64,000 nucleotides of DNA, from assembly GCA_025361335.1 (NCBI GenBank), contig JANYAK010000033.1, forward strand, positions 21,246 through 85,245, given 5' to 3'. This DNA is from Coriobacteriia bacterium. GTDB taxonomy: Bacteria; Actinomycetota; Coriobacteriia; Anaerosomatales; PALSA-660. Position numbers and translations under genes: made by a program. This document shows, piece after piece, positions 1-64,000 of the stretch; position 1 is the stretch's first letter, and the number at the start of each line of letters is the position of its first letter. The notes under the pieces were generated by a model. That model searched no databases. It had not been told where the DNA came from and saw only the letters and a program-made list of their open reading frames with translations.

Positions 1-487
1 CGCCCTCGGTGAGCAGGGCCTTCTCCTTGTCCAGGAACTCGAGGGTGTTGCGGGCGAACCGGTCGAGCTGCTCGCCCACCCCGGCCTTGGCGTCTTCCAT
101 GGCGTGTTCGACCGACTCGACGGTCAGGCGCGTCCCGGAGGCCACCACCGTCCCGTTCAGGAGCAGGTCCTCCTTGACGAGCTCGACGTTGTGCCCCTCG
201 CGCACGCGATCGAACACCTCGGGACCGACGGCATCGAGCACGACGACCCCGCCACGCGCCAAGATGAGAGGTCCCAAGTTCGGGTAGACCCCGCTGATCG
301 AGCGGGCCGCGTTCACAACGACCTCGACTCCCGTCGCCAGCAGCCCTTCAGCGCTGACGCGGTCGAGGTCCTCGTGGTCGATGATCGCGATATCGGACGG
401 CCCGAGGCGCTTGACCAAGTCCTTCGTACGCCTGTCGAGTCGTGCCGTTCCCTGATAGCGCATGAGATCCTTCCCGGTGACGATCAC
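1..487 (-). CDS. steA: SteA-like protein, N-terminal ~160 codons (3' end lies beyond window start)
   Basis: Not in the ORF track because it runs off the edge. My minus-strand translation from GTG 487 (alternative ATG 463) reads VIVTGKDLMRYQGTARLDRRTKDLVKRLGPSDIAIIDHEDLDRVSAEGLLATGVEVVVNAARSISGVYPNLGPLILARGG.... This matches my recollection of the conserved SteA N-terminus. It lies directly downstream of recN, as in Actinomycetota. Confidence 0.6.
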   Translation of the reverse strand, partial: MIVTGKDLMRYQGTARLDRRTKDLVKRLGPSDIAIIDHEDLDRVSAEGLLATGVEVVVNAARSISGVYPNLGPLILARGGVVVLDAVGPEVFDRVREGHNVELVKEDLLLNGTVVASGTRLTVESVEHAMEDAKAGVGEQLDRFARNTLEFLDKEKALLTEG

Positions 488-523
488 GGGCCGTGAAGGC
501 CGCCGCGACCAGCAGCGAGTGTA

Positions 524-2155
524 TCAGACGGCCGTTGTGGCCACCGAGGCGACCAGCTCGCGAGCGTGCGCCAGACCAGCTTCCGAGTCTGTTCCCGACA
601 GCATCCGCGCGATCTCGGCCACCCTCGAGTCCCCTTCGGCGATCCGCACGCGGGTCACCGCCCGTCCACCCGACTGCTCCTTCTCGACGACGAGATGGGT
701 GTCCGCGAACGCCGCGACCTGGGCGAGGTGGGTCACCACGAGGACCTGGTGACGCTGCGCGAGCGCCGCGAGGCGGCGGCCGACCGCCATCGCGGTGGCG
801 CCGCCGATCCCCGTGTCGACCTCGTCGAACACGAGGACCGGCACCGGATCCGCGGCTCCCAGCACGCACTTGAGCGCGAGCATGACCCGGGAGACCTCGC
901 CTCCCGAGGCGATGCGCGCGAGCGGGCGCGGCGCTTCGCCGGCGTTCGAGCTGAAGAGGAACTCGACGTGCTGCGGCCCGTCCGAGGTCCACTCGCCACG
1001 GGGACGCTCCTGCATCGCCACGTCGAACGCGGCTGACGGCATCGCCAATTCGCGCGCCGCCTCGGCGAGCCCCGCGACGAAGGAGGGTGCGGCCTGCTCG
1101 CGCACGGCGATGAGCGAACGCGCGGCGGCGTCGAGCACCGCGTCGGCATCCGCCACGCGCGCCTCGGCACTCCGCAGCGCGTCCTGGCCGGACTCCAACT
1201 CACGCAACCGCTCCGAAGCGCTCTCGCCGCTCGCGATCACGTCCTCGAGGCGCGGTCCGTACTTGCGCTTCAGGGCCGTCAGGGTAGCGAGTCGAGCCTC
1301 GGCCGCGTCGAGCGCCGCGGGGTCGTAGCACACCCCGTCCGCATACCGGCGCACGTCGGTCGAGATGTCGTCGAGCATCGACGACGCCTCTCCCACCCTC
1401 GCGGCGAGCGCGTCGAACACGGGATCCAGACCGCCGACGGCATGCATGGCCGCGCCGGCCGCCGCGGCGGAATCGGAGGCCCGACCGTCGTCGCGCAGGA
1501 GGCGGAGCGCCGCCGCGGCGGCGGCGGCGAGACGCTCGCCGTGCCGAAGGACAGGCAGCCGCATCTCGATCGCGACGTCCTCTCCTTCCAGCGGTGCGGC
1601 GGAGTCGATCTCGGACACCTGAAACGACAGATCGCCGATCTGCCGCTCGCGGTCCCGCATGTCGCGAAGAAGATCGTCTCTGGCCATGGAAGCGGTCCGA
1701 TGTGCGGCCCATGCGGAGCGGTATGCCTCGACCGCCGCGCGGGCGGCTTCACCGGCGAAGCGATCGAGGTAGGTCGAGTGCGTGCCGGGCGCCAGGATCG
1801 CCTGATGATCGTGCTGGCCATGCAAGTCGACCACCGGGCCGAACGCCTCGGCGAGCCCGGCCACCGTCGACATCTCGCCGTCCAGGTAGCATCGGCTCCG
1901 CCCTTCAGCGGACAGCCGGCGTCGACCGGTCCTCTCCCTGCCTTCCACGATGAAGCGGCCCTCCACGACAGCTTCGGATGCGCCACCGCGCACGAGGGAC
2001 GCGTCGGCGCGCTCGCCGAGGAGCAGCTTCAGCGCGCCGACGAGTACCGTCTTGCCGGCGCCCGTCTCGCCCGAGAGCACCGTCAGCCCCGGCCCGAGCT
2101 CGAGCCACACGTCGTCGATGAGCGCGAGGTCGGTGACGTGGAGCTCCTCGAGCAC
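524..2155 (-). CDS. recN: DNA repair protein RecN
   Basis: 543-aa ORF. N-terminal Walker A 'LSGETGAGKT'. Long Ala/Arg-rich coiled-coil middle. C-terminal 'ASGGEVSRVMLALK' signature and 'VLVFDEVDTGIGG' Walker B. Confidence 0.93.
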   Translation of the reverse strand: MLEELHVTDLALIDDVWLELGPGLTVLSGETGAGKTVLVGALKLLLGERADASLVRGGASEAVVEGRFIVEGRERTGRRRLSAEGRSRCYLDGEMSTVAGLAEAFGPVVDLHGQHDHQAILAPGTHSTYLDRFAGEAARAAVEAYRSAWAAHRTASMARDDLLRDMRDRERQIGDLSFQVSEIDSAAPLEGEDVAIEMRLPVLRHGERLAAAAAAALRLLRDDGRASDSAAAAGAAMHAVGGLDPVFDALAARVGEASSMLDDISTDVRRYADGVCYDPAALDAAEARLATLTALKRKYGPRLEDVIASGESASERLRELESGQDALRSAEARVADADAVLDAAARSLIAVREQAAPSFVAGLAEAARELAMPSAAFDVAMQERPRGEWTSDGPQHVEFLFSSNAGEAPRPLARIASGGEVSRVMLALKCVLGAADPVPVLVFDEVDTGIGGATAMAVGRRLAALAQRHQVLVVTHLAQVAAFADTHLVVEKEQSGGRAVTRVRIAEGDSRVAEIARMLSGTDSEAGLAHARELVASVATTAV

Positions 2156-2159
2156 GTGG

Positions 2160-3008
2160 CTACCTCCTAAGGAACGTGTCGGCCAACGCCGCGTAGAACC
2201 CGCGGCCGTCGAGACGCACCAGCGTCACCGGATTCCGGCCGGACCGCACCTCGACATGATCGAGCGCGCTACGGCATGGGACGGCGTCTCCGTCGACCAC
2301 CACGCACGCCTCGGATCGCGCCTCGTCCGGCACGCGCAGCGTGACCACCGATCCCGGCCCCACGACGACCGGTCGAACGGCCACGGTGTGCGGGCTCACC
2401 GCCACCAGGAGCATCCCCGAGGCGTCGGGTGCGATCACCGGCCCGCCAGCGGACAGCGCGTACGCCGTCGACCCCGTGGCGGTCGCCACGATCATCCCGT
2501 CGCAGACGACGCGCTGGAACTCCTCACCGTCGACGCTGACCGCGACGTCGACGGCACGGCCACCCGGGCCCCGGCCCACGAACACTTCGTTCAGCGCGAG
2601 ATGGGTCCCCGCATCGCGACCGCCGGCCGCGACCCGCACGTCCAGCGTGGCGCGCCTGTCGAGGCGCCCTTGCCCGGCGAGCGCCTCTTCGACCGCTCGG
2701 GGCAGATCCCTCTCGTCCGCTCCCGAAAGGAACCCCAGTCTCCCTAGGTTGACGCCCAGCACCGGCACGTCGGCGCCGTCGAGGATATGCGCGGCTTTGA
2801 GGATGGTGCCGTCTCCACCGAGCGCCACGACGAGGTCGACATCCCCGATCGAGCCCGCGGGCGCGGAACGGGCATCGAGCCCGCTCGCCAAGGCGTCGGC
2901 CTCGACGAGGACCGGATCATGCCCCGCTTCGACGAGCCACGCCGACAGGGAGCGCGCCGCCTCGACGGCACGCCCTTTGTCAGCGTTCGGTACCAGCAGG
3001 ACCCGCAT
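2160..3008 (-). CDS. nadK: NAD kinase
   Basis: 282 aa. Motifs 'VVALGGDGTILKAA' and 'TATGSTAYALSAGGPV'. Conserved position between tlyA and recN. Confidence 0.9.
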   Translation of the reverse strand: MRVLLVPNADKGRAVEAARSLSAWLVEAGHDPVLVEADALASGLDARSAPAGSIGDVDLVVALGGDGTILKAAHILDGADVPVLGVNLGRLGFLSGADERDLPRAVEEALAGQGRLDRRATLDVRVAAGGRDAGTHLALNEVFVGRGPGGRAVDVAVSVDGEEFQRVVCDGMIVATATGSTAYALSAGGPVIAPDASGMLLVAVSPHTVAVRPVVVGPGSVVTLRVPDEARSEACVVVDGDAVPCRSALDHVEVRSGRNPVTLVRLDGRGFYAALADTFLRR

Positions 3009-3013
3009 GTCGT

Positions 3014-3811
<798 letters not shown>

Positions 3812-5842
3812 GGCGGTCGCCCTCTCCCGATCGCAGGCCGTCGAGGCGACCGATGACGGCGTCCCGAACCGCGTGGGGGGTGAGGCCGACATCGGAGAGG
3901 AGCCTCGACATGGCTCCGTGGGTGACGAAGCAGTCGGGAATGCCGAGATGCATGACGGGCACGGCCATCGACATGTCGGACAGCGCTTCCAGCACTGCCG
4001 CCCCCACACCGCCGAGGTTGCTGTTCTCCTCGATGGTCACGACGAGGGAGTGCTTCTGCGCGGCCCAGGCGACGGTCTCGAAATCGAGCGGCTTGATCCA
4101 GCGGAGGTTCACCACCGAGGCAGAGACGCCCGCCTCCATGAGGAGGTTGACGGCACCCTCGGCGACCCCGACCATACGCCCGACCGCGAGAAGCGCGACA
4201 TCGGTGCCCGTCTTGCGCACCTGGGCGCGCCCGGCCTCGAGAGTGGACGGCTTCTTCGGCAGCGCCACACCCATCGCGCCGCCTCTGGGGTAGCGGATGG
4301 CGAACGGCCCACCCGACGTGAGCCCTGTGTGGAGCATGTCCACCAGTTCGGCCTCGTCCGCGGGCGCACACAGCGTGAGGTTGGGGATGGTGCGCAGATA
4401 CGTCAGGTCGAAGACACCATGGTGCGTGGGTCCGTCCTCACCGACGAGGCCGGCCCTGTCCAGGCAGAAGACGACCGGGAGATCCTGCAGGCAGACGTCC
4501 ATGATGACCTGGTCGTAGGCACGCTGGAGGAACGTGGAGTAGATGGCGACCACGGGCAGGAGGCCGCCGAGTGCGAGGCCGGACGCCAGACCGACCGCGT
4601 GCTGCTCGGCGATGCCGACATCGTAGAACCGATCCGGATAGGCGCGCGCGAATCCGGCAAGGCCGGTGCCGGACGGCATCGCGGCCGTGATCGCCACGAT
4701 GCGCTCGTCGTGCGCGGCCTCCTCCACGAGCGCGGCGCCGAACACCTCGGTGTATGAGGGCACGTTGCTGCCGCTGCCGTTGACCTTGCCGGTCGAGACC
4801 TCGAACGGAGAGACGCCATGGAACACGTCGGGGTTGGCCTCCGCGGGCTCGTACCCCGAGCCCTTGCGGGTCACCACGTGGATGATGACTGGGCCCTCGT
4901 GCTCCGAGGCCCATTCCACCGCGTCCTGGACCTTTTGGACGTCGTGGCCGTTGATGGGCCCGACGTAGGTCCAACCCAGCTCCTCGAAGAGCATGCCGGG
5001 CACGAGCAGCTGCTTGAAGGACTCCTTCGCGGCCTCGCCGGCGGCCACCATGGCCGCGCCCACGCCGGGGATGCGCGAAAGCCTCGACTCGACCTCGTCG
5101 CGGAGCCTCGTGTAGCGCGGATCGAGGCGGACGCGAGCCAGGTAGCCGGCCAGCGCCCCGACGTTCTGCGAGATGGACATCTCGTTGTCGTTGAGCACGA
5201 CGACCAGCCGGGTGCCGAGGTGCCCCGCGTGGTTCAGCGCCTCGAACGCCATGCCGCCGGTCATCGAGCCGTCGCCGATGACGGCGACGACGCGTTCATC
5301 GGTGCCCCGCGCGTCGCGGGCCAGCGCGAACCCCAACGCCACCGAGATGGAATTCGACGCATGGCCCGTGTCGAACGCGTCGTACGGCGATTCGCTGCGC
5401 TTCGGGAATCCGCAGACGCCTCCGTATTGGCGCAGCGTGCCGAACTTGCCCTGGCGGCCGGTCAGCAGTTTGTACACATAGGCCTGATGCCCGACGTCCC
5501 AGATCACGCGATCCCTGGGCGTGTCGAGCGCCCGGAGCAGGCCGAGAGTGAGCTCCACGACGCCCAGGTTCGGCGCGAGGTGCCCGCCGGTGACGGCGAC
5601 CGTCTCGACCAACCGCTTCCGCAGTTCGGCGGCGAGAGCCTCGAGCTGCCCGCCGTCCATCGACTTCAGGACGTCGGGGGACGTTATGGTGTCCAAGATC
5701 GTGCCGGTGCCCAACGCGCGTCCCTTCCCTGCTCGATCCTAAGCGACGGGAACTCCGCCCGGTCGATCAAGCATAGTCCCGGCTCGGGCGAGCCTCAAAC
5801 GCATCCGCGGAGTCGTCATCCGTCCGTTGACGAGCCGGGGAT

Positions 5843-6169
5843 TCACGCCCGTTCGTCGTCGGCGACCGTCTCCGCGTCCGCGGCTTCGCCGTCTCTGCCT
5901 TCGGAGGAGGTATCCCCAGTGGCGGCGTCGGGAGCGACGGCGGCCTCCGGGCCCGCCCCCGAGCCCCCATCGGCAGGCTCCGGCTCACCGGGCTCCAGGG
6001 AGCGCCACGACGTCTGGTCGATGAGCTCGTTGCTCAGGTTCGCGAGGCGCACGCCCTCTTCGAGAAGCTCAAGGCTCTGTTCGAGCGAGGTGTCCTTGCG
6101 TTTGACCTGCACGAGGATCTCCTCGAGCCTGATCCTCGTCTGCTCGAACGTGTAGCTCTCGTCACTCAT
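5843..6169 (-). CDS. xseB: Exodeoxyribonuclease VII small subunit with extended acidic C-terminal tail
   Basis: Track ORF is 5843..6202. ATG at 6169 (M12) gives MSDESYTFEQTRIRLEEILVQVKRKDTSLEQSLELLEEGVRLANLSNELIDQ, an XseB helical hairpin. About 50 aa of Gly/Pro/Asp/Glu-rich tail follow. The start overlaps the nusB stop. Confidence 0.75.
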   Translation of the reverse strand: MSDESYTFEQTRIRLEEILVQVKRKDTSLEQSLELLEEGVRLANLSNELIDQTSWRSLEPGEPEPADGGSGAGPEAAVAPDAATGDTSSEGRDGEAADAETVADDERA

Positions 6170-6596
6170 CGGCCGTGTCCTCCGCAAGCCCTCCGCCGGC
6201 ATAGATCTCGGACAGGCGCCCGAGGATCCCGTTCACGAACTTCGACGAGTCCTCCCCGCCGTAGACCTTCGCCATCTCGACGGCCTCGTTGATCGAGACC
6301 GAGTCCGGCACGTCCTCCAAGTAGAGCAGCTCGAACACCGCCAAGCGCAGGATGTTTCGATCGACCAGCGGCATACGGGCAAGGGTCCAGTTCTGGGAGA
6401 TGTCCTCGATGACCGCATCTATCCTCGACTGGTGCGCCTCCACTCCGAGCAGGACTTCCCTGCAGAACTCGGAAGGATCCCCGTCGTCGGACGAATACGA
6501 GCCGTCGGCGAGGATGCGCGACAGCGACTCCTCAGTGATCTCGCGCTGATAGAGGATGTGAAGCGCCTGGTGGCGGGCTTTCCTGCGTTCGAGCAT
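6162..6596 (-). CDS. nusB: Transcription antitermination factor NusB
   Basis: 144 aa. Motifs 'RHQALHILYQ', 'VDRNILRLAVFELLY' and 'VSINEAVEMAKVYGGEDSSKFVNGILG'. Confidence 0.92.
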   Translation of the reverse strand: MLERRKARHQALHILYQREITEESLSRILADGSYSSDDGDPSEFCREVLLGVEAHQSRIDAVIEDISQNWTLARMPLVDRNILRLAVFELLYLEDVPDSVSINEAVEMAKVYGGEDSSKFVNGILGRLSEIYAGGGLAEDTADE

Positions 6597-6636
6597 ACGG
6601 GTCTGTCGTCGCCTCCATCAGCGGCTGGAACGGTCT

Positions 6637-7011
6637 CTACCCGGGGAAGGCCACGCCGTCCACGTACACGTCGATGGCCGACACGCCTCGGCCCGTTTGT
6701 GACAGCAGGGCGTCGGCGACGGATCGCTGGACCTCGGCGGCCACGCCACGTAGCGGACGGCCGTACTCGACGGCGAGATGCACGGTCACGGCGAAGGCGT
6801 CTCCCTCGCCGGGCGCCACCTCCACGGGCTTCGCGCGCCCGGCTTTGTGCATGAGGCCAGCGAGCCCGGTCGACTCGACGCAGGCGACGCCTTCGACATC
6901 CTGGGCCGCGAGCATGACGATCGTCTCGAGGACCCCGGGGGCCACGTCGAGCCCCTCAAGCCGCAGCTCGGATGGTGCCGCGTCATCGCGCGTCTTGGCG
7001 TGGCCTGCCAT
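6637..7011 (-). CDS. Asp23/Gls24-family envelope stress protein
   Basis: 124 aa. Pattern 'VAPGVLETIVMLAAQDVEGV...AVTVHLAVEYGRPLRGVAAEVQRSVADAL...IDVYVDGV' is typical of Asp23. It occupies the same position as yqhY next to accC/nusB in Bacillus-type gene order. Confidence 0.8.
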   Translation of the reverse strand: MAGHAKTRDDAAPSELRLEGLDVAPGVLETIVMLAAQDVEGVACVESTGLAGLMHKAGRAKPVEVAPGEGDAFAVTVHLAVEYGRPLRGVAAEVQRSVADALLSQTGRGVSAIDVYVDGVAFPG

Positions 7012-7028
7012 GTCCGAACCTCCCGGTT

Positions 7029-8387
7029 CTAACGTCCGCTCAGCATGTGCTTCTCGACGAAGTCAGTATAGACCTCGCCACGCTGGAAATACTCGTTCTC
7101 GACGACCGCCTGGTGGAACGGGATCGTGGTCGGGATCCCCACCACGATGAACTCGTCCAAGGCCCGTCGCGCGCGATGCACCGCCTCGTCGCGTGTCTCG
7201 CCCCACACGATCAGCTTCGCCAGCAGCGAGTCGTAGTAGGGCGGCACATGGTAGCCGGAGTACACATGGCTGTCCACGCGCACGCCCAAGCCGCCCGGGG
7301 CGTGGTACACCTCGATCCGACCGGGATGCGGGCGGAACGAGTCGGCCGGGTCCTCGGCGTTGATCCGGAACTCGATCGCGTGACCGCGAAGCGTCACGTC
7401 CTCCTGCCGCGTGTGGCGCATGGGAAGCCCCGCCGCGATGCGGATCTGTTCCTTGATGATGTCGACGCCGGTGACGGCCTCCGTCACCGGGTGCTCGACC
7501 TGCACCCGGGTGTTCATCTCCATGAAGAAGAACGATCCGTCCTCGGTGAGCAAGAACTCGACCGTCCCCGCGTTCACGTAGTCGACCGCGCGCACCGCAC
7601 GAAGTGCCGCCTCACCCATCGCCGCCCGGAGCTCGGGCGTGAGCGCCGGAGACGGCGACTCTTCGACGAGCTTCTGGTGGCGCCGCTGCATGGAGCAATC
7701 GCGCTCGAACAGGTGAACGGCGTTGCCGTGCGAGTCCGCCAGCACCTGGAACTCCACGTGCCGGGGGCGTGAGAGGTACCGCTCGATGTACACGGTGTCG
7801 TCGCCGAACGCGACGGCCGCCTCGGCGCGGGCCTGGTGGAGGTTGGTGACCAGCTCCTCGGGGGTCGTGGCCACGCGCATGCCGCGTCCACCCCCGCCCG
7901 CGGAGGCCTTGATCAGGACGGGGTATCCGGCTTCTCCCGCGAAGTCCAGCGCCTCACGCTCCGACGTGACCGGCCCGTCCGAACCGGGAACGCATGGGAC
8001 GCCGGCCGCCAGCATCGTGGTCTTGGCCGACGCCTTGTCCCCCATCCGCGAGATGGCGTCGGGGGACGGGCCGATGAACGTGAGCCCCGAGTCGGAGCAG
8101 GCGCGGGCGAAGCCGGCGTTCTCGGCCAGGAAGCCGTAGCCGGGATGCACCGCGCTCGCCCCTGTGATCAGGGCGGCCGAGATGATGGCGGTGACGTTCA
8201 GGTAGCTCATGGCGGACTGGGCCGGTCCGACGCAGATGGCCTCGTCCGCCATGCGAGCATGCAGGCAGTCCTTGTCGGCCTCCGAATAGACGGCGACGGT
8301 CCCGATGCCCATCTCGCGGCACGCGCGGATGACGCGGAGCGCGACCTCTCCCCGGTTCGCGATGAGGACCTTCCCGAATTCGTGCAT
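7029..8387 (-). CDS. accC: Biotin carboxylase (AccC/PycA type)
   Basis: 452 aa. Motifs 'KVLIANRGEVALRVIRAC', ATP-grasp 'ASAGGGGRGMRV', 'EMNTRVQVEHPVTE' and 'LAKLIVWG'. Confidence 0.93.
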   Translation of the reverse strand: MHEFGKVLIANRGEVALRVIRACREMGIGTVAVYSEADKDCLHARMADEAICVGPAQSAMSYLNVTAIISAALITGASAVHPGYGFLAENAGFARACSDSGLTFIGPSPDAISRMGDKASAKTTMLAAGVPCVPGSDGPVTSEREALDFAGEAGYPVLIKASAGGGGRGMRVATTPEELVTNLHQARAEAAVAFGDDTVYIERYLSRPRHVEFQVLADSHGNAVHLFERDCSMQRRHQKLVEESPSPALTPELRAAMGEAALRAVRAVDYVNAGTVEFLLTEDGSFFFMEMNTRVQVEHPVTEAVTGVDIIKEQIRIAAGLPMRHTRQEDVTLRGHAIEFRINAEDPADSFRPHPGRIEVYHAPGGLGVRVDSHVYSGYHVPPYYDSLLAKLIVWGETRDEAVHRARRALDEFIVVGIPTTIPFHQAVVENEYFQRGEVYTDFVEKHMLSGR

Positions 8388-8408
8388 GTCAGCGGCCCGC
8401 CGGCGCGA

Positions 8409-10247
8409 TCAGGACAGGGACTCGTAGTAGAACAGGACCGTGCCGTACTCGACGGGTGAACCGTCGGCGATGGGAGCCTCCCGCAGGACGCCCCGCTCGG
8501 GAGCGTCGATCTCGTTCATGAGCTTCATCGCCTCGAGGACACATAGCGTGTCGCCCTCGTCGAACGCGTCACCCACCTTGACGAACGGGTCGGCCCCGGG
8601 TGACGGCGCGTGATAGAACGTCCCCACCATCTGGGAGCGGACCTCCAGCCAGGCGGCGGGGCGTCCGTCCGAGGCCGCGGTCGCGGCCGGCTCCACCGCG
8701 GGGACCACGCCGATCGCCGCTTGAGCGACCGAGAAGCCGCCCTTACGCACGGACACTGTCGCTCCGTTCTCCTCGATCACGATCTCGGAGATGTCGGACG
8801 CCTCCACGATCTTGATCAGTTCGCGGATCTGGTTGATATCCACGGACTCTTCCTCTCTGACGGTGTCGAGCTCCTCGCTCATCATGAAGACGGCCTTCTC
8901 GGCGCCCTCCTTGTGGGCGGTGAGGTATTGGCGCGCTTCGACAGGGAACAGGGCGTACATGAGGACGTCTTCCTCGGTCTTGGCAAGGTCGCCGGCCTGA
9001 GCTGCGACCTCGTCGAACGTGGTCGTGACGAGCGATCCCGGCCTCACGTCGCAGGACAGCGGCGACTCTGAGCCGAGCACCTTCTCGACGATCGCGGGAT
9101 CCATGGGGCCAGGCGCGCGGCCGTAAAGTCCCCGCACGTAGTCCTTCATCTCGCGCGGGATGACGGACCAGCGCTTCCCGGTGAGCACGTTGAGGACCGA
9201 CTGCGTTCCCACGATCTGCGACAGCGGCGTGACCAGCGGCGGATACCCGACCTCGGCGCGCACGCGCGGAACCTCGGCCAGGACGTCCGACAGCCGGTCC
9301 CCGGCCTTCTGCAACTCGAGCTGGCTGATGAAGTTGCTCATCATGCCCCCCGGGACCTGATGGCTGAAGACCTCCATCGACAGCAGGGTCGTAATGCCGC
9401 GCTTGAGCTTCTTCTTCTCCCGCACGGCCTCCCAGTAATGGGCGATCTCGAAGAGCAGGTCGAGGTCGATGCCCGTGTCGTACTGCGACTCCTTGAGGGC
9501 CGCGACGATCATCTCGACGGCCGGCTGGCTGTTGCCGAAGGCGAGCGAGACGACGGCGGTGTCGATGATGTCGGCCCCGGCCTCGACGGCCTTGAGGTAG
9601 TTCATGGGGGCCATGCCGCCGATGTAGTGGCAGTGCACGTGGACCGGAAGACCCACCTCCGCGACGAGGGCCTTGACCATCTTCTCGGTCCGGAACGGCG
9701 TGAGCATGCCCGCCATGTCCTTGATGCAGATGGTGTCGGCGCCCAGGTCCTTGAGCTGCTGGGCGTACTCCACGAAGCTGTCGAGCGTGTGGACGGGGCT
9801 CACCGTGTAGCTGATGGCCCCTTCGAAGTGGCCGCCGCATTCTTTGACGGCGGCCGCGGACACCTCGACGTTGCGGATGTCGTTGAGGGCATCGAACACG
9901 CGGAAGACGTCGATCCCGTTGCGCTTGGAAGCCCGCACGAAGCGCGTGACGATCTCGTCGCTGTAGTGACGGTAGCCGACCAGGTTCTGCCCGCGCAGCA
10001 GCATCTGGAGGGGGGTCTTGGGGCAGTGGCGCTTGATGGTGCGGAGGCGTTCCCAGGGGTTCTCATCCAGGAACCGCAGCGCCGCGTCGAACGTGGCCCC
10101 GCCCCACACCTCGAGGGACCAGTAACCGACGCTGTCCATCTTCTCGAGGATGGGCAGCATGTCGCCGATCTCCATGCGGGTCGCCCACAGGGACTGGTGC
10201 GCGTCGCGCAGGGTCGTGTCGGTTATGTGTACCGGTCGCATCGTCAC
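8409..10247 (-). CDS. pycB: Pyruvate carboxylase subunit B / oxaloacetate decarboxylase alpha-like carboxyltransferase with C-terminal biotinyl domain
   Basis: 612 aa. N-terminal HMGL-like/TIM carboxyltransferase 'ITDTTLRDAHQSLWATRM'. C-terminal lipoyl-like domain with biotinylation motif 'VLEAMKLMNEI'. Lies immediately downstream of the biotin carboxylase gene. Confidence 0.8.
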   Translation of the reverse strand: MTMRPVHITDTTLRDAHQSLWATRMEIGDMLPILEKMDSVGYWSLEVWGGATFDAALRFLDENPWERLRTIKRHCPKTPLQMLLRGQNLVGYRHYSDEIVTRFVRASKRNGIDVFRVFDALNDIRNVEVSAAAVKECGGHFEGAISYTVSPVHTLDSFVEYAQQLKDLGADTICIKDMAGMLTPFRTEKMVKALVAEVGLPVHVHCHYIGGMAPMNYLKAVEAGADIIDTAVVSLAFGNSQPAVEMIVAALKESQYDTGIDLDLLFEIAHYWEAVREKKKLKRGITTLLSMEVFSHQVPGGMMSNFISQLELQKAGDRLSDVLAEVPRVRAEVGYPPLVTPLSQIVGTQSVLNVLTGKRWSVIPREMKDYVRGLYGRAPGPMDPAIVEKVLGSESPLSCDVRPGSLVTTTFDEVAAQAGDLAKTEEDVLMYALFPVEARQYLTAHKEGAEKAVFMMSEELDTVREEESVDINQIRELIKIVEASDISEIVIEENGATVSVRKGGFSVAQAAIGVVPAVEPAATAASDGRPAAWLEVRSQMVGTFYHAPSPGADPFVKVGDAFDEGDTLCVLEAMKLMNEIDAPERGVLREAPIADGSPVEYGTVLFYYESLS

Positions 10248-10309
10248 CCTGACCCGTCGTCTCCGGCCGACCCGCCCATCGTGGGCGACCGGCTGGCGGC
10301 TGAACGAAC

Positions 10310-10315
10310 AGTATA
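10310..10315 (-). promoter_or_regulatory. Candidate -10 element TATACT upstream of pycB
   Basis: Minus strand reads ...caccttcgcTATACTgttcg..., ~60 nt upstream of the pycB start (10247). No convincing -35. Confidence 0.25.
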
Positions 10316-10317
10316 GC

Positions 10318-10345
10318 GAAGGTGACGCGTCGCCGCGCCACCTTC
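10318..10345 (-). terminator. Hairpin ~75 nt downstream of efp (candidate terminator), 12-bp stem with GCGA loop on the minus-strand RNA
   Basis: Minus strand reads GAAGGUGGCGCG-GCGA-CGCGUCACCUUC, with one G.U pair. The same position is an A.C mismatch on the plus strand, which favours minus-strand function. Confidence 0.4.
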
Positions 10346-10371
10346 GACACTCATCCCGCGCCGGGCGCCGG

Positions 10372-10398
10372 GCGTGCTGGGCGTGCTGGGCGTGCTGG
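10372..10398. repeat. 9-bp tandem repeat x3 (gcgtgctgg) in the efp-pycB intergenic region
   Basis: gcgtgctgg gcgtgctgg gcgtgctgg, read directly. It is preceded by a cgccggg cgccggg duplication. Confidence 0.8.
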
Positions 10399-10421
10399 GA
10401 CGCAGCGGCGCCGACGTGGAC

Positions 10422-10982
10422 CTAGACGCGGGTCACGTAGTGGCCGTCGCGCGTGTCGATCCTCACTCGCTCACCCGCGTTGAGGAACATCGGCACCTGG
10501 ACGACCGCGCCGGTCTCCAAAGTCGCTTGCTTGGTGCCGCCTTGGACGGTGTCGCCCTTGAACCCCGGATCGGTCTCCGCGATCTCGAGCTCGACGAACA
10601 TGGGCGGCTCCACGCCCATCATCTCGCCTCCGGCTATGAGCACGGTGGCGACGTCGTTCTCCTTGAGCCACTTCGCGGCCTCGCCGACGAAATCGGCCTG
10701 AAGCTCGGTCTGCTCGTAGTTCTCCGTATCCATGAAGTGGTATGTCGATCCGTCTGAGTAGAGGAACTGGAGGTTCTTGGTCTCCATACGCACGTCCTCC
10801 ACCTTCTCCCCTGCCCGGAAGGTGATCTCGACGACCCGCCCGCTGCGGACCTCCTTGAGCTTGGTGCGCACGAACGCACCGCCCTTGCCGGGCTTCACGT
10901 GCTGGAACTCGACGATCGTCCACAGCTTGTTGTCGTACGAGATGCACATGCCGTTCTTGAAGTTGTTCGTCGTGACCGCCAT
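10422..10982 (-). CDS. efp: Elongation factor P
   Basis: 186 aa. 'TNNFKNGMCISYDNKLWTIVEFQHVKPGKGGAFVRTKLK' carries the conserved KPGKG loop. Confidence 0.96.
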   Translation of the reverse strand: MAVTTNNFKNGMCISYDNKLWTIVEFQHVKPGKGGAFVRTKLKEVRSGRVVEITFRAGEKVEDVRMETKNLQFLYSDGSTYHFMDTENYEQTELQADFVGEAAKWLKENDVATVLIAGGEMMGVEPPMFVELEIAETDPGFKGDTVQGGTKQATLETGAVVQVPMFLNAGERVRIDTRDGHYVTRV

Positions 10983-11054
10983 ACCGGTCCCCTTGCCTTT
11001 CCATCCGGGTCCCCGTCCGCGACCGGCTGCATGCCGACCCCGCCGGGCCTCGCC

Positions 11055-12146
11055 CTACTGGATCTCGATGAGCTCCTTCGGCGCGTGGGACAGCAAGCGA
11101 ACGCCGCCGTCCTCGACGAGCACGAGGTCCTCGATTCTAACACCGCCGAAGCCGGGCAGATACACGCCGGGCTCGATCGTGATCACGGAGCCGCTGCGGA
11201 CCGGCTCGCGGGAGAGCCTGCCCACGCCGGGCAACTCGTGCACCGCGAGGCCGAGCCCGTGGCCGAGACCGTGCCCGAAGCTCTCGGCAAGACCGGCGCG
11301 TCCGAGCAGGTCCCGTGCGATGGCGTCGATGTCGCACCCTGCCATCCCCGCCTTCGCACCGGCGATGCCCGCCTCGTTCGCCGCCAGAACCGCCTCGTAG
11401 ACGGTCCGGTGCCGGTCGCTCGCCACTCCCATGACGACCGTCCGCGTCATGTCGGCGCAATAGCCGGCCACCCGCGCTCCGAAGTCCATCATCAGGAACT
11501 CGCCCGCAGAGACCTCGCGCCGGGAGACGCCGGCATGCGGGCGGGCGCTGTTCGGACCGCCGGCCACGATGCTGTCGAACGCAACGCCCTCGGACCCGTT
11601 GCGCCGCATGAACGATTCCAGCTCGATTGCGACGTCGACCTCCCGGATGCCAGGACGCAGGAAAGCCAGGATATGGTCGAAGGCCCGGTCGGTCAGCCCC
11701 GCGGCCGCCTCGATCGCCTCTATCTCGACGGCCTCTTTCACCTGGCGCAGCCCTTCCACCCAGTGCTCGGAGGCCAGAACCCGGCCCTGGAACTGCTCGG
11801 AGATGAACTTGAACCGGCCATACGGCACGGAGGACTCGATCGCCAGGGTGCCCACGCCCTCGCTCATGAGCTGCGCGCAGATCTCCACGTACATCGAGTC
11901 CTTCTGGATGTGGACCGCCCACGGCGTGCCGGTGGCGGCCTCGCGCGCGGCCACCTCGTAGCGAGAGTCGGTGTAGAACCGCGCCACCTCGGCGCTCACC
12001 ACACACGCGGCGTTGACGCCTTCGTCAAAGACCCCTTCGAACCCGGTCAGATAGCGCATGTTGGCAGGGGTCGTGACGAGAGCGACCTCCGCGTCCTCTC
12101 CGGCGAGGCGCCGGCGCAGCGCCGCGAGCCTCTGGTCGGCCATCAT
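11055..12146 (-). CDS. pepP: Xaa-Pro aminopeptidase/dipeptidase (peptidase M24B)
   Basis: Track ORF is 392 aa. ATG at 12146 (M30) abuts the aroQ stop and gives 363 aa (MMADQRLAALRRRLAGEDAEVALVT...). Creatinase-like N-domain plus M24 motifs 'HGLGHGLGLAVHE', 'EPGVY' and 'GGVRIED'. Confidence 0.88.
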   Translation of the reverse strand: MMADQRLAALRRRLAGEDAEVALVTTPANMRYLTGFEGVFDEGVNAACVVSAEVARFYTDSRYEVAAREAATGTPWAVHIQKDSMYVEICAQLMSEGVGTLAIESSVPYGRFKFISEQFQGRVLASEHWVEGLRQVKEAVEIEAIEAAAGLTDRAFDHILAFLRPGIREVDVAIELESFMRRNGSEGVAFDSIVAGGPNSARPHAGVSRREVSAGEFLMMDFGARVAGYCADMTRTVVMGVASDRHRTVYEAVLAANEAGIAGAKAGMAGCDIDAIARDLLGRAGLAESFGHGLGHGLGLAVHELPGVGRLSREPVRSGSVITIEPGVYLPGFGGVRIEDLVLVEDGGVRLLSHAPKELIEIQ

Positions 12147-12589
12147 TGCCGCGAACCGCGCAGATGCTCGACGACCGCGTCCAAGCCCAGCAGGTACGAA
12201 CGCGGACCGAACCCCGATATCTGACCGACACACGCCGGGGCGATGACGCTCGTCCTGCGAAACACCTCGCGCGCCGCGATGTTCGTCAGGTGCACCTCGA
12301 CGACGGGCACCTCCGCAGCGGCCACTGCGTCGAGAAGGGCGTACGCGTAGTGCGCGTACGCGCCTGGATTGAACACCACGGCGTCGAACGTGCCCGACGC
12401 GCCGTGCAGAGCATCGATCAACTCCCCTTCGTGGTTCGACTGGCGCAGGGACACCTCGACACCCAGTTCGCCAGCTCGCCGCGCCACCATGGACTCGATA
12501 TCCGCGAGCGTGGCGCTGCCGTACACGCCCGGCTCCCGCCGGCCGAGCAAGTCGAGATTCGGACCGTTGAGTACGAGTACTCTGATCAT
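12143..12589 (-). CDS. aroQ: 3-dehydroquinate dehydratase, type II
   Basis: Motifs 'MIRVLVLNGPNLDLLGRREPGVYG' and 'QSNHEGELID'. ATG at 12589 has GGAGG 8 nt upstream. The track start (12619) would overlap aroB. Confidence 0.92.
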   Translation of the reverse strand: MIRVLVLNGPNLDLLGRREPGVYGSATLADIESMVARRAGELGVEVSLRQSNHEGELIDALHGASGTFDAVVFNPGAYAHYAYALLDAVAAAEVPVVEVHLTNIAAREVFRRTSVIAPACVGQISGFGPRSYLLGLDAVVEHLRGSRQ

Positions 12590-12608
12590 CGTCGCGCCTC
12601 CATGTCGC

Positions 12609-13700
12609 TCACGCGCCACACCATGCGGACAGCCCGTCGGACAGATCCTTGTCCGACACCGGGCGCACCTGCCAGATCCCCGGTTCCGTGCACATCACGA
12701 AGCGTACCGTGCCCGCCTTCACCTTCTTGTCCGAGTGCATGGCCGCCAGCAGCGCCGCGGCCGGATACGCACAGGGGCGATGCGGAGATCCAAGACTGGT
12801 CAGCAGCCCGTCCTGCCGGTGGCTCCATGCCGGGTCCGCGCCAGCGACCCGTTCCGCCAGCATCGCCGCGAACCGGATGCCTTCCGCGACGGCCGCGCCG
12901 TGCGGTATGACACCGTACCCCGCGACCCGTTCGAGCGCGTGGCCCAGGGTGTGCCCGTAGTTGAGGGATTCTCGCTCCCCCCCCTCGCGCTCGTCCGACG
13001 ACACGATCCCGGCCTTGAAGGCGACGGCCATCAGCACCGCCCGATCCACGGCGTCGGCCGCGCGCGTCATCAAAGCCCGCGCATCGGCTTCGAGCATCGA
13101 CACGGCGGAGGGGCCGTCCAGGACGGCCGCCTTGGCCACCTCGGCCATTCCGCTGCTCCACTCGACGTCGGGAAGGGTCGCCAGACACGACGTGTCGGCT
13201 ATGACCCCGACGGGGGGCCAGAACGCCCCGACCAGGTTCTTGCCCGCCGGCAGGTCGACCGCCGTCTTGCCGCCGATCGCACTGTCCACCTGGGCGAGCA
13301 GGGTCGTCGGCACCTGCGCCACCCGGAGCCCGCGCATGTAGGTCGCCGCGCAGAAGCCGGCCATGTCGCCCACGACGCCGCCCCCGAGCGCCACCACGGC
13401 GTCGTCGCGAGTCAGCCGCGCGCCCGCGAACGCGTCGAGCACGGCTCCCGCACGCTCCCATGACTTCGACCCCTCGCCGGGGGGAATGACGACGCGGTGC
13501 ACTCGCACGCCCGCGGCTTCGAGTCCGGCGACGGCCCGGTCGCCGTAGAGTGCGGCCACGTTCGAGTCGGTCACGAGGGCGACCGCGTCTCCGGGCATCA
13601 GGCGTCGGACGATCGCGCCCGAAGCATCGAGCAGCCCCGGGCCCACGAGAACCTCGTATGCTCCGGCGGCCGCCTCCACGATGAACGTGCGCCCGCTCAT
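12609..13700 (-). CDS. aroB: 3-dehydroquinate synthase
   Basis: 363 aa. Motifs 'ALGGGVVGDMAGFCAATYMRG', 'DSAIGGKT' and 'LNYGHTLGHALE'. Confidence 0.94.
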   Translation of the reverse strand: MSGRTFIVEAAAGAYEVLVGPGLLDASGAIVRRLMPGDAVALVTDSNVAALYGDRAVAGLEAAGVRVHRVVIPPGEGSKSWERAGAVLDAFAGARLTRDDAVVALGGGVVGDMAGFCAATYMRGLRVAQVPTTLLAQVDSAIGGKTAVDLPAGKNLVGAFWPPVGVIADTSCLATLPDVEWSSGMAEVAKAAVLDGPSAVSMLEADARALMTRAADAVDRAVLMAVAFKAGIVSSDEREGGERESLNYGHTLGHALERVAGYGVIPHGAAVAEGIRFAAMLAERVAGADPAWSHRQDGLLTSLGSPHRPCAYPAAALLAAMHSDKKVKAGTVRFVMCTEPGIWQVRPVSDKDLSDGLSAWCGA

Positions 13701-14218
13701 GCCGCAGCGCCTCCGCTCGCGCGCACGACGTCGTCCACGACATCGGAGATCGATCGCCCGTCGGTGGGAACGATGATGTCCGCGGCGGCTTCATAGAGAG
13801 CCTCCCGCGATCGCAGGAGGCTCGCCGCCGCCGCCGGAACCGCTCCGGCGAGCAGGGGCCGGCCCTGCGCCCCCCCGATCCGCCGCAGCGCGTCCTCGGC
13901 GCCGACTTGCAGGTACACGACCGTGCCCAGGCGCCTCAGCTCGACGCGGTTGACGGCTTCGAGGACCACTCCGCCACCGCAGGCGATCACCGAGGGCGCC
14001 ACATCTTCCAGCGTCAGCAAGGCCGCGGACTCCAGACGGCGGAATCCCCCCTCCCCGTCCTCCTCGAAGATGCGGGTCACAGGGCGACCACCCGCTTTCT
14101 CGATCAACTCGTCGAGGTCCAGGAAGCGGAGCCCCAGGCGGTCGGCGACCGCACGCCCGACCGTGGACTTCCCGGCTCCCATGAACCCTATGAGGAGGAT
14201 GTGGCTCACGGCCGTCAC
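13697..14218 (-). CDS. aroK: Shikimate kinase
   Basis: 173 aa. Walker A 'LIGFMGAGKSTVGR' and 'CGGGVV'. 4-nt overlaps with both aroC and aroB. Confidence 0.93.
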   Translation of the reverse strand: MTAVSHILLIGFMGAGKSTVGRAVADRLGLRFLDLDELIEKAGGRPVTRIFEEDGEGGFRRLESAALLTLEDVAPSVIACGGGVVLEAVNRVELRRLGTVVYLQVGAEDALRRIGGAQGRPLLAGAVPAAAASLLRSREALYEAAADIIVPTDGRSISDVVDDVVRASGGAAA

Positions 14219-15372
14219 CCGACCTCACGCGCTATGCGTCGGCGATAGGCGGACAGCGCCTCGAGGATATCTCCAAGGCTATCGGCGCCGAACTTGCGGC
14301 AGTAAGCGTCCGCGAGGACTAGGGCGACCTCAGCCTCGGCCACCACCGCGGCGGCGGGAACCGCGCACACGTCGGACCGTTCTCGCGAGGCGTCGATGGC
14401 CGCGTGCGTCTCCATGTCGACGGTTCGCAGCGGGACCATCAGAGTCGGGATCGGCTTCATCGCGGCTCGCACCAGTACGATCTCGCCGTTGGTCATCCCT
14501 CCTTCGATCCCGCCGGCATGGTTGCTGGCGCGCGCGAATCCCACGCCCTCCGCCCACACGATGGGGTCGTGCACCTTCGAGCCCGGAAGCGCCGCCGACG
14601 CGGCGCCGTCGCCGATCTCCACGCTCTTGATGGCGGGGATGGACATGACGGCCGCCGCCAGGCGTGCGTCGAGCCGATCGCCTGCGCTCGCGTAGCCTCC
14701 CAGCCCCGGCACCGCACCCTCGACGGCGACCACGATGACGCCACCGAGACTCTCGCCCGCCTCACGTGCCCCGTCGATCGCGGCCCGCATCTGTGCGGCG
14801 ACCTCTTCGTCGGAGCATCTGACGTCCGAGGCCTCGACATCGTCCGCGTCCACTTGAGCCGGGGACAGAGGGCCTGTCGTGACCGGGCCGATGCGCTCGA
14901 CCCACGATCGGACGCTGACGCCCACGGCGTTCAGCAGTGACTTCGCCACGGCCCCCGCCGCGACGCGAGCGGCGGTCTCCCGCGCGCTCGCGCGCTCCAG
15001 TACGTCCCTCGCGTCGGTCGCCCCGGTCTTTTGGCAACCTGCCAGATCAGCGTGTCCCGGACGAGGCGCGGTGACCGCCCTGCCTGTTGCGGGGGTGCCG
15101 AACGCGCACATGACGTCCGACCAGTTCTCCCAGTCGCGGTTCGCGATCGTGCAGCAGACCGGGGCGCCGGTGGTGACGCCGCCCCGCACCCCCGCTATCA
15201 CCAGGGCCGTGTCCGCCTCGATCGCCATCCGGCCCCCCCGACCGTATCCGACCTGACGCCTCGCCAGGTCGCGATCGAAGTCCTCCTGCGTGAGACGCAC
15301 GCCGGCGGGCACCCCCGACACGATGGCCACGAGCTCCCTGCCGTGTGACTCCCCTGCGGTGTGATGGTCCAT
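14215..15372 (-). CDS. aroC: Chorismate synthase
   Basis: 385 aa. Motifs 'TAGESHG', 'RPGHADL', 'RASARETAARVAAGA' and 'ERSDVCAVPAAAVV'. Confidence 0.94.
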   Translation of the reverse strand: MDHHTAGESHGRELVAIVSGVPAGVRLTQEDFDRDLARRQVGYGRGGRMAIEADTALVIAGVRGGVTTGAPVCCTIANRDWENWSDVMCAFGTPATGRAVTAPRPGHADLAGCQKTGATDARDVLERASARETAARVAAGAVAKSLLNAVGVSVRSWVERIGPVTTGPLSPAQVDADDVEASDVRCSDEEVAAQMRAAIDGAREAGESLGGVIVVAVEGAVPGLGGYASAGDRLDARLAAAVMSIPAIKSVEIGDGAASAALPGSKVHDPIVWAEGVGFARASNHAGGIEGGMTNGEIVLVRAAMKPIPTLMVPLRTVDMETHAAIDASRERSDVCAVPAAAVVAEAEVALVLADAYCRKFGADSLGDILEALSAYRRRIAREVG

Positions 15373-15427
15373 GAGCGCCTCCCCATCCGCGCCGACACGC
15401 CCGATTCTACCATCGCCCCCGCTACAT

Positions 15428-15459
15428 CAAGAGGCGGTCCGCGAAAGGACCGCCTCTTG
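15428..15459 (-). terminator. Strong GC-rich hairpin between the last pilus gene and aroC (candidate intrinsic terminator, no U-tract)
   Basis: Plus strand reads caagaggcggtcc-gcgaaa-ggaccgcctcttg. That is a 13-bp perfect stem with a 6-nt loop, 32 nt downstream of the stop at 15491. Confidence 0.5.
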
Positions 15460-15490
15460 GACGGGGCGAGCTCACCCAGCTCACCCGGCG

Positions 15491-16096
15491 CTACTTCGTC
15501 TGGACTCCCTGCCCCACGGTGAGCACGATCTGCGTGTCCCCGAAGAGCATGGTCGCACTGCTGGTGCCTACGGTGACGACCTGCCACGACGTGTCGCCCA
15601 AGCGCTCGCCGTCTCCGACCGTGTAGGTCACACCGTTGAACCTGAACACGCCCTTGCGGACGCCGTTTTCGTTGATGATCTCCACGAGCGTGAGCGTGTC
15701 GGCCTCCTCGGACGCCTCGACCCCGGCCGTCGCCAGCGCGCTCACCGGTATGACGACCCGCTGGAACGGATCCCTCGGCGTGAAGACCTCGCGGTTGTCG
15801 ACCGGCGGGACCGCCGGGGCGAGCGCCGTCACTTTACCTGACGGCTTGGGCGACGTCCCGGGCACGGCTGGATTGACGCCCCCGGTCTCGGAGCTCGACC
15901 CCCCGAGAAGTGTTCCCATCGCGATGAGCGCGACCGCTGCCACGATGACGGCGAGGACTGCCAGAGCGCCTCCGATGACCACGACCCTGCCCGCCGTCGT
16001 GGCGAGGAACGCCTTCAGGCCCGTGGCGGAGCTGCCCGCCGGCGCGCCGGGGACCGGCGTCGCGTCCACACCCTGAGATGCTGTTCCGTCCGACAC
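15491..16096 (-). CDS. Single-pass membrane protein, putative PilP-like pilus assembly component
   Basis: 201 aa. Contains a TM helix 'VVVIGGALAVLAVIVAAVALIAM', a Pro/Gly-rich linker and the motif 'FTPRDPF'. A ~90-aa beta-rich C-terminal domain follows. It lies directly after pilO, in the PilP position of pilMNOP. Confidence 0.45.
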   Translation of the reverse strand: MSDGTASQGVDATPVPGAPAGSSATGLKAFLATTAGRVVVIGGALAVLAVIVAAVALIAMGTLLGGSSSETGGVNPAVPGTSPKPSGKVTALAPAVPPVDNREVFTPRDPFQRVVIPVSALATAGVEASEEADTLTLVEIINENGVRKGVFRFNGVTYTVGDGERLGDTSWQVVTVGTSSATMLFGDTQIVLTVGQGVQTK

Positions 16097-16112
16097 GGCT
16101 GTCCCTCCTTCG

Positions 16113-16700
16113 CTACGGGGTCGTCGGCGCCGCGGCGGCGCTCGGTGTCATGACGTAGGCGCGCATGCTGACGTTGGCCAACACGTACGGCACTTCGGTC
16201 GACGTCGGCGACACTGACGCCTCCGGCGCCAGCGCGACGTCCGTGACCCTGATGACGCGCGTCATCCGATCCAGGCGTCCCAGATAGTCGAGGATGTCGG
16301 GCCACTGCCCTCGCAGGACCACGGCCAGCGGGATCTCGCTGTACTGACCGCTCGCGGCGGACACGGGCACACCGGGCGTCACGCTGTTGAACCTGAGGCC
16401 GGCCGCGTTCGAGACATCCTGCAGCTCGATGATCACCGACGGCAGCTCGGGGTTCTCCGGGAACTGGTTGGCGAGCCGGAGGAGCTCGGCCTGCGTCAGA
16501 GCCGCCGTCGACTTGGCCTGCTCCAGCTGCGCGAGCAGCGTCTTGGACTGCTCGACTTGCTGGAGCACCGTCTGCCGATCGCTCTCGACCAGTCCGAGCT
16601 CGCCGAGCTTCGGAAGGATGAGAAGGACCGCCGCGGCGATCACGGCGATCACCATGAGCGCGATGGCGGCCAGCAGCTTCTGCCTCGACGTGATCTTCAT
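16113..16700 (-). CDS. pilO: Type IV pilus assembly protein PilO
   Basis: 195 aa. N-terminal TM 'LLAAIALMVIAVIAAAVLLIL', then a coiled coil and a C-terminal alpha/beta domain. It follows pilN. Confidence 0.75.
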   Translation of the reverse strand: MKITSRQKLLAAIALMVIAVIAAAVLLILPKLGELGLVESDRQTVLQQVEQSKTLLAQLEQAKSTAALTQAELLRLANQFPENPELPSVIIELQDVSNAAGLRFNSVTPGVPVSAASGQYSEIPLAVVLRGQWPDILDYLGRLDRMTRVIRVTDVALAPEASVSPTSTEVPYVLANVSMRAYVMTPSAAAAPTTP

Positions 16701-16725
16701 CCGAGTGGCCTCTTCATCGTGTCAC

Positions 16726-17418
16726 TCATGGCTGCGTCGCTCCTGAGGAGACGGGCGTAGGCACGAGCGTGGAGGTCGTGCTGTTGATGTCGGCGGCGAC
16801 GGTGAAGGTGATGAACACGCTGTCGGCCGAAGGGGCGGTACCCTCGGGAACGAGCGGCGGCTTCACCGAGCTGGAGAGCCAGACGTTGTCGAGCTGATCG
16901 AGGCCCGCCAGCCGCACGAGGAGCTTGGCGATCGACCGGTACCCCAAGTCGGGCACGTCATTCGGAACGTCCAGGGCACGACCGTCCATCGTCAGTTTGC
17001 CCGGCACCGCCGGGCCGGCCGCGGCACCGGCGCCCGCGCCGCCGGCCACCTTGGGCTCGACGGTCCCGACGCGGATCAGATAGATGTCGGTCGGCAAGAT
17101 GAGCGCCACCTCGCTGAGCAGCCTGGGCCAGTCGACGCGACCCGCGATCGCCGAGAGGGCGATCGCGCGGCGGTTGGCCAGATCGGTCCGCTTCGCCTGG
17201 AACACCTGGAAGCGCTCGGTCTGCTGCTTGACGCCTTCCGCCGTCTGCTTCACGGCGGCTACCTCGTTCTGCTTCAACGACACCTCGAACTGCAGGATGA
17301 GGAACGTCCCGATGAGCGCCACCGCGAGGACGCCCGCCGCGAGGCCGACCCACCGCCAGCGGCCCTCGTCTTTGCGCTTCTCGATGATCTCCGGGGGGAG
17401 GAGGTTGATGCGTATCAC
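16726..17418 (-). CDS. pilN: Type IV pilus assembly protein PilN
   Basis: Track ORF is 262 aa. GTG at 17418 (V33) overlaps the pilM stop (GTGA). It gives 230 aa starting VIRINLLPPEIIEKRK, which contains the canonical INLLP motif, followed by a TM helix. Confidence 0.8.
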   Translation of the reverse strand: MIRINLLPPEIIEKRKDEGRWRWVGLAAGVLAVALIGTFLILQFEVSLKQNEVAAVKQTAEGVKQQTERFQVFQAKRTDLANRRAIALSAIAGRVDWPRLLSEVALILPTDIYLIRVGTVEPKVAGGAGAGAAAGPAVPGKLTMDGRALDVPNDVPDLGYRSIAKLLVRLAGLDQLDNVWLSSSVKPPLVPEGTAPSADSVFITFTVAADINSTTSTLVPTPVSSGATQP

Positions 17419-18605
17419 GTCATCACGCTCCCCAGAGCGAGGCCGATCGCCGCCACAGAGCCCATCCTGTCCGCCTCGGCGATCTGCGCGCATTGCGGCG
17501 AAACCGTCATCCACGAGAGCGGATCCGTAAGGCGGACCTCAGCCTGCAGCCCCTTCTCAAGATAGCTCGCGAGGAAGTTGAGCTGGGCACCGCTACCGGT
17601 GAGGAGGATCTTGCGGATGGTCCGGACCTGTGTCGCCTGAGTGAGGTAGTAGTCCAGCGACCGACGGACCTCGGCGATGAACTTGCTGACCTCCCGCTCG
17701 AGCGCGTCTTGAGCCGCAGCCCCGCGGGCCGGATCGATGTCTGGCGGGAACTCCGTCTGACCTGCGCGATCGATGTCGGGCAAGCCTATCCGGACTTTCA
17801 GGTTCTCCGCCTCGTCGAACGTGAGGTTGAGAGTGTTGGCGATGGCTTGGGTGAACTGATTGCCGGCGAGGGCGGACACGCGAGTGAAGCGGGGCACGCC
17901 CTTCTCCACCACCGCGATGTTGGTGAGACCCGATGATATGTGGATGATGCCGGTCGCCTCACCGGCCTCCTCGCCCTCATCGGGCAGGACGCTCGTCGGC
18001 CCCATCAAAGCGCGGACCATGGCGAACGCCGTCACGTCGATCTGCTGCAGCCTGAGCCCCGAGTCCTCCACGGCACGTACGGCGTTGCCCACCATGTCGC
18101 GCTGCGCGGCGACGAGGAGCACCTCCATCATGTGCTCGTCGGCGTTGGTCATGTAGTCCCCGATGATCTGGAAGTCGAGGATGGCGTCCTCGATGGGGAT
18201 GGGGATGTAGTCCTGCGCCTGGTACTGGATGGCCCCATGCAGCTCGGCGCGCTCCATGTACGGCAGGTCGATGAGGCGGACGACGACCTTCTGGTTCGAG
18301 ACCCCGATCGCGCAGTCCCTTGGATGCAGCCCCGAAGTCCGCACGAGTTCGCGGATGGAGGCGGCGACCGCCTCGACGTCCACGATCTCACCCTCGACGA
18401 CAGCACCCATCGGCACGCCGACGAGCCCGTAGCCTGTCAGTTGGAAGGAGCCTCCGGATGCTTTGACCTGGGCGACGCGGATGTGGTCGGTCCCTATGTC
18501 GAGCCCGACCACGGCCGGATTACCGCCGAGGGAGAACGAGGCCACTGGGGTCCCCCACTTCACTGCTGCGACCAGTCTGCGACTACTGCTGCTGTACTCA
18601 GGCAC
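17415..18605 (-). CDS. pilM: Type IV pilus assembly ATPase-fold protein PilM
   Basis: 396 aa from GTG 18605. An alternative GTG at 18545 gives VASFSLGGNPAVVGLDIGTDHIRVAQV. Actin-like motifs 'VGLDIGTDHIRV' and 'ILLTGSGAQL'. Confidence 0.85.
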   Translation of the reverse strand: MPEYSSSSRRLVAAVKWGTPVASFSLGGNPAVVGLDIGTDHIRVAQVKASGGSFQLTGYGLVGVPMGAVVEGEIVDVEAVAASIRELVRTSGLHPRDCAIGVSNQKVVVRLIDLPYMERAELHGAIQYQAQDYIPIPIEDAILDFQIIGDYMTNADEHMMEVLLVAAQRDMVGNAVRAVEDSGLRLQQIDVTAFAMVRALMGPTSVLPDEGEEAGEATGIIHISSGLTNIAVVEKGVPRFTRVSALAGNQFTQAIANTLNLTFDEAENLKVRIGLPDIDRAGQTEFPPDIDPARGAAAQDALEREVSKFIAEVRRSLDYYLTQATQVRTIRKILLTGSGAQLNFLASYLEKGLQAEVRLTDPLSWMTVSPQCAQIAEADRMGSVAAIGLALGSVMT

Positions 18606-18762
18606 ATGCTAGCACACCGGATGATCCCGGCTCGTGCCCAAGTCTCGAACCCCGATTCCGACGTGAATGTATCGCTCACGCGTGCGATTTGCAACATTGG
18701 CGGCCTCCGCGCCGCGCGCCGCGCCCCGCTGGCGCCGCGCGCGAGCCGTCTCAGATGATGGG

Positions 18763-20313
18763 TCAGGGCCTCGCGATGTTGCCCTTCATGATGTAGGCCA
18801 TGCCGCGTCCCGGCAGGCTCTCCGGCAGGTACTTGGGGAGATTCTCATTCATGAACAGATGCACGTTGTTCGCCGCGAAATACAGCTCCTTGGTGAGCAC
18901 CGACCCGCGTACCTGCTGGTTGGTGAGAAAGCCGACCTGCTCCTGCCCGTACAACGCTCCGGCGAATTCGGGAGTCGGGGTCAGATCCTTCGGATTGCCG
19001 TTCGCGGGGCTGATCTGGATGGAGATCTTGCCTGGAGTGACTAGACCCAGAGCCTCGCCGTTGGACTGCATGGCGGCCCATCCCGGATTGAGTGGATACA
19101 CGGGGCATGTGATGAAGATGTCGCCGTTGGCGACGATGGTGCCGTTACCGACGTACTTGACCGGCCCGCCTTCGAACTTCACGTCGCCGTCGACGAACAC
19201 CGTTCCCTCGACATAGAGGGTCTTGCTGCCGTCCACGACGTTGTACACGTAGGCGAAGTCGTCGTGCACGGTCGTGTTGAACTGGTTCGTGTAGCCGGCC
19301 TTACCGAATGAATCGGTACCGCCGATCACGAGAGCGGGTGTGCGGGCGCTGGGCCACGGCCCGGCCCACGCCGTCGTGGGCCCGGTGGTGGTGCCGATGA
19401 CCTTGTAGTATGCGGATGCATTGGGCGCCTTCACGCGAGGACCGGGTGGTGTCAGCGCGGCGTACGTCGCGGGATCCCCGCCCGTCGCTTCCTTGTTCTC
19501 GGTCGTCGCGAGATCCGGGCCCATCTTGTTGTCCGTCGACTGCCTCTTGGCCTTCTCATACATGGTGGTGAGGTACACCAGGTCGAGAGGCGGGAGCGTG
19601 ATCCTGGGGACGGACGACGACACGTACGAGTAGTGCCCGCCCTTGGGCGTCGCGTCACCCGCATCGGGCGGATAGGACTTCTCGCAGAACAGCCGGATCT
19701 TCTCAGCGGGTGTCCCGAGGTGCGAATCCCCAGCGAGGCTGATGTCGCCGTTCTTGACGAACAGCGGGCCCTTCTCGATGTTGGCTCCACCGCCAAGCTG
19801 TATCGAGCCGGCCACGTAGAGCGGCCCATACACGTTCCCCGTCCCCTGGACGCCGCCGCCGCCGGCTGTCATGGAGCCGGAGCCGACGCTGAACTCCCAC
19901 AGGTTCATGTAGAAGAACTTCGTCTGGATGATCTCGGCGGCACCGCGGCGAGACAGCCCTCGGGACACGGCCTCGACCTCCGAGAAGGGCTTGGGCGTGA
20001 GGGTCACCACGTAGGAGCCGCCGCCTGTCACGGCGCCGGTGACCACCATCGGCGGCTGCCCTACGGCCGGGAGCCCGCCCATGGTCTGTATCTTGGACAG
20101 GGCCGCGTCCAGACCGGCGCTGGCGACCTGATAGGCATCGGACTTCGTCTGCGTGTTGCCCGCTTCCGTCAGGGCCTGACCGCCCAGCCAGAACGCCATG
20201 ACGGCGAGTACCGTCATGAAGGAGATGACGCCCATGACGATGACCATGGCTACGCCACGATCATCTCTCAGCGTGTCGCGCACGTGCTCGTTCACAGGGA
20301 CACCAGCTCTCAC
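18763..20313 (-). CDS. Large PilX-N-terminal-domain protein (putative pilus tip/minor-pilin-associated protein)
   Basis: 516 aa. The N-terminus 'RDDRGVAMVIVMGVISFMTVLAVMAFWLGG' is a PilX_N-type hydrophobic segment without Glu+5. The C-terminal ~350 aa carries repetitive G-x-V/I beta-strand patterns such as 'GTVFVDGDVKFEGGPVKYVGNGTIVANGDIFITC'. GTGA overlap with the upstream minor pilin gene. Confidence 0.6.
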   Translation of the reverse strand: MRAGVPVNEHVRDTLRDDRGVAMVIVMGVISFMTVLAVMAFWLGGQALTEAGNTQTKSDAYQVASAGLDAALSKIQTMGGLPAVGQPPMVVTGAVTGGGSYVVTLTPKPFSEVEAVSRGLSRRGAAEIIQTKFFYMNLWEFSVGSGSMTAGGGGVQGTGNVYGPLYVAGSIQLGGGANIEKGPLFVKNGDISLAGDSHLGTPAEKIRLFCEKSYPPDAGDATPKGGHYSYVSSSVPRITLPPLDLVYLTTMYEKAKRQSTDNKMGPDLATTENKEATGGDPATYAALTPPGPRVKAPNASAYYKVIGTTTGPTTAWAGPWPSARTPALVIGGTDSFGKAGYTNQFNTTVHDDFAYVYNVVDGSKTLYVEGTVFVDGDVKFEGGPVKYVGNGTIVANGDIFITCPVYPLNPGWAAMQSNGEALGLVTPGKISIQISPANGNPKDLTPTPEFAGALYGQEQVGFLTNQQVRGSVLTKELYFAANNVHLFMNENLPKYLPESLPGRGMAYIMKGNIARP

Positions 20314-20903
20314 TCCGTGGCGCGGTTTCGCAGGTACACGGTCTGGGACGTCTCAAAGTCCGACCCGCGGGCGCGAAGTGCCAAGGTCATCACTATCGTG
20401 CGCGCGGCCGAGGGCGCCACTTCGGCGATCTGCGCGCCTGTGAGCTCGGTGCGGTCGTCGCGGTAGTAGCGGAACAGCGACACGCCCTTCGACACGTTCA
20501 CGCATGAATCCGAGTAGCGGAAATCCACGCGCGGAGCCACGGTCGTGTTCACGAAGGCGCTGTTGATCGACCACTCGCGATACCGGATCCATCCGGCCGA
20601 CGTAGCATCGACGATGATGCGCTGACCGGTGCCGTTCATCTGGCGATCCGTGCGGAACGTGACGGACTGCGCGGTCGTGTTCTCGAGCTGGATCGCCTGC
20701 ATGAGCTGCCTGATGATGAGCCGCATCGGCTCACCGGAATCGCGCGCGAAGATGGACTGCGACTCGCTGACCTGAGCCGCCATGATCATGGCGTTCGACG
20801 CGGAGTATATGGCGGCAAGCACGACGCCCATCAGCCCGAGCACGATCATCAACTCGGTGAGCGAGAAGCCCTCGTCACGCGCCCTGAAGCGTCCGCCACT
20901 CAT
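20310..20903 (-). CDS. Minor (pseudo)pilin with prepilin N-terminal cleavage/methylation motif
   Basis: 197 aa. 'RARDEG|FSLTELMIVLGLMGVVLAAIY' shows Gly-1, Phe+1 and Glu+5. Confidence 0.8.
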   Translation of the reverse strand: MSGGRFRARDEGFSLTELMIVLGLMGVVLAAIYSASNAMIMAAQVSESQSIFARDSGEPMRLIIRQLMQAIQLENTTAQSVTFRTDRQMNGTGQRIIVDATSAGWIRYREWSINSAFVNTTVAPRVDFRYSDSCVNVSKGVSLFRYYRDDRTELTGAQIAEVAPSAARTIVMTLALRARGSDFETSQTVYLRNRATE

Positions 20904-22555
20904 CAGAACGAGTCACTCCCGGGAAGCGCCGCGGCGGTGGCCGCGACCGTCGCCGGTACCGGCCCCACGACGTGGGATTCGATCGTGCGCGACGTGGCGT
21001 CCTTGTTGCCGCCGGGGGTGAACGTCACAACGTACTTGTAGTAGTAGGCGGCCACGACGGCCTTGTTACCCAAGGCCTCGTCCGACCGGGTGTACGTCGG
21101 GCCCGCCGCCGCGAACTGGTTCGCGGCGTCGCCGGCCGGCCACGTCACCCCATTGGTGCTGCGCCACACCTGGTAGCTGATCGCCGACGTCGAGAACGTC
21201 GGCGGGGTGATCGCCAGCGTGAGATTCGTCGTGATCTTCTCATTGCTGCCGCTGCCCGTCTTGGTGCTTTGGTAGGTGCCCTTGATCTTGGGCCGCGTCA
21301 CCAGCGGGACGACCGTCTGGTCCGTCATGCCGCCGTTGGCGGATGGCGACTGGCCGAACGAGTTCGCCGGAAGGATCCTGAACCAGTACCGCGTGAACGG
21401 GAGGGCGCTGGTCCACCGATACGAGGGCGCAGCGGGATCATAGGTGGGCGACACGAAGTGCACCGCGCCGGAGTCGGGCACGTCGTTCCAGCCGGTCGGC
21501 CCGCTACCAGCGATGGGAGTGCCGCTCACGCCGGCCCTGTCGGACCACGGATGGACCGTGTAATAGGTCGCGTAGTCGCTCACCCCCGCGCCATCCATGG
21601 ACGGACCCCACGCGATCGTGATCGTGTGGTCGCTGTTCTCGACGGGCACCGGCGGGCTGGAACATGCGGTCGGCGGCTGGTTGTCGATGGTCACCCAACG
21701 CTCGACCGTCCCGGGGCGCGACTGGTTGTCATAGGCGACGATGTAGATCTTGCGCTGGCCATCCGGGTAGTAGGGAGTGCCGTCCGCCTGAGTCGCCAAG
21801 GTGTTCCAGTAGAACGAGTACGTCCCACTCTGGACGGCGAGGTCGATCCACTCGCCTGTCGTCCCTGAGTTACTGGGAATCCCCCCGCCGGCCCCGAACA
21901 GCACGGGGACCCCGCAGAACATCTGGAGCCGCTTGATCGTCCCGCCCGTGTTAGGCGTCGACACGTGCGCCGTGACCATGATGCTGTTGCCGCGGATGAC
22001 CGCTCCCGAGGCCGGAGCCTGTCCGTCCACGAACGAGATGACCGGCACGGCCGTCCCCCCGGTGCCGCCCGTGGTCCCACCCGGGATCGCGACGATCTCG
22101 CCCGGTGCGCGGACATAGGTGGCGTAGGTCTGGACGACCGGGCGGCGGGTGAGCGCCCCCACCGAGACCACGACGACGACCTGCTTGTAGTTCTGGACCC
22201 CTGAGATCGCGGGGTCATCGACCCAAGTGACCGTGGGGGTGATCGTTATCTCGAAGCTGCCGCTACGGGCGACGGTGTTCACGGGCAGGCTGCCCTCGAT
22301 GGAGCCGCCAGCGCCTCCCGCCACCCCGACACTGGCGAATGGCATCGATCGCACGGCCTCGAGGTACGAGTGCGACGCGGCGGTCGCCACGTTCTGCTCC
22401 TTGGCTTGCACGCTCATCTGGGTCGACTTGAGGAGCAGCCCGAGTAGCGCGCTGACGGCGATGAGAAGGATGACCGCCGCGATCATGAGTTCGAGGAGGG
22501 TCATGCCCGCGTCGCCGCGGCACCAGGTCCGGATGCGACCCATCGCGCCTGTCAT
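20903..22555 (-). CDS. Large PilV-like minor pilin with C-terminal Ig/FN3-like domains
   Basis: Track ORF extends to 22648. ATG at 22555 (M32) is preceded by GGGAGGAG 6 nt upstream. Leader MTGAMGRIRTWCRGDAG|MTLLELMIAAVILLIAVSALLGLL has Glu+5. An FN3-like signature 'ITIAWGPSMDGAGVSDYATYY' is present. 550 aa. Confidence 0.7.
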   Translation of the reverse strand: MTGAMGRIRTWCRGDAGMTLLELMIAAVILLIAVSALLGLLLKSTQMSVQAKEQNVATAASHSYLEAVRSMPFASVGVAGGAGGSIEGSLPVNTVARSGSFEITITPTVTWVDDPAISGVQNYKQVVVVVSVGALTRRPVVQTYATYVRAPGEIVAIPGGTTGGTGGTAVPVISFVDGQAPASGAVIRGNSIMVTAHVSTPNTGGTIKRLQMFCGVPVLFGAGGGIPSNSGTTGEWIDLAVQSGTYSFYWNTLATQADGTPYYPDGQRKIYIVAYDNQSRPGTVERWVTIDNQPPTACSSPPVPVENSDHTITIAWGPSMDGAGVSDYATYYTVHPWSDRAGVSGTPIAGSGPTGWNDVPDSGAVHFVSPTYDPAAPSYRWTSALPFTRYWFRILPANSFGQSPSANGGMTDQTVVPLVTRPKIKGTYQSTKTGSGSNEKITTNLTLAITPPTFSTSAISYQVWRSTNGVTWPAGDAANQFAAAGPTYTRSDEALGNKAVVAAYYYKYVVTFTPGGNKDATSRTIESHVVGPVPATVAATAAALPGSDSF

Positions 22556-22682
22556 CTTTCTCCTCCCCTTCCGTCGCAGCAGCGGTCGCCCGAACGGCGC
22601 CACGACGGAATCCGGGCGCTCTTCCGTTCTCATTATCGTCCGATTCACGAGACTTCATGAGTCGCTCGCGACGGGCGACTGA

Positions 22683-23546
22683 TCACGCGGCGCCGAGCAG
22701 TCCCAAGTAGCCGTGCCACAGCCAAGGGCCGACCATGACGGCGATGACACCGCCCATGGCGAGGAACGGGCCGAACGGGATGCTGTGCGTGGAAAGCTCG
22801 CCTCCCGATCGCCGCGCCCCCACGATCCCGGCGATCGCGCCGACGAGGCTCCCCGCGAACAGGGCGACCAGGACGTATCCGCCGATGAAGAGGCCCATCG
22901 CCCCGAGCAGCTTCACGTCGCCGGCACCGAGGCCGCTGCGCCCGCGAAGCGCCCCATATGCGCCCGCGATGCCTCCGCTCAATCCCATCCCGAGCACGGC
23001 GCCGGCCAGAGACGCGACCAGCGGCATGGCGAATACGCCGGCCCGCGCGGCGCCGACCAACGGCACCATGCCTGCTTCCGTCAGCTGGCTGAAAGCGGCT
23101 CCCACCAGACCCAGGCCGGCTAGCACCCCGACCAGGACGTTGGGCAGCCGGCGCGTGTCGATGTCGATGAACGCCAGGATGAGCAGAAGGTAGAAGAGGA
23201 CGACGCAGGCGACGGTCCGCCATGAGGGCCCGAAGCGCAGCGCGGCGGAGGCCCACAGGACGCCCGACAGGAGCTCGACAAGCGGATAGCGCCCCGAGAT
23301 CGGGGCTCCGCAGTCGCGGCATCTCCCGCCCAGGACGAGCCAAGACGCGATGGGCACGTTGTCGTACCAGCGCACCGGATGCCCGCACGCCGGGCACCGC
23401 GAACCGGGCGACACGATCGACTCGCCGCGGGGAACGCGCCAGATCACCACATTGGCGAAGCTGCCGAACAGCAGGCCGAAGAACGCCAGGCTGACCGGCA
23501 CGAACCACGAGAGGAAATCCACACTCACCGCTTCCGTCGGCTGCAA
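22683..23546 (-). CDS. pilD: Prepilin peptidase (A24 family)
   Basis: 287 aa. N-terminal Cys box 'CPACGHPVRWYDNVP...GRCRDCGAPI'. Catalytic Asp motifs 'FIDIDTRRLP' and 'GLGAGDVKLLGAMG'. Polytopic membrane protein. Confidence 0.9.
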   Translation of the reverse strand: MQPTEAVSVDFLSWFVPVSLAFFGLLFGSFANVVIWRVPRGESIVSPGSRCPACGHPVRWYDNVPIASWLVLGGRCRDCGAPISGRYPLVELLSGVLWASAALRFGPSWRTVACVVLFYLLLILAFIDIDTRRLPNVLVGVLAGLGLVGAAFSQLTEAGMVPLVGAARAGVFAMPLVASLAGAVLGMGLSGGIAGAYGALRGRSGLGAGDVKLLGAMGLFIGGYVLVALFAGSLVGAIAGIVGARRSGGELSTHSIPFGPFLAMGGVIAVMVGPWLWHGYLGLLGAA

Positions 23547-23617
23547 CCGTGGTCGGACCAGATTGTAGCCTCACCAGGCGGGCCGGCCCAACTCGCCCTC
23601 TAACCGGCTGATGACGT

Positions 23618-23651
23618 GAAGAGGGCCGGCGGTCGCCCGCCGGCCCTCTTC
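23618..23651 (-). terminator. Perfect 15-bp GC-rich hairpin just downstream of pilA (terminator/attenuator candidate)
   Basis: gaagagggccggcgg-tcgc-ccgccggccctcttc. It lies 18 nt after the pilA stop (23669) and before pilD. No clear U-tract. Confidence 0.55.
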
Positions 23652-23668
23652 TTGCGAGATCGTCTTAG

Positions 23669-24076
23669 CTACTCGTGGTACTTGTGGCCCAAGGCGACGT
23701 TTGGGCAAGCGAACGTACCGGCGGCGACAGTGTACACAACGGGAGCGTTGGCCACCTGTGTCGGGCATGTCGTGGACTTGGCCCAGTCCTTGACGTAGAT
23801 GCCGGTCTTGCCGTCGCCGTTACCGGCGGTGGAGATCGCACCTTGGGCAGCTGCGAGCGTGTCCATGCCGGTAACGGTGTTGGCCTCATTGGCGGCGACC
23901 CACTGCTGGACCGCACCGTCGAGAACACGCAGGTTGTTCTGGCAGGCGCTCTTACGGGCGGATGCACTGGCCGAGTTGAAGACAGGGATAGCGATAGCAA
24001 CAAGGATACCGATAATGAGGACGACGACCATGAGTTCGACGAGGGTGAAGCCCTCGTCCTTCCTGAACATCTTCAT
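23669..24076 (-). CDS. pilA: Major type IV pilin (PilA-like)
   Basis: This is the last 135 codons of track ORF 23669..24682. ATG at 24076 is preceded by GGAGGTG. Sequence MKMFRKDEG|FTLVELMVVVLIIGILVAIAIPVF has a 9-aa leader, Phe+1 and Glu+5. C-terminal Cys pair in 'TTCPTQ...FACPNV'. The upstream part of the track ORF is Arg-rich and looks spurious. Confidence 0.9.
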   Translation of the reverse strand: MKMFRKDEGFTLVELMVVVLIIGILVAIAIPVFNSASASARKSACQNNLRVLDGAVQQWVAANEANTVTGMDTLAAAQGAISTAGNGDGKTGIYVKDWAKSTTCPTQVANAPVVYTVAAGTFACPNVALGHKYHE

Positions 24077-24216
24077 CAAGATGTCCACCTCCCCTTCCAT
24101 TTGCTGACCTTCGGGACACGCCGTCTGCGCAACCCTTCCAGAGTCAGTATCGGCATGCGGGAAGGGGGCTTGAGAGGAAATCCCTATGGCACGCCTCGAC
24201 CGCAGGCGGCGACGCC

Positions 24217-25431
24217 CTACTTGACCAGAGTGATGACCTCGAACATCGGCATATACAGCGCGATGACGATCCCGCCGACCAAGAGGCCCATGACGGCCAT
24301 CATCACGGGCTCGATCACCGACGTGAGGCCGTCGACCGCGGCCGCGACCTCTTCGTCGTAGAAGTCGGCGATCTTGTTCAGCATGGCGTCGAGTGCACCG
24401 GTCTCCTCGCCGACCGCGATCATCTGGACGAGCATCGACGGGAACACGGGGGATTCGGCCAGCGGCTTGGCGATCGTCTCGCCCTCCTTGATGGCCGAAC
24501 GGACCTTCTTGACGGCCCGCGACACGACCTCGTTGCCGGACGTGGCTCCCACGATCTCCAGCGCGGAGAGGATGGGCACGCCGGCGGAGACGAGCGTCCC
24601 GAAGGTCCGCGTGAACTTGGCGAGCGCGATCTTGCGCACGATCGATCCGAACAGCGGCGCCCGCAGCTTGATGCCGTCCCACATGAAGAGACCGGCATCA
24701 GTGCCCTTCCACCAGCGGAACAGGAAGTTGAATCCGAAGATGCCGACGACGACCGCCAATCCCGGCCAGCTGCGTGCGCCCGCTGAGATGTTCACGAGGA
24801 TCTGCGTCGGCAGGGGCAACTGGCCGCCCATGGACGCGAACATGCCCTGGAAGACGGGGACGACGAACACCATCATGGCGATGAGGATCGTCAGGACGAG
24901 GGCCCCCATGGCGACAGGGTAGGTCATGGCCGACTTGATCTTGCCCTTGAGGAGCTGCTCGCGCTCGAAGTGGTCGGCGACGCGGCTCAGCACCTCGTCG
25001 AGGACGCCGCCGGTCTCGCCCGCGCGGACCATGTTGACGAAGATCGGGGGGAACACCTTGTTGTGTCGCCCCATCGATTCGGAAAGGGACTGACCCGACT
25101 CGACGTCCCTTCCCACCTGTGCGATGACGGTGCGGAGGCCGTCACTCTCAGTCTGCTGGCCAAGGATGGCCAGGCACTTGGTGAGAGACAGCCCGGCGTT
25201 GATCATCGTGGAGAACTGACGCGCGAAGATGGTGATGTCCTTCACCTTGATGCCGGTGCCGAACTTCACGGCGCTGAGCTGCGCGAGAAGACCGCCGCCC
25301 TCTTCGAGGCTGACGATCACATAGCCCATCTGGCGCAATCGGCCGGATACGGCTTCCTTGCTGTCGCCTTCGAGAGCGCCGTCGACGGTCTTACCCGCCT
25401 TGTCGCGCACCGTGTATCTGTAGGTGGGCAT
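24217..25431 (-). CDS. pilC: Type IV pilus platform protein PilC (GspF family)
   Basis: 404 aa. Starts 'MPTYRYTVRDKAGKTVDGALEGDSKEAVSGRLRQMGY'. Two GspF repeats and three TM regions. Confidence 0.9.
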   Translation of the reverse strand: MPTYRYTVRDKAGKTVDGALEGDSKEAVSGRLRQMGYVIVSLEEGGGLLAQLSAVKFGTGIKVKDITIFARQFSTMINAGLSLTKCLAILGQQTESDGLRTVIAQVGRDVESGQSLSESMGRHNKVFPPIFVNMVRAGETGGVLDEVLSRVADHFEREQLLKGKIKSAMTYPVAMGALVLTILIAMMVFVVPVFQGMFASMGGQLPLPTQILVNISAGARSWPGLAVVVGIFGFNFLFRWWKGTDAGLFMWDGIKLRAPLFGSIVRKIALAKFTRTFGTLVSAGVPILSALEIVGATSGNEVVSRAVKKVRSAIKEGETIAKPLAESPVFPSMLVQMIAVGEETGALDAMLNKIADFYDEEVAAAVDGLTSVIEPVMMAVMGLLVGGIVIALYMPMFEVITLVK

Positions 25432-25499
25432 CCCGAACCTCTTCCGTCGTCCCTACTTGTCGGCTCGGTCGGGCACGGTCTTGAGCGTAGACAGGGTCA

Positions 25500-25531
25500 C
25501 CGGCCATGGCCGGCGTTCCTCGGCGATTATA
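25500..25531 (-). promoter_or_regulatory. Candidate internal promoter (-10 TATAAT) with adjacent 14-bp perfect palindrome, upstream of pilC
   Basis: Minus strand reads ...cacgcTATAATcgccgaggaacgCCGGCCATGGCCGGtgac.... TATAAT is plus 25526..25531 and the palindrome is 25500..25513. Both lie in the 201-nt pilB-pilC gap. I see no convincing -35. Confidence 0.35.
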
Positions 25532-25632
25532 GCGTGGGCCGTCCAGTCGGTTCCGCCAGCGCGTTCGACGGTACCCCTGCAGGCATCCCGAACGACCGGC
25601 TGGTGGGCATCTGGGGCGATGCGCCGCAAGAG

Positions 25633-27306
25633 CTAGACGATGACCCTCGTGATCTCCTCGATCGACGTCTGGCCCAAGCGGCATTTCTCAAGGCCGTCTT
25701 CCCGCAGGGTCATCATGCCTTGCATGATCGCGACCTTCTTCACTTCCTCGGCGGTGGCGTCCTCGACGGCCAGCCGGGAGATCTCCTCCGACATCAGGAG
25801 CACCTCGTGGACGCCCATGCGACCTCGATAGCCCGTGCCGCCGCACTTCTTGCAGCCTTTCGGCCGCCACAGCTTGTCGGGAAGGTTGTCGGGGTTGTAT
25901 CCCGCGTCGAGGAGGACCTGCTTGATGGGCACGTACTCCTCTTTGCAGTCGGAGCACAGGCGCCGCGCCAGGCGCTGGCCCAGGACGCAGTCGAGAGCGG
26001 ACGAGACGAGGAACGGCTCGACGCCCATCTCGACCAGTCGGGTGACCGCGCCCGCCGCGTCGTTGGTGTGCAGTGTCGACAGCACGAGGTGGCCGGTGAG
26101 CGCCGATTCGATGGCGATCTTGGCCGTCTCCTGGTCGCGGATCTCGCCCACGAGGATGACGTCGGGCGAGCACCGTAGGAACGAGCGCAGAGCGGTCCCG
26201 AACGTCAGACCCGCCTTCGCGTTCGTCTGGATCTGGTTCACGCCAGGCAGGCGGTACTCGACGGGATCCTCGGCCGTGATGATGTGGCGATGCGGCTCGT
26301 TGAGCACGTTGATCGCCGCGTAGAGCGACGTCGACTTCCCCGACCCGGTGGGGCCCGTGACGAGGATGGCACCGTACGGCTTGCGGAACGAGGATTCGAA
26401 CCGCTCGAGCGCGGTGGGCAGGAAGCCGAGATCCGACAGCTTGAGGAGGATGGAGTCTTTTCGCAGGATTCGCAGGACGACCCGTTCCCCGTACACCGTG
26501 GGCAGAGTCGAGACTCGGAAGTCGAGCTTGTGCCCGCTGATCGTGAGGGCGCAATGGCCGTCCTGCGGCTTGCGGGTCTCGGCGATGTCCATGTCCGCCA
26601 TGACCTTGAAACGGCTCAGGATCGCCGATTGGGTGGACTTCGGACTGTGCATCATCTCGTGCAGTACGCCGTCGATCCGGTAACGGATGCGCAGGTCGCG
26701 TTCCTGCGGCTCGATGTGGATGTCGGAGGCTCGATCCGCGACCGCCTTCGCGATGATGAAGTTGACCAGTTTCACGATGGGAGCGTCGGCGGTGACCTCG
26801 GACAGCTCGGACAGGTCGTCGGAGATCAGTTCCTCTACGCCGCCCCAGTCGTCCGTCTGGACATGTTCCGCCACCGTGTAGGCGTCCTCGATGACCGAGA
26901 GGATGTCATCCTTCGTCGAGATGGCAGGACGTATCTCGTACCCGGTGATGATCCGCAGGTCGTCGAGCGCGAGGACGTTCTGCGGATCGGCCATGGCGAC
27001 CAGCAGCCGGTTCTGCTCGTCGAATCCGACGGGCATCAGGACATATCGTGTCGCGAGCTCCTTCGGCACGATGGCGACGGCCGCCGGGTCCGGCTTCCGC
27101 TCGGCGAAGTCGACATAGGGGATGCCGATCTGCTGCGCCATCACGGCCAGGATCGACCCTTGCGTGGCGTATCCGAGCTCGACCAGGACGCGACCGAGCG
27201 GACTGTCCGTGGCCCGGTGGACCTCCACGGCGTCGTTGAGTTGACCTTCGGTGATGACACCGGCCTTCATGAGGAGCTGGCCGAGTCGTTCGCCGGCTTC
27301 TGCCAC
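25633..27306 (-). CDS. pilB: Type IV pilus extension ATPase PilB paralogue 1 (GspE family)
   Basis: Track ORF is 911 aa, but its first 354 codons are Arg/Gly-rich and run through two other genes. GTG at 27306 (V355) has GAAGAGGTG upstream and gives 557 aa. N-terminus 'RLGQLLMKAGVITEGQL...' is T2SSE_N/MshEN-like. Walker A 'GPTGSGKST', 'LVGEIRD', and a tetracysteine 'CSDCKEEY...CKKCGGTGYRGR'. Confidence 0.9.
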   Translation of the reverse strand: MAEAGERLGQLLMKAGVITEGQLNDAVEVHRATDSPLGRVLVELGYATQGSILAVMAQQIGIPYVDFAERKPDPAAVAIVPKELATRYVLMPVGFDEQNRLLVAMADPQNVLALDDLRIITGYEIRPAISTKDDILSVIEDAYTVAEHVQTDDWGGVEELISDDLSELSEVTADAPIVKLVNFIIAKAVADRASDIHIEPQERDLRIRYRIDGVLHEMMHSPKSTQSAILSRFKVMADMDIAETRKPQDGHCALTISGHKLDFRVSTLPTVYGERVVLRILRKDSILLKLSDLGFLPTALERFESSFRKPYGAILVTGPTGSGKSTSLYAAINVLNEPHRHIITAEDPVEYRLPGVNQIQTNAKAGLTFGTALRSFLRCSPDVILVGEIRDQETAKIAIESALTGHLVLSTLHTNDAAGAVTRLVEMGVEPFLVSSALDCVLGQRLARRLCSDCKEEYVPIKQVLLDAGYNPDNLPDKLWRPKGCKKCGGTGYRGRMGVHEVLLMSEEISRLAVEDATAEEVKKVAIMQGMMTLREDGLEKCRLGQTSIEEITRVIV

Positions 27307-27455
27307 GGGCGGGGCACCTCTTCGGAGACGGAATGCACAGCGTGGCGCCACGGCCACCCTGTCGAATGGTACGCCATAGGCGACTCCCCCGACAGGTGCT
27401 TCACAGGCCGGGCGGACTCGCGGGGCGGGCTGCCGGGGACGTGCGACAGGCCGCG

Positions 27456-28070
27456 CTAGGACTCGTCGACCTTCTTCAGATCCGCCAGAAGCGCGTCGGC
27501 CAGTCGCGTGAACCGCAGATGGGTGGGTGTGCCGGGCCGGACCCCTACGGCCTTCGAGCCGTCGGCAAAGCCGATCTCGACCGGCGCGACGAGGCGGCGC
27601 TCCGGCGGCGCGATGGAACCTGCAGATGTGGGAGCGGCGACGGGTCCGACGGGGAACCCCGTGGGCGCGATCGCCACGGCGGGCGGAAACTCGACCGCAG
27701 GCTCGAGGGCGGCGGGGACCTCGGGTACGAGGACCGTCTCGAGCACGCCCTCGCCCCCCGCGTCCGGCGCCCACGGGAACACGGGTTCCGGCTCCGGCTC
27801 GGGCTCCGGCGCGGCCTCCGGCTCGGGCTCGGGCTCGGGCTCCGGCGCGGCCTCGGGCTCCGGCTCCGGCTCCGGCTCCGGCGCGGCCTCGGGCTCGGGC
27901 TCGGCCGCCGGTGATTCGGGCGCCACCTTGTCGGGTGACAACGCCGCGACCTCGCGGCGTCGCCGCGCGAGCCGGCCTCTGACCTCCCATTGGACGTAGA
28001 AGACGACACAGCCGAGCAGCACTACGGCCGCCGCGAGCAGAACCGTGATCCATATCGCCATGTGGCTCAC
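27456..28070 (-). CDS. Single-pass membrane protein with ([12 protein letters not shown])x3 linker, function unknown
   Basis: 204 aa. N-terminal TM '[22 protein letters not shown]', basic stop-transfer '[10 protein letters not shown]', a Pro/Glu tandem repeat and an ~100-aa C-terminal domain. The start (GTG 28070 or ATG 28061) abuts the GTPase stop. Confidence 0.6.
27802..27909 (-). repeat. In-frame 36-bp tandem repeat x3 (encodes [12 protein letters not shown])
   Basis: The core 'ggctccggcgcggcctc' recurs at 27802, 27838 and 27874 (36-nt period), embedded in ggctc[cg]gg runs. Confidence 0.8.
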
Positions 28071-28616
28071 TCAGCCCATGCTGTCGAGGATCCGATACAG
28101 GAGGCCCAGCAAGATCCCCTTCACGGATTCCTTGTCGCGTGCATCGACCGGCAGCAGCGGGACGTCCTCGGACAGCCCGAGGCGCCCTCGCAGGGTGCCC
28201 AGCGTCGCCGTGTCCTCCGGCGCGACCTTGTTCGCGGCGACCACGAACGGGACGTCCGACATGCTCGTGAAGAACTCGATCATGGCCACCGCCTCCTCGA
28301 TCGAGTCGGATGACAGGGCATCCACCAGAACGACGAAGCCCAGCATGCCTTCGGAGAGCGTCTCCCACATGAACGAGAACCTCTGTTGCCCCGGGGTGCC
28401 GAACAGGTAGAGCACGACGTCGTCCGAGACAGTGATTCGCCCGAAGTCCATCGCGACGGTGGTCTCGCCGGGCCCCTCGCTCGAAACGTCCGTTATCTGG
28501 CGCTCCGTCGACAGCACCGTGATCTCGCTCACGGCCTTGATGAACGTCGTCTTGCCGGAATTGAAGGGTCCCGTGACCACGACCTTCACTGACTGCATGC
28601 TGGGCGGTGCTCCCAT
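28071..28616 (-). CDS. Small P-loop GTPase, MglA/CvnD-like (COG2229-type ATP/GTP-binding protein)
   Basis: 181 aa. G1 'VTGPFNSGKTT', G2 Thr in 'GETTVAMDFG', G3 'LFGTPGQQRF', G4-like 'AANKVA' in which the Asp of NKxD is replaced by Ala. Alternative start ATG 28598. Confidence 0.8.
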   Translation of the reverse strand: MGAPPSMQSVKVVVTGPFNSGKTTFIKAVSEITVLSTERQITDVSSEGPGETTVAMDFGRITVSDDVVLYLFGTPGQQRFSFMWETLSEGMLGFVVLVDALSSDSIEEAVAMIEFFTSMSDVPFVVAANKVAPEDTATLGTLRGRLGLSEDVPLLPVDARDKESVKGILLGLLYRILDSMG

Positions 28617-28627
28617 CGATCGCCTTG

Positions 28628-30286
28628 CTACAGGTGTCTGACGCCTTCGATGATCTTCATCATGAGTTCTCGGTCGACATGCATGTCGCGGTGCAGCGAC
28701 GCTCCCTCGATCGACGACTCCGGGGACTTCGAGATGCTCGCGGTCGGCCTCGCCCGGCTGTGTCCGCCCCCCGTCAACGCGGTGAGCTCGTCCCCGAGCC
28801 CGGAGGAGAACGACACGTCACCCGCATCGAATTCCGACAGGAAGGCGTCCGTCGAGATGACAGCGTCGGGCGCCTCCCCCGTCGCGGCCGCCTCGCCCGG
28901 CGTCGAGCCGGCGAGAGCCGCGGCCTCGATCTCGGCGATGGTCGGCTCGGGCTGGGCGTCGGACGGCGCGGCGGGCGCCTCTCCGAGTCCGAGAGCCATC
29001 AGGTCGACGGCGAAGTCACCGGTTCTCTCGGGAGCGGAGCCCGGGACCTCGGCGGGCGGGATGACCGAGGCCGGCTCCGAGGCCCGCGGATACCCCGCGG
29101 GCGACTCGACGGCGGTGTGTTCCAGCGTCTCGAGAAGGCCCGCAAGATCGAGCCCCGGGGCCGCCGGAGGGGCGAAGCTGGCGGGCACGTCCGCGGGGGG
29201 CGCGGTCCAAGCGCTCGCGGACGACACGCCGGGCGGCGTCTGTGACTCGAGTCGAGGCTCGACGCTCGGCACGGGCGCCCGTGGCGTTGTCGCCGGTGTC
29301 GCTTGGACAGCCGTGGAAGGATCGAGCACCGCGCCCAGCATCTGCTGGAACACCGCCATGTCGTCGACCGTGGCCGCTCCTTGACCCGCGCTCAGGAAGG
29401 CGGGCTCCTCGGCAACGCGGTCCGGCGCGCCCTCCCGCGGGGCGGACGCGCCGGTCGCCGCCGGAGGAGCGGTGACTTGGACGGCCGCCTCCTGCGCCCT
29501 CCTGAGGCCGTCGGCGGCGATCACCATCTCCGTGGCGGCCCGCTCGGCACGCAGGCGCTGCACCTCGGCTTCGGACGCAACCTCGAGAAGGCCCGCGGAG
29601 AAGAGCCCGTACAGGACGCGGGCGACCTCGAAGTCGGTCCTGTCGAGCTCGCGCGCGAGGTCGGACACCGCTCGCGTCCCATCGATCCTGAGCAGGATGT
29701 TCCACTCGGCGGGCTTCAACGAGATGTCGAACGTGCCTTCGCCCGGCGCGGTGGCCATCTTGAACACGACACCCATCGACGGGATCTTCTTCTTGATGCG
29801 GGTCCATTCCTCGAGGCGCCTCGACCCCTCCATGACGATGTTCTCTATGGAGACGGACAGCCCGATGTCCTCTTCGGGCGCCTCCGCGAGGTCTTCGAAG
29901 TCGAAGTCGCCCTCGTCCCATCGGAACAGATCGAAGATGGTGTCCTGGATCTGCTCCTGAACGAAGGACTCCAGCACCTTGTCGGTCGTGTAGCCCTCGT
30001 CCACGAGGATCTGCCCGAGCCTGCGACCGCCGGGCGGCTCGATGCGCTGCAGGTCGAGCGCCTTGGCCAGCGCGCTGGGGGTTATGCGGCCGCCGGTGAC
30101 CAACCTGGTGCCCAAAGGCTCCCTGTGCCAGTCGGACTGGGCGAAGAACACGTTCCCCTCGCGGAACCACACGCTGCCCTCGGCATCAGCGCGCTTGATG
30201 CGCAGGACTCCCGTCTTCCCGCTCAGAGTCACGAGCTGGAAGACATCCGGCAGGCTGAAGTCCCTGAGGTTGCCGCGTAGTGCCAT
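28628..30286 (-). CDS. DUF4388 (PATAN-like) domain protein with tandem MshEN-like motifs, HTH-like segment and long Ala/Pro-rich tail
   Basis: Track ORF extends to 30388. ATG at 30286 (M35) gives 552 aa starting MALRGNLRDFSLPDVFQLVTLSGKTGVLRIKRADAEGSVWFREGNVFFA, which I recognise as a DUF4388 N-terminus. It is followed by PLGTRLVTGGRITPSALAKALDLQ...RLGQILVDEGYTTDKVLESFVQEQ and then 'ILLRIDGTRAVSDLARELDRTDFEVARVLYGLFSAGLLEV'. Confidence 0.75.
   Translation of the reverse strand: MALRGNLRDFSLPDVFQLVTLSGKTGVLRIKRADAEGSVWFREGNVFFAQSDWHREPLGTRLVTGGRITPSALAKALDLQRIEPPGGRRLGQILVDEGYTTDKVLESFVQEQIQDTIFDLFRWDEGDFDFEDLAEAPEEDIGLSVSIENIVMEGSRRLEEWTRIKKKIPSMGVVFKMATAPGEGTFDISLKPAEWNILLRIDGTRAVSDLARELDRTDFEVARVLYGLFSAGLLEVASEAEVQRLRAERAATEMVIAADGLRRAQEAAVQVTAPPAATGASAPREGAPDRVAEEPAFLSAGQGAATVDDMAVFQQMLGAVLDPSTAVQATPATTPRAPVPSVEPRLESQTPPGVSSASAWTAPPADVPASFAPPAAPGLDLAGLLETLEHTAVESPAGYPRASEPASVIPPAEVPGSAPERTGDFAVDLMALGLGEAPAAPSDAQPEPTIAEIEAAALAGSTPGEAAATGEAPDAVISTDAFLSEFDAGDVSFSSGLGDELTALTGGGHSRARPTASISKSPESSIEGASLHRDMHVDRELMMKIIEGVRHL
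29951..30118 (-). other. Tandem MshEN-like 24-residue motifs inside the DUF4388 protein (possible c-di-GMP-binding module)
   Basis: Residues 57-80 and 89-112 both fit xLGxx[LVI][LVI]xxG..xxxxLxxx[LV]xxQ. See the corresponding finding. Confidence 0.45.
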
Positions 30287-30341
30287 GCTGTACGGTCCCG
30301 CTCTCCCTCTTCGAGCCAGGCGGCTTCGTCGGCCGAGCCGG

Positions 30342-31076
30342 CTAGCGCAGTGTCTCGCCGATCTCGGCGGCGGTCTGCCGCATGTCATAGATGATCAGAC
30401 CCAGCTTGCCGTCGGCATCCGCGAGGACCGTGAGAACGGCCCGGTCCCCGGCCGCCATGAGGAGGACGTATCCATCGGCCCCCTCGATGAACACCTGCGA
30501 CAGATGACCCCGGCCGAGCTCAGCGGCCGCCCGCTCACCGAGTCCGAGGATCGCCGCCGACATCGCGCCGACGCGATCCTCCTGCATGCCTTCCGGGAGA
30601 GCCGACGCCATGGTGAATCCGTCCAAGCTGACCAGAGCCGCCGCCTGGACGCCCGGGGAATGCTCCATGAGAGAGTCCAGGGCCCGCACGAGCCTCTCTT
30701 CGCGGTTGGCCGTCGGGACCACGCTCCCGGGACGCGGAACCGGGCTGACGACCGAGCCTGGGATGGGCGCGGCGGGTTCGGGCGCGACCGGCATGGCAGT
30801 CTGCGTGGTGGGCGCGTAGCTCACGGCCGGCGTGGCCGGCATGTAGCTCGCGGGCGGCACGGCCGGGGTGTACATGGCCGGCGGCGCGACCGGCTCGGCC
30901 GGGGTGTAGCTCACGGCCGGCGCGGCCGGGGTGTAGCTCACGGCCGGCGCGACCGGGGTGTAGCTCACGGCCGGCGCGACCGGCACGACGACCGGAGCGG
31001 CCGAGATGTCGCCGTCTTCGTCGTAACCTTCGTCGACGTCGCTGATGAAGTAATCGCCGATCCCCGCGTCTGTCAT
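30342..31076 (-). CDS. Roadblock/LC7 (MglB-like) domain protein with acidic N-terminus and Pro-rich 9-aa repeats
   Basis: Track ORF extends to 31133. ATG at 31076 (M20) has GGAGGTG 7 nt upstream and gives 244 aa. The C-terminal ~115 aa 'LDSLMEHSPGVQAAALVSLDGFTMASALPEG...AMSAAILGLGERAAAELGRGHLSQVFIEGADGYVLLMAAGDRAVLTVLAD' shows the Roadblock/LC7 pattern. Confidence 0.75.
   Translation of the reverse strand: MTDAGIGDYFISDVDEGYDEDGDISAAPVVVPVAPAVSYTPVAPAVSYTPAAPAVSYTPAEPVAPPAMYTPAVPPASYMPATPAVSYAPTTQTAMPVAPEPAAPIPGSVVSPVPRPGSVVPTANREERLVRALDSLMEHSPGVQAAALVSLDGFTMASALPEGMQEDRVGAMSAAILGLGERAAAELGRGHLSQVFIEGADGYVLLMAAGDRAVLTVLADADGKLGLIIYDMRQTAAEIGETLR
30901..30981 (-). repeat. In-frame 27-bp tandem repeat x3, near-identical (encodes APAVSYTP[VA]); degenerate copies extend to ~30807
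   Basis: ggggtgtagctcacggccggcgcg[ga]cc occurs at 30901, 30928 and 30955, with one mismatch among the three copies. Confidence 0.85.
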
Positions 31077-31131
31077 GCGCGCCGCACCTCCACGGACCGC
31101 GGGCGCGGACAGCGCCCGAAGACATATCGAC

Positions 31132-31155
31132 ACACCTCAGCGCGCGCCGAGGTGT
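31132..31155. terminator. Hairpin between pilB2 and the Roadblock gene; T-tract on the plus-strand side
   Basis: acacctcagcgc/gcgccgaggtgt is an imperfect palindrome. It is followed on the plus strand by ccttttcttc and preceded on the minus strand by gaagaaaagg. Confidence 0.35.
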
Positions 31156-31234
31156 CCTTTTCTTCAGTGTTGCACGACAGGTGGTACGCGACAACAGCCG
31201 CGGACCGCCGTGCGGACGAGGCGCCCGTATGGCG

Positions 31235-32911
31235 TCACACCACCACGCGCATGATCTCCTCGATCGACGTCATGCCGGACTTGACCTTGGCGAACCCGTC
31301 GTCCCTCAAAGTCATCATGCCCTCGGCGACGGCATGGCGACCGAGCTCGTCCGATGAGGCGTGCTCGACCGCGAGCCGCTCGAGCGATTCCGTCATCGTC
31401 ATGACCTCGTGGATCCCCATGCGGCCCTTGTAGCCGATGCCGCCGCACTTCTTGCACCCCTTGGCGCGATACAGCTGGGGCATGTTGCCCGGGTCGTAGG
31501 GGAATCGGATCCTATCGAGCGCCTCAGGCGTGGGCGTGTAGGCCTCCTTGCACGCCGGGCACAACCGGCGTGCAAGACGCTGCGCGAGAACGCAGTTGAC
31601 GGCCGACGCCGACAGGAAGGGCTCGATGCCCATCTCGGTGAGCCGCGTGATCGCGGACGGTGCGTCGTTGGTGTGCAGGGTCGAGAGCACGAGGTGACCG
31701 GTGAGGGCGGCCTCGATCGCGATCGTGGCCGTCTCCTTGTCCCGGATCTCGCCGATCATCACGGTGTCGGGGTCTTGACGCAGGATCGAGCGCAGCGCGG
31801 CGGCGAACGTGAGACCGGCGCGTTCGTGGACCTGCACCTGGCTGAGCCCGTCGAGCCGGTATTCGACCGGGTCTTCGACGGTGATGAGGTTCGTCTTCGG
31901 GTCGTTCGTCTTGTTGATGGCCGCGTAGAGCGTCGTCGACTTGCCCGATCCGGTCGGGCCCGTGACCAGGATGCACCCGTACGGCTTGGTGAGCGCGTCC
32001 ATGAGGCGCTCGAGCGGCTGCTGCAGGAAGCCGAGGTCCTCGAGCGACATCATGATGGAGCTTCTCCGCAAGAGCCGGATGACGCACATCTCCCCCTGCA
32101 CCGTCGGCAGGACCGCCACGCGGAAGTCGACCGGAGCGCCGTCGAGCACGACGCCGAATCGCCCGTCCTGAGGGATGCGCTTCTCGGCGATATCCATTCC
32201 CGAGGCGATCTTCACCCGGCTGATGAGCTGGCGATGCAGCTTCTTCGGGCTCTTGACGACCTCCTGGCACACGCCGTCGATGCGGTACCGGACGCGCAGC
32301 TCGTTCTCCTGGGGCTCGATGTATATGTCGCCTGCGCCCTGGCGGATCGCCTCGGTGATGATGAGGTTCATGAGCTTGGCCACGGCCGACTCCTCGCCGG
32401 ACTCGACCGCCTCCTCCTCGTCGGCGCCTCCCTTGGCCATCGAACCTGTCACGTCGCCGACCATCTCTTCGACGTCGGTCTGCATCGAGGAGTACTTCTC
32501 TATGGCCTGCAGCAGGTCGCTCTCGGTAGCCACGACAGGCCGTATCTCGTAGCCGGTGACGATCCTGAGGTCGTCGATGGCGAAGATGTTGGCCGGGTCC
32601 GACATGGCCACGACGAGCTCTTCATCCTGGAACGCGATCGGCAGGACGCTGTAGCGGCGGCACAGATCGGTGGCCAGCGCCGTCGCCGCATGCGCGTCGA
32701 CCTCGTAGCCGGCGATGTCCACGAAGGACAGCCCCATCTCGTCCGCGACCGCTTGGGCGATCTTGACCTCCGTGGTAAGGCCCAGCTGGACGAGCGATTG
32801 CGACAGAGTGGCGCCCTCGGCGCCCGCCATCGCCTCTTCGAGCTGCGGCTCGGTGATCACGCCGGCCTTCACCAGTATCCTGCCGAGCCGCTTGCCGCTC
32901 GCGGCCGTCAC
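31235..32911 (-). CDS. pilB: Type IV pilus ATPase PilB paralogue 2 (GspE family)
   Basis: Track ORF is 641 aa, and its first 83 codons overlap aroE. GTG at 32911 (V84) overlaps the aroE stop (GTGA) and gives 558 aa. N-terminus 'RLGRILVKAGVITEPQLEEAM', Walker A 'GPTGSGKST', 'MIGEIRD', and tetracysteine 'CPACKEAY...CKKCGGIGYKGR'. Confidence 0.9.
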   Translation of the reverse strand: MTAASGKRLGRILVKAGVITEPQLEEAMAGAEGATLSQSLVQLGLTTEVKIAQAVADEMGLSFVDIAGYEVDAHAATALATDLCRRYSVLPIAFQDEELVVAMSDPANIFAIDDLRIVTGYEIRPVVATESDLLQAIEKYSSMQTDVEEMVGDVTGSMAKGGADEEEAVESGEESAVAKLMNLIITEAIRQGAGDIYIEPQENELRVRYRIDGVCQEVVKSPKKLHRQLISRVKIASGMDIAEKRIPQDGRFGVVLDGAPVDFRVAVLPTVQGEMCVIRLLRRSSIMMSLEDLGFLQQPLERLMDALTKPYGCILVTGPTGSGKSTTLYAAINKTNDPKTNLITVEDPVEYRLDGLSQVQVHERAGLTFAAALRSILRQDPDTVMIGEIRDKETATIAIEAALTGHLVLSTLHTNDAPSAITRLTEMGIEPFLSASAVNCVLAQRLARRLCPACKEAYTPTPEALDRIRFPYDPGNMPQLYRAKGCKKCGGIGYKGRMGIHEVMTMTESLERLAVEHASSDELGRHAVAEGMMTLRDDGFAKVKSGMTSIEEIMRVVV

Positions 32912-33864
32912 GTGACCGCCCCCCTGGGGGCGGCCGCCACGGCAGCACCGAGGGCCTCCGTGGCGGCGGCACGCATGACGTCGCGGGGTGCGACGGCCTG
33001 CGAGCCTTGGTTCCAGATCTCGATCGCGATCGCACCTTGATCGATGAGCATCCCGAGGCCGCCCAACGTGCGTGCGCCGCGTGCGGCGGCGGCGTCCATG
33101 AAAGGCGTGACCGCGGGCCGGTACACCATGTCGGCTACCACCTGTCCGGGCTGGATCCACTCCGGCGGGACCGGCAGTTCGTCGGACGGCGCCATCCCCA
33201 GTGGGGTGGCGTTGATCACCAGATCCGCGGCCTCGACCGCCTCGCGCGCCTTCGGCCCGAGTTCCACCGCCACCGCAACGGTCTGGCGCAGGCTCGACAC
33301 CACGTTGTCGATCATCACCTCGGCCGCATCCAGCCGTCGCCCCGCGATGGTCACGTGCCCCGCGCGCTCCAGCAGTAGGCCCACGAAAGCGGCTCCCGCG
33401 GCGCCGCCCGTCCCGATCACGACAGCGCGCTTCCCCTTCACGTCGAAGTCGGCGTCCTGCCTCAGGGACTCGACGAAGCCGCGACCGTCCGTGTTGTAGC
33501 CGATGAGCCTGCCGTCGTCCACGTGGACCGCGTTCACCGCTCCGGCGAGACGAGCCGCCGTGGCCACCTCATCGCATATGTTGAGCATCAGCCGCTTGTA
33601 CGGCATGGTCACATTGAAGCCGACGAACGGGAGGACCCGGATCGCGGAGGCGACGCGCATCAGATCGCCGCCCGACCGGAGCGGCATCGGGATGTAGACC
33701 CAGTTCAACCCCATGGCCGCGTAGGCGGCGTTGTGTATCGCGGGCGACAGCGTGTGATCCAGCGGCCAGCCGATCACTCCCGCGAGCTTGGTTAGCGGAT
33801 CGATGTGGGGTGGCACGTGGTGCGCCGGCCTTCCTTCGGCCCGAGCGAGCGCGCCCGCCGTCAC
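32908..33864 (-). CDS. aroE: Shikimate dehydrogenase
   Basis: 318 aa. Motifs 'VIGWPLDHTLSPAIHNAAY', 'NVTMPYK' and NADP motif 'VIGTGGAAGAA'. Confidence 0.9.
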   Translation of the reverse strand: MTAGALARAEGRPAHHVPPHIDPLTKLAGVIGWPLDHTLSPAIHNAAYAAMGLNWVYIPMPLRSGGDLMRVASAIRVLPFVGFNVTMPYKRLMLNICDEVATAARLAGAVNAVHVDDGRLIGYNTDGRGFVESLRQDADFDVKGKRAVVIGTGGAAGAAFVGLLLERAGHVTIAGRRLDAAEVMIDNVVSSLRQTVAVAVELGPKAREAVEAADLVINATPLGMAPSDELPVPPEWIQPGQVVADMVYRPAVTPFMDAAAARGARTLGGLGMLIDQGAIAIEIWNQGSQAVAPRDVMRAAATEALGAAVAAAPRGAVT

Positions 33865-34355
33865 GCCGTCGGCGTGCGTCCAGCGAGAACGCGAGACTCG
33901 AGCATCCTTAACAACAGGGTATGCGGTAGGTCGGTCGAGGACAACGGCAGGACCAGCACGGTCACCAGTCCGCAGGCGTTACCGCCGAGGATGTCGGTGA
34001 ACACCTGGTCGCCGATGACCGCCGCCTCCTCGGGGCGCGCGCCGAGGAGGGTCAGGCCGCGGCGGAACCCGGACGGCAGCGGCTTGAGCGCCCTGGGGAC
34101 CAGATCGAAGCCGAGAGCGTCGGCCGCGGTGCGCACCCGCCCGTGCCAGTTGTTCGAGACCAGGCAGGCCCGCATCCCCGCCTCCCGCACGCGCCTGGCG
34201 AACGCAGACGCCTCGGCCGGGAACTCCGAGGTGCCGCGGGGCATCAGGGTGTTGTCGAGGTCGACCAGCAGAGCCGTGATGCCCCGCTCGGCGAGCGCGG
34301 CCAGATCGACGGCGGCCACGTCCGTGTAGTAGTAGTCCGGGGTCAGAAGGCCCAT
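33861..34355 (-). CDS. YqeG-family HAD phosphatase
   Basis: Track ORF is 263 aa. ATG at 34355 (M100) gives 164 aa: MGLLTPDYYYTDVAAVDLAALAERGITALLVDLDNTL... with 'VSNN' and 'VIGDQVFTDILGGN'. Confidence 0.8.
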   Translation of the reverse strand: MGLLTPDYYYTDVAAVDLAALAERGITALLVDLDNTLMPRGTSEFPAEASAFARRVREAGMRACLVSNNWHGRVRTAADALGFDLVPRALKPLPSGFRRGLTLLGARPEEAAVIGDQVFTDILGGNACGLVTVLVLPLSSTDLPHTLLLRMLESRVLAGRTPTA

Positions 34356-34356
34356 C

Positions 34357-35022
34357 TCAGAACTGAGTATCGGGATCGCGGAATCCCGGCGCGCCGCCGA
34401 GGTCCTTGTCGAGCTGCCGTGTGATCGCGAGAGCCTGAGCCGCCTTGTCGGGGAGTCCCGAGTGCGTGTAGATGTCGGCGATGAGCGTGAGCGACTGCCA
34501 CTGCTGAACGGCGTCGAGCCACACCTCGTCCGGCCGGACGGCCAGGTCCGCCTGCCGGATCGCACCCGCCCGGTCCTTGGTCCTGAGGTAGAGGATCTGG
34601 GCCAGGGAGGTGTGAAGTACGCCCGAGTGCGGGTTGTTGCGCACGCCTTCACGGGCCAGACCGATCGCCTGGCTGAGCCTTCCGTTCTGAAGCAGGATCC
34701 ATGGCGCGATGTCGTATGCCTGCACGAACTGGGGGTCGAGCAGGGTGATCAGCCGCGCGTTCGGCAGGAAGTAGAGTTGCTTCGAGAGCGGGACGCCTCC
34801 GTAGAACTCGTGGAACTGCGGCTCGAGCCGACTCCACAGCAGCACGGCTGCGAACCGTCGCAGGCCCGTGAGGTACGCGAAGCTCGCGCGGCCGACCACG
34901 GCGCCGGCGCTGGAGGTCGCCGTGGTCGCGACGCGGGCATCGGACACCGCCTGCCCGCCGAGCAGCATCACCGCGAGCACGAGCCCGGCCACGGCGCTCC
35001 GGGTGGCGCGCCCCAGGGTCAC
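34357..35022 (-). CDS. Hypothetical membrane-anchored/secreted helical-repeat (TPR-like) protein
   Basis: Track ORF is 365 aa. GTG at 35022 (V145) overlaps the permease stop (GTGA) and gives 221 aa. It has an N-terminal hydrophobic segment 'AVAGLVLAVMLLGG' and helical repeats. Confidence 0.5.
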   Translation of the reverse strand: MTLGRATRSAVAGLVLAVMLLGGQAVSDARVATTATSSAGAVVGRASFAYLTGLRRFAAVLLWSRLEPQFHEFYGGVPLSKQLYFLPNARLITLLDPQFVQAYDIAPWILLQNGRLSQAIGLAREGVRNNPHSGVLHTSLAQILYLRTKDRAGAIRQADLAVRPDEVWLDAVQQWQSLTLIADIYTHSGLPDKAAQALAITRQLDKDLGGAPGFRDPDTQF

Positions 35023-35756
35023 AGGTCCCGCCTGTCGAAGGCGACCACGCCCAGCAGCAGGAGGACGCCGACCCAGCCCACGAACGCCACCATCATCCCG
35101 GCGGCGTAGACCGCATCGATGCCCGACCCGTGAGCGACGGGGTTGATGACGTTGAACGTGTCGAGCGACGGGTACAGGGCACGAGCCATGGCCGAACCGC
35201 CTGTCCCGACCACGCTGTCGCGCGCGTGGCCGATGAACACCATCGTGAGCGAAGCGACGGCCACGACCACTGGGCCCGCGACGGCGGAAACTGATATCGC
35301 GAAGGCGCCCACGACGCCACTCTCCAGCCAGATCGCGAGCGCGCCCTCCCACAGCCGCCACATCGGGTCGTGGTAGCGAGTCAGCGCCACCGCCTGCTCG
35401 ATGAGCGTGAACCCGGCGACCGCCCCGCCCATGACGGCGAACACTCCCATCCACGTGCCGGCGAGGTACTCCAGGCGCCGCACCGGCTTGGACAGCACGT
35501 TGTACACGGTGCGGCGCTCCACCTCGGCAGGCACGCGGTTGGCGGCCAGCGCGAGGACGAGCACCATCGACGCCGCGAACGTCAGAGCCAGCGAGACCTC
35601 GCGATAGATGCCCGACACGATCCCCATGCCGTAGGCGGGCAACGTCGGGATCGCCAGCGCGAGCACGGCCCCGAAGAACACGACGACGTAGACGACCCGA
35701 CGACGCACCGCGTCCATGAACACGGCGCCGGCGATCGCCGACAGCCGCCCGATCAC
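35019..35756 (-). CDS. ABC-2 type transporter permease
   Basis: 245 aa. About 6 hydrophobic segments. 4-nt overlap with the upstream ABC ATPase gene. Confidence 0.75.
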   Translation of the reverse strand: MIGRLSAIAGAVFMDAVRRRVVYVVVFFGAVLALAIPTLPAYGMGIVSGIYREVSLALTFAASMVLVLALAANRVPAEVERRTVYNVLSKPVRRLEYLAGTWMGVFAVMGGAVAGFTLIEQAVALTRYHDPMWRLWEGALAIWLESGVVGAFAISVSAVAGPVVVAVASLTMVFIGHARDSVVGTGGSAMARALYPSLDTFNVINPVAHGSGIDAVYAAGMMVAFVGWVGVLLLLGVVAFDRRDL

Positions 35757-36709
35757 GACGCCACCTCCTGCTCGGCTGACGGCCGAGCCAGCAGCCTCGC
35801 GAAGTAGTCCTCCAAGGACTCGCGCTTGGGGGTGACGGTCACCACGCGCCCTCCCGCGTCATCGACGGCATCGACCACCGCCCGAACGTCCGCGTCGAGC
35901 ACGGAGAACACCCACACGTCACCCGACACGGCGACATCGTCGGTGAGAGCGACCACGGTGGCGGGCAGCGCGCCCGGCAACCCGGTGGCGCGAACAGAGG
36001 TCCTGCCCGCGACGTTGAGCAGGTCGTCGAGCGGACCTTCGGCCGCCAGCCGCCCACGGTCGAGGATGGACACCCTGTCGCAGACCGCCTCCACCTCGGA
36101 CAGCTGGTGCGAGGACAGCAGGACGGTCACGCCCTCGTCCCTGAGGCCCATCATCAGGTTGCGCACGTCACGCTGGCCCACGGGATCGAGGCCCGAAGCG
36201 GGTTCGTCCAGGACCACGACCGTCGGCCTCCCGACGAGCGCCTGCGCGATCCCGAGCCGCTGCAGCATCCCGCGGGAGAACTCCGAGAGGCGCGCGTGCT
36301 CGTGTCGCCCGAGGCCGACGCGCTCCAGCAGATCGGCGATGCGCCCGTGACGCTCGGAGACCGGCACGCCGGCGAGACGCGCGTACAGGGTCATCGCCTG
36401 CGTCGCCGAGAGCTGACTCGGGAAGTAGGGCTGCTCGGGCAGGAAGCCCAGCCCGGCCCGGTTGGCCGGAACGCGGGACGGGTGACCGAGGATCTCGAAC
36501 TCCCCTGCCGTCGGCCGGACGAGTCCGAGCAGCATCTTGATGGTCGTGGTCTTGCCCGCCCCGTTGGGCCCGAGCAGACCATGGATCGCGCCTTCGGGGA
36601 CTTCGATGGACACGTCCTCGACCGCGATGCGGGCCCGCGCCCAGGGCGCGGAAGAGTAGACCTTGCGGGCGCCGGCGATGCGTATCGCGGGCACGTGGCC
36701 GTCGATCAT
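35753..36709 (-). CDS. ABC transporter ATP-binding protein
   Basis: 318 aa. Walker A 'GLLGPNGAGKTT', signature-like 'FSRGMLQRLGIAQAL', Walker B 'VVVLDEPASGLD' and H-loop 'LLSSHQL'. Confidence 0.9.
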   Translation of the reverse strand: MIDGHVPAIRIAGARKVYSSAPWARARIAVEDVSIEVPEGAIHGLLGPNGAGKTTTIKMLLGLVRPTAGEFEILGHPSRVPANRAGLGFLPEQPYFPSQLSATQAMTLYARLAGVPVSERHGRIADLLERVGLGRHEHARLSEFSRGMLQRLGIAQALVGRPTVVVLDEPASGLDPVGQRDVRNLMMGLRDEGVTVLLSSHQLSEVEAVCDRVSILDRGRLAAEGPLDDLLNVAGRTSVRATGLPGALPATVVALTDDVAVSGDVWVFSVLDADVRAVVDAVDDAGGRVVTVTPKRESLEDYFARLLARPSAEQEVAS

Positions 36710-37728
36710 TGGAGTCCCTTCTTCGCCCTTGCCTTGAGCGTGAGGAATTCGCCTTGCGTCTCCGCGAACGAATGAGTGCCGTCCTTGCCCGTCAGCACGT
36801 AGTAGAGGTACCCGGTCTCGGCGGGTGCGGCGGCAGCCTGCAGCGACGCGAGGCCCGGGCTGGCGATGGGGCCGGGCGGCAGACCCTTGTTCGCGTATGT
36901 ATTGTACGGGCTTCGGACCTTCAGGTCTCGGTACAGAAGCCGAGCCTTGTTGCCCAACACGTACTGAACCGTCGCGTCGATCTCGAGATACATGTCGCGG
37001 ATCAGCCGGTTGTAGATGACGGAAGCCACGAGGGGACGATCGGCGGAGACCCGTGTCTCACGTTCGATCATCGATCCGATCGTCACGAGCCCGTGCATGC
37101 TCACCCCGCGCGACTTCGCATACGACGGATCGATGCCTGATACCTCGCGCTCGAACTGATCGAGCATCACGGTCAGGACCTGGCGCGCGGTCGCGCCCGG
37201 CTGCACGCGGTACGTCTTCGGGAAGAGGTATCCCTCCAAGGAATCGGTCGGGTTGGACTCGAGGAACCGGAAGTGGAAGCTCTTGGCGCCCGTCGTAGCC
37301 AGAGTGGTCAGCTCGTCGCGGGGGATGCCCAGCGCCTCCTCCACACGCGCGGCCACCTGAGGGATCGTCCAGCCCTCGGGGATGGCCAGGGTGACGTATC
37401 GGACCTCGGGGCCTTTGCGCAGAGCCTCGAGGGCGGCCGAGTAGCCCATGCCCGTCCGCAGGTCGTAGACCCCGGGATGAAGCTGCTGCTCGGCGCCCGC
37501 GAGTTTGACCCGCAGCCGGAACATCTGGCCGTTGGCGACGATGCCCGCAGCAGCAAGGGCGCGGCCCGCGTCGAGCGATGTCGCCCCATCGGGGATCTCG
37601 ATCTGAGCGGGCAGCCCAGGGACGACCGTGCCGTCTCCGCTGAAGAGGGCGAGCCACATGCCCGCCGCCGCTATCGCCAACAAGAGCAGGGACGCCGCAG
37701 CCGCGACGGTCGCAGCCTTGCGCCTCAC
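36706..37728 (-). CDS. mltG: Endolytic murein transglycosylase MltG (YceG-like), paralogue 1
   Basis: 340 aa. N-terminal TM. Motifs 'IEIPDGATS', 'ERETRVSADRPLVASVIYNRL' and 'SPYNTYANKGLPPGPIASPG'. Confidence 0.9.
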   Translation of the reverse strand: MRRKAATVAAAASLLLLAIAAAGMWLALFSGDGTVVPGLPAQIEIPDGATSLDAGRALAAAGIVANGQMFRLRVKLAGAEQQLHPGVYDLRTGMGYSAALEALRKGPEVRYVTLAIPEGWTIPQVAARVEEALGIPRDELTTLATTGAKSFHFRFLESNPTDSLEGYLFPKTYRVQPGATARQVLTVMLDQFEREVSGIDPSYAKSRGVSMHGLVTIGSMIERETRVSADRPLVASVIYNRLIRDMYLEIDATVQYVLGNKARLLYRDLKVRSPYNTYANKGLPPGPIASPGLASLQAAAAPAETGYLYYVLTGKDGTHSFAETQGEFLTLKARAKKGLQ

Positions 37729-38981
37729 TTCAGCCCACTCTTCGCTCCGGCCTTCAAACGCAGGAACTCCGCGTAGCCCACCGCGAAGGACTGCGACCCG
37801 TCCTTGTGATCCATGATGTAGTAGAGGTAGTTGCTCTTCGCCGGCGCCGCCGCGGCCTGAAGCGCCGTCAGGCCGGGGCTCGCGATCGGGCCGGGTGGCA
37901 GACCTTCATGGAGGTACGTGTTGTAGGGACTCGGCGTCTGCAGGTCGGTGAGCAGGACCTTCTCCTTGCTGCCGATCACGTACAGGACCGTGGAGTCGAG
38001 CTGCAGGCGCATGTGGCTCGCCAGCCGATTGTAGATGACGGACGCGACGAGCGGACGGTCACGAGGCACGCTGGCCTCACGCTCGATGATCGACGCGATG
38101 GTGACCACGCCGTGCTGCGAGACACCCTTGGATGCGGCGTACGACAGGTCGAGGGCAGCGGTCTCCTTGCCGTATTGGGTGAGCATGAGGCGGATGACGT
38201 CCTCGGCCGTCGACTTCTCCTTGACCTCGTACGTCTTGGGGAACAGATAGCCTTCGACAGAGTCCGTGGGATCCGCCTTGAGGAACTCGAAGTCGAACGT
38301 CTTGGCGCCCGTCGTGGCGACCCGGGTGAACTCGTCACGCGGGATCCCGACCACCGACTCCACACGGGCGGCGACCTGCTTGACGGTCCAGCCCTCCGGG
38401 ATGGCCACCTTCGTGTACCGGATGACCGCGGGGCCCTTCTCAAGAACGGCGAAGACCGCGTCGTAGTCCGATCCAGTAGTGAGCGTGTACCTGCCGGCTT
38501 TGAGCCGGCTGCCCAAGCCCTCCGAGCGACCGAGGAAGTAGAACATCGTCCCATTGGCGACGATGCCCTTCTCGGCGAGCATGTCACCGACCTCGCGGCT
38601 CGACGCCCCCCTGGCCACGGTCACGCTCAGGCGACGCCCGGCAGGCACGTTCGACACGGGTCGGAAGAAGGTGTACCAGACTCCCCCGCCGCCAGCCGCG
38701 ACGACCGCTATGAGGAAGACGAGTGCCGCGACACATCCCCGTCGGCGACGTGGCGCGCGCCCGACGCGGCCGGCCCCTCGTCCGCGCGCGTCCGCGGCAT
38801 GGGACGCCGCGCCACCACGCCCGGCCCGTGAGCCAGCGCCGCGGCCGGCGCCCGAACGGCGGGAACCGGACCCGCGCGACGGGAGCGGCGGCCCCGGAAT
38901 GTCCTCATCGTCGTACGTATGCGGATCGAGCCCCGGGCCCTGCGGACCGGGAGCGTCGTCCATGTCGCGATCGTCTGTCAC
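37725..38981 (-). CDS. mltG: Endolytic murein transglycosylase MltG (YceG-like), paralogue 2 with ~95-aa disordered cytoplasmic N-terminus
   Basis: 418 aa. An acidic then Arg/Gly-rich N-terminus is followed by TM 'VAALVFLIAVVAAGGGGVWYTFF'. Motifs 'EREASVPRDRPLVASVIYNRL' and 'SPYNTYLHEGLPPGPIASPG'. Confidence 0.9.
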   Translation of the reverse strand: MTDDRDMDDAPGPQGPGLDPHTYDDEDIPGPPLPSRGSGSRRSGAGRGAGSRAGRGGAASHAADARGRGAGRVGRAPRRRRGCVAALVFLIAVVAAGGGGVWYTFFRPVSNVPAGRRLSVTVARGASSREVGDMLAEKGIVANGTMFYFLGRSEGLGSRLKAGRYTLTTGSDYDAVFAVLEKGPAVIRYTKVAIPEGWTVKQVAARVESVVGIPRDEFTRVATTGAKTFDFEFLKADPTDSVEGYLFPKTYEVKEKSTAEDVIRLMLTQYGKETAALDLSYAASKGVSQHGVVTIASIIEREASVPRDRPLVASVIYNRLASHMRLQLDSTVLYVIGSKEKVLLTDLQTPSPYNTYLHEGLPPGPIASPGLTALQAAAAPAKSNYLYYIMDHKDGSQSFAVGYAEFLRLKAGAKSGLK

Positions 38982-39394
38982 GCCGTCCCCTTCGAGTCGA
39001 GGTATGTCTGAAGCAGCAAGGTCGCGGCCACCACGTCCACCCGGCCGCGGCGCTCGCGTGAGCGCACTCCTGCCTCCGCCATCGAGCGGACGGCCGCGGC
39101 TGAAGACAGGCGTTCATCCTGGTATGTCACGGGAAGGCCGAGTTGCCCTGACAGTCTCTCGGCGGCCGCCCTGACCACGAGGGCCTGGGGCCCCTCGCCG
39201 CCGTCCATCGATAGTGGGAGACCGACCACGAAGGCGGCGGCCTCGTAGTCATCGACGAGGCGGCGCAACGGGGCCACATCACGCGAAAGATCCCCCGCAT
39301 CGAGCACGGTGACTGGAGTCGCGACGCGTCCCGAGGGGTCCGAGACGGCGACGCCGATCCGCTTCTCGCCGATGTCGAGCCCGAGAAGTCGCAT
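38978..39394 (-). CDS. ruvX: Holliday junction resolvase-like pre-16S rRNA nuclease RuvX (YqgF)
   Basis: 138 aa. Motifs 'MRLLGLDIGEKRIGVAVSD' and 'DERLSS'. Confidence 0.9.
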   Translation of the reverse strand: MRLLGLDIGEKRIGVAVSDPSGRVATPVTVLDAGDLSRDVAPLRRLVDDYEAAAFVVGLPLSMDGGEGPQALVVRAAAERLSGQLGLPVTYQDERLSSAAAVRSMAEAGVRSRERRGRVDVVAATLLLQTYLDSKGTA

Positions 39395-39399
39395 GCGCT

Positions 39400-42042
39400 C
39401 TATCGCGCCTTGAGAGACTCTCGCGCGGCGACGAGAGCAGCAGGGATGCCTCCCGCGTTCTCACCGCCGCCTTGAGCCATCTGGGGCTTGCCTCCGCCGC
39501 GCCCGCCCACATGCGGGGCCATCGCCCGCACCGCCGCACCGGCGTCGAACCCGGCCTCGATCGCGGCGTCCGAGCCGGCGGCGAGGATCAGCGCCGCGCC
39601 ACCCGCCTCGGCGGCGAGGACCACGGCGCCTCCGGGAAGCTTCGCGCGAACGGCGTCGGCCAGCTCGCGCAGCGCCGCGCTGTCCGCGGCCTCCACGGCT
39701 GCGACGACCAGCGGATAGCCCGCGTCGAGCGCGGACGCCGCCAGTGCGTCGACCTCGCCGGAGCCGCCCCGCCGCTTCTCGTCCGCCAGGGCCTTCTCCG
39801 CGTCCTTGGCCCGGCGCTGGAGCGCGATCACCTTGTCGGCGACCTCGGCGGGACGGCACTTCAGGGCGTCCGCGGCGGACGTGAGCACGGCCTCCTCCGC
39901 CCACACGGCATCGATCGCGTCGAACGACGTCGCGGCCTCGATGCGGCGAAGGCTCGCGCCGACCGAGCCCTCGGAAAGCACCTTCACGAGTCCGATCTCG
40001 GACGTGCGGGACACATGCGTCCCCCCGCACAGCTCACGGCTGAAGTTGCCGACTTCGAGCACCCGCACGATGTCGCCATACTTCTCTCCGAAGAGCGCGG
40101 TCACCCCGTTCTCCCGAGCGGTCGTCAATGATGTCTCGTACGCCCGGACGGGATGGTCCTCCATGATCTTCGCGTTGACCATCCGCTCCACCTTCGAGAG
40201 CTGCTCCGCACTCATCGCCTCGAAATGCGTGAAGTCGAAACGCAGCCTTTCGGCCGAGACGTGGGAGCCGGATTGCTTGACATGGTCGCCCAGGACGAGC
40301 CGCAGGGCCCACTGAAGGATGTGGGTCGCGGTGTGATTGCGCCGGATGCGCTCGCGCCGAAGGTGATCGATCGACGCGTGGACCGGCTGGCCGACCGAGA
40401 TCGGACGGCCGTCGGCGGTCAGCACTCCGACATGGCTGATCATGCCGGGCGTGGGGATCCTGGTGTCCTCGACGGCGAAGGTCGCGCCCTCGGCGGTGAC
40501 GGAGCCCACGTCACCCACTTGGCCACCCTGCTCGCCGTAGAACGGCGTCGCGCTCAGGACGATCTCCCCATGCGCGCCTGGCTCGAGCTCGCTGATGAGC
40601 TCGCCCCCGACGATGATGCCGATGATCTTCGAGTCGGCGTCATCCGTCTCGTAGCCGACGAACTCGACAGGGCCAGAGGTCGCGAGCACCCGGCTGAACG
40701 CGCCGCCGAAGGTGTTCCACGACTCGTCCTTGACGGCCGCCCGGGCACGATCGCGCTGGGCGGCCATCTCGGCCTCGAATGCGGTCATGTCGACGGAGAG
40801 CTCAGCTTCCGCAGCGATCTCGGCGGTGAGCTCGATCGGGAAGCCGTACGTGTCGTGCAGGGCGAAGGCGACCTCGCCGTCGAGCTCGCGGTCGCCGTTC
40901 TGCTGGGTGCGGAGTATCTCGGCATCCAGCAGGATGAGACCTTGCCGCAAGGTCGCCCCGAAGCGCTGCTCCTCCGACGCGACCACGCGCGAGATCAGTG
41001 CGTGGCTGTCGACCGTCTCCGGATACGCGGCTCCCATGAGCTCGATGACGGTATCGACCATCCGGCCGATGAACGCGTCCTCGACCCCCAGCAGCCTGCC
41101 GTGGCGGACGGCCCGGCGCAGGAGGCGCCGCAGCACGTACCCTCGTCCTTCGTTCGACGGAAGGATGCCGTCCGCCATCATGAACGTGATCGAGCGGGCG
41201 TGGTCGGCGATGATGCGCAGGCTCGTGTCGGTCTTCTCGCCGGCCCCGTACGCCACGCCGGTCAGCTGCTCGGCCACCCCCATCAGGCGGCGCAACTCGT
41301 CGGTCTCGAAGTTCGAGTTGACGCCCTGCAGGATCGCCGCGATGCGCTCGAGGCCCATGCCGGTGTCGATGTTGCGCTTCGGCAAAGGGACGAGCGTGCC
41401 ATCCTCCTGCCGGTCGTACTGCATGAAGACGAGGTTCCAGTACTCCAGGAACCGGTCGCAATCGCAGCCGGGCGCGCACTCGGGCGAGCCGCACCCGACG
41501 TCCGGGCCCTGGTCGTAGTAGAGCTCCGAGCACGGTCCGCACGGGCCGGTGGGCCCGGCCGACCAGAAGTTGTCCTTCGCGCCCATGCGCACGATGCGTT
41601 CGGGAGCGACCCCGACCTCGTCACGCCAGATGGCCTCGGCTTCGTCATCCGTCTCGAATATCGAGATCCAGATCCGTGCGGGGTCGAGTCCGAGCACCCG
41701 GGTCGAGTACTCCCAGGCCCACGCGCTCGCCTCGGACTTGAAGTAGTCACCGAAGCTGAAGTTGCCGAGCATCTCGAAGAAGCTGTGATGTCGCCCCGTG
41801 GTCCCGATGATGTCGATATCCGTGGTCCGGACGCACTTCTGGCACGTCGTGGCGCGGGTGAACCCAAGGTCCCGGACGCCGAGGAACACCGGCTTGAACT
41901 GCACCATGCCCGCCGTCGTCAGCAGCAGCGACGGGTCGTCGGGGATCAGCGAGCTCGAAGGACGGCGTACGCAGCCCTTCGACTCGAAGAACGACAGGAA
42001 GCTCTCTCGGATGTCGGCCGACTTCATGGTGATGGCGCTCAC
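39400..42042 (-). CDS. alaS: Alanine--tRNA ligase
   Basis: 880 aa. Motifs 'IRESFLSFFESKGC', 'LLLTTAGMVQFKP', 'FEMLGNFSFGDY' and editing-domain 'HTATHIL'. The start is GTG 42042 (GTGA overlap with the upstream stop) or ATG 42027. Confidence 0.96.
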   Translation of the reverse strand: MSAITMKSADIRESFLSFFESKGCVRRPSSSLIPDDPSLLLTTAGMVQFKPVFLGVRDLGFTRATTCQKCVRTTDIDIIGTTGRHHSFFEMLGNFSFGDYFKSEASAWAWEYSTRVLGLDPARIWISIFETDDEAEAIWRDEVGVAPERIVRMGAKDNFWSAGPTGPCGPCSELYYDQGPDVGCGSPECAPGCDCDRFLEYWNLVFMQYDRQEDGTLVPLPKRNIDTGMGLERIAAILQGVNSNFETDELRRLMGVAEQLTGVAYGAGEKTDTSLRIIADHARSITFMMADGILPSNEGRGYVLRRLLRRAVRHGRLLGVEDAFIGRMVDTVIELMGAAYPETVDSHALISRVVASEEQRFGATLRQGLILLDAEILRTQQNGDRELDGEVAFALHDTYGFPIELTAEIAAEAELSVDMTAFEAEMAAQRDRARAAVKDESWNTFGGAFSRVLATSGPVEFVGYETDDADSKIIGIIVGGELISELEPGAHGEIVLSATPFYGEQGGQVGDVGSVTAEGATFAVEDTRIPTPGMISHVGVLTADGRPISVGQPVHASIDHLRRERIRRNHTATHILQWALRLVLGDHVKQSGSHVSAERLRFDFTHFEAMSAEQLSKVERMVNAKIMEDHPVRAYETSLTTARENGVTALFGEKYGDIVRVLEVGNFSRELCGGTHVSRTSEIGLVKVLSEGSVGASLRRIEAATSFDAIDAVWAEEAVLTSAADALKCRPAEVADKVIALQRRAKDAEKALADEKRRGGSGEVDALAASALDAGYPLVVAAVEAADSAALRELADAVRAKLPGGAVVLAAEAGGAALILAAGSDAAIEAGFDAGAAVRAMAPHVGGRGGGKPQMAQGGGENAGGIPAALVAARESLKAR

Positions 42043-43238
42043 GACTCTCTCTCGTCGTCGGGCCCGCCCGTCTTCGTCGAACTCGACGGCTCGTCAGCCG
42101 CGACGGAGGCATCGGCCCCGGGAGGCGTCCGGAAGAGCACGCCGTCGTCGGTGCACAGGCTCTGTTGCGTGCGCCGCTCGTAGTAGTAGACGAAGAGCCC
42201 CTTGCCGATCGCGGCCACGGGCACCGCGAGCAACATTCCCGGTATGCCGAACAGGGTGACCCCCGTGAGCAGGGAGAATACCACGAGCACCGGATGGAGG
42301 TCGACGTTGCGGGACATGATCCGGGGGTTGAGCCACAGGCTGTCGAACTGCTGGACCGAGAAGACCACAGCGACGGCCCAGAAGGCGAGCCACGGGCTTC
42401 CGCCGAAGAGCCCCGAAAGCCCCGCGAACAAAGCCGCGACCACCGGTCCGAGGTACGGAACGATGTTGAGCACACCGCCGATGATGCCGATCGCGAAACC
42501 GTAGGGCACCCCGAGCAACGAGAGGCCGGACGCGATCAGCGCCCCGACGACGAGCGCATCGATGAACGTGCCGCGCATCCAGCCGCCAAGTATGCGCGAT
42601 ACCGTCGCCAGCCCGTGCGCCGCTTCCTCGCGGAACCGCTCCGGCACGATCCGCATGGCCTCATCGAGCAGCTTCGGGAGATCGAGCAACGTGTAGAAAG
42701 CGATAATGAGCGCGATGACGATGTCGAGGACGAGCGTGACGGCCTGGCTGCCCGCGGCGAACGCGATGGTGATGCCCTGCGATGAGATCGACCCGATGGA
42801 GGCGGCCGCGGTGTCCTTCAAGTTCAGCACGGCGGTGGTCACCCAACCGGGCACGATCGGCGTCCCTTTCGGCCTCGTCACCGCGAGCCACAGCTTGTAT
42901 GCCTTGTCGAGGTAGCCGGGCATGGCCGAGGCCAGCGCCCCTACCTGCGCACCGAATATCGGGGCGATCACGAGCAGGGCCACCGCCACGACCACCGCGC
43001 CCGCCAGATAGCACACGGCGATCGCGGCCGCTCGAGGCAGACGCCGGCGGGTGAGCCGGCTCACCGGTCCGCGGAGCACGACTATGATCGCGAGGGCGAT
43101 GCCGAACGGCACGAGCGCTCCGGTGAGCCTTCCCGCGACCATGCCCGCCCCGTAGAGGAGGATGATCACGCCGATCGCGGCCCAGGCCTTGATGGCGAGG
43201 CTGGTCCATCGCTCGCGCCGCGCCGCTTCGCTCGTCAT
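42039..43238 (-). CDS. AI-2E family (PerM/YhhT-like) membrane transporter
   Basis: Track ORF is 558 aa. ATG at 43238 (M160) overlaps the sigma-factor stop (ATGA) and gives 399 aa. It has about 8 TM segments and 'GIPGMLLAVPVAA' near the C-terminus. Confidence 0.75.
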   Translation of the reverse strand: MTSEAARRERWTSLAIKAWAAIGVIILLYGAGMVAGRLTGALVPFGIALAIIVVLRGPVSRLTRRRLPRAAAIAVCYLAGAVVVAVALLVIAPIFGAQVGALASAMPGYLDKAYKLWLAVTRPKGTPIVPGWVTTAVLNLKDTAAASIGSISSQGITIAFAAGSQAVTLVLDIVIALIIAFYTLLDLPKLLDEAMRIVPERFREEAAHGLATVSRILGGWMRGTFIDALVVGALIASGLSLLGVPYGFAIGIIGGVLNIVPYLGPVVAALFAGLSGLFGGSPWLAFWAVAVVFSVQQFDSLWLNPRIMSRNVDLHPVLVVFSLLTGVTLFGIPGMLLAVPVAAIGKGLFVYYYERRTQQSLCTDDGVLFRTPPGADASVAADEPSSSTKTGGPDDERES

Positions 43239-44044
43239 CGGGTCTGCTCGACTCCCTCCGGAACGAGGTTCTCGCGAAGCACACGCAGCGTCCGTCGAAG
43301 CAGCCGCGAGACCTGCATCTGCGAGATCTGCATCTGTCGCGCGATCTCGGTCTGGGTCAACCCCTGGAAGAACCTCAGGTAGAGGACATGCTGTTCTGCG
43401 GGCGCGAGCTGCTTGAGTGCCGCGGACAGGATTGCCCGGTCCTCGACCACGGACATCAGCGCGTCGTCCTTGCCGATGTACTCGAGGATCGAGAACGACT
43501 CCCCGCCGTCGGTGTTCCGGTCGCTCTCGAGCGACACGAAGTTGTACGCCTCGGACGTCTCGAGGGCCTCGAGCACGTCGTCGGTCGTGACGTCGAGGTA
43601 CTCGGCGACCTCCGGGATCGTCGGAGAGTGCTGGAGCTGCTGAGTGAGGGCGTCGATCGCCTGATTGACCTTGAACGACAGTTCCTGGAGCCGGCGCGGG
43701 ACCTTGATCGCCCACCCCTTGTCGCGGAAGTGCCGCTTGAGCTCCCCGACGATCGTGGGGGTCGCGTACGTCGTGAACTCGACCGCGCGCGCGACGTCGA
43801 ACCGATCGATCGCCTTCATCAGCCCGATGGTCCCCACTTGGATGAGGTCGTCGATGGGCTCACCGCGGTTGCGAAACCGGCTGGCGAGGTATTTCACCAG
43901 GTTCAGGTACATCTCCACGAGCTCGTCGCGGGCGCCCTGGTCGTTGTCCGCGCGATATCGAGCGAACAGCTCGCGTGTCAGCGCCTTGTCCCATACGAGT
44001 TTGCGCGTCGTCTTATGATTGCGGTGCACTGGGGCGCTCGACAC
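43235..44044 (-). CDS. Group 3 sigma-70 factor (SigB/SigF family)
   Basis: 269 aa. Region 2 'DDLIQVGTIGLMKAIDRFD...FTTYATPTIVGELKRHFRD'. Region 3. Region 4 'LTQTEIARQMQISQMQVSRLLRR'. Confidence 0.88.
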   Translation of the reverse strand: MSSAPVHRNHKTTRKLVWDKALTRELFARYRADNDQGARDELVEMYLNLVKYLASRFRNRGEPIDDLIQVGTIGLMKAIDRFDVARAVEFTTYATPTIVGELKRHFRDKGWAIKVPRRLQELSFKVNQAIDALTQQLQHSPTIPEVAEYLDVTTDDVLEALETSEAYNFVSLESDRNTDGGESFSILEYIGKDDALMSVVEDRAILSAALKQLAPAEQHVLYLRFFQGLTQTEIARQMQISQMQVSRLLRRTLRVLRENLVPEGVEQTR

Positions 44045-44047
44045 GTC

Positions 44048-44428
44048 CTACTCCGCCCGCTTGACGAGTCGGACGTAGCCGGCTCCGTCCCGTTCGAACG
44101 CCTCGTACTCGTCGCACACCGCTTCGAGGATGAAGCGAGAGTACCGGTCGTCCGGTCCATCCTCGTCATCCGTCCCGACCGGCAGGAGCAGAGGGCCGAC
44201 CTCCAGCTCCAGCAAGTCGGACGAGAGAAGGAACGAAAACGTGAGATGGTCGCTCGCCGCTCGAGTCGACGCGTACACGAAGGCTTCGTCCACGGCGAGC
44301 CGGACGTCCTCCACGTCGTCGATGGTCATGCCGGTGCGCGAGGCCAACTCCGCGGACGCCAATCGCACGGTACGCGCGTACTCTCCGCGTGCGGGTACCT
44401 TCACTACGACGCTGTCGTTCTCCGTCAT
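44048..44428 (-). CDS. Anti-sigma factor, RsbW/UsfX-like (HATPase_c_2-like)
   Basis: 126 aa. 'VVVKVPARGEYARTVRLASAELASRTGMTIDDVEDVRLAVDEAFVYA' resembles the RsbW/UsfX N-box region. The gene ends 3 nt upstream of the sigma factor gene. Confidence 0.6.
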   Translation of the reverse strand: MTENDSVVVKVPARGEYARTVRLASAELASRTGMTIDDVEDVRLAVDEAFVYASTRAASDHLTFSFLLSSDLLELEVGPLLLPVGTDDEDGPDDRYSRFILEAVCDEYEAFERDGAGYVRLVKRAE

Positions 44429-44492
44429 TTCGCCTCCGTCATCGTGCCCCGCCGCCGCTCACGCGGCCGGATGGGGTGCCAACCGCAGGCCG

Positions 44493-44870
44493 CTACAGGC
44501 GCCTGCCCGTCAGTACCGAGAAGAACCTTCTTGCCCGCTGGCTCAAGCCCGCGACGGCCGCGGCCGGCGCGCCGACGATCTCGGAAGCCGCGCGCGTCGT
44601 CGAGGTCACCTTATCCGAGACCTCCTCGAGCTGGGTCACGAGCCCGTCCACGCGCACCATCTCGACGTTCACCGTGTCGAGCGTCGCGCTGGCCTTGGCG
44701 ATCAGCGGGGGCAAGCCGGCGTCGAGATGCCGGACCAGGCTCCGTGTCGCCTCCGCGGTCCGCACCAGCACGAAGAGAGCCCATATCCCCACGCCGGCGA
44801 GCGCTGTCAGCGTCGCGTACAGGGCTATCAAGAGGCCGGACGTTGCGCCCACGGACATCTCCCCTCGCAT
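44493..44870 (-). CDS. DUF948-like membrane protein
   Basis: This is the last 125 codons of track ORF 44493..45419 (ATG 44870, alternative 44858). It has an N-terminal TM 'LLIALYATLTALAGVGIWALFVLV' followed by a helical region 'TLDTVNVEMVRVDGLVTQLEEVSDKV'. Confidence 0.55.
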   Translation of the reverse strand: MRGEMSVGATSGLLIALYATLTALAGVGIWALFVLVRTAEATRSLVRHLDAGLPPLIAKASATLDTVNVEMVRVDGLVTQLEEVSDKVTSTTRAASEIVGAPAAAVAGLSQRARRFFSVLTGRRL

Positions 44871-44929
44871 CGGCGACAGCGCGTACGAGTGTATCAGACG
44901 CGCACTCGGCAAGAGTCGTCGGCAGCGGG

Positions 44930-46243
44930 TCAGCCGGCACTCCCGCGGCCCGGGTCGCGGCCCTCGCGTTCTCGCTCGCGCTGCGCCTCCCATCCGCGCG
45001 TACCCGCGCGGTACAGCGCGGCCGATTCGAGCCCGTCGGGAAGGTAGCGCTGCTCGACCCATCCCTCCGGCCGGTCGTGCGGATAGAGGTAGCGACCATA
45101 CGATTCCGACCCGGGCCGATGCCTGTCGCGAAGGTGGTCGGGCACCCTTCGGGCCGGCCCCGTCCGCACCTCCTCCAGTGCGGAGTCGATAGCCAGGTAC
45201 GAGGCGTTGCTCTTCGGGGCGAGCGCCATGTAGATCGCGGCCTGCGCCAGGTTGATGCGGCATTCGGGCCAGCCGATCGACTCGGCGGCCTTGAAGGCCG
45301 CGGCAGCAACAAGGAGAGCCTGGGGATCGGCGTTGCCGATGTCCTCGGACGCGAGGATGAGTATCCTGCGTGCGATGAACCGGGGATCCTCGCCGCCGTG
45401 GACCATCCGGGCAAGCCAATAGACGGTGGCGTCCGGATCGCTCCCGCGCATGGACTTGATGAATGCCGATGCGACGTCGTAGTGGGCGTCGCCATCCTTG
45501 TCGTACGACAGGATGCGCGCCCCTCCGCCCCGCGCAATGGCGGCAAGGTCGATGACCGCGCCCTGCTCAGCCGCACCGGCAGCCTCCTCGAGCATGTTGA
45601 GCGCCACTCGCGCGTCCCCGCCCGCGGACACGACGATCGCGTCTTGCGCCTCGGGAGAAAGAGACCACCGCCCACCGAGGCCGCGCTCTTCGTCGACCAG
45701 TGCCCGCCGGACGATCGTGCCGACGTCCTGGTCGGAAAGCGGTCGCAGCTCCACGATCCGCGACCTGCTTATGAGCGGCGCGTTCACCTCGAAGAAGGGG
45801 TTCTCCGTCGTGGCGCCGATGAGCACGACCAGGCGGTCCTCCACCGCGTGCAGAAGGGCATCTTGTTGGGACTTGCTGAACCGGTGGATCTCGTCCACGA
45901 ACAAGGTCGTCCGGCTGCCCGAGAACGCAAGGCGGTCCTTCGCCTCGTCGATGGCCCGGCGCAGGTCCGCGACCCCCGAGTTGACCGCGGAGACCTCGCA
46001 GAAGGCCGCCGCGGTGGCGTTCGAGATCACGCGGGCGAGGCTCGTCTTGCCGCACCCGGCGGGGCCGTAGAGGATGAGAGAGGACAACTGGTCGTTCTCG
46101 ATCGCTCGGCGCAGGGCGGTCCCGTGCCCGACTGCGTGGTCCTGCCCGACGAACTCGGCGAGGGCGCGCGGGCGCATCCGCGCGGCCAAGGGGGCCTGCG
46201 CAAGGAGCGCCTCGTCGGCGGCATCTGAGAAGAGATCGGCCAT
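44930..46243 (-). CDS. rarA: Replication-associated recombination protein A (AAA+)
   Basis: 437 aa. Motifs 'PLAARMRPRALAEFVGQDH', Walker A 'LYGPAGCGKTSLA', 'LFVDEIHRF' and MgsA C-terminal 'YWLARMV.GGEDPRFIARR'. Confidence 0.93.
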   Translation of the reverse strand: MADLFSDAADEALLAQAPLAARMRPRALAEFVGQDHAVGHGTALRRAIENDQLSSLILYGPAGCGKTSLARVISNATAAAFCEVSAVNSGVADLRRAIDEAKDRLAFSGSRTTLFVDEIHRFSKSQQDALLHAVEDRLVVLIGATTENPFFEVNAPLISRSRIVELRPLSDQDVGTIVRRALVDEERGLGGRWSLSPEAQDAIVVSAGGDARVALNMLEEAAGAAEQGAVIDLAAIARGGGARILSYDKDGDAHYDVASAFIKSMRGSDPDATVYWLARMVHGGEDPRFIARRILILASEDIGNADPQALLVAAAAFKAAESIGWPECRINLAQAAIYMALAPKSNASYLAIDSALEEVRTGPARRVPDHLRDRHRPGSESYGRYLYPHDRPEGWVEQRYLPDGLESAALYRAGTRGWEAQREREREGRDPGRGSAG

Positions 46244-46260
46244 CCGGGTCCGCGCCGCCG

Positions 46261-46824
46261 CTAGGAAGTGGCGCGCAGCACCTCACGCTCGAGAAGGGTC
46301 CTGTCCGTGAAGCCCAGGAAACGGCCTATGACGCGCCCGTAGCGGTCGACGAAGATCATGTACGGCGCGTTCTTCACGTTGATGGAGCCCGCCAGCGACA
46401 TCGCCTTCTGAAGGTCGGTCGGCTTCGAGGTCTCGACGGAGACCAGCCCCGCGGCGACGTCGTATGAGAGCAGGTCGATGAGTCCGCGGTACTTCTCCAT
46501 GACCGCGTCTATCTCGTTCCACTGATCCGAATTGACCACCTGCGTCGAATCCATGTAGACGATCAGCATGGGCCGCTTGGCGCGCAACTTGACGAGGATC
46601 TCGGCGGGGACCGACTCGACCGAGGTCGGGAACTGCTCGTTGAGAACGATCTGCGAGGGCGACAGAACATCGGAGCTGTTCGATGAAGCGGCCACCGCGG
46701 CCCCGGGCACGGGCACCGGGGCGGTGGTGACAACGGCGCCGTCCGAGGAAGCCCCGCCGCCTCCGCACGCCGTGAGAGCCACCATCACCGCGACGAGCAT
46801 GGTTGCTGCGACTAGTCTGCGCAT
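46261..46824 (-). CDS. Putative lipoprotein, thioredoxin-fold-like but without CxxC
   Basis: This is the last 187 codons of the track ORF (ATG 46824). Signal peptide plus lipobox 'MRRLVAATMLVAVMVALTAC|GGG'. No further Cys in the mature protein. Confidence 0.6.
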   Translation of the reverse strand: MRRLVAATMLVAVMVALTACGGGGASSDGAVVTTAPVPVPGAAVAASSNSSDVLSPSQIVLNEQFPTSVESVPAEILVKLRAKRPMLIVYMDSTQVVNSDQWNEIDAVMEKYRGLIDLLSYDVAAGLVSVETSKPTDLQKAMSLAGSINVKNAPYMIFVDRYGRVIGRFLGFTDRTLLEREVLRATS

Positions 46825-47040
46825 GCCTACGCCTTCCAGCGTGAGTCGACCCACTCGGACCCCGCCCTGTCGCGCCTCCGGATGGTGAACCTGCCTCAGC
46901 AGGTGGGTGTCCGCACCCCGGCCTCGCGCTTCCCCGATCGAGGGGGATCCCACTGAGCCGGGAGGATATAGGACTCCCGATAACGAAGTGTTGGTTCGAC
47001 CGTTGGTACCGGAGTCAACGACAAGGCAGAGCCTGGGCAC

Positions 47041-47069
47041 ATATTACCGCGCGTCCGATGCAGGCACAA
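47041..47069 (-). promoter_or_regulatory. Candidate sigma-70-type promoter (TTGTGC-17 nt-TAATAT) for the lipoprotein/rarA unit
   Basis: Minus strand reads TTGTGCctgcatcggacgcgcggTAATAT in a locally AT-richer gap after aspS. This implies a ~210-nt leader before ATG 46824. Confidence 0.3.
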
Positions 47070-47086
47070 CGAAACGCGGGTACGCC

Positions 47087-48856
47087 CTAATCGACGCTGA
47101 TCCGCAACTCCCGCAGCTGACGCGCCGAAACGGCTTCCGGGGCGCCGGTGAGGGGGCAGGCCCCCGACGACGTCTTGGGGAAGGCGATCACGTCACGGAT
47201 GGAAGAGGCGCCCGCCAAGACCATGATCAGCCGGTCGAGCCCGAGCGCGATCCCGCCGTGCGGGGGTGCCCCGTGCGCCAAGGCGTCAAGGAGGAACCCG
47301 AACTGGGACCTCGCATCGTCGCCGGATATGCCCAGGATCTCCAGCACGCGCAGCTGCAGCTTGGGATCGTGGATGCGCAGGGTGCCGCCGCCGATCTCGA
47401 GCCCGTTCATGACCAGGTCGTAGGAGTACGACAGGGCGCTGCCCGGGTCGGACTCGAGCGACGCCAGGTGCTCGTCGAACGGGCGCGTGAACGGATGGTG
47501 GCTCGCCGTCCACGAGGTGTCGTCCTTGTCCCACTTGAAAAGGGGGAAGTCCACGACCCATAGCATGGCGAACCCCTCGCGAGGCACGGCCAGCTCGTCG
47601 GCGAGGCGCAGGCGCAGGGTGCCGAGCACTTCGTTGGCGACCGCGCGCGCATCCGCGACCATGCAGACCAAGTCGCCGGCCTCGACCCCCAGAGCCTCGC
47701 GCAGGCCCGCGTTCTCAGCCTCGCTGAAGAACTTGGCGACCGGGCCCTTGACCTCCCCGCCCGAAGTGAACGCCACCCACGCCAGTCCCTTCGCGCCGCT
47801 GTCCAACGCGAGCTGATTGAGGGCGTCCATGCGGCTACGAGGCCAGTCCCCGGCCCCCTTGGCCAGCAGGCCCTTCACGACCCCGCCGGACCCCAACGCC
47901 CCGGAGAACACCTGGAATCCCGAAGCCGCGAACACGGCCGACAGGTCGACGAGCTCCATCCCGAGCCTCGTGTCGGGCCGGTCGGACCCGAAGCGGTCCA
48001 TCGCGTCGGCCCACGTCATCCGGGCCAGCGGCAGGCGCAGCTCGTGGCCGGTCTCCGCCATGACCTCGTGCATGACCTCCTCCATCATCTCCAGGATGTG
48101 CTCCTGCGTGATGAAGGACATCTCGATATCCACTTGGGTGAACTCCGGCTGGCGATCGGCGCGGAGATCCTCGTCGCGGAAGCAGCGCGCCATCTGGTAG
48201 TAGCGCTCCACCCCGGCCACCATCAGCATCTGCTTGAACAACTGGGGCGACTGCGGCAGCGCGTAGAACTCGCCCGGGTTCATCCGTGAGGGCACGAGGA
48301 AGTCGCGGGCGCCTTCGGGCGTGGACTTGGTGAGGATGGGCGTCTCGACCTCGAGGAAGCCCCGGTGCTCCAGGCTCTTGCGGAACCGTTGGGTCACCCG
48401 GTCCCGGAGCGTGAGCGCGGCGAGGACCTCCGGCCGGCGTATATCCACGTAGCGGTAGCGCATGCGGGTGGTCTCGTCGGTCTGGATCCCCGGTTCGATC
48501 TCGAACGGCGGCGTGACCGCTTCGTTGAGCACCGTCGCCTCGTGCACGACGACCTCTATGCCGCCGGTGGGCATCCCGGGATTGACGGTGCCCTCCGGGC
48601 GACGGCGCACCCTTCCAGAGACGGTCACGACCCACTCGGGCCGGACACGCTCCGCCACGACGAACGCGACGCCCGCGGTCTCGGGGTCGAACACGCACTG
48701 CACGAGGCCGGACCGGTCGCGCAGGTCGATGAACACGAGGCCGCCGTGATCGCGACGGGCGTGCACCCATCCCGCGAGCGTGACGGTAGAGCCGACATCC
48801 GCGGCGCCGAGCGCGCCGGCGACGTGGGTCCTGGTGGAGTACCGTGCATCGAGCAT
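47087..48856 (-). CDS. aspS: Aspartate--tRNA ligase
   Basis: 589 aa. Motifs 'GWVHARRDHGGLVFIDLRD', class II motifs 'FRDEDLRADRQPEFTQ' and 'GGGTLRIH' / 'PPHGGIALGLDR'. Confidence 0.96.
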   Translation of the reverse strand: MLDARYSTRTHVAGALGAADVGSTVTLAGWVHARRDHGGLVFIDLRDRSGLVQCVFDPETAGVAFVVAERVRPEWVVTVSGRVRRRPEGTVNPGMPTGGIEVVVHEATVLNEAVTPPFEIEPGIQTDETTRMRYRYVDIRRPEVLAALTLRDRVTQRFRKSLEHRGFLEVETPILTKSTPEGARDFLVPSRMNPGEFYALPQSPQLFKQMLMVAGVERYYQMARCFRDEDLRADRQPEFTQVDIEMSFITQEHILEMMEEVMHEVMAETGHELRLPLARMTWADAMDRFGSDRPDTRLGMELVDLSAVFAASGFQVFSGALGSGGVVKGLLAKGAGDWPRSRMDALNQLALDSGAKGLAWVAFTSGGEVKGPVAKFFSEAENAGLREALGVEAGDLVCMVADARAVANEVLGTLRLRLADELAVPREGFAMLWVVDFPLFKWDKDDTSWTASHHPFTRPFDEHLASLESDPGSALSYSYDLVMNGLEIGGGTLRIHDPKLQLRVLEILGISGDDARSQFGFLLDALAHGAPPHGGIALGLDRLIMVLAGASSIRDVIAFPKTSSGACPLTGAPEAVSARQLRELRISVD

Positions 48857-48886
48857 GGGCGTCTCGCGTCCTTCCTGGACGGGTGG

Positions 48887-50170
48887 CTAGCGGTCGTGCA
48901 GGCGGGAGCCGAGCTCGCGCGCGGCATCGGCGAGCGCCACGCGGGACTCGGTCGCGGAAGCCATATCGCGAACCGTGACCTGGCCGGCGGCCAGCTCGTC
49001 CGGCCCCGCGATCACCACGAATCGCGCGCCGAGCCGATCGGCAAGCTTGAACTGGGCCTTGAGGGAGCGCCCCTGATGATCCATGTCCGCGGCGATCCCG
49101 GCCTCCCGAAGCCTCGTCACCACAGCGAACGCATCGCCCGCGACTTCCGGCGCGACGCGAGCGACGAACACCTCGGCGCTCGGCGGGACGGGGACGTCGA
49201 TCCCGGCAGCCCTCATGGCGAGCAGCGTACGCTCGAATCCGAGCGCGAAGCCGAGGCCCGGAGTCGGCTGGCCGCCGTACATCTCCATGAGCCTGTCGTA
49301 TCGCCCGCCTCCGCCGATGGCGTTCTGGGCGCCGAGCCCCTCGGCCTGGACCTCGAAGACGGTCCGCGTGTAGTAGTCGAGACCACGGACCAGGGAAGTG
49401 TCCTCCTCGTAGATGACTCCGACGTCGTCGAGCAGGGACTTCACGGCGGCGTAGTGCGCGGCGCAATCGTCGCACATCTCGTCGCGCAGCAGTGGAGCTC
49501 GAGACATCACCGAGGCGCATCCCGGGTTCTTGCAGTCGAACGCCCTGAGCGGGTTCGTCTCCGCCCGCCGGACGCACTCCTCGCACAGGTCGGAAGCGTT
49601 CTCACGGATGAACGAGGCGACCTTCTCGCGGTACGCGGGCCGGCAGCGCTCGTCCCCCATGGAGTTGATGAGCAGCCGCATCCTGTCGCGCGGGATGCCC
49701 ACCGCCGCGAAGAACTCCATCAGCGCGACGATGACCTCCGCGTCGATCGTGGGCTCGGCCATGCCGAGAGCCTCCACGCCGATCTGCCAGAACTGGCGCA
49801 TGCGGCCGGCCTGCGGGCGCTCGTAGCGGAACATCGGACCCGAGTAGTAGAGCTTGCAGCCCTGTCCGTTCACCGTGAGCCCGTGCTCAAGGGCCGCGCG
49901 CACGACCGAGGCGGTGCCTTCGGGGCGCAGCGTGATGGAGCGGCCGCCCTTGTCCTCGAAGGTGTACATCTCCTTGCCGACGATGTCGGTCGCTTCCCCT
50001 ATGCCGCGCACGAACACGTCGGTGTGCTCGAAGATGGGCGTGTAGATGGGCTGGTAGCCGTACCGCGAGAAGATCGCCTCAGCGGTGCGCGTCACATGCT
50101 CCCAGGCGCGTGCGACCTCGGGAAGCATGTCGGCGGTGCCCTTCGGTGCGCGTACATTCGACGAGGACAT
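48887..50170 (-). CDS. hisS: Histidine--tRNA ligase
   Basis: 427 aa. Motifs 'PKGTADMLP', '[12 protein letters not shown]', '[16 protein letters not shown]' and 'GGGRYD'. Confidence 0.95.
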
Positions 50171-50287
50171 GAGGGTTCCAGGGCCTTTCGGGAGCGGCTC
50201 GGCTGCAGTAAGTGAGTGTAGGGCAAGCGGCGGGGCCGCGTCACTCGCGTCCGGCGCGTGAGCGCGTGAGCGCGTGCACAGGAGCCT

Positions 50288-50351
50288 ATCTTCCCGCGCG
50301 AGGCCAGAACGGGTTCAGGCTCTTCCCTCGCGAGGCCAGAACGGGTTCAGG
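50288..50351. repeat. 32-bp tandem duplication (2 copies, 2 mismatches) spanning the stop codon of the MBL-fold gene
   Basis: Copy A 50288..50319 is atcttcccgcgcgaggccagaacgggttcagg. Copy B 50320..50351 is ctcttccctcgcgaggccagaacgggttcagg. Confidence 0.85.
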
Positions 50352-50977
50352 CGCGCCTCGTCGCCGATCGTGGTGTCGGCGCCGTGGCCGGGATGCACCC
50401 GCGTCCGAGGGGGCAGGCCTGCCAGCGCGTCGCTTATCGAGCGGGCCAGCGCGCGCGCGTCTCCCCCCGCGAGGTCGGTCCGTCCGACCGAGCGGTAGAA
50501 CAGAGTATCGCCGCTGAACAGGTGGGGGTCGAGCCCCTGCTCCGCGCGTGCCGGGACGAAGAGGCAGATCCCCCCGGGGGTATGCCCGGGAGTGTGGAGG
50601 ACCTCCAGCCGAAGGCTCCCCGCCTCCACGACGTCGCCGCCGGAGAGCGACCGCGTCACGGGAGGAGCGACGCGGTCGAAGCCGAACTGGCCGCCGCCGT
50701 TGGCCCAGGAGTCCGTGACCGCCGCCGCGTCCATGTGATGCGCCAACAGCGGCGCGCCCGTGGCCTCGATGAGCGCGGCCGCGGCGCCGAGGTGATCGAA
50801 GTGGCTGTGGGTCAGCACGACGACGGTCACATCCCGCCCGCCTATCGAATCGAGCAGGACATCCGCCTCGTCCGCCGGATCGATCACGACGAGAGGTCCT
50901 CCGGCGCCGTCCGACACGAGCCAGCAGTTCGTGTCCAGGGTGCCGAGCACGAGGCGCTCGACCTCCACACCGCTCAC
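50315..50977 (-). CDS. MBL-fold metallo-hydrolase (glyoxalase II-like)
   Basis: 220 aa. Motifs 'VVVLTHSHFDHLG', 'HTPGHTPG' and 'GDTLF'. ATGA overlap with rel. Confidence 0.85.
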   Translation of the reverse strand: MSGVEVERLVLGTLDTNCWLVSDGAGGPLVVIDPADEADVLLDSIGGRDVTVVVLTHSHFDHLGAAAALIEATGAPLLAHHMDAAAVTDSWANGGGQFGFDRVAPPVTRSLSGGDVVEAGSLRLEVLHTPGHTPGGICLFVPARAEQGLDPHLFSGDTLFYRSVGRTDLAGGDARALARSISDALAGLPPRTRVHPGHGADTTIGDEARLNPFWPREGRA

Positions 50978-53187
50978 GAGCGCCTCCGGACCAGCGGCCC
51001 CGACGGCTTCATGCGGTCGGCGCCGAACACGCCCTCTATCCCGCGCACGCGGGATAGCACCGGTGCGAGCTGTTCCATGTTGCCCAGCTCGAACAGGAAC
51101 CGCATGTTCGCGATGCCCTGCTTGTCGGTCGCTATGTTGGCCGACAGCACGTTGACCCCGGCTTCGGCCAGAACCGCGGTGACCTCGTTGAGCAGCCGCG
51201 TCCGGTCTCGGGCCTCGATGAAGATCTCGACCTGGTAGGTGGTCTCAGTGGCCGTGTCCCACTCGACCTCGATGATCCGCTCGGGTTCGCGCAGCAGGTC
51301 CCCCGCGTTGGGACAGTCGGCCCGGTGGACGGACACGCCACGGCCGCGCGTGACGAAGCCCACCAGTGCGTCGCCGGGAACGGGGTTGCAGCACCGGGCG
51401 ATGCGGACGAGCAAGTCGTCGATGCCCTTGACCCGCACGCCGGAGGGAGATCGGCGCTTCGACCTCGGCGGTGTCATCGGAGTGGTCGGGAGCAGCTCCG
51501 GGGCCTCGTGCACGGGCTCGAGCGTCACGCCGGGCTGGATGCCGGCGAGCAGCTTGATGAGCTTGCCGACGACCAGCTTGGCCGATACCTTGCCCGCACC
51601 GATCGCCGCCAGCAGGTCGTCCCCCTCGGCGTAGTTGAGTTCCTTGGCGACGTGCGCCAGCGCCTTGGCGCCCGAATGGGACCCGATCGACAGACCCTGC
51701 TTGCGCGCGATCTTGCTCAACTCGTCCTTGCCGCGCTGCAGGTCGTCGGTGCGCGACGCCTTGCTGAAGTAGGCCCGTATCTTGGAGCGCGCTCCCGACG
51801 TCTTGACGATGTTGAGCCAGTCCCTCGAAGGGCCGGAGCTCTTGTTGGTCAGGACATCGACCCGGTCGCCCATCTGCAGCTCGTATCCGAGCGGGACGAT
51901 CGAACCGTTCACCTTGGCGCCCACCGTGTGGTGCCCGACCTCGGTGTGGATCGCATAGGAGAAGTCGATGGGGGTCGAGCCCTTGCGCAGGGAGACCACG
52001 TCCCCCTTGGGCGTGAAGACGAACACCTCGTCCTCGAACAGGTCGATCTTGAGGGCCTCCATGAACTCGCGCGGGTCCTTGAGCTCGGTCTGCCACTCCA
52101 GCATCTGGCGCAGCCACGCCAGGCGCTCCTCGAAACTCTCGTCGCCCTTGCCGCCCTCCTTGTACCGCCAGTGAGCGGCGATGCCGTACTCCGCGGTGCG
52201 GTGCATCTCGTCGGTGCGGATCTGCAGCTCGAGCGGGCGGCCGGCCGGGCCGATGACCGTCGTGTGCAGGGATTGGTACATGTTGAACTTCGGCATGGCC
52301 ACATAGTCCTTGAACCGGCCGGGGACCGGCTTCCAGACCGAGTGGATCGTGCCGAGGGCGCCATAGACGTCCTTCACCGAGCCGACGATCACGCGCAGGG
52401 CGATGAGGTCGTAGATCTCGTTGAAGTCCTTACCTTTCTGCGACATCTTCTGGTAGATGCTGTAGAAGTGCTTCGGCCGCCCGGAGATCTCGGCGTGGAT
52501 GCCCACCTGCGCCAGCTCGCGGGTCAGATCGCCGATCACCTGCTCCAGATACTCCTCGCGCGCGTCGCGACTCTCGGCGACCATGCGCTGGGTCCGTTCG
52601 TACTGCTGGGGTTCGAGAACCTTGAACGACAGATCCTCCAGCTCCCACTTCACGCTGGAGATGCCGAACCGGTGCGCGAGCGGCGCGTAGATCTCCATGG
52701 TCTCGCGCGCCTTCTCGAGCTGCCGGTCGCGCTCGAGGAACTCGATCGTCCGCATGTTGTGCAGACGATCCGCCAGCTTGATGAGGATGACCCGGATATC
52801 CTTGGCCATCGCGATGAGCATCTTGCGCATGTTCTGGGACTGCTGCTCGGCGAGCGTTCCCACCTTGATGCGGCCCAGCTTGGTGACGGCGTCCACGAGC
52901 GCGGCGACCTCGTCGCCGAACCTGTCGCGGATCTCGCTCAGGTCGACCCGGCTGTCCTCGACGACGTCGTGCAGCAGCGCCGCCGTGAGAGTCGCCGTGT
53001 CGAGATGGAGCTCCGCCAGGATCCCGCAGACCGCCAGCGGGTGCGATACGAACGACTCGCCGCTCTTGCGCATCTGGCCCTCGTGGGCGCGCGCGGCGAA
53101 CGCGGCGGCGTCCTCGAGCGCGCCCAGGTCAGCGCCCGGGTTGTACGATCGAATGCGCTCTTCTATCTGCTCCAGTGTGATCGTCAC
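50974..53187 (-). CDS. rel: Bifunctional (p)ppGpp synthetase/hydrolase Rel
   Basis: Track ORF is 867 aa. GTG at 53187 (V131) gives 737 aa starting VTITLEQIEERIRSYNPGADL. HD hydrolase 'HPLAVCGILAEL...LLHDVVED', synthetase 'RPKHFYSIYQKM' and 'YQSLHTTV', plus TGS and ACT-like C-terminal domains. Confidence 0.93.
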   Translation of the reverse strand: MTITLEQIEERIRSYNPGADLGALEDAAAFAARAHEGQMRKSGESFVSHPLAVCGILAELHLDTATLTAALLHDVVEDSRVDLSEIRDRFGDEVAALVDAVTKLGRIKVGTLAEQQSQNMRKMLIAMAKDIRVILIKLADRLHNMRTIEFLERDRQLEKARETMEIYAPLAHRFGISSVKWELEDLSFKVLEPQQYERTQRMVAESRDAREEYLEQVIGDLTRELAQVGIHAEISGRPKHFYSIYQKMSQKGKDFNEIYDLIALRVIVGSVKDVYGALGTIHSVWKPVPGRFKDYVAMPKFNMYQSLHTTVIGPAGRPLELQIRTDEMHRTAEYGIAAHWRYKEGGKGDESFEERLAWLRQMLEWQTELKDPREFMEALKIDLFEDEVFVFTPKGDVVSLRKGSTPIDFSYAIHTEVGHHTVGAKVNGSIVPLGYELQMGDRVDVLTNKSSGPSRDWLNIVKTSGARSKIRAYFSKASRTDDLQRGKDELSKIARKQGLSIGSHSGAKALAHVAKELNYAEGDDLLAAIGAGKVSAKLVVGKLIKLLAGIQPGVTLEPVHEAPELLPTTPMTPPRSKRRSPSGVRVKGIDDLLVRIARCCNPVPGDALVGFVTRGRGVSVHRADCPNAGDLLREPERIIEVEWDTATETTYQVEIFIEARDRTRLLNEVTAVLAEAGVNVLSANIATDKQGIANMRFLFELGNMEQLAPVLSRVRGIEGVFGADRMKPSGPLVRRRS

Positions 53188-53251
53188 GCGCTGGGATCCG
53201 CCTTCGTCAACTAAGCACCGGGCCCGCTGCCCGCTCGGGCGCGACCCGGCG

Positions 53252-56200
53252 TCACGTACTCGGCAGGATAGGACGGTTGAGGGTGGCGAGCAAATCCTCA
53301 CAAGCGGCCGCGAGCACCCATTCGCGGAACTCCGCGAACTCCGCGGCCTCCTGCAGCCCCTCGGCGTAGCGGACCGACGTCTTAAGGTCGGTCTTGGCGG
53401 CCGACGCCGGTTCGAGGCGCAGCCGCCGGTAGGCGCCGAGGCCTTCCCCCGTGACGAAGCCGAGTTCGCGGAACACGCCGATGCCGGTCGACACCCCGCG
53501 GTCCGACAGGCGTGAGCGCTGCCGGCGCGTGCGGACGTATTCGGCCAGATCGGCATTGGTCGCTTCGACCCATCCATCCTCCGCGGCGGCGCCTTTGTCC
53601 CTCAGGGCGGCGTAGAGCGCGCGCAGGTCGTCCGCATCGGGCGCGGAGGCCTCGATGATGAGCTCGTTGAGCCGCGCGTCCTTCTCCCCGAACAACAGGT
53701 GGATGGTCGCGGCTTCCCCGTCGCGCCCGCCGCGACCGCACATCTGGTTGAACTCCACGCGGTCGAACGGCAGGTGGAACAGCACGACGTGGCGCACGTC
53801 GGGGATGTTGACCCCCTCTCCGAACGCGCTCGTCGCCACGACAAGCGAGAGGTCCCCCTCGCGAAAGGCGCGCTCCACCGCGTGACGGGCCGCCCGAGCC
53901 ATCCCGCCGTTGTAGAAGGCGGCCCGATGCAGCAGCGCGGGGACCGACTCGCGGATCTTCTGCGCGAGCCGCACGGACTGCTCCCGGCTGTTGACGTACA
54001 CGATCGTCTTGTCCCCGCACGCCGCCAGCGACACGAGCTGGATGACCTTGTCGGTGGAGGAGCGCCGGTCCGCGACGCGGAGGTTGTCGCGCACCGTCGG
54101 GTCGAGCACCATCTCGTCGATGCCGAGGGTGGCGCGGATGACCGCGGCCTCTTCGTCCCCGGCCGTCGCGGTGACAGCGAGGACCATAGGGCGACCGAGC
54201 GTCTCGAGCGCCTTTCCCATCCGCGCGTACGCCGGACGGTGCCCCGTGCGAGACTGCCCGACGTGATGCGCCTCGTCCACCACCACGAAGCCCACCCGAC
54301 CCGATGCGGCGAATCGCTCGGCGTGCCTCTCGAGGAACTCGGGCGTCGTCATGAGCGCGTCGACGCGGCCGTCCGCGAGTGCCGCGAACGTCTCGTCGCG
54401 CCCGCCCTGCGGTGTCTCGCCCGTGATCAGACCGGCCGACAGGCCGAGCCCGGCGAAGGTCTCGGTGAGGTGAAACGCCTGATCCGCGACCAGCGCCCGA
54501 AGCGGATAGACGAAGATGCTCGCGCGCCCCGCCTTGAGGGCGAGACGCGCCGCGTGCATCTGGAAGATCAGGGACTTGCCTCTCCCCGTGGCCATGACGG
54601 TCAGGCACGACCTGCCCGCCGCCAGGTGCGCCAGGGAGCGCACCTGCGCGTCATGCAGCGGGCGATCGCCGATGAAGCGTCGGGAGAGTTCCGCGTCGAG
54701 GTCGCTGTCCGGGAGCCGCGACAGCCTCTCGCGCGCCGCGGCGCGATCCTCGGGGGCGTCCACGTCGTCGTTCTCGCTCCGCCGTTGCACCTCCACGTTC
54801 ACGCCGAGGCTCTCGCCAGCCTTCCCCCCGGTCACTTCCGACACGACGACGTCATAGGCGGCGCCGGCGTCGATGGCGGGTGCGATCGCGGCGGCGAGCC
54901 GCCTGTTGAAGAAGCCCACGTGGTCACCGAGGGCGTCGAACAGAGCGCAGGCGTTCGGGTCGTGCGGGTTGTCGGCCTGACGCTTAAGCCGCAGCGGCGC
55001 GCCGGGCGCAAGCCGTCCGACCACCGTCTGCCGCTCATCGAAGGTGACTCCCGCCAGCTTGGTGTGGAACGATCCCGCGTCCGCGATGTTGCCGTAGCCG
55101 TCCCGTGCCAGGATCCGGTCGGCGTCGGCGAACAGCTCGTCGACGAGCGCAGCCGCGGCTTCCTCCGGCGCCGCCGACCCGATCCTGAGGTCGCGCACCA
55201 TGAGCTGCAGCCGCTCGCGGCCCTTCCACGTCTCGACGTCGACCTGATAGGCGATGTCGACGGCCGCGGGAGTGTCGGTCACGCGGTCGATGTCCGGGCA
55301 GCGGAAGGCGATGGCGGCGACCGAGGCGACCCCGTCGTAGGCTTCGAAGCGCAGGTGGTCCGCGTCGGCACCCACGCGCTTCCGGCCGTTCATGAACACG
55401 CCCCTGCTGGCCAGGAGCGGCTTGGGATTGCTGTGGCCGAACGGCTCGAGCGCCGCCAGCTCCGCGGCCAGTTCGCGGGACACGTCGGCGAGGCGCACCT
55501 CCGCGTCGAGAGCGAGACTGGGGATGAAGGCCTCCTCCGACAGGGTCGCGAGGGACGTCGCGAGACGGGAGCGGAACGCCTCGACGTCGGCCGCGGGCAG
55601 CGTGACGCCCACCGCGGCGGCGTGCCCGCCGAACCGCGTCAACAGAGCGGCACACTCCGACACGGCCGCATGCAGGTCGACACCGGCGGCGCTTCGCCCG
55701 CTGCCGGTCGCAACGCCGTCCTCGATCGTGAACAGGACGACGGGTACGCCGTACAGGGAGGCGAGCCGCCCCGCCGCGATGCCCCGCACCCCTGGGTGCC
55801 ACCCTTCTCCCGCCAGGACAAGCACTCTGTCCCCGGGGGTATAGGCCTTCTCCGCGGACTCTCGTGCGAGGCCGACGAGATCGGCCTCCACGGCCTGCCG
55901 CGCGCGGTTGTACTCGTCGAGGCGCCGCGCAAGCGTCGCGGCACGGGCGGGATCCTCCTCGAGCAGGAGATCGAGCGCGTCGCCGGGATCGGCGATCCGA
56001 CCGGCGGCGTTGATCCGGGGCGAGAGCCCGAAGGCGGTCCTCTCCGCGCTGATGGCGCGGACGTCGATCCCCGCGACCGATGCCAAAGCCGCGATGCCCG
56101 GTCGCGGGTCGCGACGCATCCGCTCCAGCCCGTGCGCCACGAGAGCGCGGTTCTCGTCGAGCAAGGGGACGACGTCGGCGATCGTCCCGATGGCCGCGAT

Positions 56201-56881
56201 GTCCGTGTAGTCGAGCCACAGGTCGGGTTGGCCCGTGCGCTCGCCCACCGCCTGCAAAAGCTTCAAGGCGACGCCCGCTCCCGCGAGACCCGAGAACGGC
56301 GCGCCCGGGAGCTTGGGGTCGGCCACGGGCACGCCGGTCGGCACTGAGTCACCCGGCTCGTGGTGGTCCGTCACGACCACGCGCACTCCTCTCGCCAACA
56401 AGGCCTCGACCTCGACCGCGGACGAGATGCCGCAGTCGACCGTCACGACGAGGGCCGGGCTCTCGGCGAGCAGGCGCTCGATCGACGATGGGCCCAACCC
56501 GTAGCCGTCCTTGGCGCGGTGGGGCAAGACGGGCGAGACGTCGGCGCCGAGCCGGCGCAGGCCCGCCGTGAGCAGAGCTGTGGCCGTGACGCCGTCCGCG
56601 TCGAAGTCGCCGAACACCGCGATCCGCGAGCCCCGGCGCACGGCGTCGGCTACCTCGTCGGCGCAGGCGTCCATTCCGGGGATCGACGACGGCGAGCGCC
56701 AGTCCCGCGCGATGTCGGGTTCGAGGAAGCGCCGCGCCACGACGGCATCGGTCACACCGCGCGTGACGAGGAGGCGCGCCACGACGGTCGAAACCCCGGC
56801 GAGCTGGGCCAGCGCTCGAACCCCGGCCTCGTCGGCATCGGGGAAGGTCCAGCGTCTCTCGGGCGTCTTCGCATCAGGCAC
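53252..56881 (-). CDS. recJ: RecJ exonuclease - HIRAN - RecQ-like SF2 helicase fusion protein
   Basis: 1209-aa uninterrupted ORF. Residues 1-565 are RecJ (DHH 'AVFGDFDADGVTA', 'VVTVDCG', 'VVVTDHH'; DHHA1 'FGGHAAAVG'). Residues 604-698 are HIRAN ('LAGVTFDERQ...LKRQADNPHDPNACALFD...VGFFNRRLAAAIAP'). Residues 740-1075 are a helicase core (I 'MATGRGKS', II 'VVVDEAHH', III 'VTATA', V 'ATSAFGEGVNIPDV', VI 'QMCGRGGRDG'). Confidence 0.85.
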   Translation of the reverse strand: MPDAKTPERRWTFPDADEAGVRALAQLAGVSTVVARLLVTRGVTDAVVARRFLEPDIARDWRSPSSIPGMDACADEVADAVRRGSRIAVFGDFDADGVTATALLTAGLRRLGADVSPVLPHRAKDGYGLGPSSIERLLAESPALVVTVDCGISSAVEVEALLARGVRVVVTDHHEPGDSVPTGVPVADPKLPGAPFSGLAGAGVALKLLQAVGERTGQPDLWLDYTDIAAIGTIADVVPLLDENRALVAHGLERMRRDPRPGIAALASVAGIDVRAISAERTAFGLSPRINAAGRIADPGDALDLLLEEDPARAATLARRLDEYNRARQAVEADLVGLARESAEKAYTPGDRVLVLAGEGWHPGVRGIAAGRLASLYGVPVVLFTIEDGVATGSGRSAAGVDLHAAVSECAALLTRFGGHAAAVGVTLPAADVEAFRSRLATSLATLSEEAFIPSLALDAEVRLADVSRELAAELAALEPFGHSNPKPLLASRGVFMNGRKRVGADADHLRFEAYDGVASVAAIAFRCPDIDRVTDTPAAVDIAYQVDVETWKGRERLQLMVRDLRIGSAAPEEAAAALVDELFADADRILARDGYGNIADAGSFHTKLAGVTFDERQTVVGRLAPGAPLRLKRQADNPHDPNACALFDALGDHVGFFNRRLAAAIAPAIDAGAAYDVVVSEVTGGKAGESLGVNVEVQRRSENDDVDAPEDRAAARERLSRLPDSDLDAELSRRFIGDRPLHDAQVRSLAHLAAGRSCLTVMATGRGKSLIFQMHAARLALKAGRASIFVYPLRALVADQAFHLTETFAGLGLSAGLITGETPQGGRDETFAALADGRVDALMTTPEFLERHAERFAASGRVGFVVVDEAHHVGQSRTGHRPAYARMGKALETLGRPMVLAVTATAGDEEAAVIRATLGIDEMVLDPTVRDNLRVADRRSSTDKVIQLVSLAACGDKTIVYVNSREQSVRLAQKIRESVPALLHRAAFYNGGMARAARHAVERAFREGDLSLVVATSAFGEGVNIPDVRHVVLFHLPFDRVEFNQMCGRGGRDGEAATIHLLFGEKDARLNELIIEASAPDADDLRALYAALRDKGAAAEDGWVEATNADLAEYVRTRRQRSRLSDRGVSTGIGVFRELGFVTGEGLGAYRRLRLEPASAAKTDLKTSVRYAEGLQEAAEFAEFREWVLAAACEDLLATLNRPILPST
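54788..55072 (-). other. HIRAN domain region inside the RecJ fusion ORF
   Basis: FHTKLAGVTFDERQTVVGRLAPGAPLRLKRQADNPHDPNACALFDALGDHVGFFNRRLAAAIAPAIDAGAAYDVVVSEVTGG. It carries the 'NPxDPNA' core and the 'GyvpreLA..lapll' pattern of HIRAN. Confidence 0.65.
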
Positions 56882-56965
56882 GGGCCAATCCTAACAGACG
56901 GGCCCGACACCCAGTGGGGTGCCGGGCCCGGATCGGGCGCGGATATGGCACGGACGACCCGGCCT

Positions 56966-57892
56966 TTAGGAGGCCTTCGCGTAGCGCGCCTTGAGCGCCT
57001 TGTAGCGAGGCTCCGTCTCTTTCCACATCGCGTAGAGCGGGCTCGCGATGGCGACCGACGAATACGCGCCGGAGATCAGACCGATCAGCAGGGCGAACGC
57101 GAAGTCCTTCAGCGTGTCGCCGCCGAAGCTGAGCAGCACGACGACCGGGATGATCTGGGACAGGCCCGTGTTGATCCATCGCGCCAGCACCTGGTTGATC
57201 GAGTCGTTCGCCATCTTCATGAACGAGGTCTTCTGCAGGCTCTGTGTGTTCTCCCGGATGCGGTGGAACACGACGATCGTGTCGTACAGGGAGTACCCGA
57301 GGATGGACAGCAGGGCGGCCACCGTGTTCGGCGTCACCTCTCGGCCGACCAAGGCGTAGATGCCCAGCGTGATGACCGCATCGTGCACGAGCGCGATCAC
57401 CGCGGTTATCGACATCTTGTACTCGAAGCGAACGGAGATGTAGATCAGGATCGCCGCGATCGACACGATCAGGGCGAGCATCGCCGCGTTCGTGATCGAC
57501 GCGCCGTAGCTGGGCGCGATCGTGGACGTCTGAGCGTCCTTGAGCGAGATGCCCAGATCCTTCGCGACGTTGTCGAACACCGCCGCGGCCTTGTTGGTGT
57601 CGGACACGCCGCTGCGGATGAGCCACCCGTCCGGGCGCCCGGACGTCAGGGTCGACTGAACGATGGCGTCGCTCATGCCCGCCTTGCGCAGAGCAGCGTC
57701 CACCTTCTCCGTGGTCACGCCCGCGGTCTGCGGAAGCTTGATGGACGTGCCGCCGCGGAACTCGATGCCGAACGTGAGGCCGCGCACGAGCAGCGCGCCG
57801 ATGGCGATGGTCAAAACGATCCCGGAGAGCATGAACAGCCACTTGCGGTTGCCCATGAAGTCGATGTAGACCTTACGCATGTCTGGCACCAC
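56966..57892 (-). CDS. secF: Protein translocase subunit SecF
   Basis: 308 aa (likely start ATG 57880, MRKVYIDFMGNRKW). Motifs 'GIEFRGGT' and 'TLGIYALVGREVT'. 6 TM segments. Confidence 0.93.
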   Translation of the reverse strand: MVPDMRKVYIDFMGNRKWLFMLSGIVLTIAIGALLVRGLTFGIEFRGGTSIKLPQTAGVTTEKVDAALRKAGMSDAIVQSTLTSGRPDGWLIRSGVSDTNKAAAVFDNVAKDLGISLKDAQTSTIAPSYGASITNAAMLALIVSIAAILIYISVRFEYKMSITAVIALVHDAVITLGIYALVGREVTPNTVAALLSILGYSLYDTIVVFHRIRENTQSLQKTSFMKMANDSINQVLARWINTGLSQIIPVVVLLSFGGDTLKDFAFALLIGLISGAYSSVAIASPLYAMWKETEPRYKALKARYAKAS

Positions 57893-59180
57893 CCTTCACG
57901 CCCCAGACAGCTGGCGCCTTGGCGATCACCGACTCGGCGAGAGTGATCACCATCGGCCGCGTGAACAGGAAGCCGACCGTGAGGTCGGTGACAAGACCGA
58001 GGATCAACGTGAGCGCGAACCCGCGCACGGGGCCGATGGCCAGCGCGTAGAGGAACACGGCGGATACGAATGTGACGACGTCGGCGTCGACGCTCGTGAG
58101 CAGGGCGTGCTTGGTGCCGGATTTGGCGGCGCTGCGCGGGGTCTTGCCCATCGCGACCTCTTCGCGGAACCGCTCGAAGATCAGGATCGACGTATCAGCT
58201 GCCATGCCGATGGAGATGACGATGCCGGCGATGCCAGGCAGCGACAGCGCGAACGCGCCCGCCCTGGAGAGACCGCCGAGGACGCCCAGGTAGAGCACCG
58301 CGAAGATCGCCAATGAGAACCACGACAGCACGCCGAGGCCCCGGTAGTAGACGCCCAGATACAGGCCGACGATGATCAGGCCCGCGATAGCGGCCAGGAG
58401 ACCCTGATTCAGGGACGCCTGCCCGAGGGTCGGCCCCACCTGTTGGGTGTCGGAGAACTTCAGAGTCACCGGCAACGCGCCCGTTTGCAGGACCGTCGCC
58501 AGCTGCTTGGCCTGATCGGCGGTGAACTTGCCCGTGATCTGCGAGCTGCCATCCAGGATGGGCTCGATGATGCTCGGCGCCGACTGTATGCGCCCGTCCA
58601 GAACGATCGCCACCTGCTTGCCGACCAGACGGGTGGTGATCTTGCCCCACTCGTCGCGGCCCTTGGCGTTGAACGTCATGCTGACCGCGTAGGCGCCCGG
58701 GCTCTTGGTATCCGCCTCCGCCGACGCCGCCGTGACCACCTCGCCGGTGAGAAGCACCGTATACGACCCCTTCTTGAGCAGCAGTCCGTCCTTGATCGTC
58801 TCGGAGGTCGCGATACTGGCGACGTCCACGAACTCCAGCTGCCCCGTGCTGCCCAGGATCTTCAGGGCCGAGGCCGCGTCACGAACGCCGGGGAGCTGCA
58901 CGAGGATGGAGCGCGCGCCCTCCCGCTGGACGGTCGCCTCGGAAACGCCGAGTCCGTTCACGCGGTTCTGCACGATGAGAAGGGCACGATCCATGGACGA
59001 GGCGTCCACGTCGGCCTTCTCCGCCGTCAGGATGACCGAGAGGCCACCCTGCAAGTCGAGTCCCTGCTTGATCTGCTTCGCTGGCGGCCAGAACAGCCAC
59101 ACCGCGCCCAGAACGAGGACCAGGACCGCGACCAGGGAGACGTAGTTCCACTGCCTTGATTCCATACCGTCGCCTTCCAC
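57873..59180 (-). CDS. secD: Protein translocase subunit SecD
   Basis: 435 aa (alternative start ATG 59165). Motifs 'KQGLDLQGGLSVIL', 'VQREGARSILVQLPG' and 'GPTLGQASL'. C-terminal 6-TM domain. Confidence 0.93.
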   Translation of the reverse strand: MEGDGMESRQWNYVSLVAVLVLVLGAVWLFWPPAKQIKQGLDLQGGLSVILTAEKADVDASSMDRALLIVQNRVNGLGVSEATVQREGARSILVQLPGVRDAASALKILGSTGQLEFVDVASIATSETIKDGLLLKKGSYTVLLTGEVVTAASAEADTKSPGAYAVSMTFNAKGRDEWGKITTRLVGKQVAIVLDGRIQSAPSIIEPILDGSSQITGKFTADQAKQLATVLQTGALPVTLKFSDTQQVGPTLGQASLNQGLLAAIAGLIIVGLYLGVYYRGLGVLSWFSLAIFAVLYLGVLGGLSRAGAFALSLPGIAGIVISIGMAADTSILIFERFREEVAMGKTPRSAAKSGTKHALLTSVDADVVTFVSAVFLYALAIGPVRGFALTLILGLVTDLTVGFLFTRPMVITLAESVIAKAPAVWGVKGGARHA

Positions 59181-59354
59181 GTCAGACCGGACACGGGCGT
59201 CACACGAAGAACGCGCGACGCCACGGGACAGACTACACCAAAGCCCTCCGCGGGGGCAGGGCGTTCGTCACGCCGGCGGCCAAGGCGCCGCCGCGGGCTC
59301 AGTCGCGGTCGCGCCGACAGCCGTGCGGCGGGGACTGCACACTCCCCGGTGCCG

Positions 59355-60065
59355 CTACAGCAGGCGCGTCCCGTTGATCACGAGCTCGAACCTTGCGTCG
59401 AGCACCTGCGCCGCTGAACGGCACATCTGCATGCGGGACAGGAATATCTCGAAGTACTCCATCACCTGGCTGGTCTCGGTGTCGATGTCCACCTCGAGCG
59501 TGAGCGTCCGGGCCTCGCCGTCGACGCGCAGGAACGACCTCTTCGCGGCGTGGTTCACGCGGTCGTGGATGTCGAACGCCGCGGGGTCCGGATTGCGCAC
59601 GCGCGTGTGATGGACGTCGGCCTTGTCGCCGATGATCGTCGCGGCGCCGACAGGATTCGCCGGCGTGCCGAACTCCTCCTCGTGGTTGCCCAGAGCGTTC
59701 ATGACGTGGGCGATCTCGCGCGGGTCCATCCGCAGGTCGCGCAGGGCCCCCTTCGCGAGGAGCGCCGCGCTCACCCCGTGGAACTCACGACTGATGCAGT
59801 TGCCCATGTCGTGCATGAATCCCGCGATCTCGCCCAGCTCGACGGTGCGCTGGTCGAACCCGAGGCGCCTCAGCACGCTGCCCGCGATGTGCGCGACGAG
59901 GTTCGCATGCCGGAACCCGTGCTCCGTGTACCCGATGGCGCCCAGGTACTCGTCGGCGACCTCGATGTAGGCCGTCACGGAGGGGTCGTTCGAGACGTCC
60001 TCGAGGGTGACGAGCTTCCAGGGTCCAGGCGAGACCGGGGCGGGAAGGGCTCCCGCGTCGCCCAT
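59355..60065 (-). CDS. HD-domain phosphohydrolase-like protein
   Basis: 236 aa. Motifs 'HGFRHANLVAHIAG' and 'GFMHDMGN' (H...HD pattern). The start abuts the yajC stop (60065/60066). Confidence 0.65.
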   Translation of the reverse strand: MGDAGALPAPVSPGPWKLVTLEDVSNDPSVTAYIEVADEYLGAIGYTEHGFRHANLVAHIAGSVLRRLGFDQRTVELGEIAGFMHDMGNCISREFHGVSAALLAKGALRDLRMDPREIAHVMNALGNHEEEFGTPANPVGAATIIGDKADVHHTRVRNPDPAAFDIHDRVNHAAKRSFLRVDGEARTLTLEVDIDTETSQVMEYFEIFLSRMQMCRSAAQVLDARFELVINGTRLL

Positions 60066-60356
60066 CTACGACCCCGCCTTGAGCTTCGGGCCCTCGGCGA
60101 CGCGCGCCACGACCGCCTGCTTGGCGAAGCGCATCACGACGCCGTCCGCGACCTCGAGGCTCACGGCGTCGGCGTCGACAGACCGGACGACGCCGTAGAC
60201 GCCGCCGGAGGTGACGACCTCGTCCCCGGGGGCCAGCGCCGCGAGCATGGCGGCCTGCGCCTTGCGCTGCTTGTTCTGGGGAGCGATGAAGAAGAAGTAC
60301 AGAGCGGCGAACACGGCCACCACGTACGCGAGTGTGAGAGCGAGGTTCTGATTCAT
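60066..60356 (-). CDS. yajC: Preprotein translocase subunit YajC
   Basis: 96 aa. TM 'LTLAYVVAVFAALYFFFIAPQNKQRK' followed by 'GDEVVTSGGVYGVV'. Confidence 0.9.
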   Translation of the reverse strand: MNQNLALTLAYVVAVFAALYFFFIAPQNKQRKAQAAMLAALAPGDEVVTSGGVYGVVRSVDADAVSLEVADGVVMRFAKQAVVARVAEGPKLKAGS

Positions 60357-60474
60357 GAGAGTCCGGCTCCTGAGTCGGCTACGATCCCGGCACCGTCCCC
60401 CCGGGGCGTGAAGATGATACCACCGGCGGCCGGCTCCACGAGCGCCTGCGCGGGCCGTCCTGGAACCACCGGGA

Positions 60475-61668
<1,194 letters not shown>

Positions 61669-61678
61669 TCATGTCGGG

Positions 61679-61704
61679 TGAACCCGCGGGGGGGCGCGGG
61701 CGTC
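61679..61704 (+). promoter_or_regulatory. Candidate ECF-type promoter (TGAAC-17 nt-CGTC) upstream of the ECF sigma gene
   Basis: gTGAACccgcgggggggcgcgggCGTCcaagggagcgtacATG. This resembles the GGAAC-N16-17-CGT(T/C) pattern of autoregulated ECF promoters. The leader would be very short. Confidence 0.3.
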
Positions 61705-61717
61705 CAAGGGAGCGTAC

Positions 61718-62269
61718 ATGACGACATCGACGGCCGAGGATGCGGAACTGGTGGCTGCGGCGCGTGACGGTGACACCCGAGCGTTCGAGACGCTCGTGCG
61801 CAACCACATCGGCGCGGTATACGGTCACGCCATCCGGTTCTTCGTCGATGCGGGGACCGCGGAGGACGCGGTCCAGGAGGTCTTCTTGAAGGTCCACCGT
61901 TCCCTCGGAGGGTTCGACGGTCGTTCGGCGTTCTCGACATGGCTGTACCGGATCACCCGCAACGTCTGCCTCGACATGTTCCGTCGAGGCAGGAGGCGCG
62001 CCGCTCCGATGGACCCGCTCGACCTCCCGCACATCCCTTCCGGCGAGTTCGCCGACGCGGTCGCGACCTCAGTCGACCTCGAACGCGCCGTCGCCTTCCT
62101 CGCACCCGAGGACCGCGACGCGTTCAACGCGATCGCGCTGTTCGGGCTGTCGTACGCCGACGCGGGCGAGGTCCTCGGGATCCCGGCCGGTACGGTGAAG
62201 TCCCGGGTCTTCCGCGCGCGACGCGGGCTGATAGCCACCCTTGGGCTCGGACAGAAGGAGGCATCGTGA
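61718..62269 (+). CDS. ECF (group 4) sigma-70 factor
   Basis: 183 aa. Region 2 'DAVQEVFLKVHRSLGGFDGRSAFSTWLYRITRNVCLD'. Region 4 'LSYADAGEVLGIPAGTVKSRVFRARRGL'. Confidence 0.9.
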   Translation: MTTSTAEDAELVAAARDGDTRAFETLVRNHIGAVYGHAIRFFVDAGTAEDAVQEVFLKVHRSLGGFDGRSAFSTWLYRITRNVCLDMFRRGRRRAAPMDPLDLPHIPSGEFADAVATSVDLERAVAFLAPEDRDAFNAIALFGLSYADAGEVLGIPAGTVKSRVFRARRGLIATLGLGQKEAS

Positions 62270-63273
62270 TGGACTGCGCCGAATGCATGATGCTTCTGAG
62301 CGCGTCACACGACGGTGAGAGCATCGACGGGGCCGCTGCCGAGGGCCTCACCGAGCACATCGCCGCGTGTCCCGAGTGCTCCGCGTTCGCTTCCGGGCTG
62401 GCCGAGCTCGCCTCGATCCCCGCGTCGGAGGTGCCCGTGGACACGGTCGATCGGGTCCTTGCGACCCTGGACGCGGCCGGTCCGATCGCACCCGAGGTCG
62501 CGGCCCCGACTGCCGTGACCCCCGGACTCGCGGCCGTCCCCAGCGTCCCCGTCCCCCCGCCGTGGTTCACCCGCACCCGCGTCTGGACCGCGACAGGCGC
62601 CATCGCCCTGACCGCCGCCGCGATCATGATCGCGGTCGTTCTCTCGCAACAGGTGACCGGCAGTTCCCCGGACGAGAGGGCCGCGGCCGACGCCATCCAG
62701 CGCTCGCTGTCCGGGGCCCCCGCCTCAGGCGCCCCCGCCTCGCCCTCCCTGATCGGCGCCACGCCGAACACGGCCTCGGCGCAAGCGCCTTCTTACATCG
62801 CCTTCCAGGGACGTGTGTACCGCTCCGTGGGCCCGGCCGACATCGCCGCTTCCGCTTTGACGACGGTCGGCGTGGTCACGACCGCGCTCGACAGCGGCGG
62901 CGCCGCGACCGGCCTGACCGCGCTGCGCTGGTCGACCGACCCGCACGCCCTGGTCCTGGCGCTGCCTTCGGGAAGCCTCGGTGCCTTCACGGCCGTCATC
63001 CGCACGCTCGGCGGCCGAGCCTACCAGCTTACGACCGACTCGGCGCTGTCGCGTTTCGGTGAATGGCCCGGACTGCCCTTGGGACTGACCCCGCCCACCG
63101 CCGCGGACGGTTCGCCCACCTTCCGCGCCGCGGGCAACGATGACCTCGGGGTGCCGGTCTTCGTGCGGATAGGCGACACGCCGAGTCAGGGGGTCGCCGT
63201 GGCGCCGGGTACCACCAGCTCGGATCCGGCGGCGGGCAATCCCTCGTGGACGTGGTGGGTCCCGATCCCCTGA
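62269..63273 (+). CDS. Anti-sigma factor, zf-HC2 type, single-pass membrane protein with extracytoplasmic domain
   Basis: ATG 62269 (M111 of track ORF 61939..63273) overlaps the sigma stop. MDCAECMMLLSASHDGES...HIAACPECSAF carries H-x3-C-x2-C. TM 'VWTATGAIALTAAAIMIAVVL' and a ~210-aa external domain. Confidence 0.8.
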   Translation: MDCAECMMLLSASHDGESIDGAAAEGLTEHIAACPECSAFASGLAELASIPASEVPVDTVDRVLATLDAAGPIAPEVAAPTAVTPGLAAVPSVPVPPPWFTRTRVWTATGAIALTAAAIMIAVVLSQQVTGSSPDERAAADAIQRSLSGAPASGAPASPSLIGATPNTASAQAPSYIAFQGRVYRSVGPADIAASALTTVGVVTTALDSGGAATGLTALRWSTDPHALVLALPSGSLGAFTAVIRTLGGRAYQLTTDSALSRFGEWPGLPLGLTPPTAADGSPTFRAAGNDDLGVPVFVRIGDTPSQGVAVAPGTTSSDPAAGNPSWTWWVPIP

Positions 63274-63278
63274 CCGCG

Positions 63279-64000
63279 CTACAGCACCAGCATCGCGTCG
63301 CCGAACGACAGGAAGCGGTACTCCTCGCGTCGCGCCGTGTCGTACGCGCGCATGACGAGTTCCCGGCCCGCGAACGCGCTCACCATCATGAGCAGCGTCG
63401 ATCGCGGCACGTGGAAGTTCGTGATGAGCGCGTCCACGGCGCCGAACCTGAACCCGGGCAGGATGAACAGATCGGTCGACCCACGGGCTTCGACGACGGC
63501 CTGCGTCTCTTCGTCGAAGGCGCTCTCGAGCGCACGGACCGTCGTCGTGCCGACCGCGAACACCCGGCCCCCGCGCTCGCGACAGTCATTGACCGCCGTG
63601 GCGGTCCACGAGGGCACCCTGAACCGCTCGGTATGGATGCGGTGGGCGGTCGGCTCGGCTTCGCTGACGGGCCGGAACGTGTCGAGGCCGACATCGAGGT
63701 CGACCCGTGCGATATGCCCCCCCTTCTCCTGCACGCGATCCAGAAGCGCTTGCGTGAAGTGGAGCCCGGCCGTGGGTGCGGCGGCACTGTGCTCGTCCGT
63801 GCCGAAGACGGTCTGGTAGAGTTCGGGATCCTCAAGCGGGCGCGTGATGTAGGGGGGCAGCGGCACTTCGCCGATGCGGTGGATCACGTCGATGACCCGT
63901 CCGCTGGTGGCACTGAACTGCACGAGCCGCCCACCGGAATCGGGGAGCACCCCGACGACGAGACCCGACATCTCCAGATCGCCGAACAGTATCCGCGTGC
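63279..64000 (-). CDS. queA: S-adenosylmethionine:tRNA ribosyltransferase-isomerase (C-terminal ~240 codons; 5' end beyond window end)
   Basis: Motifs 'GEVPLPPYI', 'YQTVF', 'SAAAPTAGLHFT', 'VGTTTVRALES' and 'LITNFHVPRSTLLMMVSAF'. The reading frame stays open to the window edge. Confidence 0.92.
   Translation of the reverse strand, partial: TRILFGDLEMSGLVVGVLPDSGGRLVQFSATSGRVIDVIHRIGEVPLPPYITRPLEDPELYQTVFGTDEHSAAAPTAGLHFTQALLDRVQEKGGHIARVDLDVGLDTFRPVSEAEPTAHRIHTERFRVPSWTATAVNDCRERGGRVFAVGTTTVRALESAFDEETQAVVEARGSTDLFILPGFRFGAVDALITNFHVPRSTLLMMVSAFAGRELVMRAYDTARREEYRFLSFGDAMLVL

Follow-up and report, generated by a model that had tools for sequence, protein, structure and literature searches.

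In the window, by which we mean the whole 64,000-nt stretch of Coriobacteriia DNA analyzed here, four co-directional genes are located on the minus strand between two genes for PilB-type ATPases, as the earlier note had described, in the order Roadblock protein, DUF4388/PATAN protein, small GTPase and membrane protein (Table 1). Its claim of junctions of 0-55 nt also holds: the Roadblock and PATAN genes are separated by 55 nt, the PATAN and GTPase genes by 29 nt (11 nt if the longer GTPase start is used), and the GTPase and fourth genes by 0 nt. The GTG start of pilB1 overlaps the aroE stop codon in a shared GTGA, and a start codon with a ribosome-binding site can be read for pilB2. The remaining pilus operon spans 14215..25431 on the same strand, with an order that is shared by two further loci (L002 and L090). 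Since the gaps are short and no strong terminator was found, we infer that the cassette is co-transcribed with the pil genes.

Table 1. Genes and features of the cassette and its pilus operon, with positions in the window.
Feature	Position (nt)	Residues (aa)	Strand	Basis or remark
aroE (shikimate dehydrogenase)	32908..33864		-	Pfam; bounds the operon upstream
pilB1, extra PilB-type assembly ATPase	31235..32911	558	-	MshEN 9.6e-23, T2SSE 7e-137
Roadblock/LC7 protein	30342..31076	244	-	Pfam Robl_LC7 5.6e-19
Roadblock protein, 9-aa Pro-rich repeats	30816-30983			27-nt unit x5.9
Roadblock domain	30420-30683	132-219	-	Robl_LC7
PATAN (DUF4388) adaptor protein	28628..30286	552	-	
PATAN domain	29804-30277	4-161		PF14332 DUF4388/PatA_N 1.3e-34
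MshEN-like alpha-clip	29951-30118	57-112		NCBIfam NF053729
Winged helix	29576-29719	about 190-237		AlphaFold2; orthologue Pfam matches
Long helix of PATAN protein		239-272		
Disordered Ala/Pro-rich insert	28682-29449	about 280-535		AlphaFold2
Conserved C-terminal helix of PATAN protein	28631-28681			Orthologue alignments
Small Ras-superfamily GTPase, MglA 'Group 5' / CvnD-like	28071..28598	175	-	PF03029, Arf, Ras
Fourth gene	27456..28070	204	-	
Fourth protein, N-terminal membrane helix	27990-28058	5-27		Hydrophobic
Fourth protein, 12-residue x3 repeat linker	27782-27902			36-nt unit x3.4
Fourth protein, conserved C-terminal motif (ending F.RLA..LL.DL)	27468-27602			
pilB2, canonical PilB assembly ATPase	25633..27306	557	-	MshEN + T2SSE; followed by pilC
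pilC	24217-25431		-	Pfam scan
Pilin	23669-24076		-	Pfam scan
pilD	22683-23546		-	Pfam scan
Two N_methyl (pilin-like) genes	20903-22648, 20310-20903		-	Pfam scan
516-aa ORF	18763-20313	516	-	
pilM	17415-18605		-	Pfam scan
262-aa ORF	16726-17514	262	-	
pilO	16113-16700		-	Pfam scan
201-aa ORF	15491-16096	201	-	
aroC	14215-15372		-	Pfam scan; pilus operon runs down to here

Profile searches recovered the Roadblock, DUF4388 and GTPase domains that had been proposed from the letters alone. The GTPase had been described as a 181-aa P-loop protein; the family stands (PF03029, Arf and Ras matches), but the length is probably 175 aa, since 181 aa would require the alternative start at 28616 and the ATG at 28598 is more likely because the homologues are 175 aa long. 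The expected G1 and G3 motifs, GPFNSGKT and LFGTPGQ, are present, and TGPFxxGKT, ETTVAMDFGRIT and LFGTPGQxRF are invariant among 79 orthologues. The protein carries the hallmarks of Groups 2-5, namely GTPGQ, plus TT in G2. It is 43-46% identical to true conservon CvnD proteins, while a profile comparison with Thermus MglA reached only 2.8e-6. The Roadblock protein has an acidic N-terminus, and both its domain and its Pro-rich repeats are as predicted earlier (Table 1); the DG pair, a hallmark defined in the literature, can be read in its sequence. Its matches in the PDB are 7f8m (5.7e-27), CvnB5 (3leq, 7e-9), Rv3364c (~1e-8) and MglB (~0.09), and it shares 29% identity with CvnB (E 2e-12). By these comparisons the GTPase is closer to CvnD than to Myxococcus MglA, and the Roadblock protein closer to CvnB than to Myxococcus MglB, in agreement with the conservon-like flavor suggested before, and the CvnA kinase is indeed absent. 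By analogy, the Roadblock protein is presumed to be a GAP-type partner of the GTPase.

In the case of the PATAN protein, the claimed N-terminal DUF4388 domain was recovered (Table 1), and AlphaFold2 modeled residues 1-270 with pLDDT >90, leaving residues ~280-535 disordered. The MshEN-like motif noticed earlier was found within the PATAN domain by NF053729, the NCBIfam model of the MshE-related c-di-GMP motif, whose cutoff of 38 bits it clears at 39.9-42.4 bits; PilB2 and PilB1 score 55.2 and 38.2 bits, respectively. This alpha-clip aligns with MshE (5htl) and PilB (5zfr). Its motif II (RRLG...Q) is invariant in 24/24 members of the window's clade, whereas the motif I arginine is missing in 22/24 (Pro or Leu in 21, Gln in one), and in other Actinomycetota both c-di-GMP motifs of the clip are degenerate. 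Binding of c-di-GMP by the PATAN protein would thus be clade-specific at best, perhaps relying on just one half of the site.

The fourth protein agrees with its earlier description as a 204-aa membrane protein with a repeat linker, both the hydrophobic helix and the repeat having been found (Table 1). A Pfam search gave no family and a PDB search no relative, and the related small proteins all carry the annotation 'hypothetical'; the structure model contains a confident C-terminal helix. Among the best 80 of 574 loci, a motif HMM located this gene immediately behind the GTPase gene in 51 of the 62 loci from Actinomycetota and in none of the nine from Chloroflexota; within this set it therefore accompanies only pilus-linked forms of the cassette.

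These loci were obtained by screening 185,579 species genomes, which yielded 574 relatives of the GTPase; neighborhoods were taken from the best 80. Within that set, Roadblock and PATAN genes precede the GTPase in 53/53 Actinomycetota loci, PilB lies downstream of the cassette in 49/53 and aroE upstream in 51/53, so that the survey supports the assignment of the module to the pilus genes. The PilB/aroE linkage spans Coriobacteriia, Frankiales, Mycobacteriales, Acidothermaceae, Nanopelagicales and Geothermocultor MAGs, separate neighborhood look-ups give a matching cassette order, and in an Acidothermus MAG (L042) the cassette is likewise followed by PilB. Because the gene order is identical in dozens of independent genomes, the arrangement exceeds chance. 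In Chloroflexota, no pil gene was found within the DNA fetched (<=10 kb per side) in 9/9 loci; therefore, the trio is not obligatorily linked to pilus genes in cis.

The earlier note had found no described system with which to match this composition. However, MglB>PATAN>MglA trios were catalogued as 'MglA Group 5', including Acidothermus cellulolyticus Acel_1323 (Wuichet & Sogaard-Andersen 2014, Table S2), and the adjacency of PATAN genes to MglA and MglB genes has been described (Wuichet & Sogaard-Andersen 2014; Makarova et al. 2006). The window's trio consists of the same three families in the order of many catalogued trios, and its GTPase shares with Group 5 both GTPGQ in G3 and TT in G2. 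Group 5 neighborhoods were reported to vary widely, pilus genes being unmentioned (Wuichet & Sogaard-Andersen 2014). Compared with that catalogue, the trio is here embedded in a pilus operon across Actinomycetota, a conserved fourth gene is added, and the window's clade has acquired a second PilB and a clip of the c-di-GMP type. Three features appear to be new in the searchable literature: the location of the trio inside the pilus operon of Actinomycetota, the fourth gene without a Pfam family after the GTPase, and the clade-specific bracket of two PilB genes. No experimental study of any Group 5 trio member was found in the same literature.

Conservons (AGPS; CvnA-CvnB-CvnC-CvnD, and the mycobacterial Mfp system) share the order Roadblock, middle protein, GTPase, and their DUF742 middle protein has a winged helix as the PATAN protein does. 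The cassette differs in its pilus context, in lacking the CvnA kinase and in having a PATAN protein in the middle position, whose kinship with DUF742 is only putative; moreover, its GTPase lacks the NxF G4 signature and the 8-residue G1-G2 insert of conservon GTPases. In the Mfp system, the CvnB homologue MfpD is the GAP for MfpB and MfpC is likely a GEF. The MglA-MglB systems of Myxococcus and Thermus (with SgmX and SofG) also pair a GTPase with a Roadblock partner and are tied to type IV pili, but similarity to them is marginal (see above), the window GTPase lacks the intrinsic arginine finger and TVPGQ G3 motif of MglA Group 1, and the Myxococcus mglA and mglB genes lie outside the pil operon. 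Since cultured Anaerosomatales are non-motile and bear appendages over the whole cell surface, a Myxococcus-like polarity function is disfavored in this clade.

PATAN domains that contain an alpha-clip insertion also occur in the cyanobacterial PatA-type (PATAN-REC) regulators PixG, PixE and TaxP1, and in Synechocystis a PatA-type PATAN steers pilus activity by binding to the N-terminus of PilB1 and to the N-terminal domain of PilC (Han et al.). Unlike these regulators, the window protein has no receiver domain, its C-terminal half consists of the winged helix, the long disordered insert and the terminal helix, and its proposed input is the GTPase, perhaps with c-di-GMP, rather than phosphorylation. 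With the MshEN receptors of c-di-GMP (MshE, Clostridium PilB2, NfrB) the clip shares a score above the NF053729 cutoff, the alignment to MshE and an intact motif II, with binding only putative here; it differs in the replaced motif I arginine and in its location inside a PATAN domain instead of at the N-terminus of an ATPase.

The cassette is most likely a regulator of the pilus assembly motor, because the switch sits inside the pilus operon here and in many other Actinomycetota. In its specific form, which we hold to be somewhat better than an even bet, the four proteins would constitute a nucleotide-dependent switch for the monoderm-type type IV pilus of Actinomycetota that acts on PilB via the PATAN protein. 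Beyond the observed gene content, domain identities and conserved pil linkage, we infer all contacts between the proteins, the assignment of GAP and GEF functions, the binding of c-di-GMP and the phenotype. The GTPase would cycle between GTP and GDP states, with the Roadblock protein as its GAP, as MglB is for MglA and MfpD for MfpB. The PATAN protein would serve as effector or adaptor, its PATAN domain engaging the PilB N-terminus and/or PilC as in Synechocystis, while its winged helix and C-terminal helix would contact the GTPase and possibly act in a GEF-like manner, as proposed for CvnC/MfpC. The fourth protein, with its conserved C-terminal motif and, in the window's clade, a membrane helix, would tether the complex to the membrane beside the pilus base. 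The output would be nucleotide-dependent on/off switching, or placement, of PilB-driven pilus assembly. In the window's clade alone, c-di-GMP may provide a second input, together with the motif-bearing PilB2, because the PATAN clip there keeps an MshE-type motif. At locus L090, the Roadblock gene and the P-loop lysine of the GTPase have both been lost, and the PATAN gene still lies between two PilB genes; this variant fits a GAP that would be needed only for an active GTPase, together with a PATAN-PilB core.

The working hypothesis of the earlier note, a switch that chooses or localizes one of the two motors, PilB1 or PilB2, draws on the two-PilB bracket, which among the best 80 of 574 loci occurs in 23/23 close relatives, on the divergence of the two ATPases (52.6% identity) and on their unequal c-di-GMP motif scores. 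Nevertheless, the bracket recurs in just 2/30 other Actinomycetota loci of that set (L035 and L060), the remaining 28 having PilB only downstream, and an NJ tree places PilB2 with the PilB that other Actinomycetota carry downstream of the cassette and PilB1 among the upstream PilBs, which form a paralogue clade apart. As the cassette is kept where PilB is only downstream, its core function cannot require two flanking motors; motor selection, an improbable reading overall, therefore cannot hold in general and would at most be a clade-specific elaboration.

The PATAN winged helix could alternatively bind DNA and control the pil operon, modulated by the GTPase and Roadblock protein. This fold is confidently modeled over residues 192-236, is matched by MarR_2 in 25 of 60 orthologues (Pfam; best E 3.5e-5) and finds MarR-type and other winged helices as its best PDB folds; yet all these matches are weak, none in the PDB reaching E <= 1e-3. 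Of the HTH-like stretch that the earlier note likened to DUF742/CvnC, the winged helix is real, and the likeness appears to be generic, a specific link to DUF742 being putative. DUF742/CvnC, in the analogous conservon slot, is believed to have the GTPase and not DNA as its target, and Han et al. oppose DNA binding by PatA-type regulators, which leaves a transcription factor an unlikely reading. It is more doubtful still that a generic conservon-like module with output elsewhere, such as in development or stress responses, sits beside pilus genes incidentally. The closeness to CvnD and CvnB and the Chloroflexota trios located away from pil genes would suit such a module, but the PilB and aroE linkage across diverse Actinomycetota, the tight or overlapping gene junctions and the experimentally shown affinity of a Synechocystis PATAN for PilB and PilC argue against it. 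At locus L090, the Roadblock gene and the P-loop lysine of the GTPase have both been lost, and the PATAN gene still lies between two PilB genes; this variant fits a GAP that would be needed only for an active GTPase, together with a PATAN-PilB core.

A single, long pilus operon flanked by shikimate-pathway genes was recognized by Pfam on the minus strand of the window, a strand that holds nearly all of the genes in this DNA of ~68% G+C. The entire operon is enclosed by aroE and aroC/aroB (12609-33864), and the GTG start of pilB1 overlaps the TGA stop of aroE in the tetranucleotide GTGA at 32908-32911. PilB, PilC, PilD, PilM, PilO and pilins with N-methylation motifs were all identified (Pfam), which characterizes the system as a monoderm-type type IV pilus; a secretin domain was found in none of the scanned operon genes, and a PilT-type retraction ATPase nowhere in the whole 64 kb. 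Inside the operon there is also a probable giant minor pilin of 581 aa that bears a prepilin N-methylation motif (20903-22648, minus strand), as well as a 516-aa ORF without a solid family (18763-20313, minus strand). The promoter and terminator scan gave nothing decisive.

Features of the pilus operon and its small-GTPase cassette, with the predicted parts of the PATAN (DUF4388) protein
Feature	Position	Strand	Basis
aroE	32908-33864	minus	
pilB1	31235-32911	minus	
Roadblock gene	30342-31076	minus	
PATAN protein gene	28628-30286	minus	
GTPase gene	28071-28598	minus	
Fourth gene	27456-28070	minus	
pilB2	25633-27306	minus	
pilC	24217-25431	minus	
Pilin	23669-24076	minus	
pilD	22683-23546	minus	
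Two pilin-like genes and 516-aa ORF	18763-22648	minus	
pilM	17415-18605	minus	
262-aa ORF	16726-17514	minus	
pilO	16113-16700	minus	
201-aa ORF	15491-16096	minus	
aroC	14215-15372	minus	
PATAN protein, clip helices within the beta-rich core	aa 58-121		AlphaFold2
PATAN protein, winged helix	aa 192-236		AlphaFold2
PATAN protein, long helix	aa 239-272		AlphaFold2
PATAN protein, disordered Ala/Pro-rich stretch	~250 residues, after long helix		AlphaFold2
PATAN protein, C-terminal helix	after disordered stretch		AlphaFold2 (confident)

Profile searches recovered every domain that the earlier note had assigned to the four genes between pilB1 and pilB2, and the cassette is a real feature. The Roadblock protein matched Robl_LC7 at 5.6e-19, the PATAN protein matched DUF4388/PatA_N (PF14332) at 1.3e-34 (119.3 bits, cutoff 25), and the GTPase matched PF03029, Arf and Ras (all Pfam). 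The 9-aa and 12-aa repeats described from the sequence are likewise true tandem repeats in the DNA. The GTPase, read earlier as 181 aa, should be shortened: its homologues have 175 aa and a public assembly lists an identical product of 175 aa, which makes 28598 the most likely start.

To determine the distribution of the cassette, the GTPase was used to scan 185,579 species, each represented by a single genome; from the 574 relatives obtained, the 80 best loci were retrieved, and the window proteins were mapped onto them by tblastn and counted. These best 80 of 574 loci, to which the following counts refer, span Coriobacteriia/Anaerosomatales, Frankiales, Mycobacteriales, Acidothermaceae, Nanopelagicales, Sporichthyaceae, Ca. 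Geothermocultor and Chloroflexota. In the Actinomycetota, Roadblock and PATAN genes precede the GTPase in 53/53 loci and a full-length PilB lies downstream in 49/53, while the aroE-pil-aroC arrangement is seen again across these loci, with aroE upstream in 51/53. An upstream PilB1 is present in all 23 loci of the window's close clade (GTPase at least 66% identical) and in two of the 30 remaining actinomycetotal loci. Loci in which PilB was found downstream only run aroE-Roadblock-PATAN-GTPase-(fourth gene)-PilB-(short ATPase)-PilC. The Chloroflexota have the order PATAN-GTPase-Roadblock, and none of their nine loci carries a pil gene in the fetched DNA (up to 10 kb on each side). Neighbourhood look-ups with precomputed Pfam annotation agree with the tblastn patterns. 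In a midpoint-rooted NJ tree, PilB2 groups with the downstream PilBs of other Actinomycetota, and the upstream PilB1 forms a separate paralogue clade.

The layout varies among related loci. In many of these, a short third T2SSE-type ATPase stands between PilB2 and PilC (for example the loci L004, L009 and L014). Two loci, L075 (5231-9982) and L080 (5120-9982), encode three tandem Roadblock paralogues upstream of a PATAN protein of 1130-1183 aa, and their cassettes lie upstream of aroE instead of downstream. A further locus, L090 (10001-11716), has no Roadblock gene, and neither the GTPGQ motif nor the P-loop lysine (GTPHAGTT) is left in its GTPase homologue; its PATAN gene still has a PilB on either side. 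A 177-aa unknown protein of L090, considered as a homologue of the fourth gene, was rejected, as it is this degenerate GTPase.

Among prokaryotic small GTPases, the protein of the window shows likeness to two known classes. The motifs LFGTPGQ and ETTVAMDFG are invariant across 79 orthologues, giving GTPGQ in G3 and TT in G2 (ETTV), with a threonine in place of the arginine finger beside the G2 threonine. By the published definition, GTPGQ in G3 and TT in G2 mark MglA Groups 2-5 and not the Group 1 of Myxococcus and Thermus, whose arginine finger in G2 and TVPGQ in G3 are both lacking here. The proximity of PATAN genes to MglB and MglA genes was noted in 2006 (Makarova et al.) and in 2014 (Wuichet & Sogaard-Andersen); under the name "MglA Group 5", Table S2 of the 2014 study lists MglB>PATAN>MglA trios from Aquificae, Chloroflexi, Cyanobacteria, Deinococcus-Thermus and Actinobacteria, with Acidothermus cellulolyticus Acel_1323 among the actinobacterial entries. 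A Group 5 trio has adjoining Roadblock/MglB and PATAN genes, and both adjoin the GTPase of the window. On its motifs, its neighbours and the Acidothermus entry, we assign the GTPase as a putative member of the MglA Group 5 type.

The second likeness is to the conservons. The GTPase is 43-46% identical over its full length to CvnD of the Streptomyces, Nocardia and Rhodococcus plasmid conservons. The CvnD type (Group 2) is marked by NxF(D) in G4; six true CvnDs, 44-47% identical overall to the protein of the window, have NxF there and an extra 8-residue insert between G1 and G2, whereas the G4 of the window protein reads NKVA and the insert is missing. In a PDB profile search with the GTPase, Rab and Arl proteins matched at ~1e-8 and Thermus MglA no better than 2.8e-6. 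The Roadblock protein is of CvnB type, matching plasmid CvnB at 2e-12 (BLASTP) and, in the PDB, 7f8m at 5.7e-27, CvnB5 (3leq) at 7e-9 and Rv3364c at 8e-9, with MglB only at ~0.09. The very close solved relative of the Roadblock domain (30342-30749, minus strand), PDB 7f8m, is an unpublished structure named "Robl_LC7 domain-containing protein". A CvnA sensor histidine-kinase-like gene is absent from the operon head, where pilB1 and aroE stand instead, and no kinase-like gene was present in the relatives' neighbourhoods with Pfam annotation. The label "conservon-like, kinase-less" given earlier is therefore apt for a cassette with a CvnD-like GTPase and a CvnB-like Roadblock protein but without CvnA. 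Of the proteins of the Mfp conservon in mycobacteria, the homologue of CvnB is a GAP, and that of CvnC is likely to be a GEF.

The PATAN protein was modeled with AlphaFold2 from 46 sequences, with pLDDT above 90 for aa 1-270. The clip helices are inserted between beta strands, as is characteristic of PATAN domains with an alpha-helical clip. PatA-type response regulators (PATAN-REC) carry a CheY-like receiver at the C-terminus, whereas Pfam detected none in this protein, whose C-terminal half consists of the winged helix and a disordered tail. Orthologue alignments show the disordered stretch to be a variable insert; in Chloroflexota orthologues of 275-295 aa, the winged helix is followed almost directly by the conserved terminal helix. 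The top PDB fold matches of the model, Nprl2/Nprl3 of the GATOR1/SEA complex, are weak (E about 0.05-0.2) and may be coincidental; both subunits have winged helices and form part of a GAP that acts on Rag GTPases.

The HTH-like stretch that the earlier note compared with DUF742/CvnC, which conservons encode between the Roadblock protein and the GTPase, proved to be a genuine winged helix, but a specific relation to DUF742 is weakly evidenced. PF05331 (DUF742) had no Pfam match in the window protein and was touched weakly in 6/60 orthologues (best 4.4e-4), compared with MarR_2 in 25/60. Direct comparison of the winged helix with DUF742 by hhalign gave a probability of 29% (E 5.7e-4), and the BLASTP alignment with CvnC, although in register, had an E of 0.29. 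A terminal helix seen by eye in both PATAN proteins and CvnC (..LLxRhhxGhRxL-COOH) was dropped as evidence because an HMM of PATAN C-termini retrieved none of the seven CvnC proteins among 17,657 ORFs.

The clip of the PATAN protein resembles a known class of c-di-GMP receptors. MshEN receptors contain tandem 24-residue motifs, with RLGxxL(V/I)xxG...Q occurring twice, and the clip motif aligns residue for residue with the c-di-GMP-binding N-terminus of MshE (5htl) and with PilB (5zfr). The NCBIfam model of the MshE-related c-di-GMP motif (NF053729, cutoff 38 bits) scored 55.2 bits for PilB2, 42.4 bits for the window PATAN protein and 38.2 bits for PilB1. PATAN orthologues of the close clade and L075 reached 38.7-49.9 bits, those of the locus L060 and the Chloroflexota fell below the cutoff, and those of Actinomycetes had no match. 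In the window protein, motif II is intact and the arginine of motif I is a proline; within the clade, column counts showed motif II (RRLG...Q) to be invariant in 24/24 members and the motif I arginine to be replaced in 22/24, mostly by Pro or Leu. Both motifs are degenerate outside the close clade. From these sequence patterns, a c-di-GMP input to the PATAN protein is plausible in the window's clade only.

The fourth gene belongs to a poorly annotated family that sits directly after the GTPase. The protein of Coriobacteriia comprises an N-terminal membrane helix, a variable Pro/Ala/Glu-rich linker and the C-terminal motif hVAPVEhxFxDG..hGV+xGT.T...F.+hA..Lh.DL. Actinomycetes encode an 80-110 aa version of the form MWPFRR..GRHALGAAV...Pro-rich...PRVELGFRDGSTAALAPGS.QAKALTEIA..LTRRD, and that of Ca. 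Geothermocultor is nothing more than a membrane helix and the motif. Profile searches retrieved neither a Pfam family nor a PDB relative, database members of the family are all annotated as hypothetical, and the AlphaFold2 model is confident for the terminal helix alone, with a weakly defined strand ahead of it, and thus offers too little structure for a fold search. With a motif HMM, the gene was located immediately behind the GTPase in 51 of the 62 Actinomycetota loci but in no Chloroflexota locus (best 80 of 574); therefore, the fourth gene is a genuine and conserved part of the cassette, specific to its pilus-linked form. In high-GC genomes, annotation of the family is probably incomplete. 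At the locus L002 of a close relative (10516-11754), the public call is a 307-aa ORF on the opposite strand, lying over a fourth gene with the conserved C-terminal motif.

The best-supported reading of the cassette is a G-protein switch in which the PATAN protein would act as effector, the PilB/PilC motor would be the target, and the fourth protein may serve as a membrane tether. According to Han et al., Synechocystis PATAN domains bind to PilB1 at its N-terminus and to PilC at its N-terminal domain, and MglA and MglB homologues often adjoin PATAN genes. The natural variant L090, in which the Roadblock gene and the P-loop lysine are gone while PATAN is kept between the PilBs, supports the internal logic of such a switch. 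The earlier note had suggested that the cassette selects between the two PilB motors; this may apply within the clade, but it is not the general role of the cassette, since most carriers have PilB only downstream. The Myxococcus polarity model is not readily imported either, because cultured Anaerosomatales are non-motile and bear pili-like appendages over the whole cell, ferrihydrite-induced in one species; a switch that turns piliation on or off according to conditions is no less likely than sorting to the poles. Tentatively, and at somewhat less than even chances, the G-protein switch can be extended to a cassette that is the ancestral built-in controller of the Actinomycetota Gram-positive type IV pilus, its PATAN protein physically coupling a CvnD-like G-protein cycle (with c-di-GMP added in Coriobacteriia) to the PilB motor and its fourth protein forming a new pilus-base tether.

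To our knowledge, mechanistic understanding of prokaryotic small-GTPase systems is limited to MglA of Myxococcus and to fragments of the conservons in Streptomyces and Mycobacterium, no function has been assigned to the widespread Group 5 MglB-PATAN-MglA trios since their recognition in 2006 and 2014, and pilus regulation in monoderm bacteria is poorly known. The literature searched contained no account of the trio inside actinobacterial pilus operons, of the fourth gene or of Group 5 experiments. Embedding in the pilus operons of many Actinomycetota points to PilB as an output of Group 5 MglA-PATAN-MglB systems that is concrete and testable, adds a fourth, unannotated partner and suggests how monoderm bacteria might gate pilus assembly; it would also tie the experimentally shown cyanobacterial PATAN-PilB contact to G-protein control. 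If the proposal is true, Group 5 MglA systems would gain a first function, and Myxococcus MglA/MglB polarity, cyanobacterial PATAN regulators and actinobacterial conservons, separate until now, would become linked. Test organisms are available among cultured carriers or near relatives, namely Acidothermus cellulolyticus and the Anaerosomatales isolates, one of which forms its pili-like appendages on ferrihydrite only.

Two further features lie elsewhere in the window. Rfam detected no riboswitch or other RNA near the operon; a borderline 6S RNA match occurs at 46855-47035 on the minus strand (46.5 bits against a gathering score of 46.4, E 3.5e-6). On the same strand, one long frame (53252-56890) encodes an unusual fusion of RecJ domains (DHH, DHHA1, RecJ_OB) with HIRAN and a DEAD/Helicase_C helicase.

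Follow-up and report, generated by a model that had tools for sequence, protein, structure and literature searches.

The locus analyzed here raises the question of whether a c-di-GMP-binding module of the kind found in the ATPases MshE and PilF is carried by a PATAN protein that is not an ATPase and is encoded in a T4P gene cluster, and whether the messenger could act on pilus assembly through it. PATAN proteins are known regulators of pilus motors, and we know of no input signal for those without a receiver domain; the known receptors of c-di-GMP are, moreover, greatly outnumbered by the enzymes that synthesize or degrade it. In the window, that is, the whole 64-kb stretch of DNA that was analyzed, positions 29951–30118 of the minus strand encode residues 57–112 of a PATAN (PatA_N/DUF4388) protein, which comprise two 24-residue motifs of the MshEN type. 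The motif as given in the first-pass annotation agrees word for word with that defined by Wang et al. (2016), namely RLGxx(L/V/I)(L/V/I)xxG(L/V/I)(L/V/I)xxxxLxxxLxxQ, two 24-residue copies of which are joined by a 5-residue spacer into a 53-residue unit.

Domain organization of the PATAN protein

The PATAN protein matched Pfam PF14332 with an E value of 1.3e-34 (119.3 bits; cut-off, 25), residues 4–161 being aligned with positions 1–121 of the 122-position profile, so that about 37 residues are extra. In the AlphaFold model of residues 1–280 (pLDDT 94.2), the helical insert is flanked on both sides by strands, and the four helices of the predicted bundle occupy residues 58–64, 70–82, 90–96, and 102–121 (pLDDT 89–97). 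The winged-helix-like domain that follows the PATAN core gave weak matches only, to PaaA-like_N in Pfam (E = 0.013) and, with the family profile, to MarR 7kua (E = 0.006), and its Foldseek matches were winged-helix and MarR structures. Between the long helix and the conserved C-terminal peptide lies a Pro/Ala/Glu-rich linker of about 260 residues; the pattern 'RD..VD+..hh.+II[DE]G[IV]+.L' was found at the C-terminal end in most of 143 representatives of the family. The gene has a GC3 of 0.86, and its start is shared by homologues of 72–89% identity. Coordinates of all features are listed in Table 1.

Table 1 Features of the PATAN gene and its neighbors in the window
Feature	Position	Strand	Remarks
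PATAN (PatA_N/DUF4388) gene, 552-aa product	28628..30286	minus	begins MALRGNL
PATAN core, N-terminal half, residues 1–56	30119..30286	minus	strand, helix, three strands (PF14332, AlphaFold)
Four-helix bundle ('alpha-clip', MshEN_N equivalent), residues 57–121	29924..30118	minus	inserted between PATAN core strands 4 and 5
MshEN motif I PLGTRLVTGGRITPSALAKALDLQ, PATAN residues 57–80	30047..30118	minus	aligned to MshE R9–Q32 and NF053729
Inter-motif spacer RIEPPGGR, PATAN residues 81–88	30023..30046	minus	loop joining helices 2 and 3
MshEN motif II RLGQILVDEGYTTDKVLESFVQEQ, PATAN residues 89–112	29951..30022	minus	aligned to MshE R38–Q61
PATAN core, C-terminal half, residues 122–167	29786..29923	minus	strand 127–132, helix 147–167 (PF14332, AlphaFold)
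PATAN winged-helix-like domain, residues ~190–236	29579..29719	minus	AlphaFold model; then long helix 239–271
PATAN conserved extreme C-terminal peptide HRDMHVDRELMMKIIEGVRHL	28631..28693	minus	family-wide pattern
PilC platform protein	24217..25431	minus	T2SSF 2e-69; directly downstream of PilB1; 31/31 loci
PilB1, T4P extension ATPase, 557 aa	25633..27306	minus	T2SSE 3e-138
PilB1 motif pair, residues 7–59	27130–27288	minus	5-residue spacer; NF053729 53.0 bits, passes cut-off 38
Small membrane protein, (EP)n repeat	27456..28070	minus	between GTPase gene and PilB1
Small Ras-superfamily GTPase, 181 aa	28071..28616	minus	Pfam ATP_bind_1 6e-19, Arf, Ras
Roadblock/LC7 protein (MglB/CvnB-like)	30342..31133	minus	Robl_LC7 6.5e-19; start codon uncertain
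PilB2, second PilB-type ATPase, 558 aa	31235..32911	minus	T2SSE 7e-137
PilB2 degenerate motif pair, residues 8–58	32738–32890	minus	3-residue spacer; NF053729 34.9 bits, fails cut-off 38

Relationship of the PATAN insertion to the MshEN domain

As read from the sequence, both PATAN motifs hold L2, G3, hydrophobic residues at positions 6 and 7, G10, L17, L/V21, and Q24, and depart from the consensus at P57 (position 1), R67 (position 11), T100 (position 12), and V109 (position 21). The strict regular expression of Wang et al. (2016) matched nothing in the PATAN protein, PilB1, or PilB2, and the sole match of the relaxed one among these three proteins was motif II of PilB1; the relaxed pattern is broken once in each PATAN motif, at a helix-packing position (R67 in motif I and T100 in motif II), and four times in motif II of PilB2. 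These expressions were thus too brittle, and profiles were used instead. An expression restricted to the core motif positions found only four sites in a six-frame scan of the window, two in the PATAN protein and two in PilB1, and gave no match in 200 codon-shuffled windows.

The deviations at position 1 have an experimental precedent in PilF of Thermus thermophilus: its GSPII-C domain, with Pro at this position of one motif, binds c-di-GMP with a KD of ~0.5 μM, and GSPII-B, with Lys and Leu there, binds it at 6 nM, the extended consensus admitting R, K, or L (PMC11731258). The spacer, comprising 8 residues in 72 of 80 PATAN orthologues and 7 in the remaining 8, departs from the 5 residues of the published unit and of MshE; since the solved MshEN-type domains of Geobacter PilB and PilF GSPII-C also align with a 7-residue spacer, its length is a soft criterion.

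Pfam PF05157 (90 positions), tried as a test of the motif, was rejected because it matches residues 61–143 of PilB1 and 59–144 of PilB2, that is, the C-terminal subdomain and not the 53-residue motif, which an older model likewise misses according to the supplement of Wang et al. (2016). The NCBIfam profile NF053729 ('c-di-GMP_motif'; 53 positions; curated cut-off, 38 bits) was therefore used. PATAN residues 57–112 matched it over positions 1–53 of 53 with 39.9 bits (E = 2.7e-10), passing the cut-off by only 1.9 bits, and 49 of 51 sampled members of the PATAN family matched as well, the best E value being 6e-17. In a phmmer search of PDB sequences with PATAN residues 1–162, PilB 5zfr (1.4e-4), PilF 6f8l (3.7e-4), and MshE 5htl (1.7e-3) were all aligned in register with the PATAN motifs. 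A profile of 18 PATAN homologues matched solved structures of PilF (7e-16), PilB (3.6e-10), and MshE (8e-9), in the insertion region only. The best PDB match of the predicted bundle in Foldseek was 5htl_B, MshE with c-di-GMP (59 columns, rmsd 1.8 Å, 34% identity), and the same predicted model was superposed on PilF GSPII-B with c-di-GMP at 2.0 Å.

Collectively, the alignment of the DUF4388 protein was significant with both NF053729 and the solved MshE, PilB, and PilF domains, and the module that the first-pass annotation had placed at residues 57–80 and 89–112 proved to be genuinely of the MshEN_N type, with the predicted fold of MshE. The PATAN insertion is, as judged from its sequence, homologous to the subdomain with which MshE, PilB, and PilF bind c-di-GMP. 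Vibrio cholerae MshE (PDB 5HTL), PilF GSPII-B and GSPII-C, and the PATAN protein share the tandem 24-residue motifs and the four-helix bundle, which is predicted for the last. In MshE and PilF, however, the module is an N-terminal domain followed by MshEN_C (T2SSE_N1) and the ATPase, whereas the bundle here lies inside the PATAN domain of a non-ATPase. Because PF05157 (MshEN_C/T2SSE_N1) had no match in the PATAN protein, in which no C-terminal subdomain follows the bundle, the protein falls into the 'MshEN_N only' class of Wang et al.; isolated MshEN_N is known to bind without the C-terminal subdomain.

This kinship is less new than the first-pass annotation implied. According to Han et al., Makarova (2006) had already connected the helical insertion in PATAN domains, termed 'alpha-clip', with the N-terminal parts of T2SS/T4P ATPases, and the table of Wang et al. 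(2016) lists MXAN_3211, a PATAN protein, and MXAN_1145 of Myxococcus xanthus as predicted c-di-GMP-binding MshEN_N proteins. MXAN_3211, which is also termed a PATAN protein in PMC11580455, resembles the protein analyzed here in having the motif pair from about residue 50–58 and then a PATAN strand ('DAFHWDGDFLF' versus 'DLFRWDEGDFDF' here), although it belongs to Myxococcota and the present protein to Actinomycetota; binding of c-di-GMP is a prediction for both. Wang et al. (2016) do not describe the MXAN_3211 motifs as an insertion in PATAN. No experimental c-di-GMP binding by any PATAN protein or alpha-clip was found in the literature searched.

Conservation and predicted ligand binding of the bundle

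Among 80 PATAN orthologues, R1, L2, G3, L6, L17, V21, and Q24 of motif II are invariant. Motif I keeps G3 and L17 in all 80, L2 in 79, and L21 in 77; its position 1 is Pro in 48 and Leu in 23, its turn Gly is missing in 60 (Gln occupies position 10 in 39), and position 24 is Arg in 50, Gln in 21, and His in 7. The closing Gln is thus replaced, as a rule by Arg or His, in most orthologues (59/80), which counts against binding, as do Pro57 in the place of the Arg of motif I, the frequent loss of the turn Gly, the long spacer, the break of the relaxed pattern in each motif, and the narrow margin of the NF053729 score. In an alignment of 149 sequences, consisting of the query and 148 more distant domains, the two position-3 Gly residues are kept in 146 and 144, respectively, and Q24 of motif II in 137. 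Judged from these alignments, the ligand-contact positions of the bundle are conserved well beyond the needs of the fold.

With moderate confidence, we propose that an MshEN_N-type bundle that binds c-di-GMP is inserted in the PATAN scaffold protein of this T4P cluster and tunes pilus assembly. The bundle would bind one c-di-GMP monomer in the manner of MshE, the guanines being stacked by triads of Leu58 with Leu105/Val109 and of Leu90 with Leu73/Leu77. Their Hoogsteen edges would be read by the backbone amides of Gly59/Thr60 and Gly91/Gln92, the ribose-phosphate ring would be held by Gln80 and Gln112, and the bases would be capped by Arg89 and Pro57. [quoted passage not shown]

It is also possible, though we think it rather unlikely, that the alpha-clip is a ligand-independent module of protein interaction, whose motif residues are kept for folding or docking and not for c-di-GMP. 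[quoted passage not shown] Cyanobacterial alpha-clips, moreover, are not counted as receptors in a c-di-GMP census, in which only 3 MshEN proteins are assigned to Synechocystis, so that possession of an alpha-clip does not by itself imply binding. For many MshEN domains, among them those of XpsE and PilF GSPII-A, a lack of binding is known, and motif I of the PATAN family is off consensus at positions 1 (Pro/Leu), 10 (Gln in 39/80), and 24 (Arg in 50/80). The surface-exposed Gln of motif II and both position-3 Gly residues, however, which are ligand contacts in MshE and PilF, are invariant in 80/80 orthologues, and exactly these positions have drifted in the non-binder XpsE and in PilB2 of this cluster, itself a predicted non-binder. 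An interaction module would, furthermore, be compatible with a ligand, because c-di-GMP could gate the interaction.

That the bundle binds a nucleotide or cyclic dinucleotide other than c-di-GMP, such as 3'3'-cGAMP, appears improbable. MshEN does bind cGAMP, more weakly (Wang et al. 2016), and the asymmetry between motifs I and II could suit a mixed-base ligand, but recognition of guanine O6/N7 by backbone amides needs the position-3 Gly, which both motifs keep; there is no precedent for an MshEN_N domain preferring another ligand (Wang et al. 2016; PMC11731258) and no evidence for cGAMP synthases within the window. Chance likeness of an amphipathic helical repeat to a loose pattern, for which the unmet strict consensus and the failure of the relaxed expression in both PATAN motifs might speak, has a negligible probability, being refuted by the profile matches to solved MshEN structures (E = 7e-16 to 8e-9), the NF053729 score, the 1.8-Å superposition on MshE, the lack of matches in the 200 shuffled windows, and the family-wide conservation.

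Motif copies in PilB1 and PilB2

The c-di-GMP-binding reading of the PATAN bundle can be set against the two ATPases of the same cluster. In 47 PilB1 orthologues, RLG and both G3 and Q24 of motif II are kept in 47/47, the spacer is 5 residues, and motif I ends with His in 45/47. In 43 PilB2 orthologues, by contrast, Gly never occurs at position 3 of motif II nor Gln at position 24 of motif I, and the spacer is 3 residues. The good copy that had been read from residues 7–59 of PilB1 was thus borne out by the profile (53.0 bits) and the 5-residue spacer, and the degeneracy noted for PilB2 holds in its score (34.9 bits) and across all 43 orthologues. Of the statement that three proteins of the cluster carry the module, the part concerning the PATAN protein and PilB1 stands, both being above the cut-off of 38 bits, whereas PilB2 is below it; by the curated threshold, the module is present in two proteins, not three. 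From these motifs, PilB1 itself probably binds c-di-GMP, and PilB2 probably does not. The lineage-wide degeneration of the PilB2 copy speaks for a difference in ligand sensitivity between the two ATPases, and the pair, with the motif kept in PilB1 and lost in every PilB2 orthologue, provides a built-in experimental control.

The MshEN domains of Clostridium perfringens PilB2 and V. cholerae MshE bind c-di-GMP and thereby stimulate pilus formation, as summarized in PMC11580455. PilB1 of the present cluster would fit this pattern by its motifs. Unlike in those systems, PilB2 here has lost the motif lineage-wide, and a separate non-ATPase of the cluster has a better copy.

Gene neighborhood and comparison with known systems

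The gene order aroE–PilB2–Roadblock–PATAN–GTPase–PilB1–PilC is kept in 31/31 species loci. The GTPase that had been noted next to the scaffold adjoins the PATAN gene in every one of these loci, and the Roadblock neighbor is as strictly conserved. The P-loop of the GTPase is GPFNSGKT, and its G3 is TPGQ (in GTPGQ), with Thr replacing Asp as in the MglA family; the pairing of a TxxGQ-G3 GTPase with Roadblock/LC7 that marks an MglA/MglB-type module is therefore present. The Roadblock protein has a Pro-rich tandem-repeat region at its N-terminus and matched 7f8m (7e-27) and CvnB5 3leq (8e-9) in PDB. The (EP)n membrane protein, consisting of a single N-terminal hydrophobic segment and EPEPEP repeats, was located by tblastn in only 9/31 loci, probably because of its low complexity.

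The cluster thus resembles MglA/MglB of Myxococcus and the CvnD/CvnB conservons in the Thr-G3 GTPase beside Roadblock/LC7, with a link to T4P placement, and PATAN genes are known neighbors of MglA/MglB genes. It differs in that no RomR, RomX, SgmX, or histidine kinase lies near the cluster, and the GTPase, when compared with PDB sequences, is most similar to eukaryotic Rab, Arl, and Sar1 rather than to MglA. The PATAN-REC proteins PixE, PixG, and LsiR of cyanobacteria likewise have a PATAN domain with an alpha-clip insertion, and PatA-type regulators of these organisms are functionally linked to PilB1, the extension ATPase of the T4P, and PilC (Han et al.). PixE, PixG, and LsiR, however, end in a receiver domain and are components of chemosensory systems, whereas the protein analyzed here has a winged-helix-like domain, a disordered linker, and a C-terminal peptide, and is encoded between the Roadblock and GTPase genes.

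Within the 64-kb window, no GGDEF, EAL, or HD-GYP enzyme was found by regular expressions or among the window proteins scanned against Pfam. A search of the window for PilT or a third ATPase was likewise negative. An HD protein at 59355–60065 was considered as HD-GYP and ruled out, the GYP motif being absent.

Implications for the PATAN family

About 9,700 clusters at 50% identity match the PATAN domain. If the alpha-clip binds c-di-GMP, a ligand would be at hand for a very large protein family, the PATAN/MglA/MglB gene neighborhood would acquire a second-messenger input, and Gram-positive Actinomycetota would gain a route from c-di-GMP to the pilus besides PilB itself. If it does not, the near-invariance of the motif positions still indicates a functional surface that merits mapping. 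More speculatively, and with considerable doubt, PATAN proteins with a canonical alpha-clip might constitute a large, experimentally unrecognized class of c-di-GMP receptors that couples the messenger to the MglA-like GTPase/Roadblock switch and the T4P extension motors; in these environmental Coriobacteriia, PilB2, with its own site lost, might then be controlled in trans by the PATAN protein encoded two genes downstream, past the Roadblock gene. The PATAN–Roadblock–GTPase trio also occurs on a Chloroflexi contig, and a PATAN paralogue is found in a Che cluster together with a third PilB-type ATPase.

A c-di-GMP motif pair within the PATAN domain

The DUF4388/PatA_N protein of the type IV pilus (T4P) cluster (hereafter designated the PATAN protein) starts at the ATG at 30286 (MALRGNL...), a start common to all homologues, and its residues 57–112 correspond exactly to the tandem motifs reported in the first-pass annotation. 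The consensus quoted there, RLGxx(L/V/I)(L/V/I)xxG(L/V/I)(L/V/I)xxxxLxxxLxxQ, agrees with that of Wang et al. 2016, who describe two copies, separated by 5 residues, that together form a 53-residue four-helix bundle binding c-di-GMP. By four independent measures, the resemblance exceeds chance. NF053729 (NCBIfam 'c-di-GMP_motif, MshE-related'), which models exactly this motif-pair unit in 53 positions with a curated cut-off of 38 bits, matched residues 57–112 over profile positions 1–53 with 39.9 bits (E = 2.7e-10). A single-sequence search of PDB sequences with residues 1–162 retrieved Geobacter PilB (5zfr, 1.4e-4), Thermus PilF (6f8l, 3.7e-4) and MshE (5htl, 1.7e-3), pairing P57/R9, Q80/Q32, R89/R38 and Q112/Q61 (PATAN/MshE numbering); with an 18-homologue profile the matches improved to 7e-16 (PilF), 3.6e-10 (PilB) and 8e-9 (MshE), confined to profile positions ~48–120, essentially the insertion described below. 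AlphaFold models (pLDDT 83.6 for residues 1–165 and 94.2 for residues 1–280) place four helices at 58–64, 70–82, 90–96 and 102–121, and their best PDB match is MshE with c-di-GMP (5htl_B; rmsd 1.8 Å, 59 columns, 34% identity), followed by PilF GSPII-B with c-di-GMP (2.0 Å). Finally, a regular expression of the core positions, run over the six reading frames of the 64-kb window, matched at four sites, two in the PATAN protein and two in PilB1, and at none in 200 codon-shuffled windows. Both the profile alignment and the comparison with solved MshEN structures thus uphold the proposed motifs.

Features of the PATAN protein, its cluster and other genes in the window
Feature	Window positions	Strand	Residues or size	Remark
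PATAN ORF	28628–30286	-	552 aa	
MshEN-like motif pair	29951–30118	-	57–112	
Motif I				PLGTRLVTGGRITPSALAKALDLQ
Inter-motif spacer				RIEPPGGR
Motif II				RLGQILVDEGYTTDKVLESFVQEQ
Winged-helix-like domain			~190–236	weak evidence
Long helix			239–271	
Pro/Ala/Glu-rich linker			~260 residues	
Conserved extreme C-terminal peptide	28631–28693	-	last 21	HRDMHVDRELMMKIIEGVRHL
PilB1	25633–27306	-		
PF05157 match, PilB1	26878–27126	-	61–143	C-terminal subdomain only
PilB2	31235–32911	-		
PF05157 match, PilB2	32480–32737	-	59–144	C-terminal subdomain only
T4P cluster incl. GTPase, Roadblock and PATAN genes	12609–33864	-		
Roadblock N-terminal repeats	30816–30984	-		P-A-V-S-Y-T-P, ~27-nt period, ~6 copies
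Small membrane protein repeats	27782–27904	-		(EP)n/EAAP, 6/12/36-nt period
Proteins between PilD and PilM	18763–22648	-	581, 197 and 516 aa	
RelA/SpoT homologue	50974–53577			
HD-domain protein	59355–60065			no GYP motif
RecJ–HIRAN–helicase fusion	53252–56881	-	1209 aa	
Tandem YceG/MltG paralogues	36706–38981	-	340 and 418 aa	stop/start codons overlapping

Domain anatomy and conservation

Pfam PATAN covers residues 4–161, with ~37 residues beyond the profile content. In the models, a strand, a helix and three strands precede the four-helix bundle, and a strand (127–132) and a helix (147–167) follow it; with core elements on both sides, the bundle is therefore an insertion. This predicted bundle is the 'alpha-clip', which Han et al. 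describe after Makarova et al. 2006. HMMER, run in full against 1.84 billion representatives, gave 9,745 PATAN-domain clusters at E ≤ 1e-3 (3,382 at E ≤ 1e-10), and nearly all of the best 150 matches, a few truncated fragments excepted, span residues 1–165 at equal length, so that the insertion is family-wide. Indeed, 49 of 51 sampled family members matched NF053729 (best E = 6e-17).

In a distant alignment of 149 sequences (148 PATAN domains and the query), the positions of the motifs rank among the best conserved, with L2 (132), G3 (146), L6 (144) and L21 (135) in motif I, R1 (135), G3 (144), L6 (146), G10 (127), L17 (137) and Q24 (137) in motif II, and a spacer of mostly 7 or 8 residues. 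Conservation was higher across the 80 orthologues drawn from species-representative genomes (most carrying the label Coriobacteriia or Actinomycetota/Actinobacteria, with one Anaerosomatales and a few MAG titles otherwise named), in which R1, L2, G3, L6, L17, V21 and Q24 of motif II are invariant. Motif I keeps L2, G3, L17 and L21 and varies at positions 1 (P48/L23), 10 (Q39/G20) and 24 (R50/Q21/H7).

The sharply conserved peptide at the extreme C-terminus (RD..VD+..hh.+II[DE]G[IV]+.L-COOH) ends most of 143 family representatives whatever the protein length (300–1450 aa); the low-complexity linker before it differs greatly in length, and the peptide probably serves as a docking helix for a partner.

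The two PilB-type ATPases

The N-termini quoted earlier for PilB1 and PilB2 were confirmed from the sequence, and both are full MshEN domains (E = 1e-15 to 1e-48 against PilF, PilB and MshE over ~140 residues). Pfam 'MshEN' (PF05157, 90 positions) proved invalid as a motif test: it matches only the C-terminal subdomain, and its label is therefore uninformative on the c-di-GMP motif, on which NF053729 does report. PilB1 passes the NF053729 cut-off (53.0 bits), and its 47 orthologues keep RLG, both position-3 Gly residues, the Gln of motif II and a spacer of 5 residues, together with a lineage-specific His ending motif I and Pro starting motif II. PilB2 falls below the cut-off (34.9 bits); its motif II, already noted as degenerate, breaches the relaxed pattern four times, and in all 43 orthologues motif II lacks Gly at position 3 and motif I lacks Gln at position 24, the spacer being 3 residues. 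In published mutagenesis, G40E abolished binding by a Deinococcus domain, XpsE lost binding through changes at the same positions as those decayed in PilB2, and in PilF GSPII-B a single Q-to-E change cost ~100-fold affinity and a double change abolished binding. Judging from motif state, backed by this mutagenesis, PilB1 is plausibly a c-di-GMP binder and PilB2 plausibly a non-binder.

Gene neighbourhood

The cluster genes, all on the minus strand, are transcribed in the order aroE, PilB2, Roadblock/LC7, PATAN, small GTPase, small membrane protein, PilB1, PilC, pilin, PilD, three pilin-like proteins, PilM/PilN/PilO and aroC/aroK/aroB. The GTPase G3 motif is TPGQ, an MglA-family hallmark. The order aroE-PilB2-Robl-PATAN-GTPase-PilB1-PilC recurs in 31/31 loci spanning 20 kb, and a Chloroflexi homologue retains only the PATAN-GTPase-Roadblock trio.

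Genes of the shikimate pathway surround the T4P cluster, which is inserted between aroE upstream and aroC-aroK-aroB downstream. PilB2 starts with the GTG at 32911, in a 4-nt overlap with the aroE stop; aroE and PilB2 are adjacent in 31/31 related loci. Coding tandem repeats occur in the Roadblock N-terminal region and in the small membrane protein. Between PilD and PilM lie very large pilin-like proteins, two with N-terminal methylation motifs (581 and 197 aa) and a 516-aa protein without a Pfam match; presumably, the three act as minor pilins or make up a tip complex.

Possible function of the PATAN bundle

The analysis demonstrates homology, predicted fold, conservation and synteny; the PATAN bundle rather probably binds c-di-GMP. 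It would bind one molecule, as in MshE and PilF, with two triads of Leu/Val residues, Gln80, Gln112 and the backbone amides that follow Gly59 and Gly91 as predicted contacts, and Arg89 and Pro57 would cap the bases. Its motif deviations have precedent, since PilF GSPII-C, with a motif beginning with Pro, binds at ~0.5 μM and GSPII-B, with motifs beginning with Lys and Leu, at 6 nM; moreover, isolated MshEN_N, the c-di-GMP-binding subdomain of MshE-type ATPases, binds without the C-terminal subdomain. The main rival, suggested by Han et al., is that the alpha-clip only mimics a PilB N-terminus for protein docking; we consider this possible though rather unlikely, and it is kept alive by the drift of motif I and by cyanobacterial PATAN proteins not being counted among MshEN receptors. 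In Synechocystis, PATAN domains bind PilB1 at its N-terminal region and PilC at its N-terminal domain (Han et al.), and the MglA and MglB genes are known neighbours of PATAN genes; with c-di-GMP binding, the simplest model would therefore make the PATAN protein an adaptor relaying both the level of c-di-GMP and the state of the GTPase to the extension motor.

According to Han et al., the alpha-clip has been tied to T2SS/T4P ATPase N-termini since 2006 (Makarova et al.). In Wang et al. 2016, residues 50–128 of MXAN_3211 are aligned as an MshEN_N domain and the protein is listed under 'predicted c-di-GMP binding'; a PATAN strand is visible after the MshEN_N part in that alignment, and a 2024 paper (PMC11580455) names MXAN_3211 a PATAN protein. 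'MshEN_N inside PATAN' is absent from the domain-architecture table of Wang et al. 2016, and our literature searches found no experiment on any PATAN protein with MshEN_N inside. NF053729 recognises the present protein. The finding therefore correctly identifies, on good evidence, an already known module in a lineage and a setting that are new for it, and c-di-GMP binding by the PATAN alpha-clip is a directly testable biochemical question.

Additional observations

A 249-aa PATAN paralogue (57% identical), comprising PATAN, alpha-clip and winged-helix parts, occurs in a Coriobacteria MAG (contig CAZWGV010000020.1, 1–16750) that also carries the pilus-cluster copy; the lineage thus encodes two or more PATAN proteins and three or more PilB-type ATPases. 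The paralogue heads a chemosensory cluster of PatA_N, CheR-TPR, REC, a 674-aa MshEN+T2SSE ATPase, two CheW, MCP and CheA.

The 64-kb window encodes no GGDEF, EAL or HD-GYP protein and no PilT-type retraction ATPase; the RelA/SpoT homologue is the only nucleotide-messenger enzyme seen in it, and an HD-domain protein is also present. The window further contains tandem YceG/MltG paralogues and a fusion of RecJ (DHH, DHHA1, RecJ_OB), HIRAN and a DEAD/Helicase_C helicase, an unusual single-polypeptide nuclease-helicase arrangement.

Follow-up and report, generated by a model that had tools for sequence, protein, structure and literature searches.

The window analyzed here, a 64,000-nucleotide stretch from a Coriobacteriia bacterium, includes a gene that codes for a RecJ nuclease, a HIRAN domain, a RecQ-like helicase and a predicted winged helix in one chain of 1209 residues. 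In the reading we favor, with a probability of roughly 60%, the fused protein would combine helicase and nuclease in a single polypeptide that serves the presynaptic step of RecFOR-type recombination.

The fused recJ gene encompasses nucleotides 53252 to 56881 and consists of 1209 codons, beginning with a GTG at 56881-56879, and a TGA stop. It lies on the minus strand, a detail left unstated in the first-pass annotation. The public data include a protein, P0001, that is 100% identical to the 1209-amino acid product. The first-pass annotation had described an uninterrupted ORF of this length in a secF-recJ-rel slot, and both points were confirmed. Upstream is secF (56966 to 57892, minus strand; PF02355 at 7e-57), which marks the conserved recJ slot and is adjoined by secD (57873-59180). 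The next gene downstream codes for a rel/spoT-type (p)ppGpp synthetase-hydrolase with HD_4, RelA_SpoT, TGS and ACT domains (50974 to 53190, minus strand); its actual start lies close to 53186, some 65 nt beyond the stop of the fused gene. The gene order in the window is tgt, secD, secF, the fused gene, rel, MBL, hisS, aspS and rarA. The order secD/secF, recJ-slot gene and rel is found again in three distant relatives, L086, L087 and L088, accompanied by tgt-yajC in L086, MBL in L087 and L088, and hisS in L087. The database entries of these three fused genes are broken, by an N-gap in L086 and by long-read frameshifts in the other two. The fused gene is the housekeeping recJ orthologue of its host. 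Within the ORF, GC3 stays between 0.82 and 0.96 in all 50-codon windows, both domain junctions included, and nothing points to a shift of frame.

The product had been read in the first-pass annotation as a complete RecJ (residues ~1-565), a HIRAN domain (residues ~604-698), a RecQ-like helicase and a ~130-amino acid C-terminal domain of unknown type. As a domain reading this held up in profile searches, structure prediction and conservation, and every motif quoted is present where it had been placed; two points are to be qualified, in that the helicase is RecQ-like without belonging to the RecQ family, and the architecture is not rare. The DHH, DHHA1, HIRAN and DEAD/Helicase_C profiles were all found, while those of RQC and HRDC were not. 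The full-length AlphaFold model (1200 residues) has a mean pLDDT of 87.1 and a pTM of 0.73. Conservation was assessed in 93 homologues of 59-71% identity, among which the DHH/GGH nuclease residues, the Walker A sequence GRGKS, DEAHH, motif VI and the HIRAN N-P-x-D-x-N-A are all invariant; purifying selection appears to act on every part of the fused protein.

The RecJ 5′-3′ ssDNA exonuclease module includes residues 31-565 (nucleotides 55187 to 56791, minus strand). These residues correspond to positions 2-546 of the 546-position NCBIfam model TIGR00644 (recJ) with a score of 456.4 bits, above the equivalog cut-off of 396.9. Pfam located DHH at 86-233, DHHA1 at 351-441 and RecJ_OB at 458-564. 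Besides the OB-fold domain, the module has intact DHH motifs I-IV and an intact DHHA1 GGH, and residues D92, D94, D149, D172-H173-H174, D236 and H420 are invariant among the 93 homologues. Foldseek matched the fold to Deinococcus radiodurans RecJ 5f55 (E 1e-43 over 568 columns, 37% identity, TM (target) 0.70, rmsd 2.6 Å), and 8y30 and 2zxo were matched too. Judged by its sequence, this part of the protein is an equivalog-level RecJ with predicted 5′-3′ exonuclease activity.

A conserved helical linker of 37 residues, 566-602 (nucleotides 55076 to 55186, minus strand), joins RecJ_OB to HIRAN. Its consensus is conserved in the same 93 homologues, with A, F, A, Y and F at invariant positions, and it is modeled as two short helices with pLDDT values of 58-85. 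The HIRAN domain covers residues 603 to ~680, with structure extending to ~700 (nucleotides 54842 to 55075, minus strand). PF08797 matches residues 603-676, and both its score within the whole protein, 37.1 bits, and that for the isolated segment, 41.2 bits, exceed the gathering score of 24.7. The segment is predicted to be strand-rich with pLDDT of about 74-88. The HIRAN domain of human HLTF is a 3′-end binder, and in the alignment to its structures 4xzf and 2mzn the sequence 637-DNPHDPNA-644 falls on NNPYDKNA. The pocket motif N-P-[H/Y]-D-x-N-A (N90-P-Y93-D94-x-N-A in HLTF) is thus conserved; N638, D641 and A644 are invariant, and H640 occupies the position of HLTF Y93. HLTF D94 is said, in the 2015 work of Hishiki and of Kile, to contact the 3′-OH, and the residue aligned with it is invariant in the fused family. 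The HLTF cavity, which is bordered by Y72 and Y93, holds a single-stranded dinucleotide (PMC4666394).

Residues 738-1082 (nucleotides 53636 to 54670, minus strand) form an SF2 helicase core identified by PF00270 and PF00271 (DEAD at 745-909 and Helicase_C at 945-1055), with RecQ as the best match. The motifs include 0 (Q746), I (GRGKS, 766-770), Ia, II (DEAHH, 869-873), RPxY (882-885), III, V and VI (QMCGRGGRDG, 1046-1055), and Q746, GRGKS, DEAHH, RPxY and QxxGRxGRD are invariant in the 93 homologues. The PDB sequences matched include RecQ 4tmu (8.8e-34), aligned over residues 738-1082, and E. coli RecQ 1oyw (7e-32), with RECQL4 5lst as the second-best match; the similarity to RecQ ends at about residue 1082. 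Foldseek gave an E value of 5.6e-21 against 4tmu, WRN helicase structures were among both the sequence and the fold matches, and full-length alignments to 1oyw reach 534 columns at high rmsd. RecQ models were also the top NCBIfam helicase matches, yet all scored under their own cut-offs (TIGR00614, 159.1 bits versus 219.8; TIGR01389, 178.1 bits versus 640.2). A tetracysteine zinc module after the ATPase core is absent, the only Cys C-terminal to motif VI being C1194, and the fused protein has no Pfam match to RQC, nor to HRDC at E ≤ 0.1. Several accepted RecQ-like proteins are also without HRDC. The aromatic-rich loop, which in RecQ couples ATP hydrolysis to unwinding, is partly conserved: RPxY is kept, and S and H are found at what we take to be positions W154 and F158 of E. 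coli RecQ. Because it falls below the RecQ-family cut-offs and has no zinc module, RQC match or HRDC match, the helicase is, as far as sequence can tell, a RecQ-like SF2 core and not a bona fide member of the RecQ family; the earlier assignment was right as to the SF2 motifs and the closeness to RecQ.

The chain ends with a family-specific C-terminal domain of 127 amino acids, residues 1083-1209 (nucleotides 53255 to 53635, minus strand), that has no Pfam match and no PDB sequence match with the family profile. Its AlphaFold model (pLDDT 88.5, pTM 0.78) has an H-E-H-H-E-E core, and the fold matches, although weak (E ≥ 5e-3), were all to winged-helix DNA binders of the ArsR/MarR/Fur-type wHTH, none of them RecQ. 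On the basis of the model the domain is predicted with high confidence to be a winged helix flanked by helices. It is kept in fused and stand-alone relatives, many of its residues are invariant in the 93 homologues, and it ends with the invariant tail F-N-R-P-I-L-P.

The resection of ends and the handling of blocked forks are tasks in which RecQ, a 3′→5′ helicase, and RecJ, a 5′→3′ exonuclease, work together, according to PMC4663267 (citing Morimatsu & Kowalczykowski 2014 and Courcelle & Hanawalt 1999) and PMC3378886. By analogy, the helicase of the fused protein would load on the 3′-ended or template strand and move 3′→5′ into the duplex using ATP, and RecJ would receive the displaced 5′-ended strand in its active site and digest it 5′→3′. 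A 3′ tail of single-stranded DNA, or a gap made larger, would then be left for RecA loading. HIRAN, located between both enzymes, probably captures a free 3′-OH and so would target or orient the machine; such an end might lie at a break, at the primer terminus in a gap or on the nascent leading strand of a stalled fork. The winged helix probably grips the duplex in front of the motor, a role played in RecQ by the winged helix of RQC. The combination of 3′-end recognition, unwinding and 5′-3′ degradation in one chain appears geometrically coherent and would agree with what RecQ/RecJ and the HLTF HIRAN do. In this scheme the 3′→5′ polarity and the coupling of nuclease to helicase are assumed by extension from RecQ and RecJ, and the substrate is inferred, as is what HIRAN and the winged helix do.

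The same two predicted activities are found in the RecFOR pathway of E. coli and B. subtilis, where RecQ (or RecS) and RecJ are separate proteins, whereas here they are covalently joined with HIRAN between them; the recJ slot is as in Firmicutes. No protein named RecS was among the best 120 matches of the helicase-only relative search. The helicase has no zinc module and no recognisable RQC or HRDC, and it carries the family-specific predicted winged helix. RecBCD, AddAB, AdnAB, WRN and DNA2 likewise pair a motor with a nuclease, within a single particle or chain, and act on DNA ends. WRN (a RecQ helicase with a 3′-5′ exonuclease) and DNA2 (a nuclease with an SF1 helicase) are both single-chain eukaryotic proteins, and WRN is a precedent for the fusion of a RecQ-type core to an exonuclease. 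The nucleases of these five systems, however, are PD-(D/E)XK-type or DnaQ-like and unrelated to the 5′-3′ DHH/RecJ nuclease found here, which is attached to a single SF2 motor and, to our knowledge, to no Chi-recognition element; the likeness is one of working in a similar way and not of membership. HLTF/Rad5 (HIRAN, SNF2 translocase and RING) has in common with the fused protein the pocket motif N-P-[Y/H]-D-x-N-A and a HIRAN located N-terminal to an SF2-superfamily ATPase, but the protein described here is bacterial, its motor is RecQ-like and not SNF2, it has no RING and it has a nuclease attached. Mycobacterium smegmatis RqlH (PMC3378886), a non-classical bacterial RecQ-like helicase, is likewise actinobacterial and has a RecQ-like core whose C-terminus is non-canonical and devoid of HRDC; it was shown to be a 3′-5′ helicase. 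It keeps a tetracysteine zinc domain and has a ComF/phosphoribosyltransferase-like C-domain, and neither RecJ nor HIRAN forms part of it.

A less probable but still credible reading is that the protein is primarily a remodeller of stalled forks, rather than an enzyme of end or gap resection, in which HIRAN binds the 3′ end of the nascent leading strand as in HLTF/Rad5, the motor regresses or unwinds the fork and RecJ trims the nascent lagging strand. The HIRAN with its conserved pocket motif and the presence of the fork-associated rarA/mgsA in the same conserved neighborhood favor it. In addition, HLTF needs its HIRAN for fork remodelling (PMC4666394), and in E. coli it is RecQ and RecJ that act on nascent DNA when forks are blocked by UV (Courcelle & Hanawalt 1999, cited in PMC4663267). 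On the other hand, the HLTF motor is an SNF2 dsDNA translocase and not a RecQ-like helicase, and the Collinsella clade lost HIRAN and kept the RecJ-helicase fusion, which argues that the core function is independent of HIRAN. Fork remodelling also overlaps resection and does not exclude it.

The modules can work apart, as HIRAN is dispensable in Collinsella and RecJ in Eremiobacterota, where a HIRAN-helicase alone is located directly after secD-secF in the recJ slot. This weighs against the proposed coupled machine, as do the helicase score below the RecQ-family cut-off, the missing zinc module and the partly conserved aromatic-rich loop. Such stand-alone HIRAN-helicases, annotated as 'DNA helicase' in Anoxybacter fermentans (A0A3Q9HP86) and as 'DEAD/DEAH box helicase' in Eremiobacterota, have the same HIRAN, helicase and C-terminal module at 38-45% identity and share the tail ...NRPI[LY]P with the fused protein, but the RecJ domain is absent.

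We consider it doubtful that the helicase does not unwind duplex DNA and instead translocates on ssDNA or has a regulatory part, removing SSB or secondary structure ahead of RecJ or gating the nuclease allosterically, the enzyme being an ATP-stimulated ssDNA exonuclease. The degenerate aromatic-rich loop and the absence of the zinc module are consistent with this, as is the absence of an RQC match, which leaves no recognisable strand-separation hairpin. RecQ4/Hrq1-type helicases, however, have no canonical RQC and still unwind DNA, and it is RECQL4 that ranks second among the PDB matches. The ATPase and DNA-binding motifs are moreover all invariant, and a conserved predicted winged helix follows the core. 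In favor of the non-unwinding reading is also the related case of UvrD2, in which deletion of the zinc module abolishes unwinding and spares the ATPase, as discussed in PMC3378886.

It is very unlikely that the protein serves in defence against phages or foreign DNA, as a nuclease-helicase related to DpdF or PsyrT, instead of in repair. Residues 734-1110 are matched by the PADLOC models of DpdF (203 bits) and PsyrT (177 bits), and one stand-alone HIRAN-helicase relative (L085) has mobile-element-like surroundings; but these matches are confined to the generic RecQ-like core, and the NCBIfam DpdF model NF041063 gives 136 bits where its cut-off is 550. The housekeeping recJ slot, with secDF, rel, hisS and aspS as neighbors, is conserved across phyla, no defence genes lie beside the fused gene in the window locus or in relatives L086, L087 and L088, and no HIRAN-helicase-CTD module was found in phage records. 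The genomic context largely refutes this candidate. An artefact in which recJ and a helicase gene were joined by a missed stop codon or a frameshift has nothing in its favor here and a negligible probability, and is refuted at the family level by the conserved linker, the constant in-frame GC3 and the recurrence of the same single ORF in more than 50 independent genomes, isolates included, so that the fusion proposed by the first-pass annotation is a real, single polypeptide.

The same domain set occurs in at least 120 protein clusters (59-71% identity), and among 50%-identity representatives the fused form is still present at about 33% identity. The genomes with the single fused ORF are species representatives that include isolates of Olsenella and Collinsella; among the carriers are Olsenella porci, O. 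intestinalis, Collinsella aerofaciens, Thermincola ferriacetica and one Peptococcaceae MAG. In a large clade comprising Coriobacteriia and several Firmicutes lineages, this is the standard architecture of recJ. Whether it was already catalogued had been asked in the first-pass annotation: no publication on a RecJ-HIRAN-helicase fusion was found in the literature searched, but the fused proteins are widespread and have been deposited many times in the databases as 'RecJ'. The Coriobacteriia that carry them include human-gut Olsenella and Collinsella.

The ORF at nucleotides 53252-56881, for which the first-pass annotation had given no strand, is real and single and is located on the minus strand (56881→53252), where it has a GTG start, 1,209 codons and a TGA stop. 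The plus-strand reading was rejected because its translation is riddled with stops. Pfam analysis of the protein identified the domains DHH (residues 86-233), DHHA1 (351-441), RecJ_OB (458-564), HIRAN (603-676), DEAD (745-909) and Helicase_C (945-1055). Residues 31-565 exceed the NCBIfam equivalog cut-off for RecJ (TIGR00644, 456 bits vs 397), and the HIRAN assignment made previously was confirmed by a score of 37.1 bits, or 41.2 bits when the segment was searched alone, against a gathering score of 24.7. Every motif quoted in the first-pass annotation was found in its place in the translated protein. The last ~130 residues, left there as a domain of unknown type, indeed have no Pfam match, and a profile built from the family found no match among PDB sequences. 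This C-terminal domain (CTD) is outside every current Pfam family.

The RecJ-HIRAN-helicase fusion is genuine, a conclusion on which five lines of evidence agree. The in-frame GC3 is 0.82-0.96 across all 50-codon windows of the fused ORF, including both junctions. In public data the same Pfam domain set recurs in one protein of 100% identity and in at least 120 other clusters formed at 90% identity (59-71% identical, 1,170-1,240 aa), most of them named 'single-stranded-DNA-specific exonuclease RecJ' and originating from Coriobacteriia or Actinobacteria MAGs. An alignment of 93 homologues showed that the 37-residue linker between RecJ and HIRAN is conserved and that key residues of the nuclease, HIRAN, helicase and CTD are invariant. 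In GTDB, scanned with one genome for each species, there were 395 relatives, and the reading frame was checked in the best 80 of the 395 loci; more than 50 of these 80 have RecJ and the helicase in one uninterrupted ORF, the carriers being, among others, the isolates Olsenella porci, O. intestinalis and Collinsella aerofaciens, as well as Thermincola ferriacetica and a Peptococcaceae MAG. In a set of about 15 billion proteins represented at 50% identity, fused relatives can be followed down to about 33% identity. The concern that a missed stop or frameshift had joined two genes is therefore dispelled by the GC3 profile, the conserved linker and the more than 50 one-ORF genomes.

The genes on the same strand are found in the order tgt, secD, secF, fused gene, rel, a metallo-β-lactamase-fold gene, hisS, aspS, 6S RNA and mgsA/rarA, and these neighbors uphold the earlier placement of the gene in a secF-recJ-rel slot. 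The secF gene was located by Pfam at nucleotides 56966-57892 of the minus strand; an ORF at 56874-57842, which seemingly overlaps the start of the fused gene, has no Pfam hit and was rejected as secF. An 84-nt spacer lies upstream of the fused-gene start, about 65 nt separate its stop from rel, and no promoter-like or terminator-like sites were found inside the ORF. The neighborhood matches that of recJ in B. subtilis and other Firmicutes, and as a consequence the fused gene is the positional orthologue of recJ. The large ORFs of the 64-kb window include no separate recQ, addAB or recBCD.

In all searches the best matches of the helicase module were RecQ proteins. Those found by sequence in the PDB were C. 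sakazakii RecQ (4tmu, 8.8e-34), RECQL4 (5lst) and E. coli RecQ (1oyw), and the fold match was also to 4tmu (E 5.6e-21). The motif 0 glutamine (Q746), GRGKS, DEAHH, the RecQ-typical R-P-x-Y after motif II, and QxxGRxGRD are invariant. On the other hand, the NCBIfam models TIGR01389 (178 bits) and TIGR00614 (159 bits) each scored under their cut-offs, the sequence match to RecQ ends at about residue 1082, the presence of a single cysteine after motif VI means that there is no tetracysteine zinc module, and the fused protein has no Pfam hit for RQC or HRDC. On this account we call the helicase RecQ-like and not RecQ: the motifs and best matches bear out the RecQ-like SF2 assignment proposed before, while the scores and the zinc module speak against membership in the RecQ family. 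A helicase of the B. subtilis RecS type is unsupported, as none of the best 120 hits in a search with a helicase-only member is named RecS. The architecture also differs from that of Mycobacterium smegmatis RqlH, the closest characterized non-classical bacterial RecQ-like helicase.

The full-length model that AlphaFold gave for residues 10-1209 from a 93-sequence alignment had a mean pLDDT of 87.1 and a pTM of 0.73, which suggests that the five-domain chain has a defined overall arrangement. Foldseek comparison of this model to the PDB gave RecJ as the first match (D. radiodurans 5f55, E 1e-43, 37% identity, rmsd 2.6 Å), with RecQ-family helicases next. When modeled alone (pLDDT 88.5, pTM 0.78), the CTD has an H-E-H-H-E-E winged-helix core preceded and followed by a pair of helices. 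Its fold matches were weak (best E 5e-3) and all corresponded to winged-helix DNA-binding proteins of the SmtB/ArsR, MarR, Fur and TubR types, so that the CTD is a family-specific domain in which a winged helix is probable. It occupies the same position as the RQC winged helix of RecQ, but is not demonstrably a homologue of it. The extreme C-terminal tail, F-[N/D]-R-P-I-L-P (residues 1202-1207; nucleotides 53255-53275, minus strand), is invariant in the 93 fused homologues and takes the form ...NRPIYP in stand-alone HIRAN-helicases. The pLDDT of the tail is 76-90 in the full-length model vs 50-71 in the isolated domain, a difference that suggests its docking on another domain.

The HIRAN segment 637-DNPHDPNA-644 aligns with NNPYDKNA of the human HLTF HIRAN structures, and N638, D641 and A644 are invariant in the family. 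In HLTF, Y72 and Y93 flank a cavity that takes up a single-stranded dinucleotide (PMC4666394). The fused protein has H640 in place of Y93, and the invariant D641 is the equivalent of HLTF D94. The latter residue reportedly contacts the 3'-OH in the structures of Hishiki and Kile from 2015.

The relatives show four apparent domain organizations: RecJ-HIRAN-helicase-CTD, which is the commonest; a form of about 1,050-1,150 aa that lacks HIRAN (RecJ-helicase-CTD), which Collinsella and certain other Coriobacteriales of the gut have; a form of 620-690 aa that lacks RecJ (HIRAN-helicase-CTD); and helicase-CTD alone. All three cases of this last form that were checked were fragments or assembly artefacts. 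P0424 and P0425 are not split genes but come from long-read contigs (loci L087 and L088) in which frameshifts fragment secD, secF and recJ and every gene is broken, and P0182 comes from a 1.9-kb contig. Likewise P0273, apparently a stand-alone HIRAN-helicase-CTD, is a fused gene broken in the linker by an N-gap with duplicated flanks (locus L086, 5843-5962). Genuine RecJ-less forms belong to two groups, Eremiobacterota (Ca. Elarobacter, Baltobacteraceae, Ca. Aquilonibacter) and scattered Firmicutes, such as Anoxybacter fermentans (A0A3Q9HP86). In the former the HIRAN-helicase-CTD gene directly follows secD-secF, in the recJ slot, without a RecJ remnant; at four loci of Eremiobacterota-like genomes (L001 6001-8043, L002 6001-7983, L083 6001-7992 and L084 6001-8007) it overlaps the end of secF by about 30 nt. 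The Anoxybacter protein P0281 was looked for on contigs and not located. Another stand-alone HIRAN-helicase gene of the Firmicutes group (L085 6001-7920) has as neighbors an IS21-type transposase pair, PAPS-reductase-like genes and numerous short ORFs without annotation; these are mobile-element or phage-like surroundings, unlike the housekeeping slot of the others. In a rough neighbor-joining distance tree of the helicase-CTD region, to be taken as a sketch only, the HIRAN-less lineages nest within HIRAN-bearing gut Coriobacteriales, implying a secondary loss of HIRAN, and the RecJ-less forms sit beside fused Firmicutes.

RecQ-type helicases travel 3'→5' and RecJ digests single-stranded DNA 5'→3'; RecQ and RecJ are the classic textbook case of cooperation between a helicase and a nuclease encoded as distinct polypeptides. 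The fused protein may be viewed as this resection pair merged into one helicase-nuclease chain to which HIRAN has been added. On a DNA end, or where a gap has its 5' boundary, the two enzymes would each follow one of the opposite strands in a common direction, a geometry that RecBCD and AddAB also use. The covalent fusion would pass the displaced 5' strand straight to RecJ, the product being a 3' tail or a widened gap for RecFOR/RecA. HIRAN, located between both enzymes, is most readily explained as a sensor of 3'-OH ends or junctions that recruits or orients the machine, an accessory one in light of its loss in Collinsella, and the winged-helix domain probably contacts duplex DNA.

The main rival, itself compatible with this mechanism, is fork processing, in which the nascent leading strand would be bound by HIRAN and the nascent lagging strand would be the substrate of RecJ; E. 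coli RecQ and RecJ likewise process nascent DNA at UV-blocked forks. A helicase that is a pure translocase or regulator is less likely. Less likely still is a role in defense: the PADLOC models for the defense helicases DpdF and PsyrT match the generic helicase core only, the NCBIfam DpdF model scores far under its cut-off, and no phage record covers at least 80% of the HIRAN-helicase-CTD module, a result on which a phage origin was likewise rejected. An artefact is the least likely of all. End and gap resection, taken to its full extent, would make the fused protein the main resection machine of Coriobacteriia and related anaerobes, a one-chain functional analogue of RecBCD/AddAB in which the motor would pump DNA and RecJ degrade the 5' strand while HIRAN keeps hold of the 3'-OH end, generating a protected looped 3' tail for RecA. 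We give this proposal roughly one chance in four. If true, a bacterial HIRAN domain would have a defined function for the first time, resection enzymes would gain a new mechanistic class, and the Eremiobacterota HIRAN-helicase in the recJ slot would mean that the helicase module, not RecJ, is indispensable.

Full-text literature searches gave no description of a RecJ-helicase or RecJ-HIRAN fusion. Databases contain these sequences in abundance, under the names 'RecJ', 'DEAD/DEAH box helicase' or 'helicase-related protein', the first two of which hide half of the protein. A partnership of RecQ and RecJ was expected, and a widespread natural covalent fusion is strong independent evidence for it; several open questions become directly testable through the fusion and its distribution among gut bacteria, together with the bacterial HIRAN context and the natural domain-loss variants. 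The fused protein is a simple one-protein system for the coupling of unwinding to 5'-strand degradation. We know of no function for bacterial HIRAN domains, for which it supplies a concrete, testable context. Its presence in cultivable human-gut Olsenella and Collinsella makes experiments feasible, and the natural HIRAN-less and RecJ-less variants are built-in comparisons.

Four GTDB 'cleanbin' MAGs titled Agathobacter rectalis, Bacteroidaceae, Acidaminococcaceae and Alloprevotella (L033, L049, L054 and L057) include a Coriobacteriia-like fused recJ with 46-52% identity to the query; these are probably mis-binned contigs and not a true occurrence in those taxa. In the window, nearly all confident genes are on the minus strand, including the recombination and replication-rescue genes for a RecN-like SMC_N protein (524-2155) and mgsA/rarA (44930-46243). 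The 6S RNA match (RF00013; 46855-47035, minus strand; 46.5 vs a gathering score of 46.4 bits) is directly downstream of aspS and overlaps a 259-aa ORF (46261-47040) without Pfam hit, of which at least the 5' part is therefore probably non-coding. Two long minus-strand ORFs (18763-20313 and 20903-22648; 516 and 581 aa) had no Pfam hit at 1e-8; they show a coding-like GC3 of 0.85-0.89, and a type II/IV secretion ATPase region (T2SSE, 31235-33160) has them on its upstream side.
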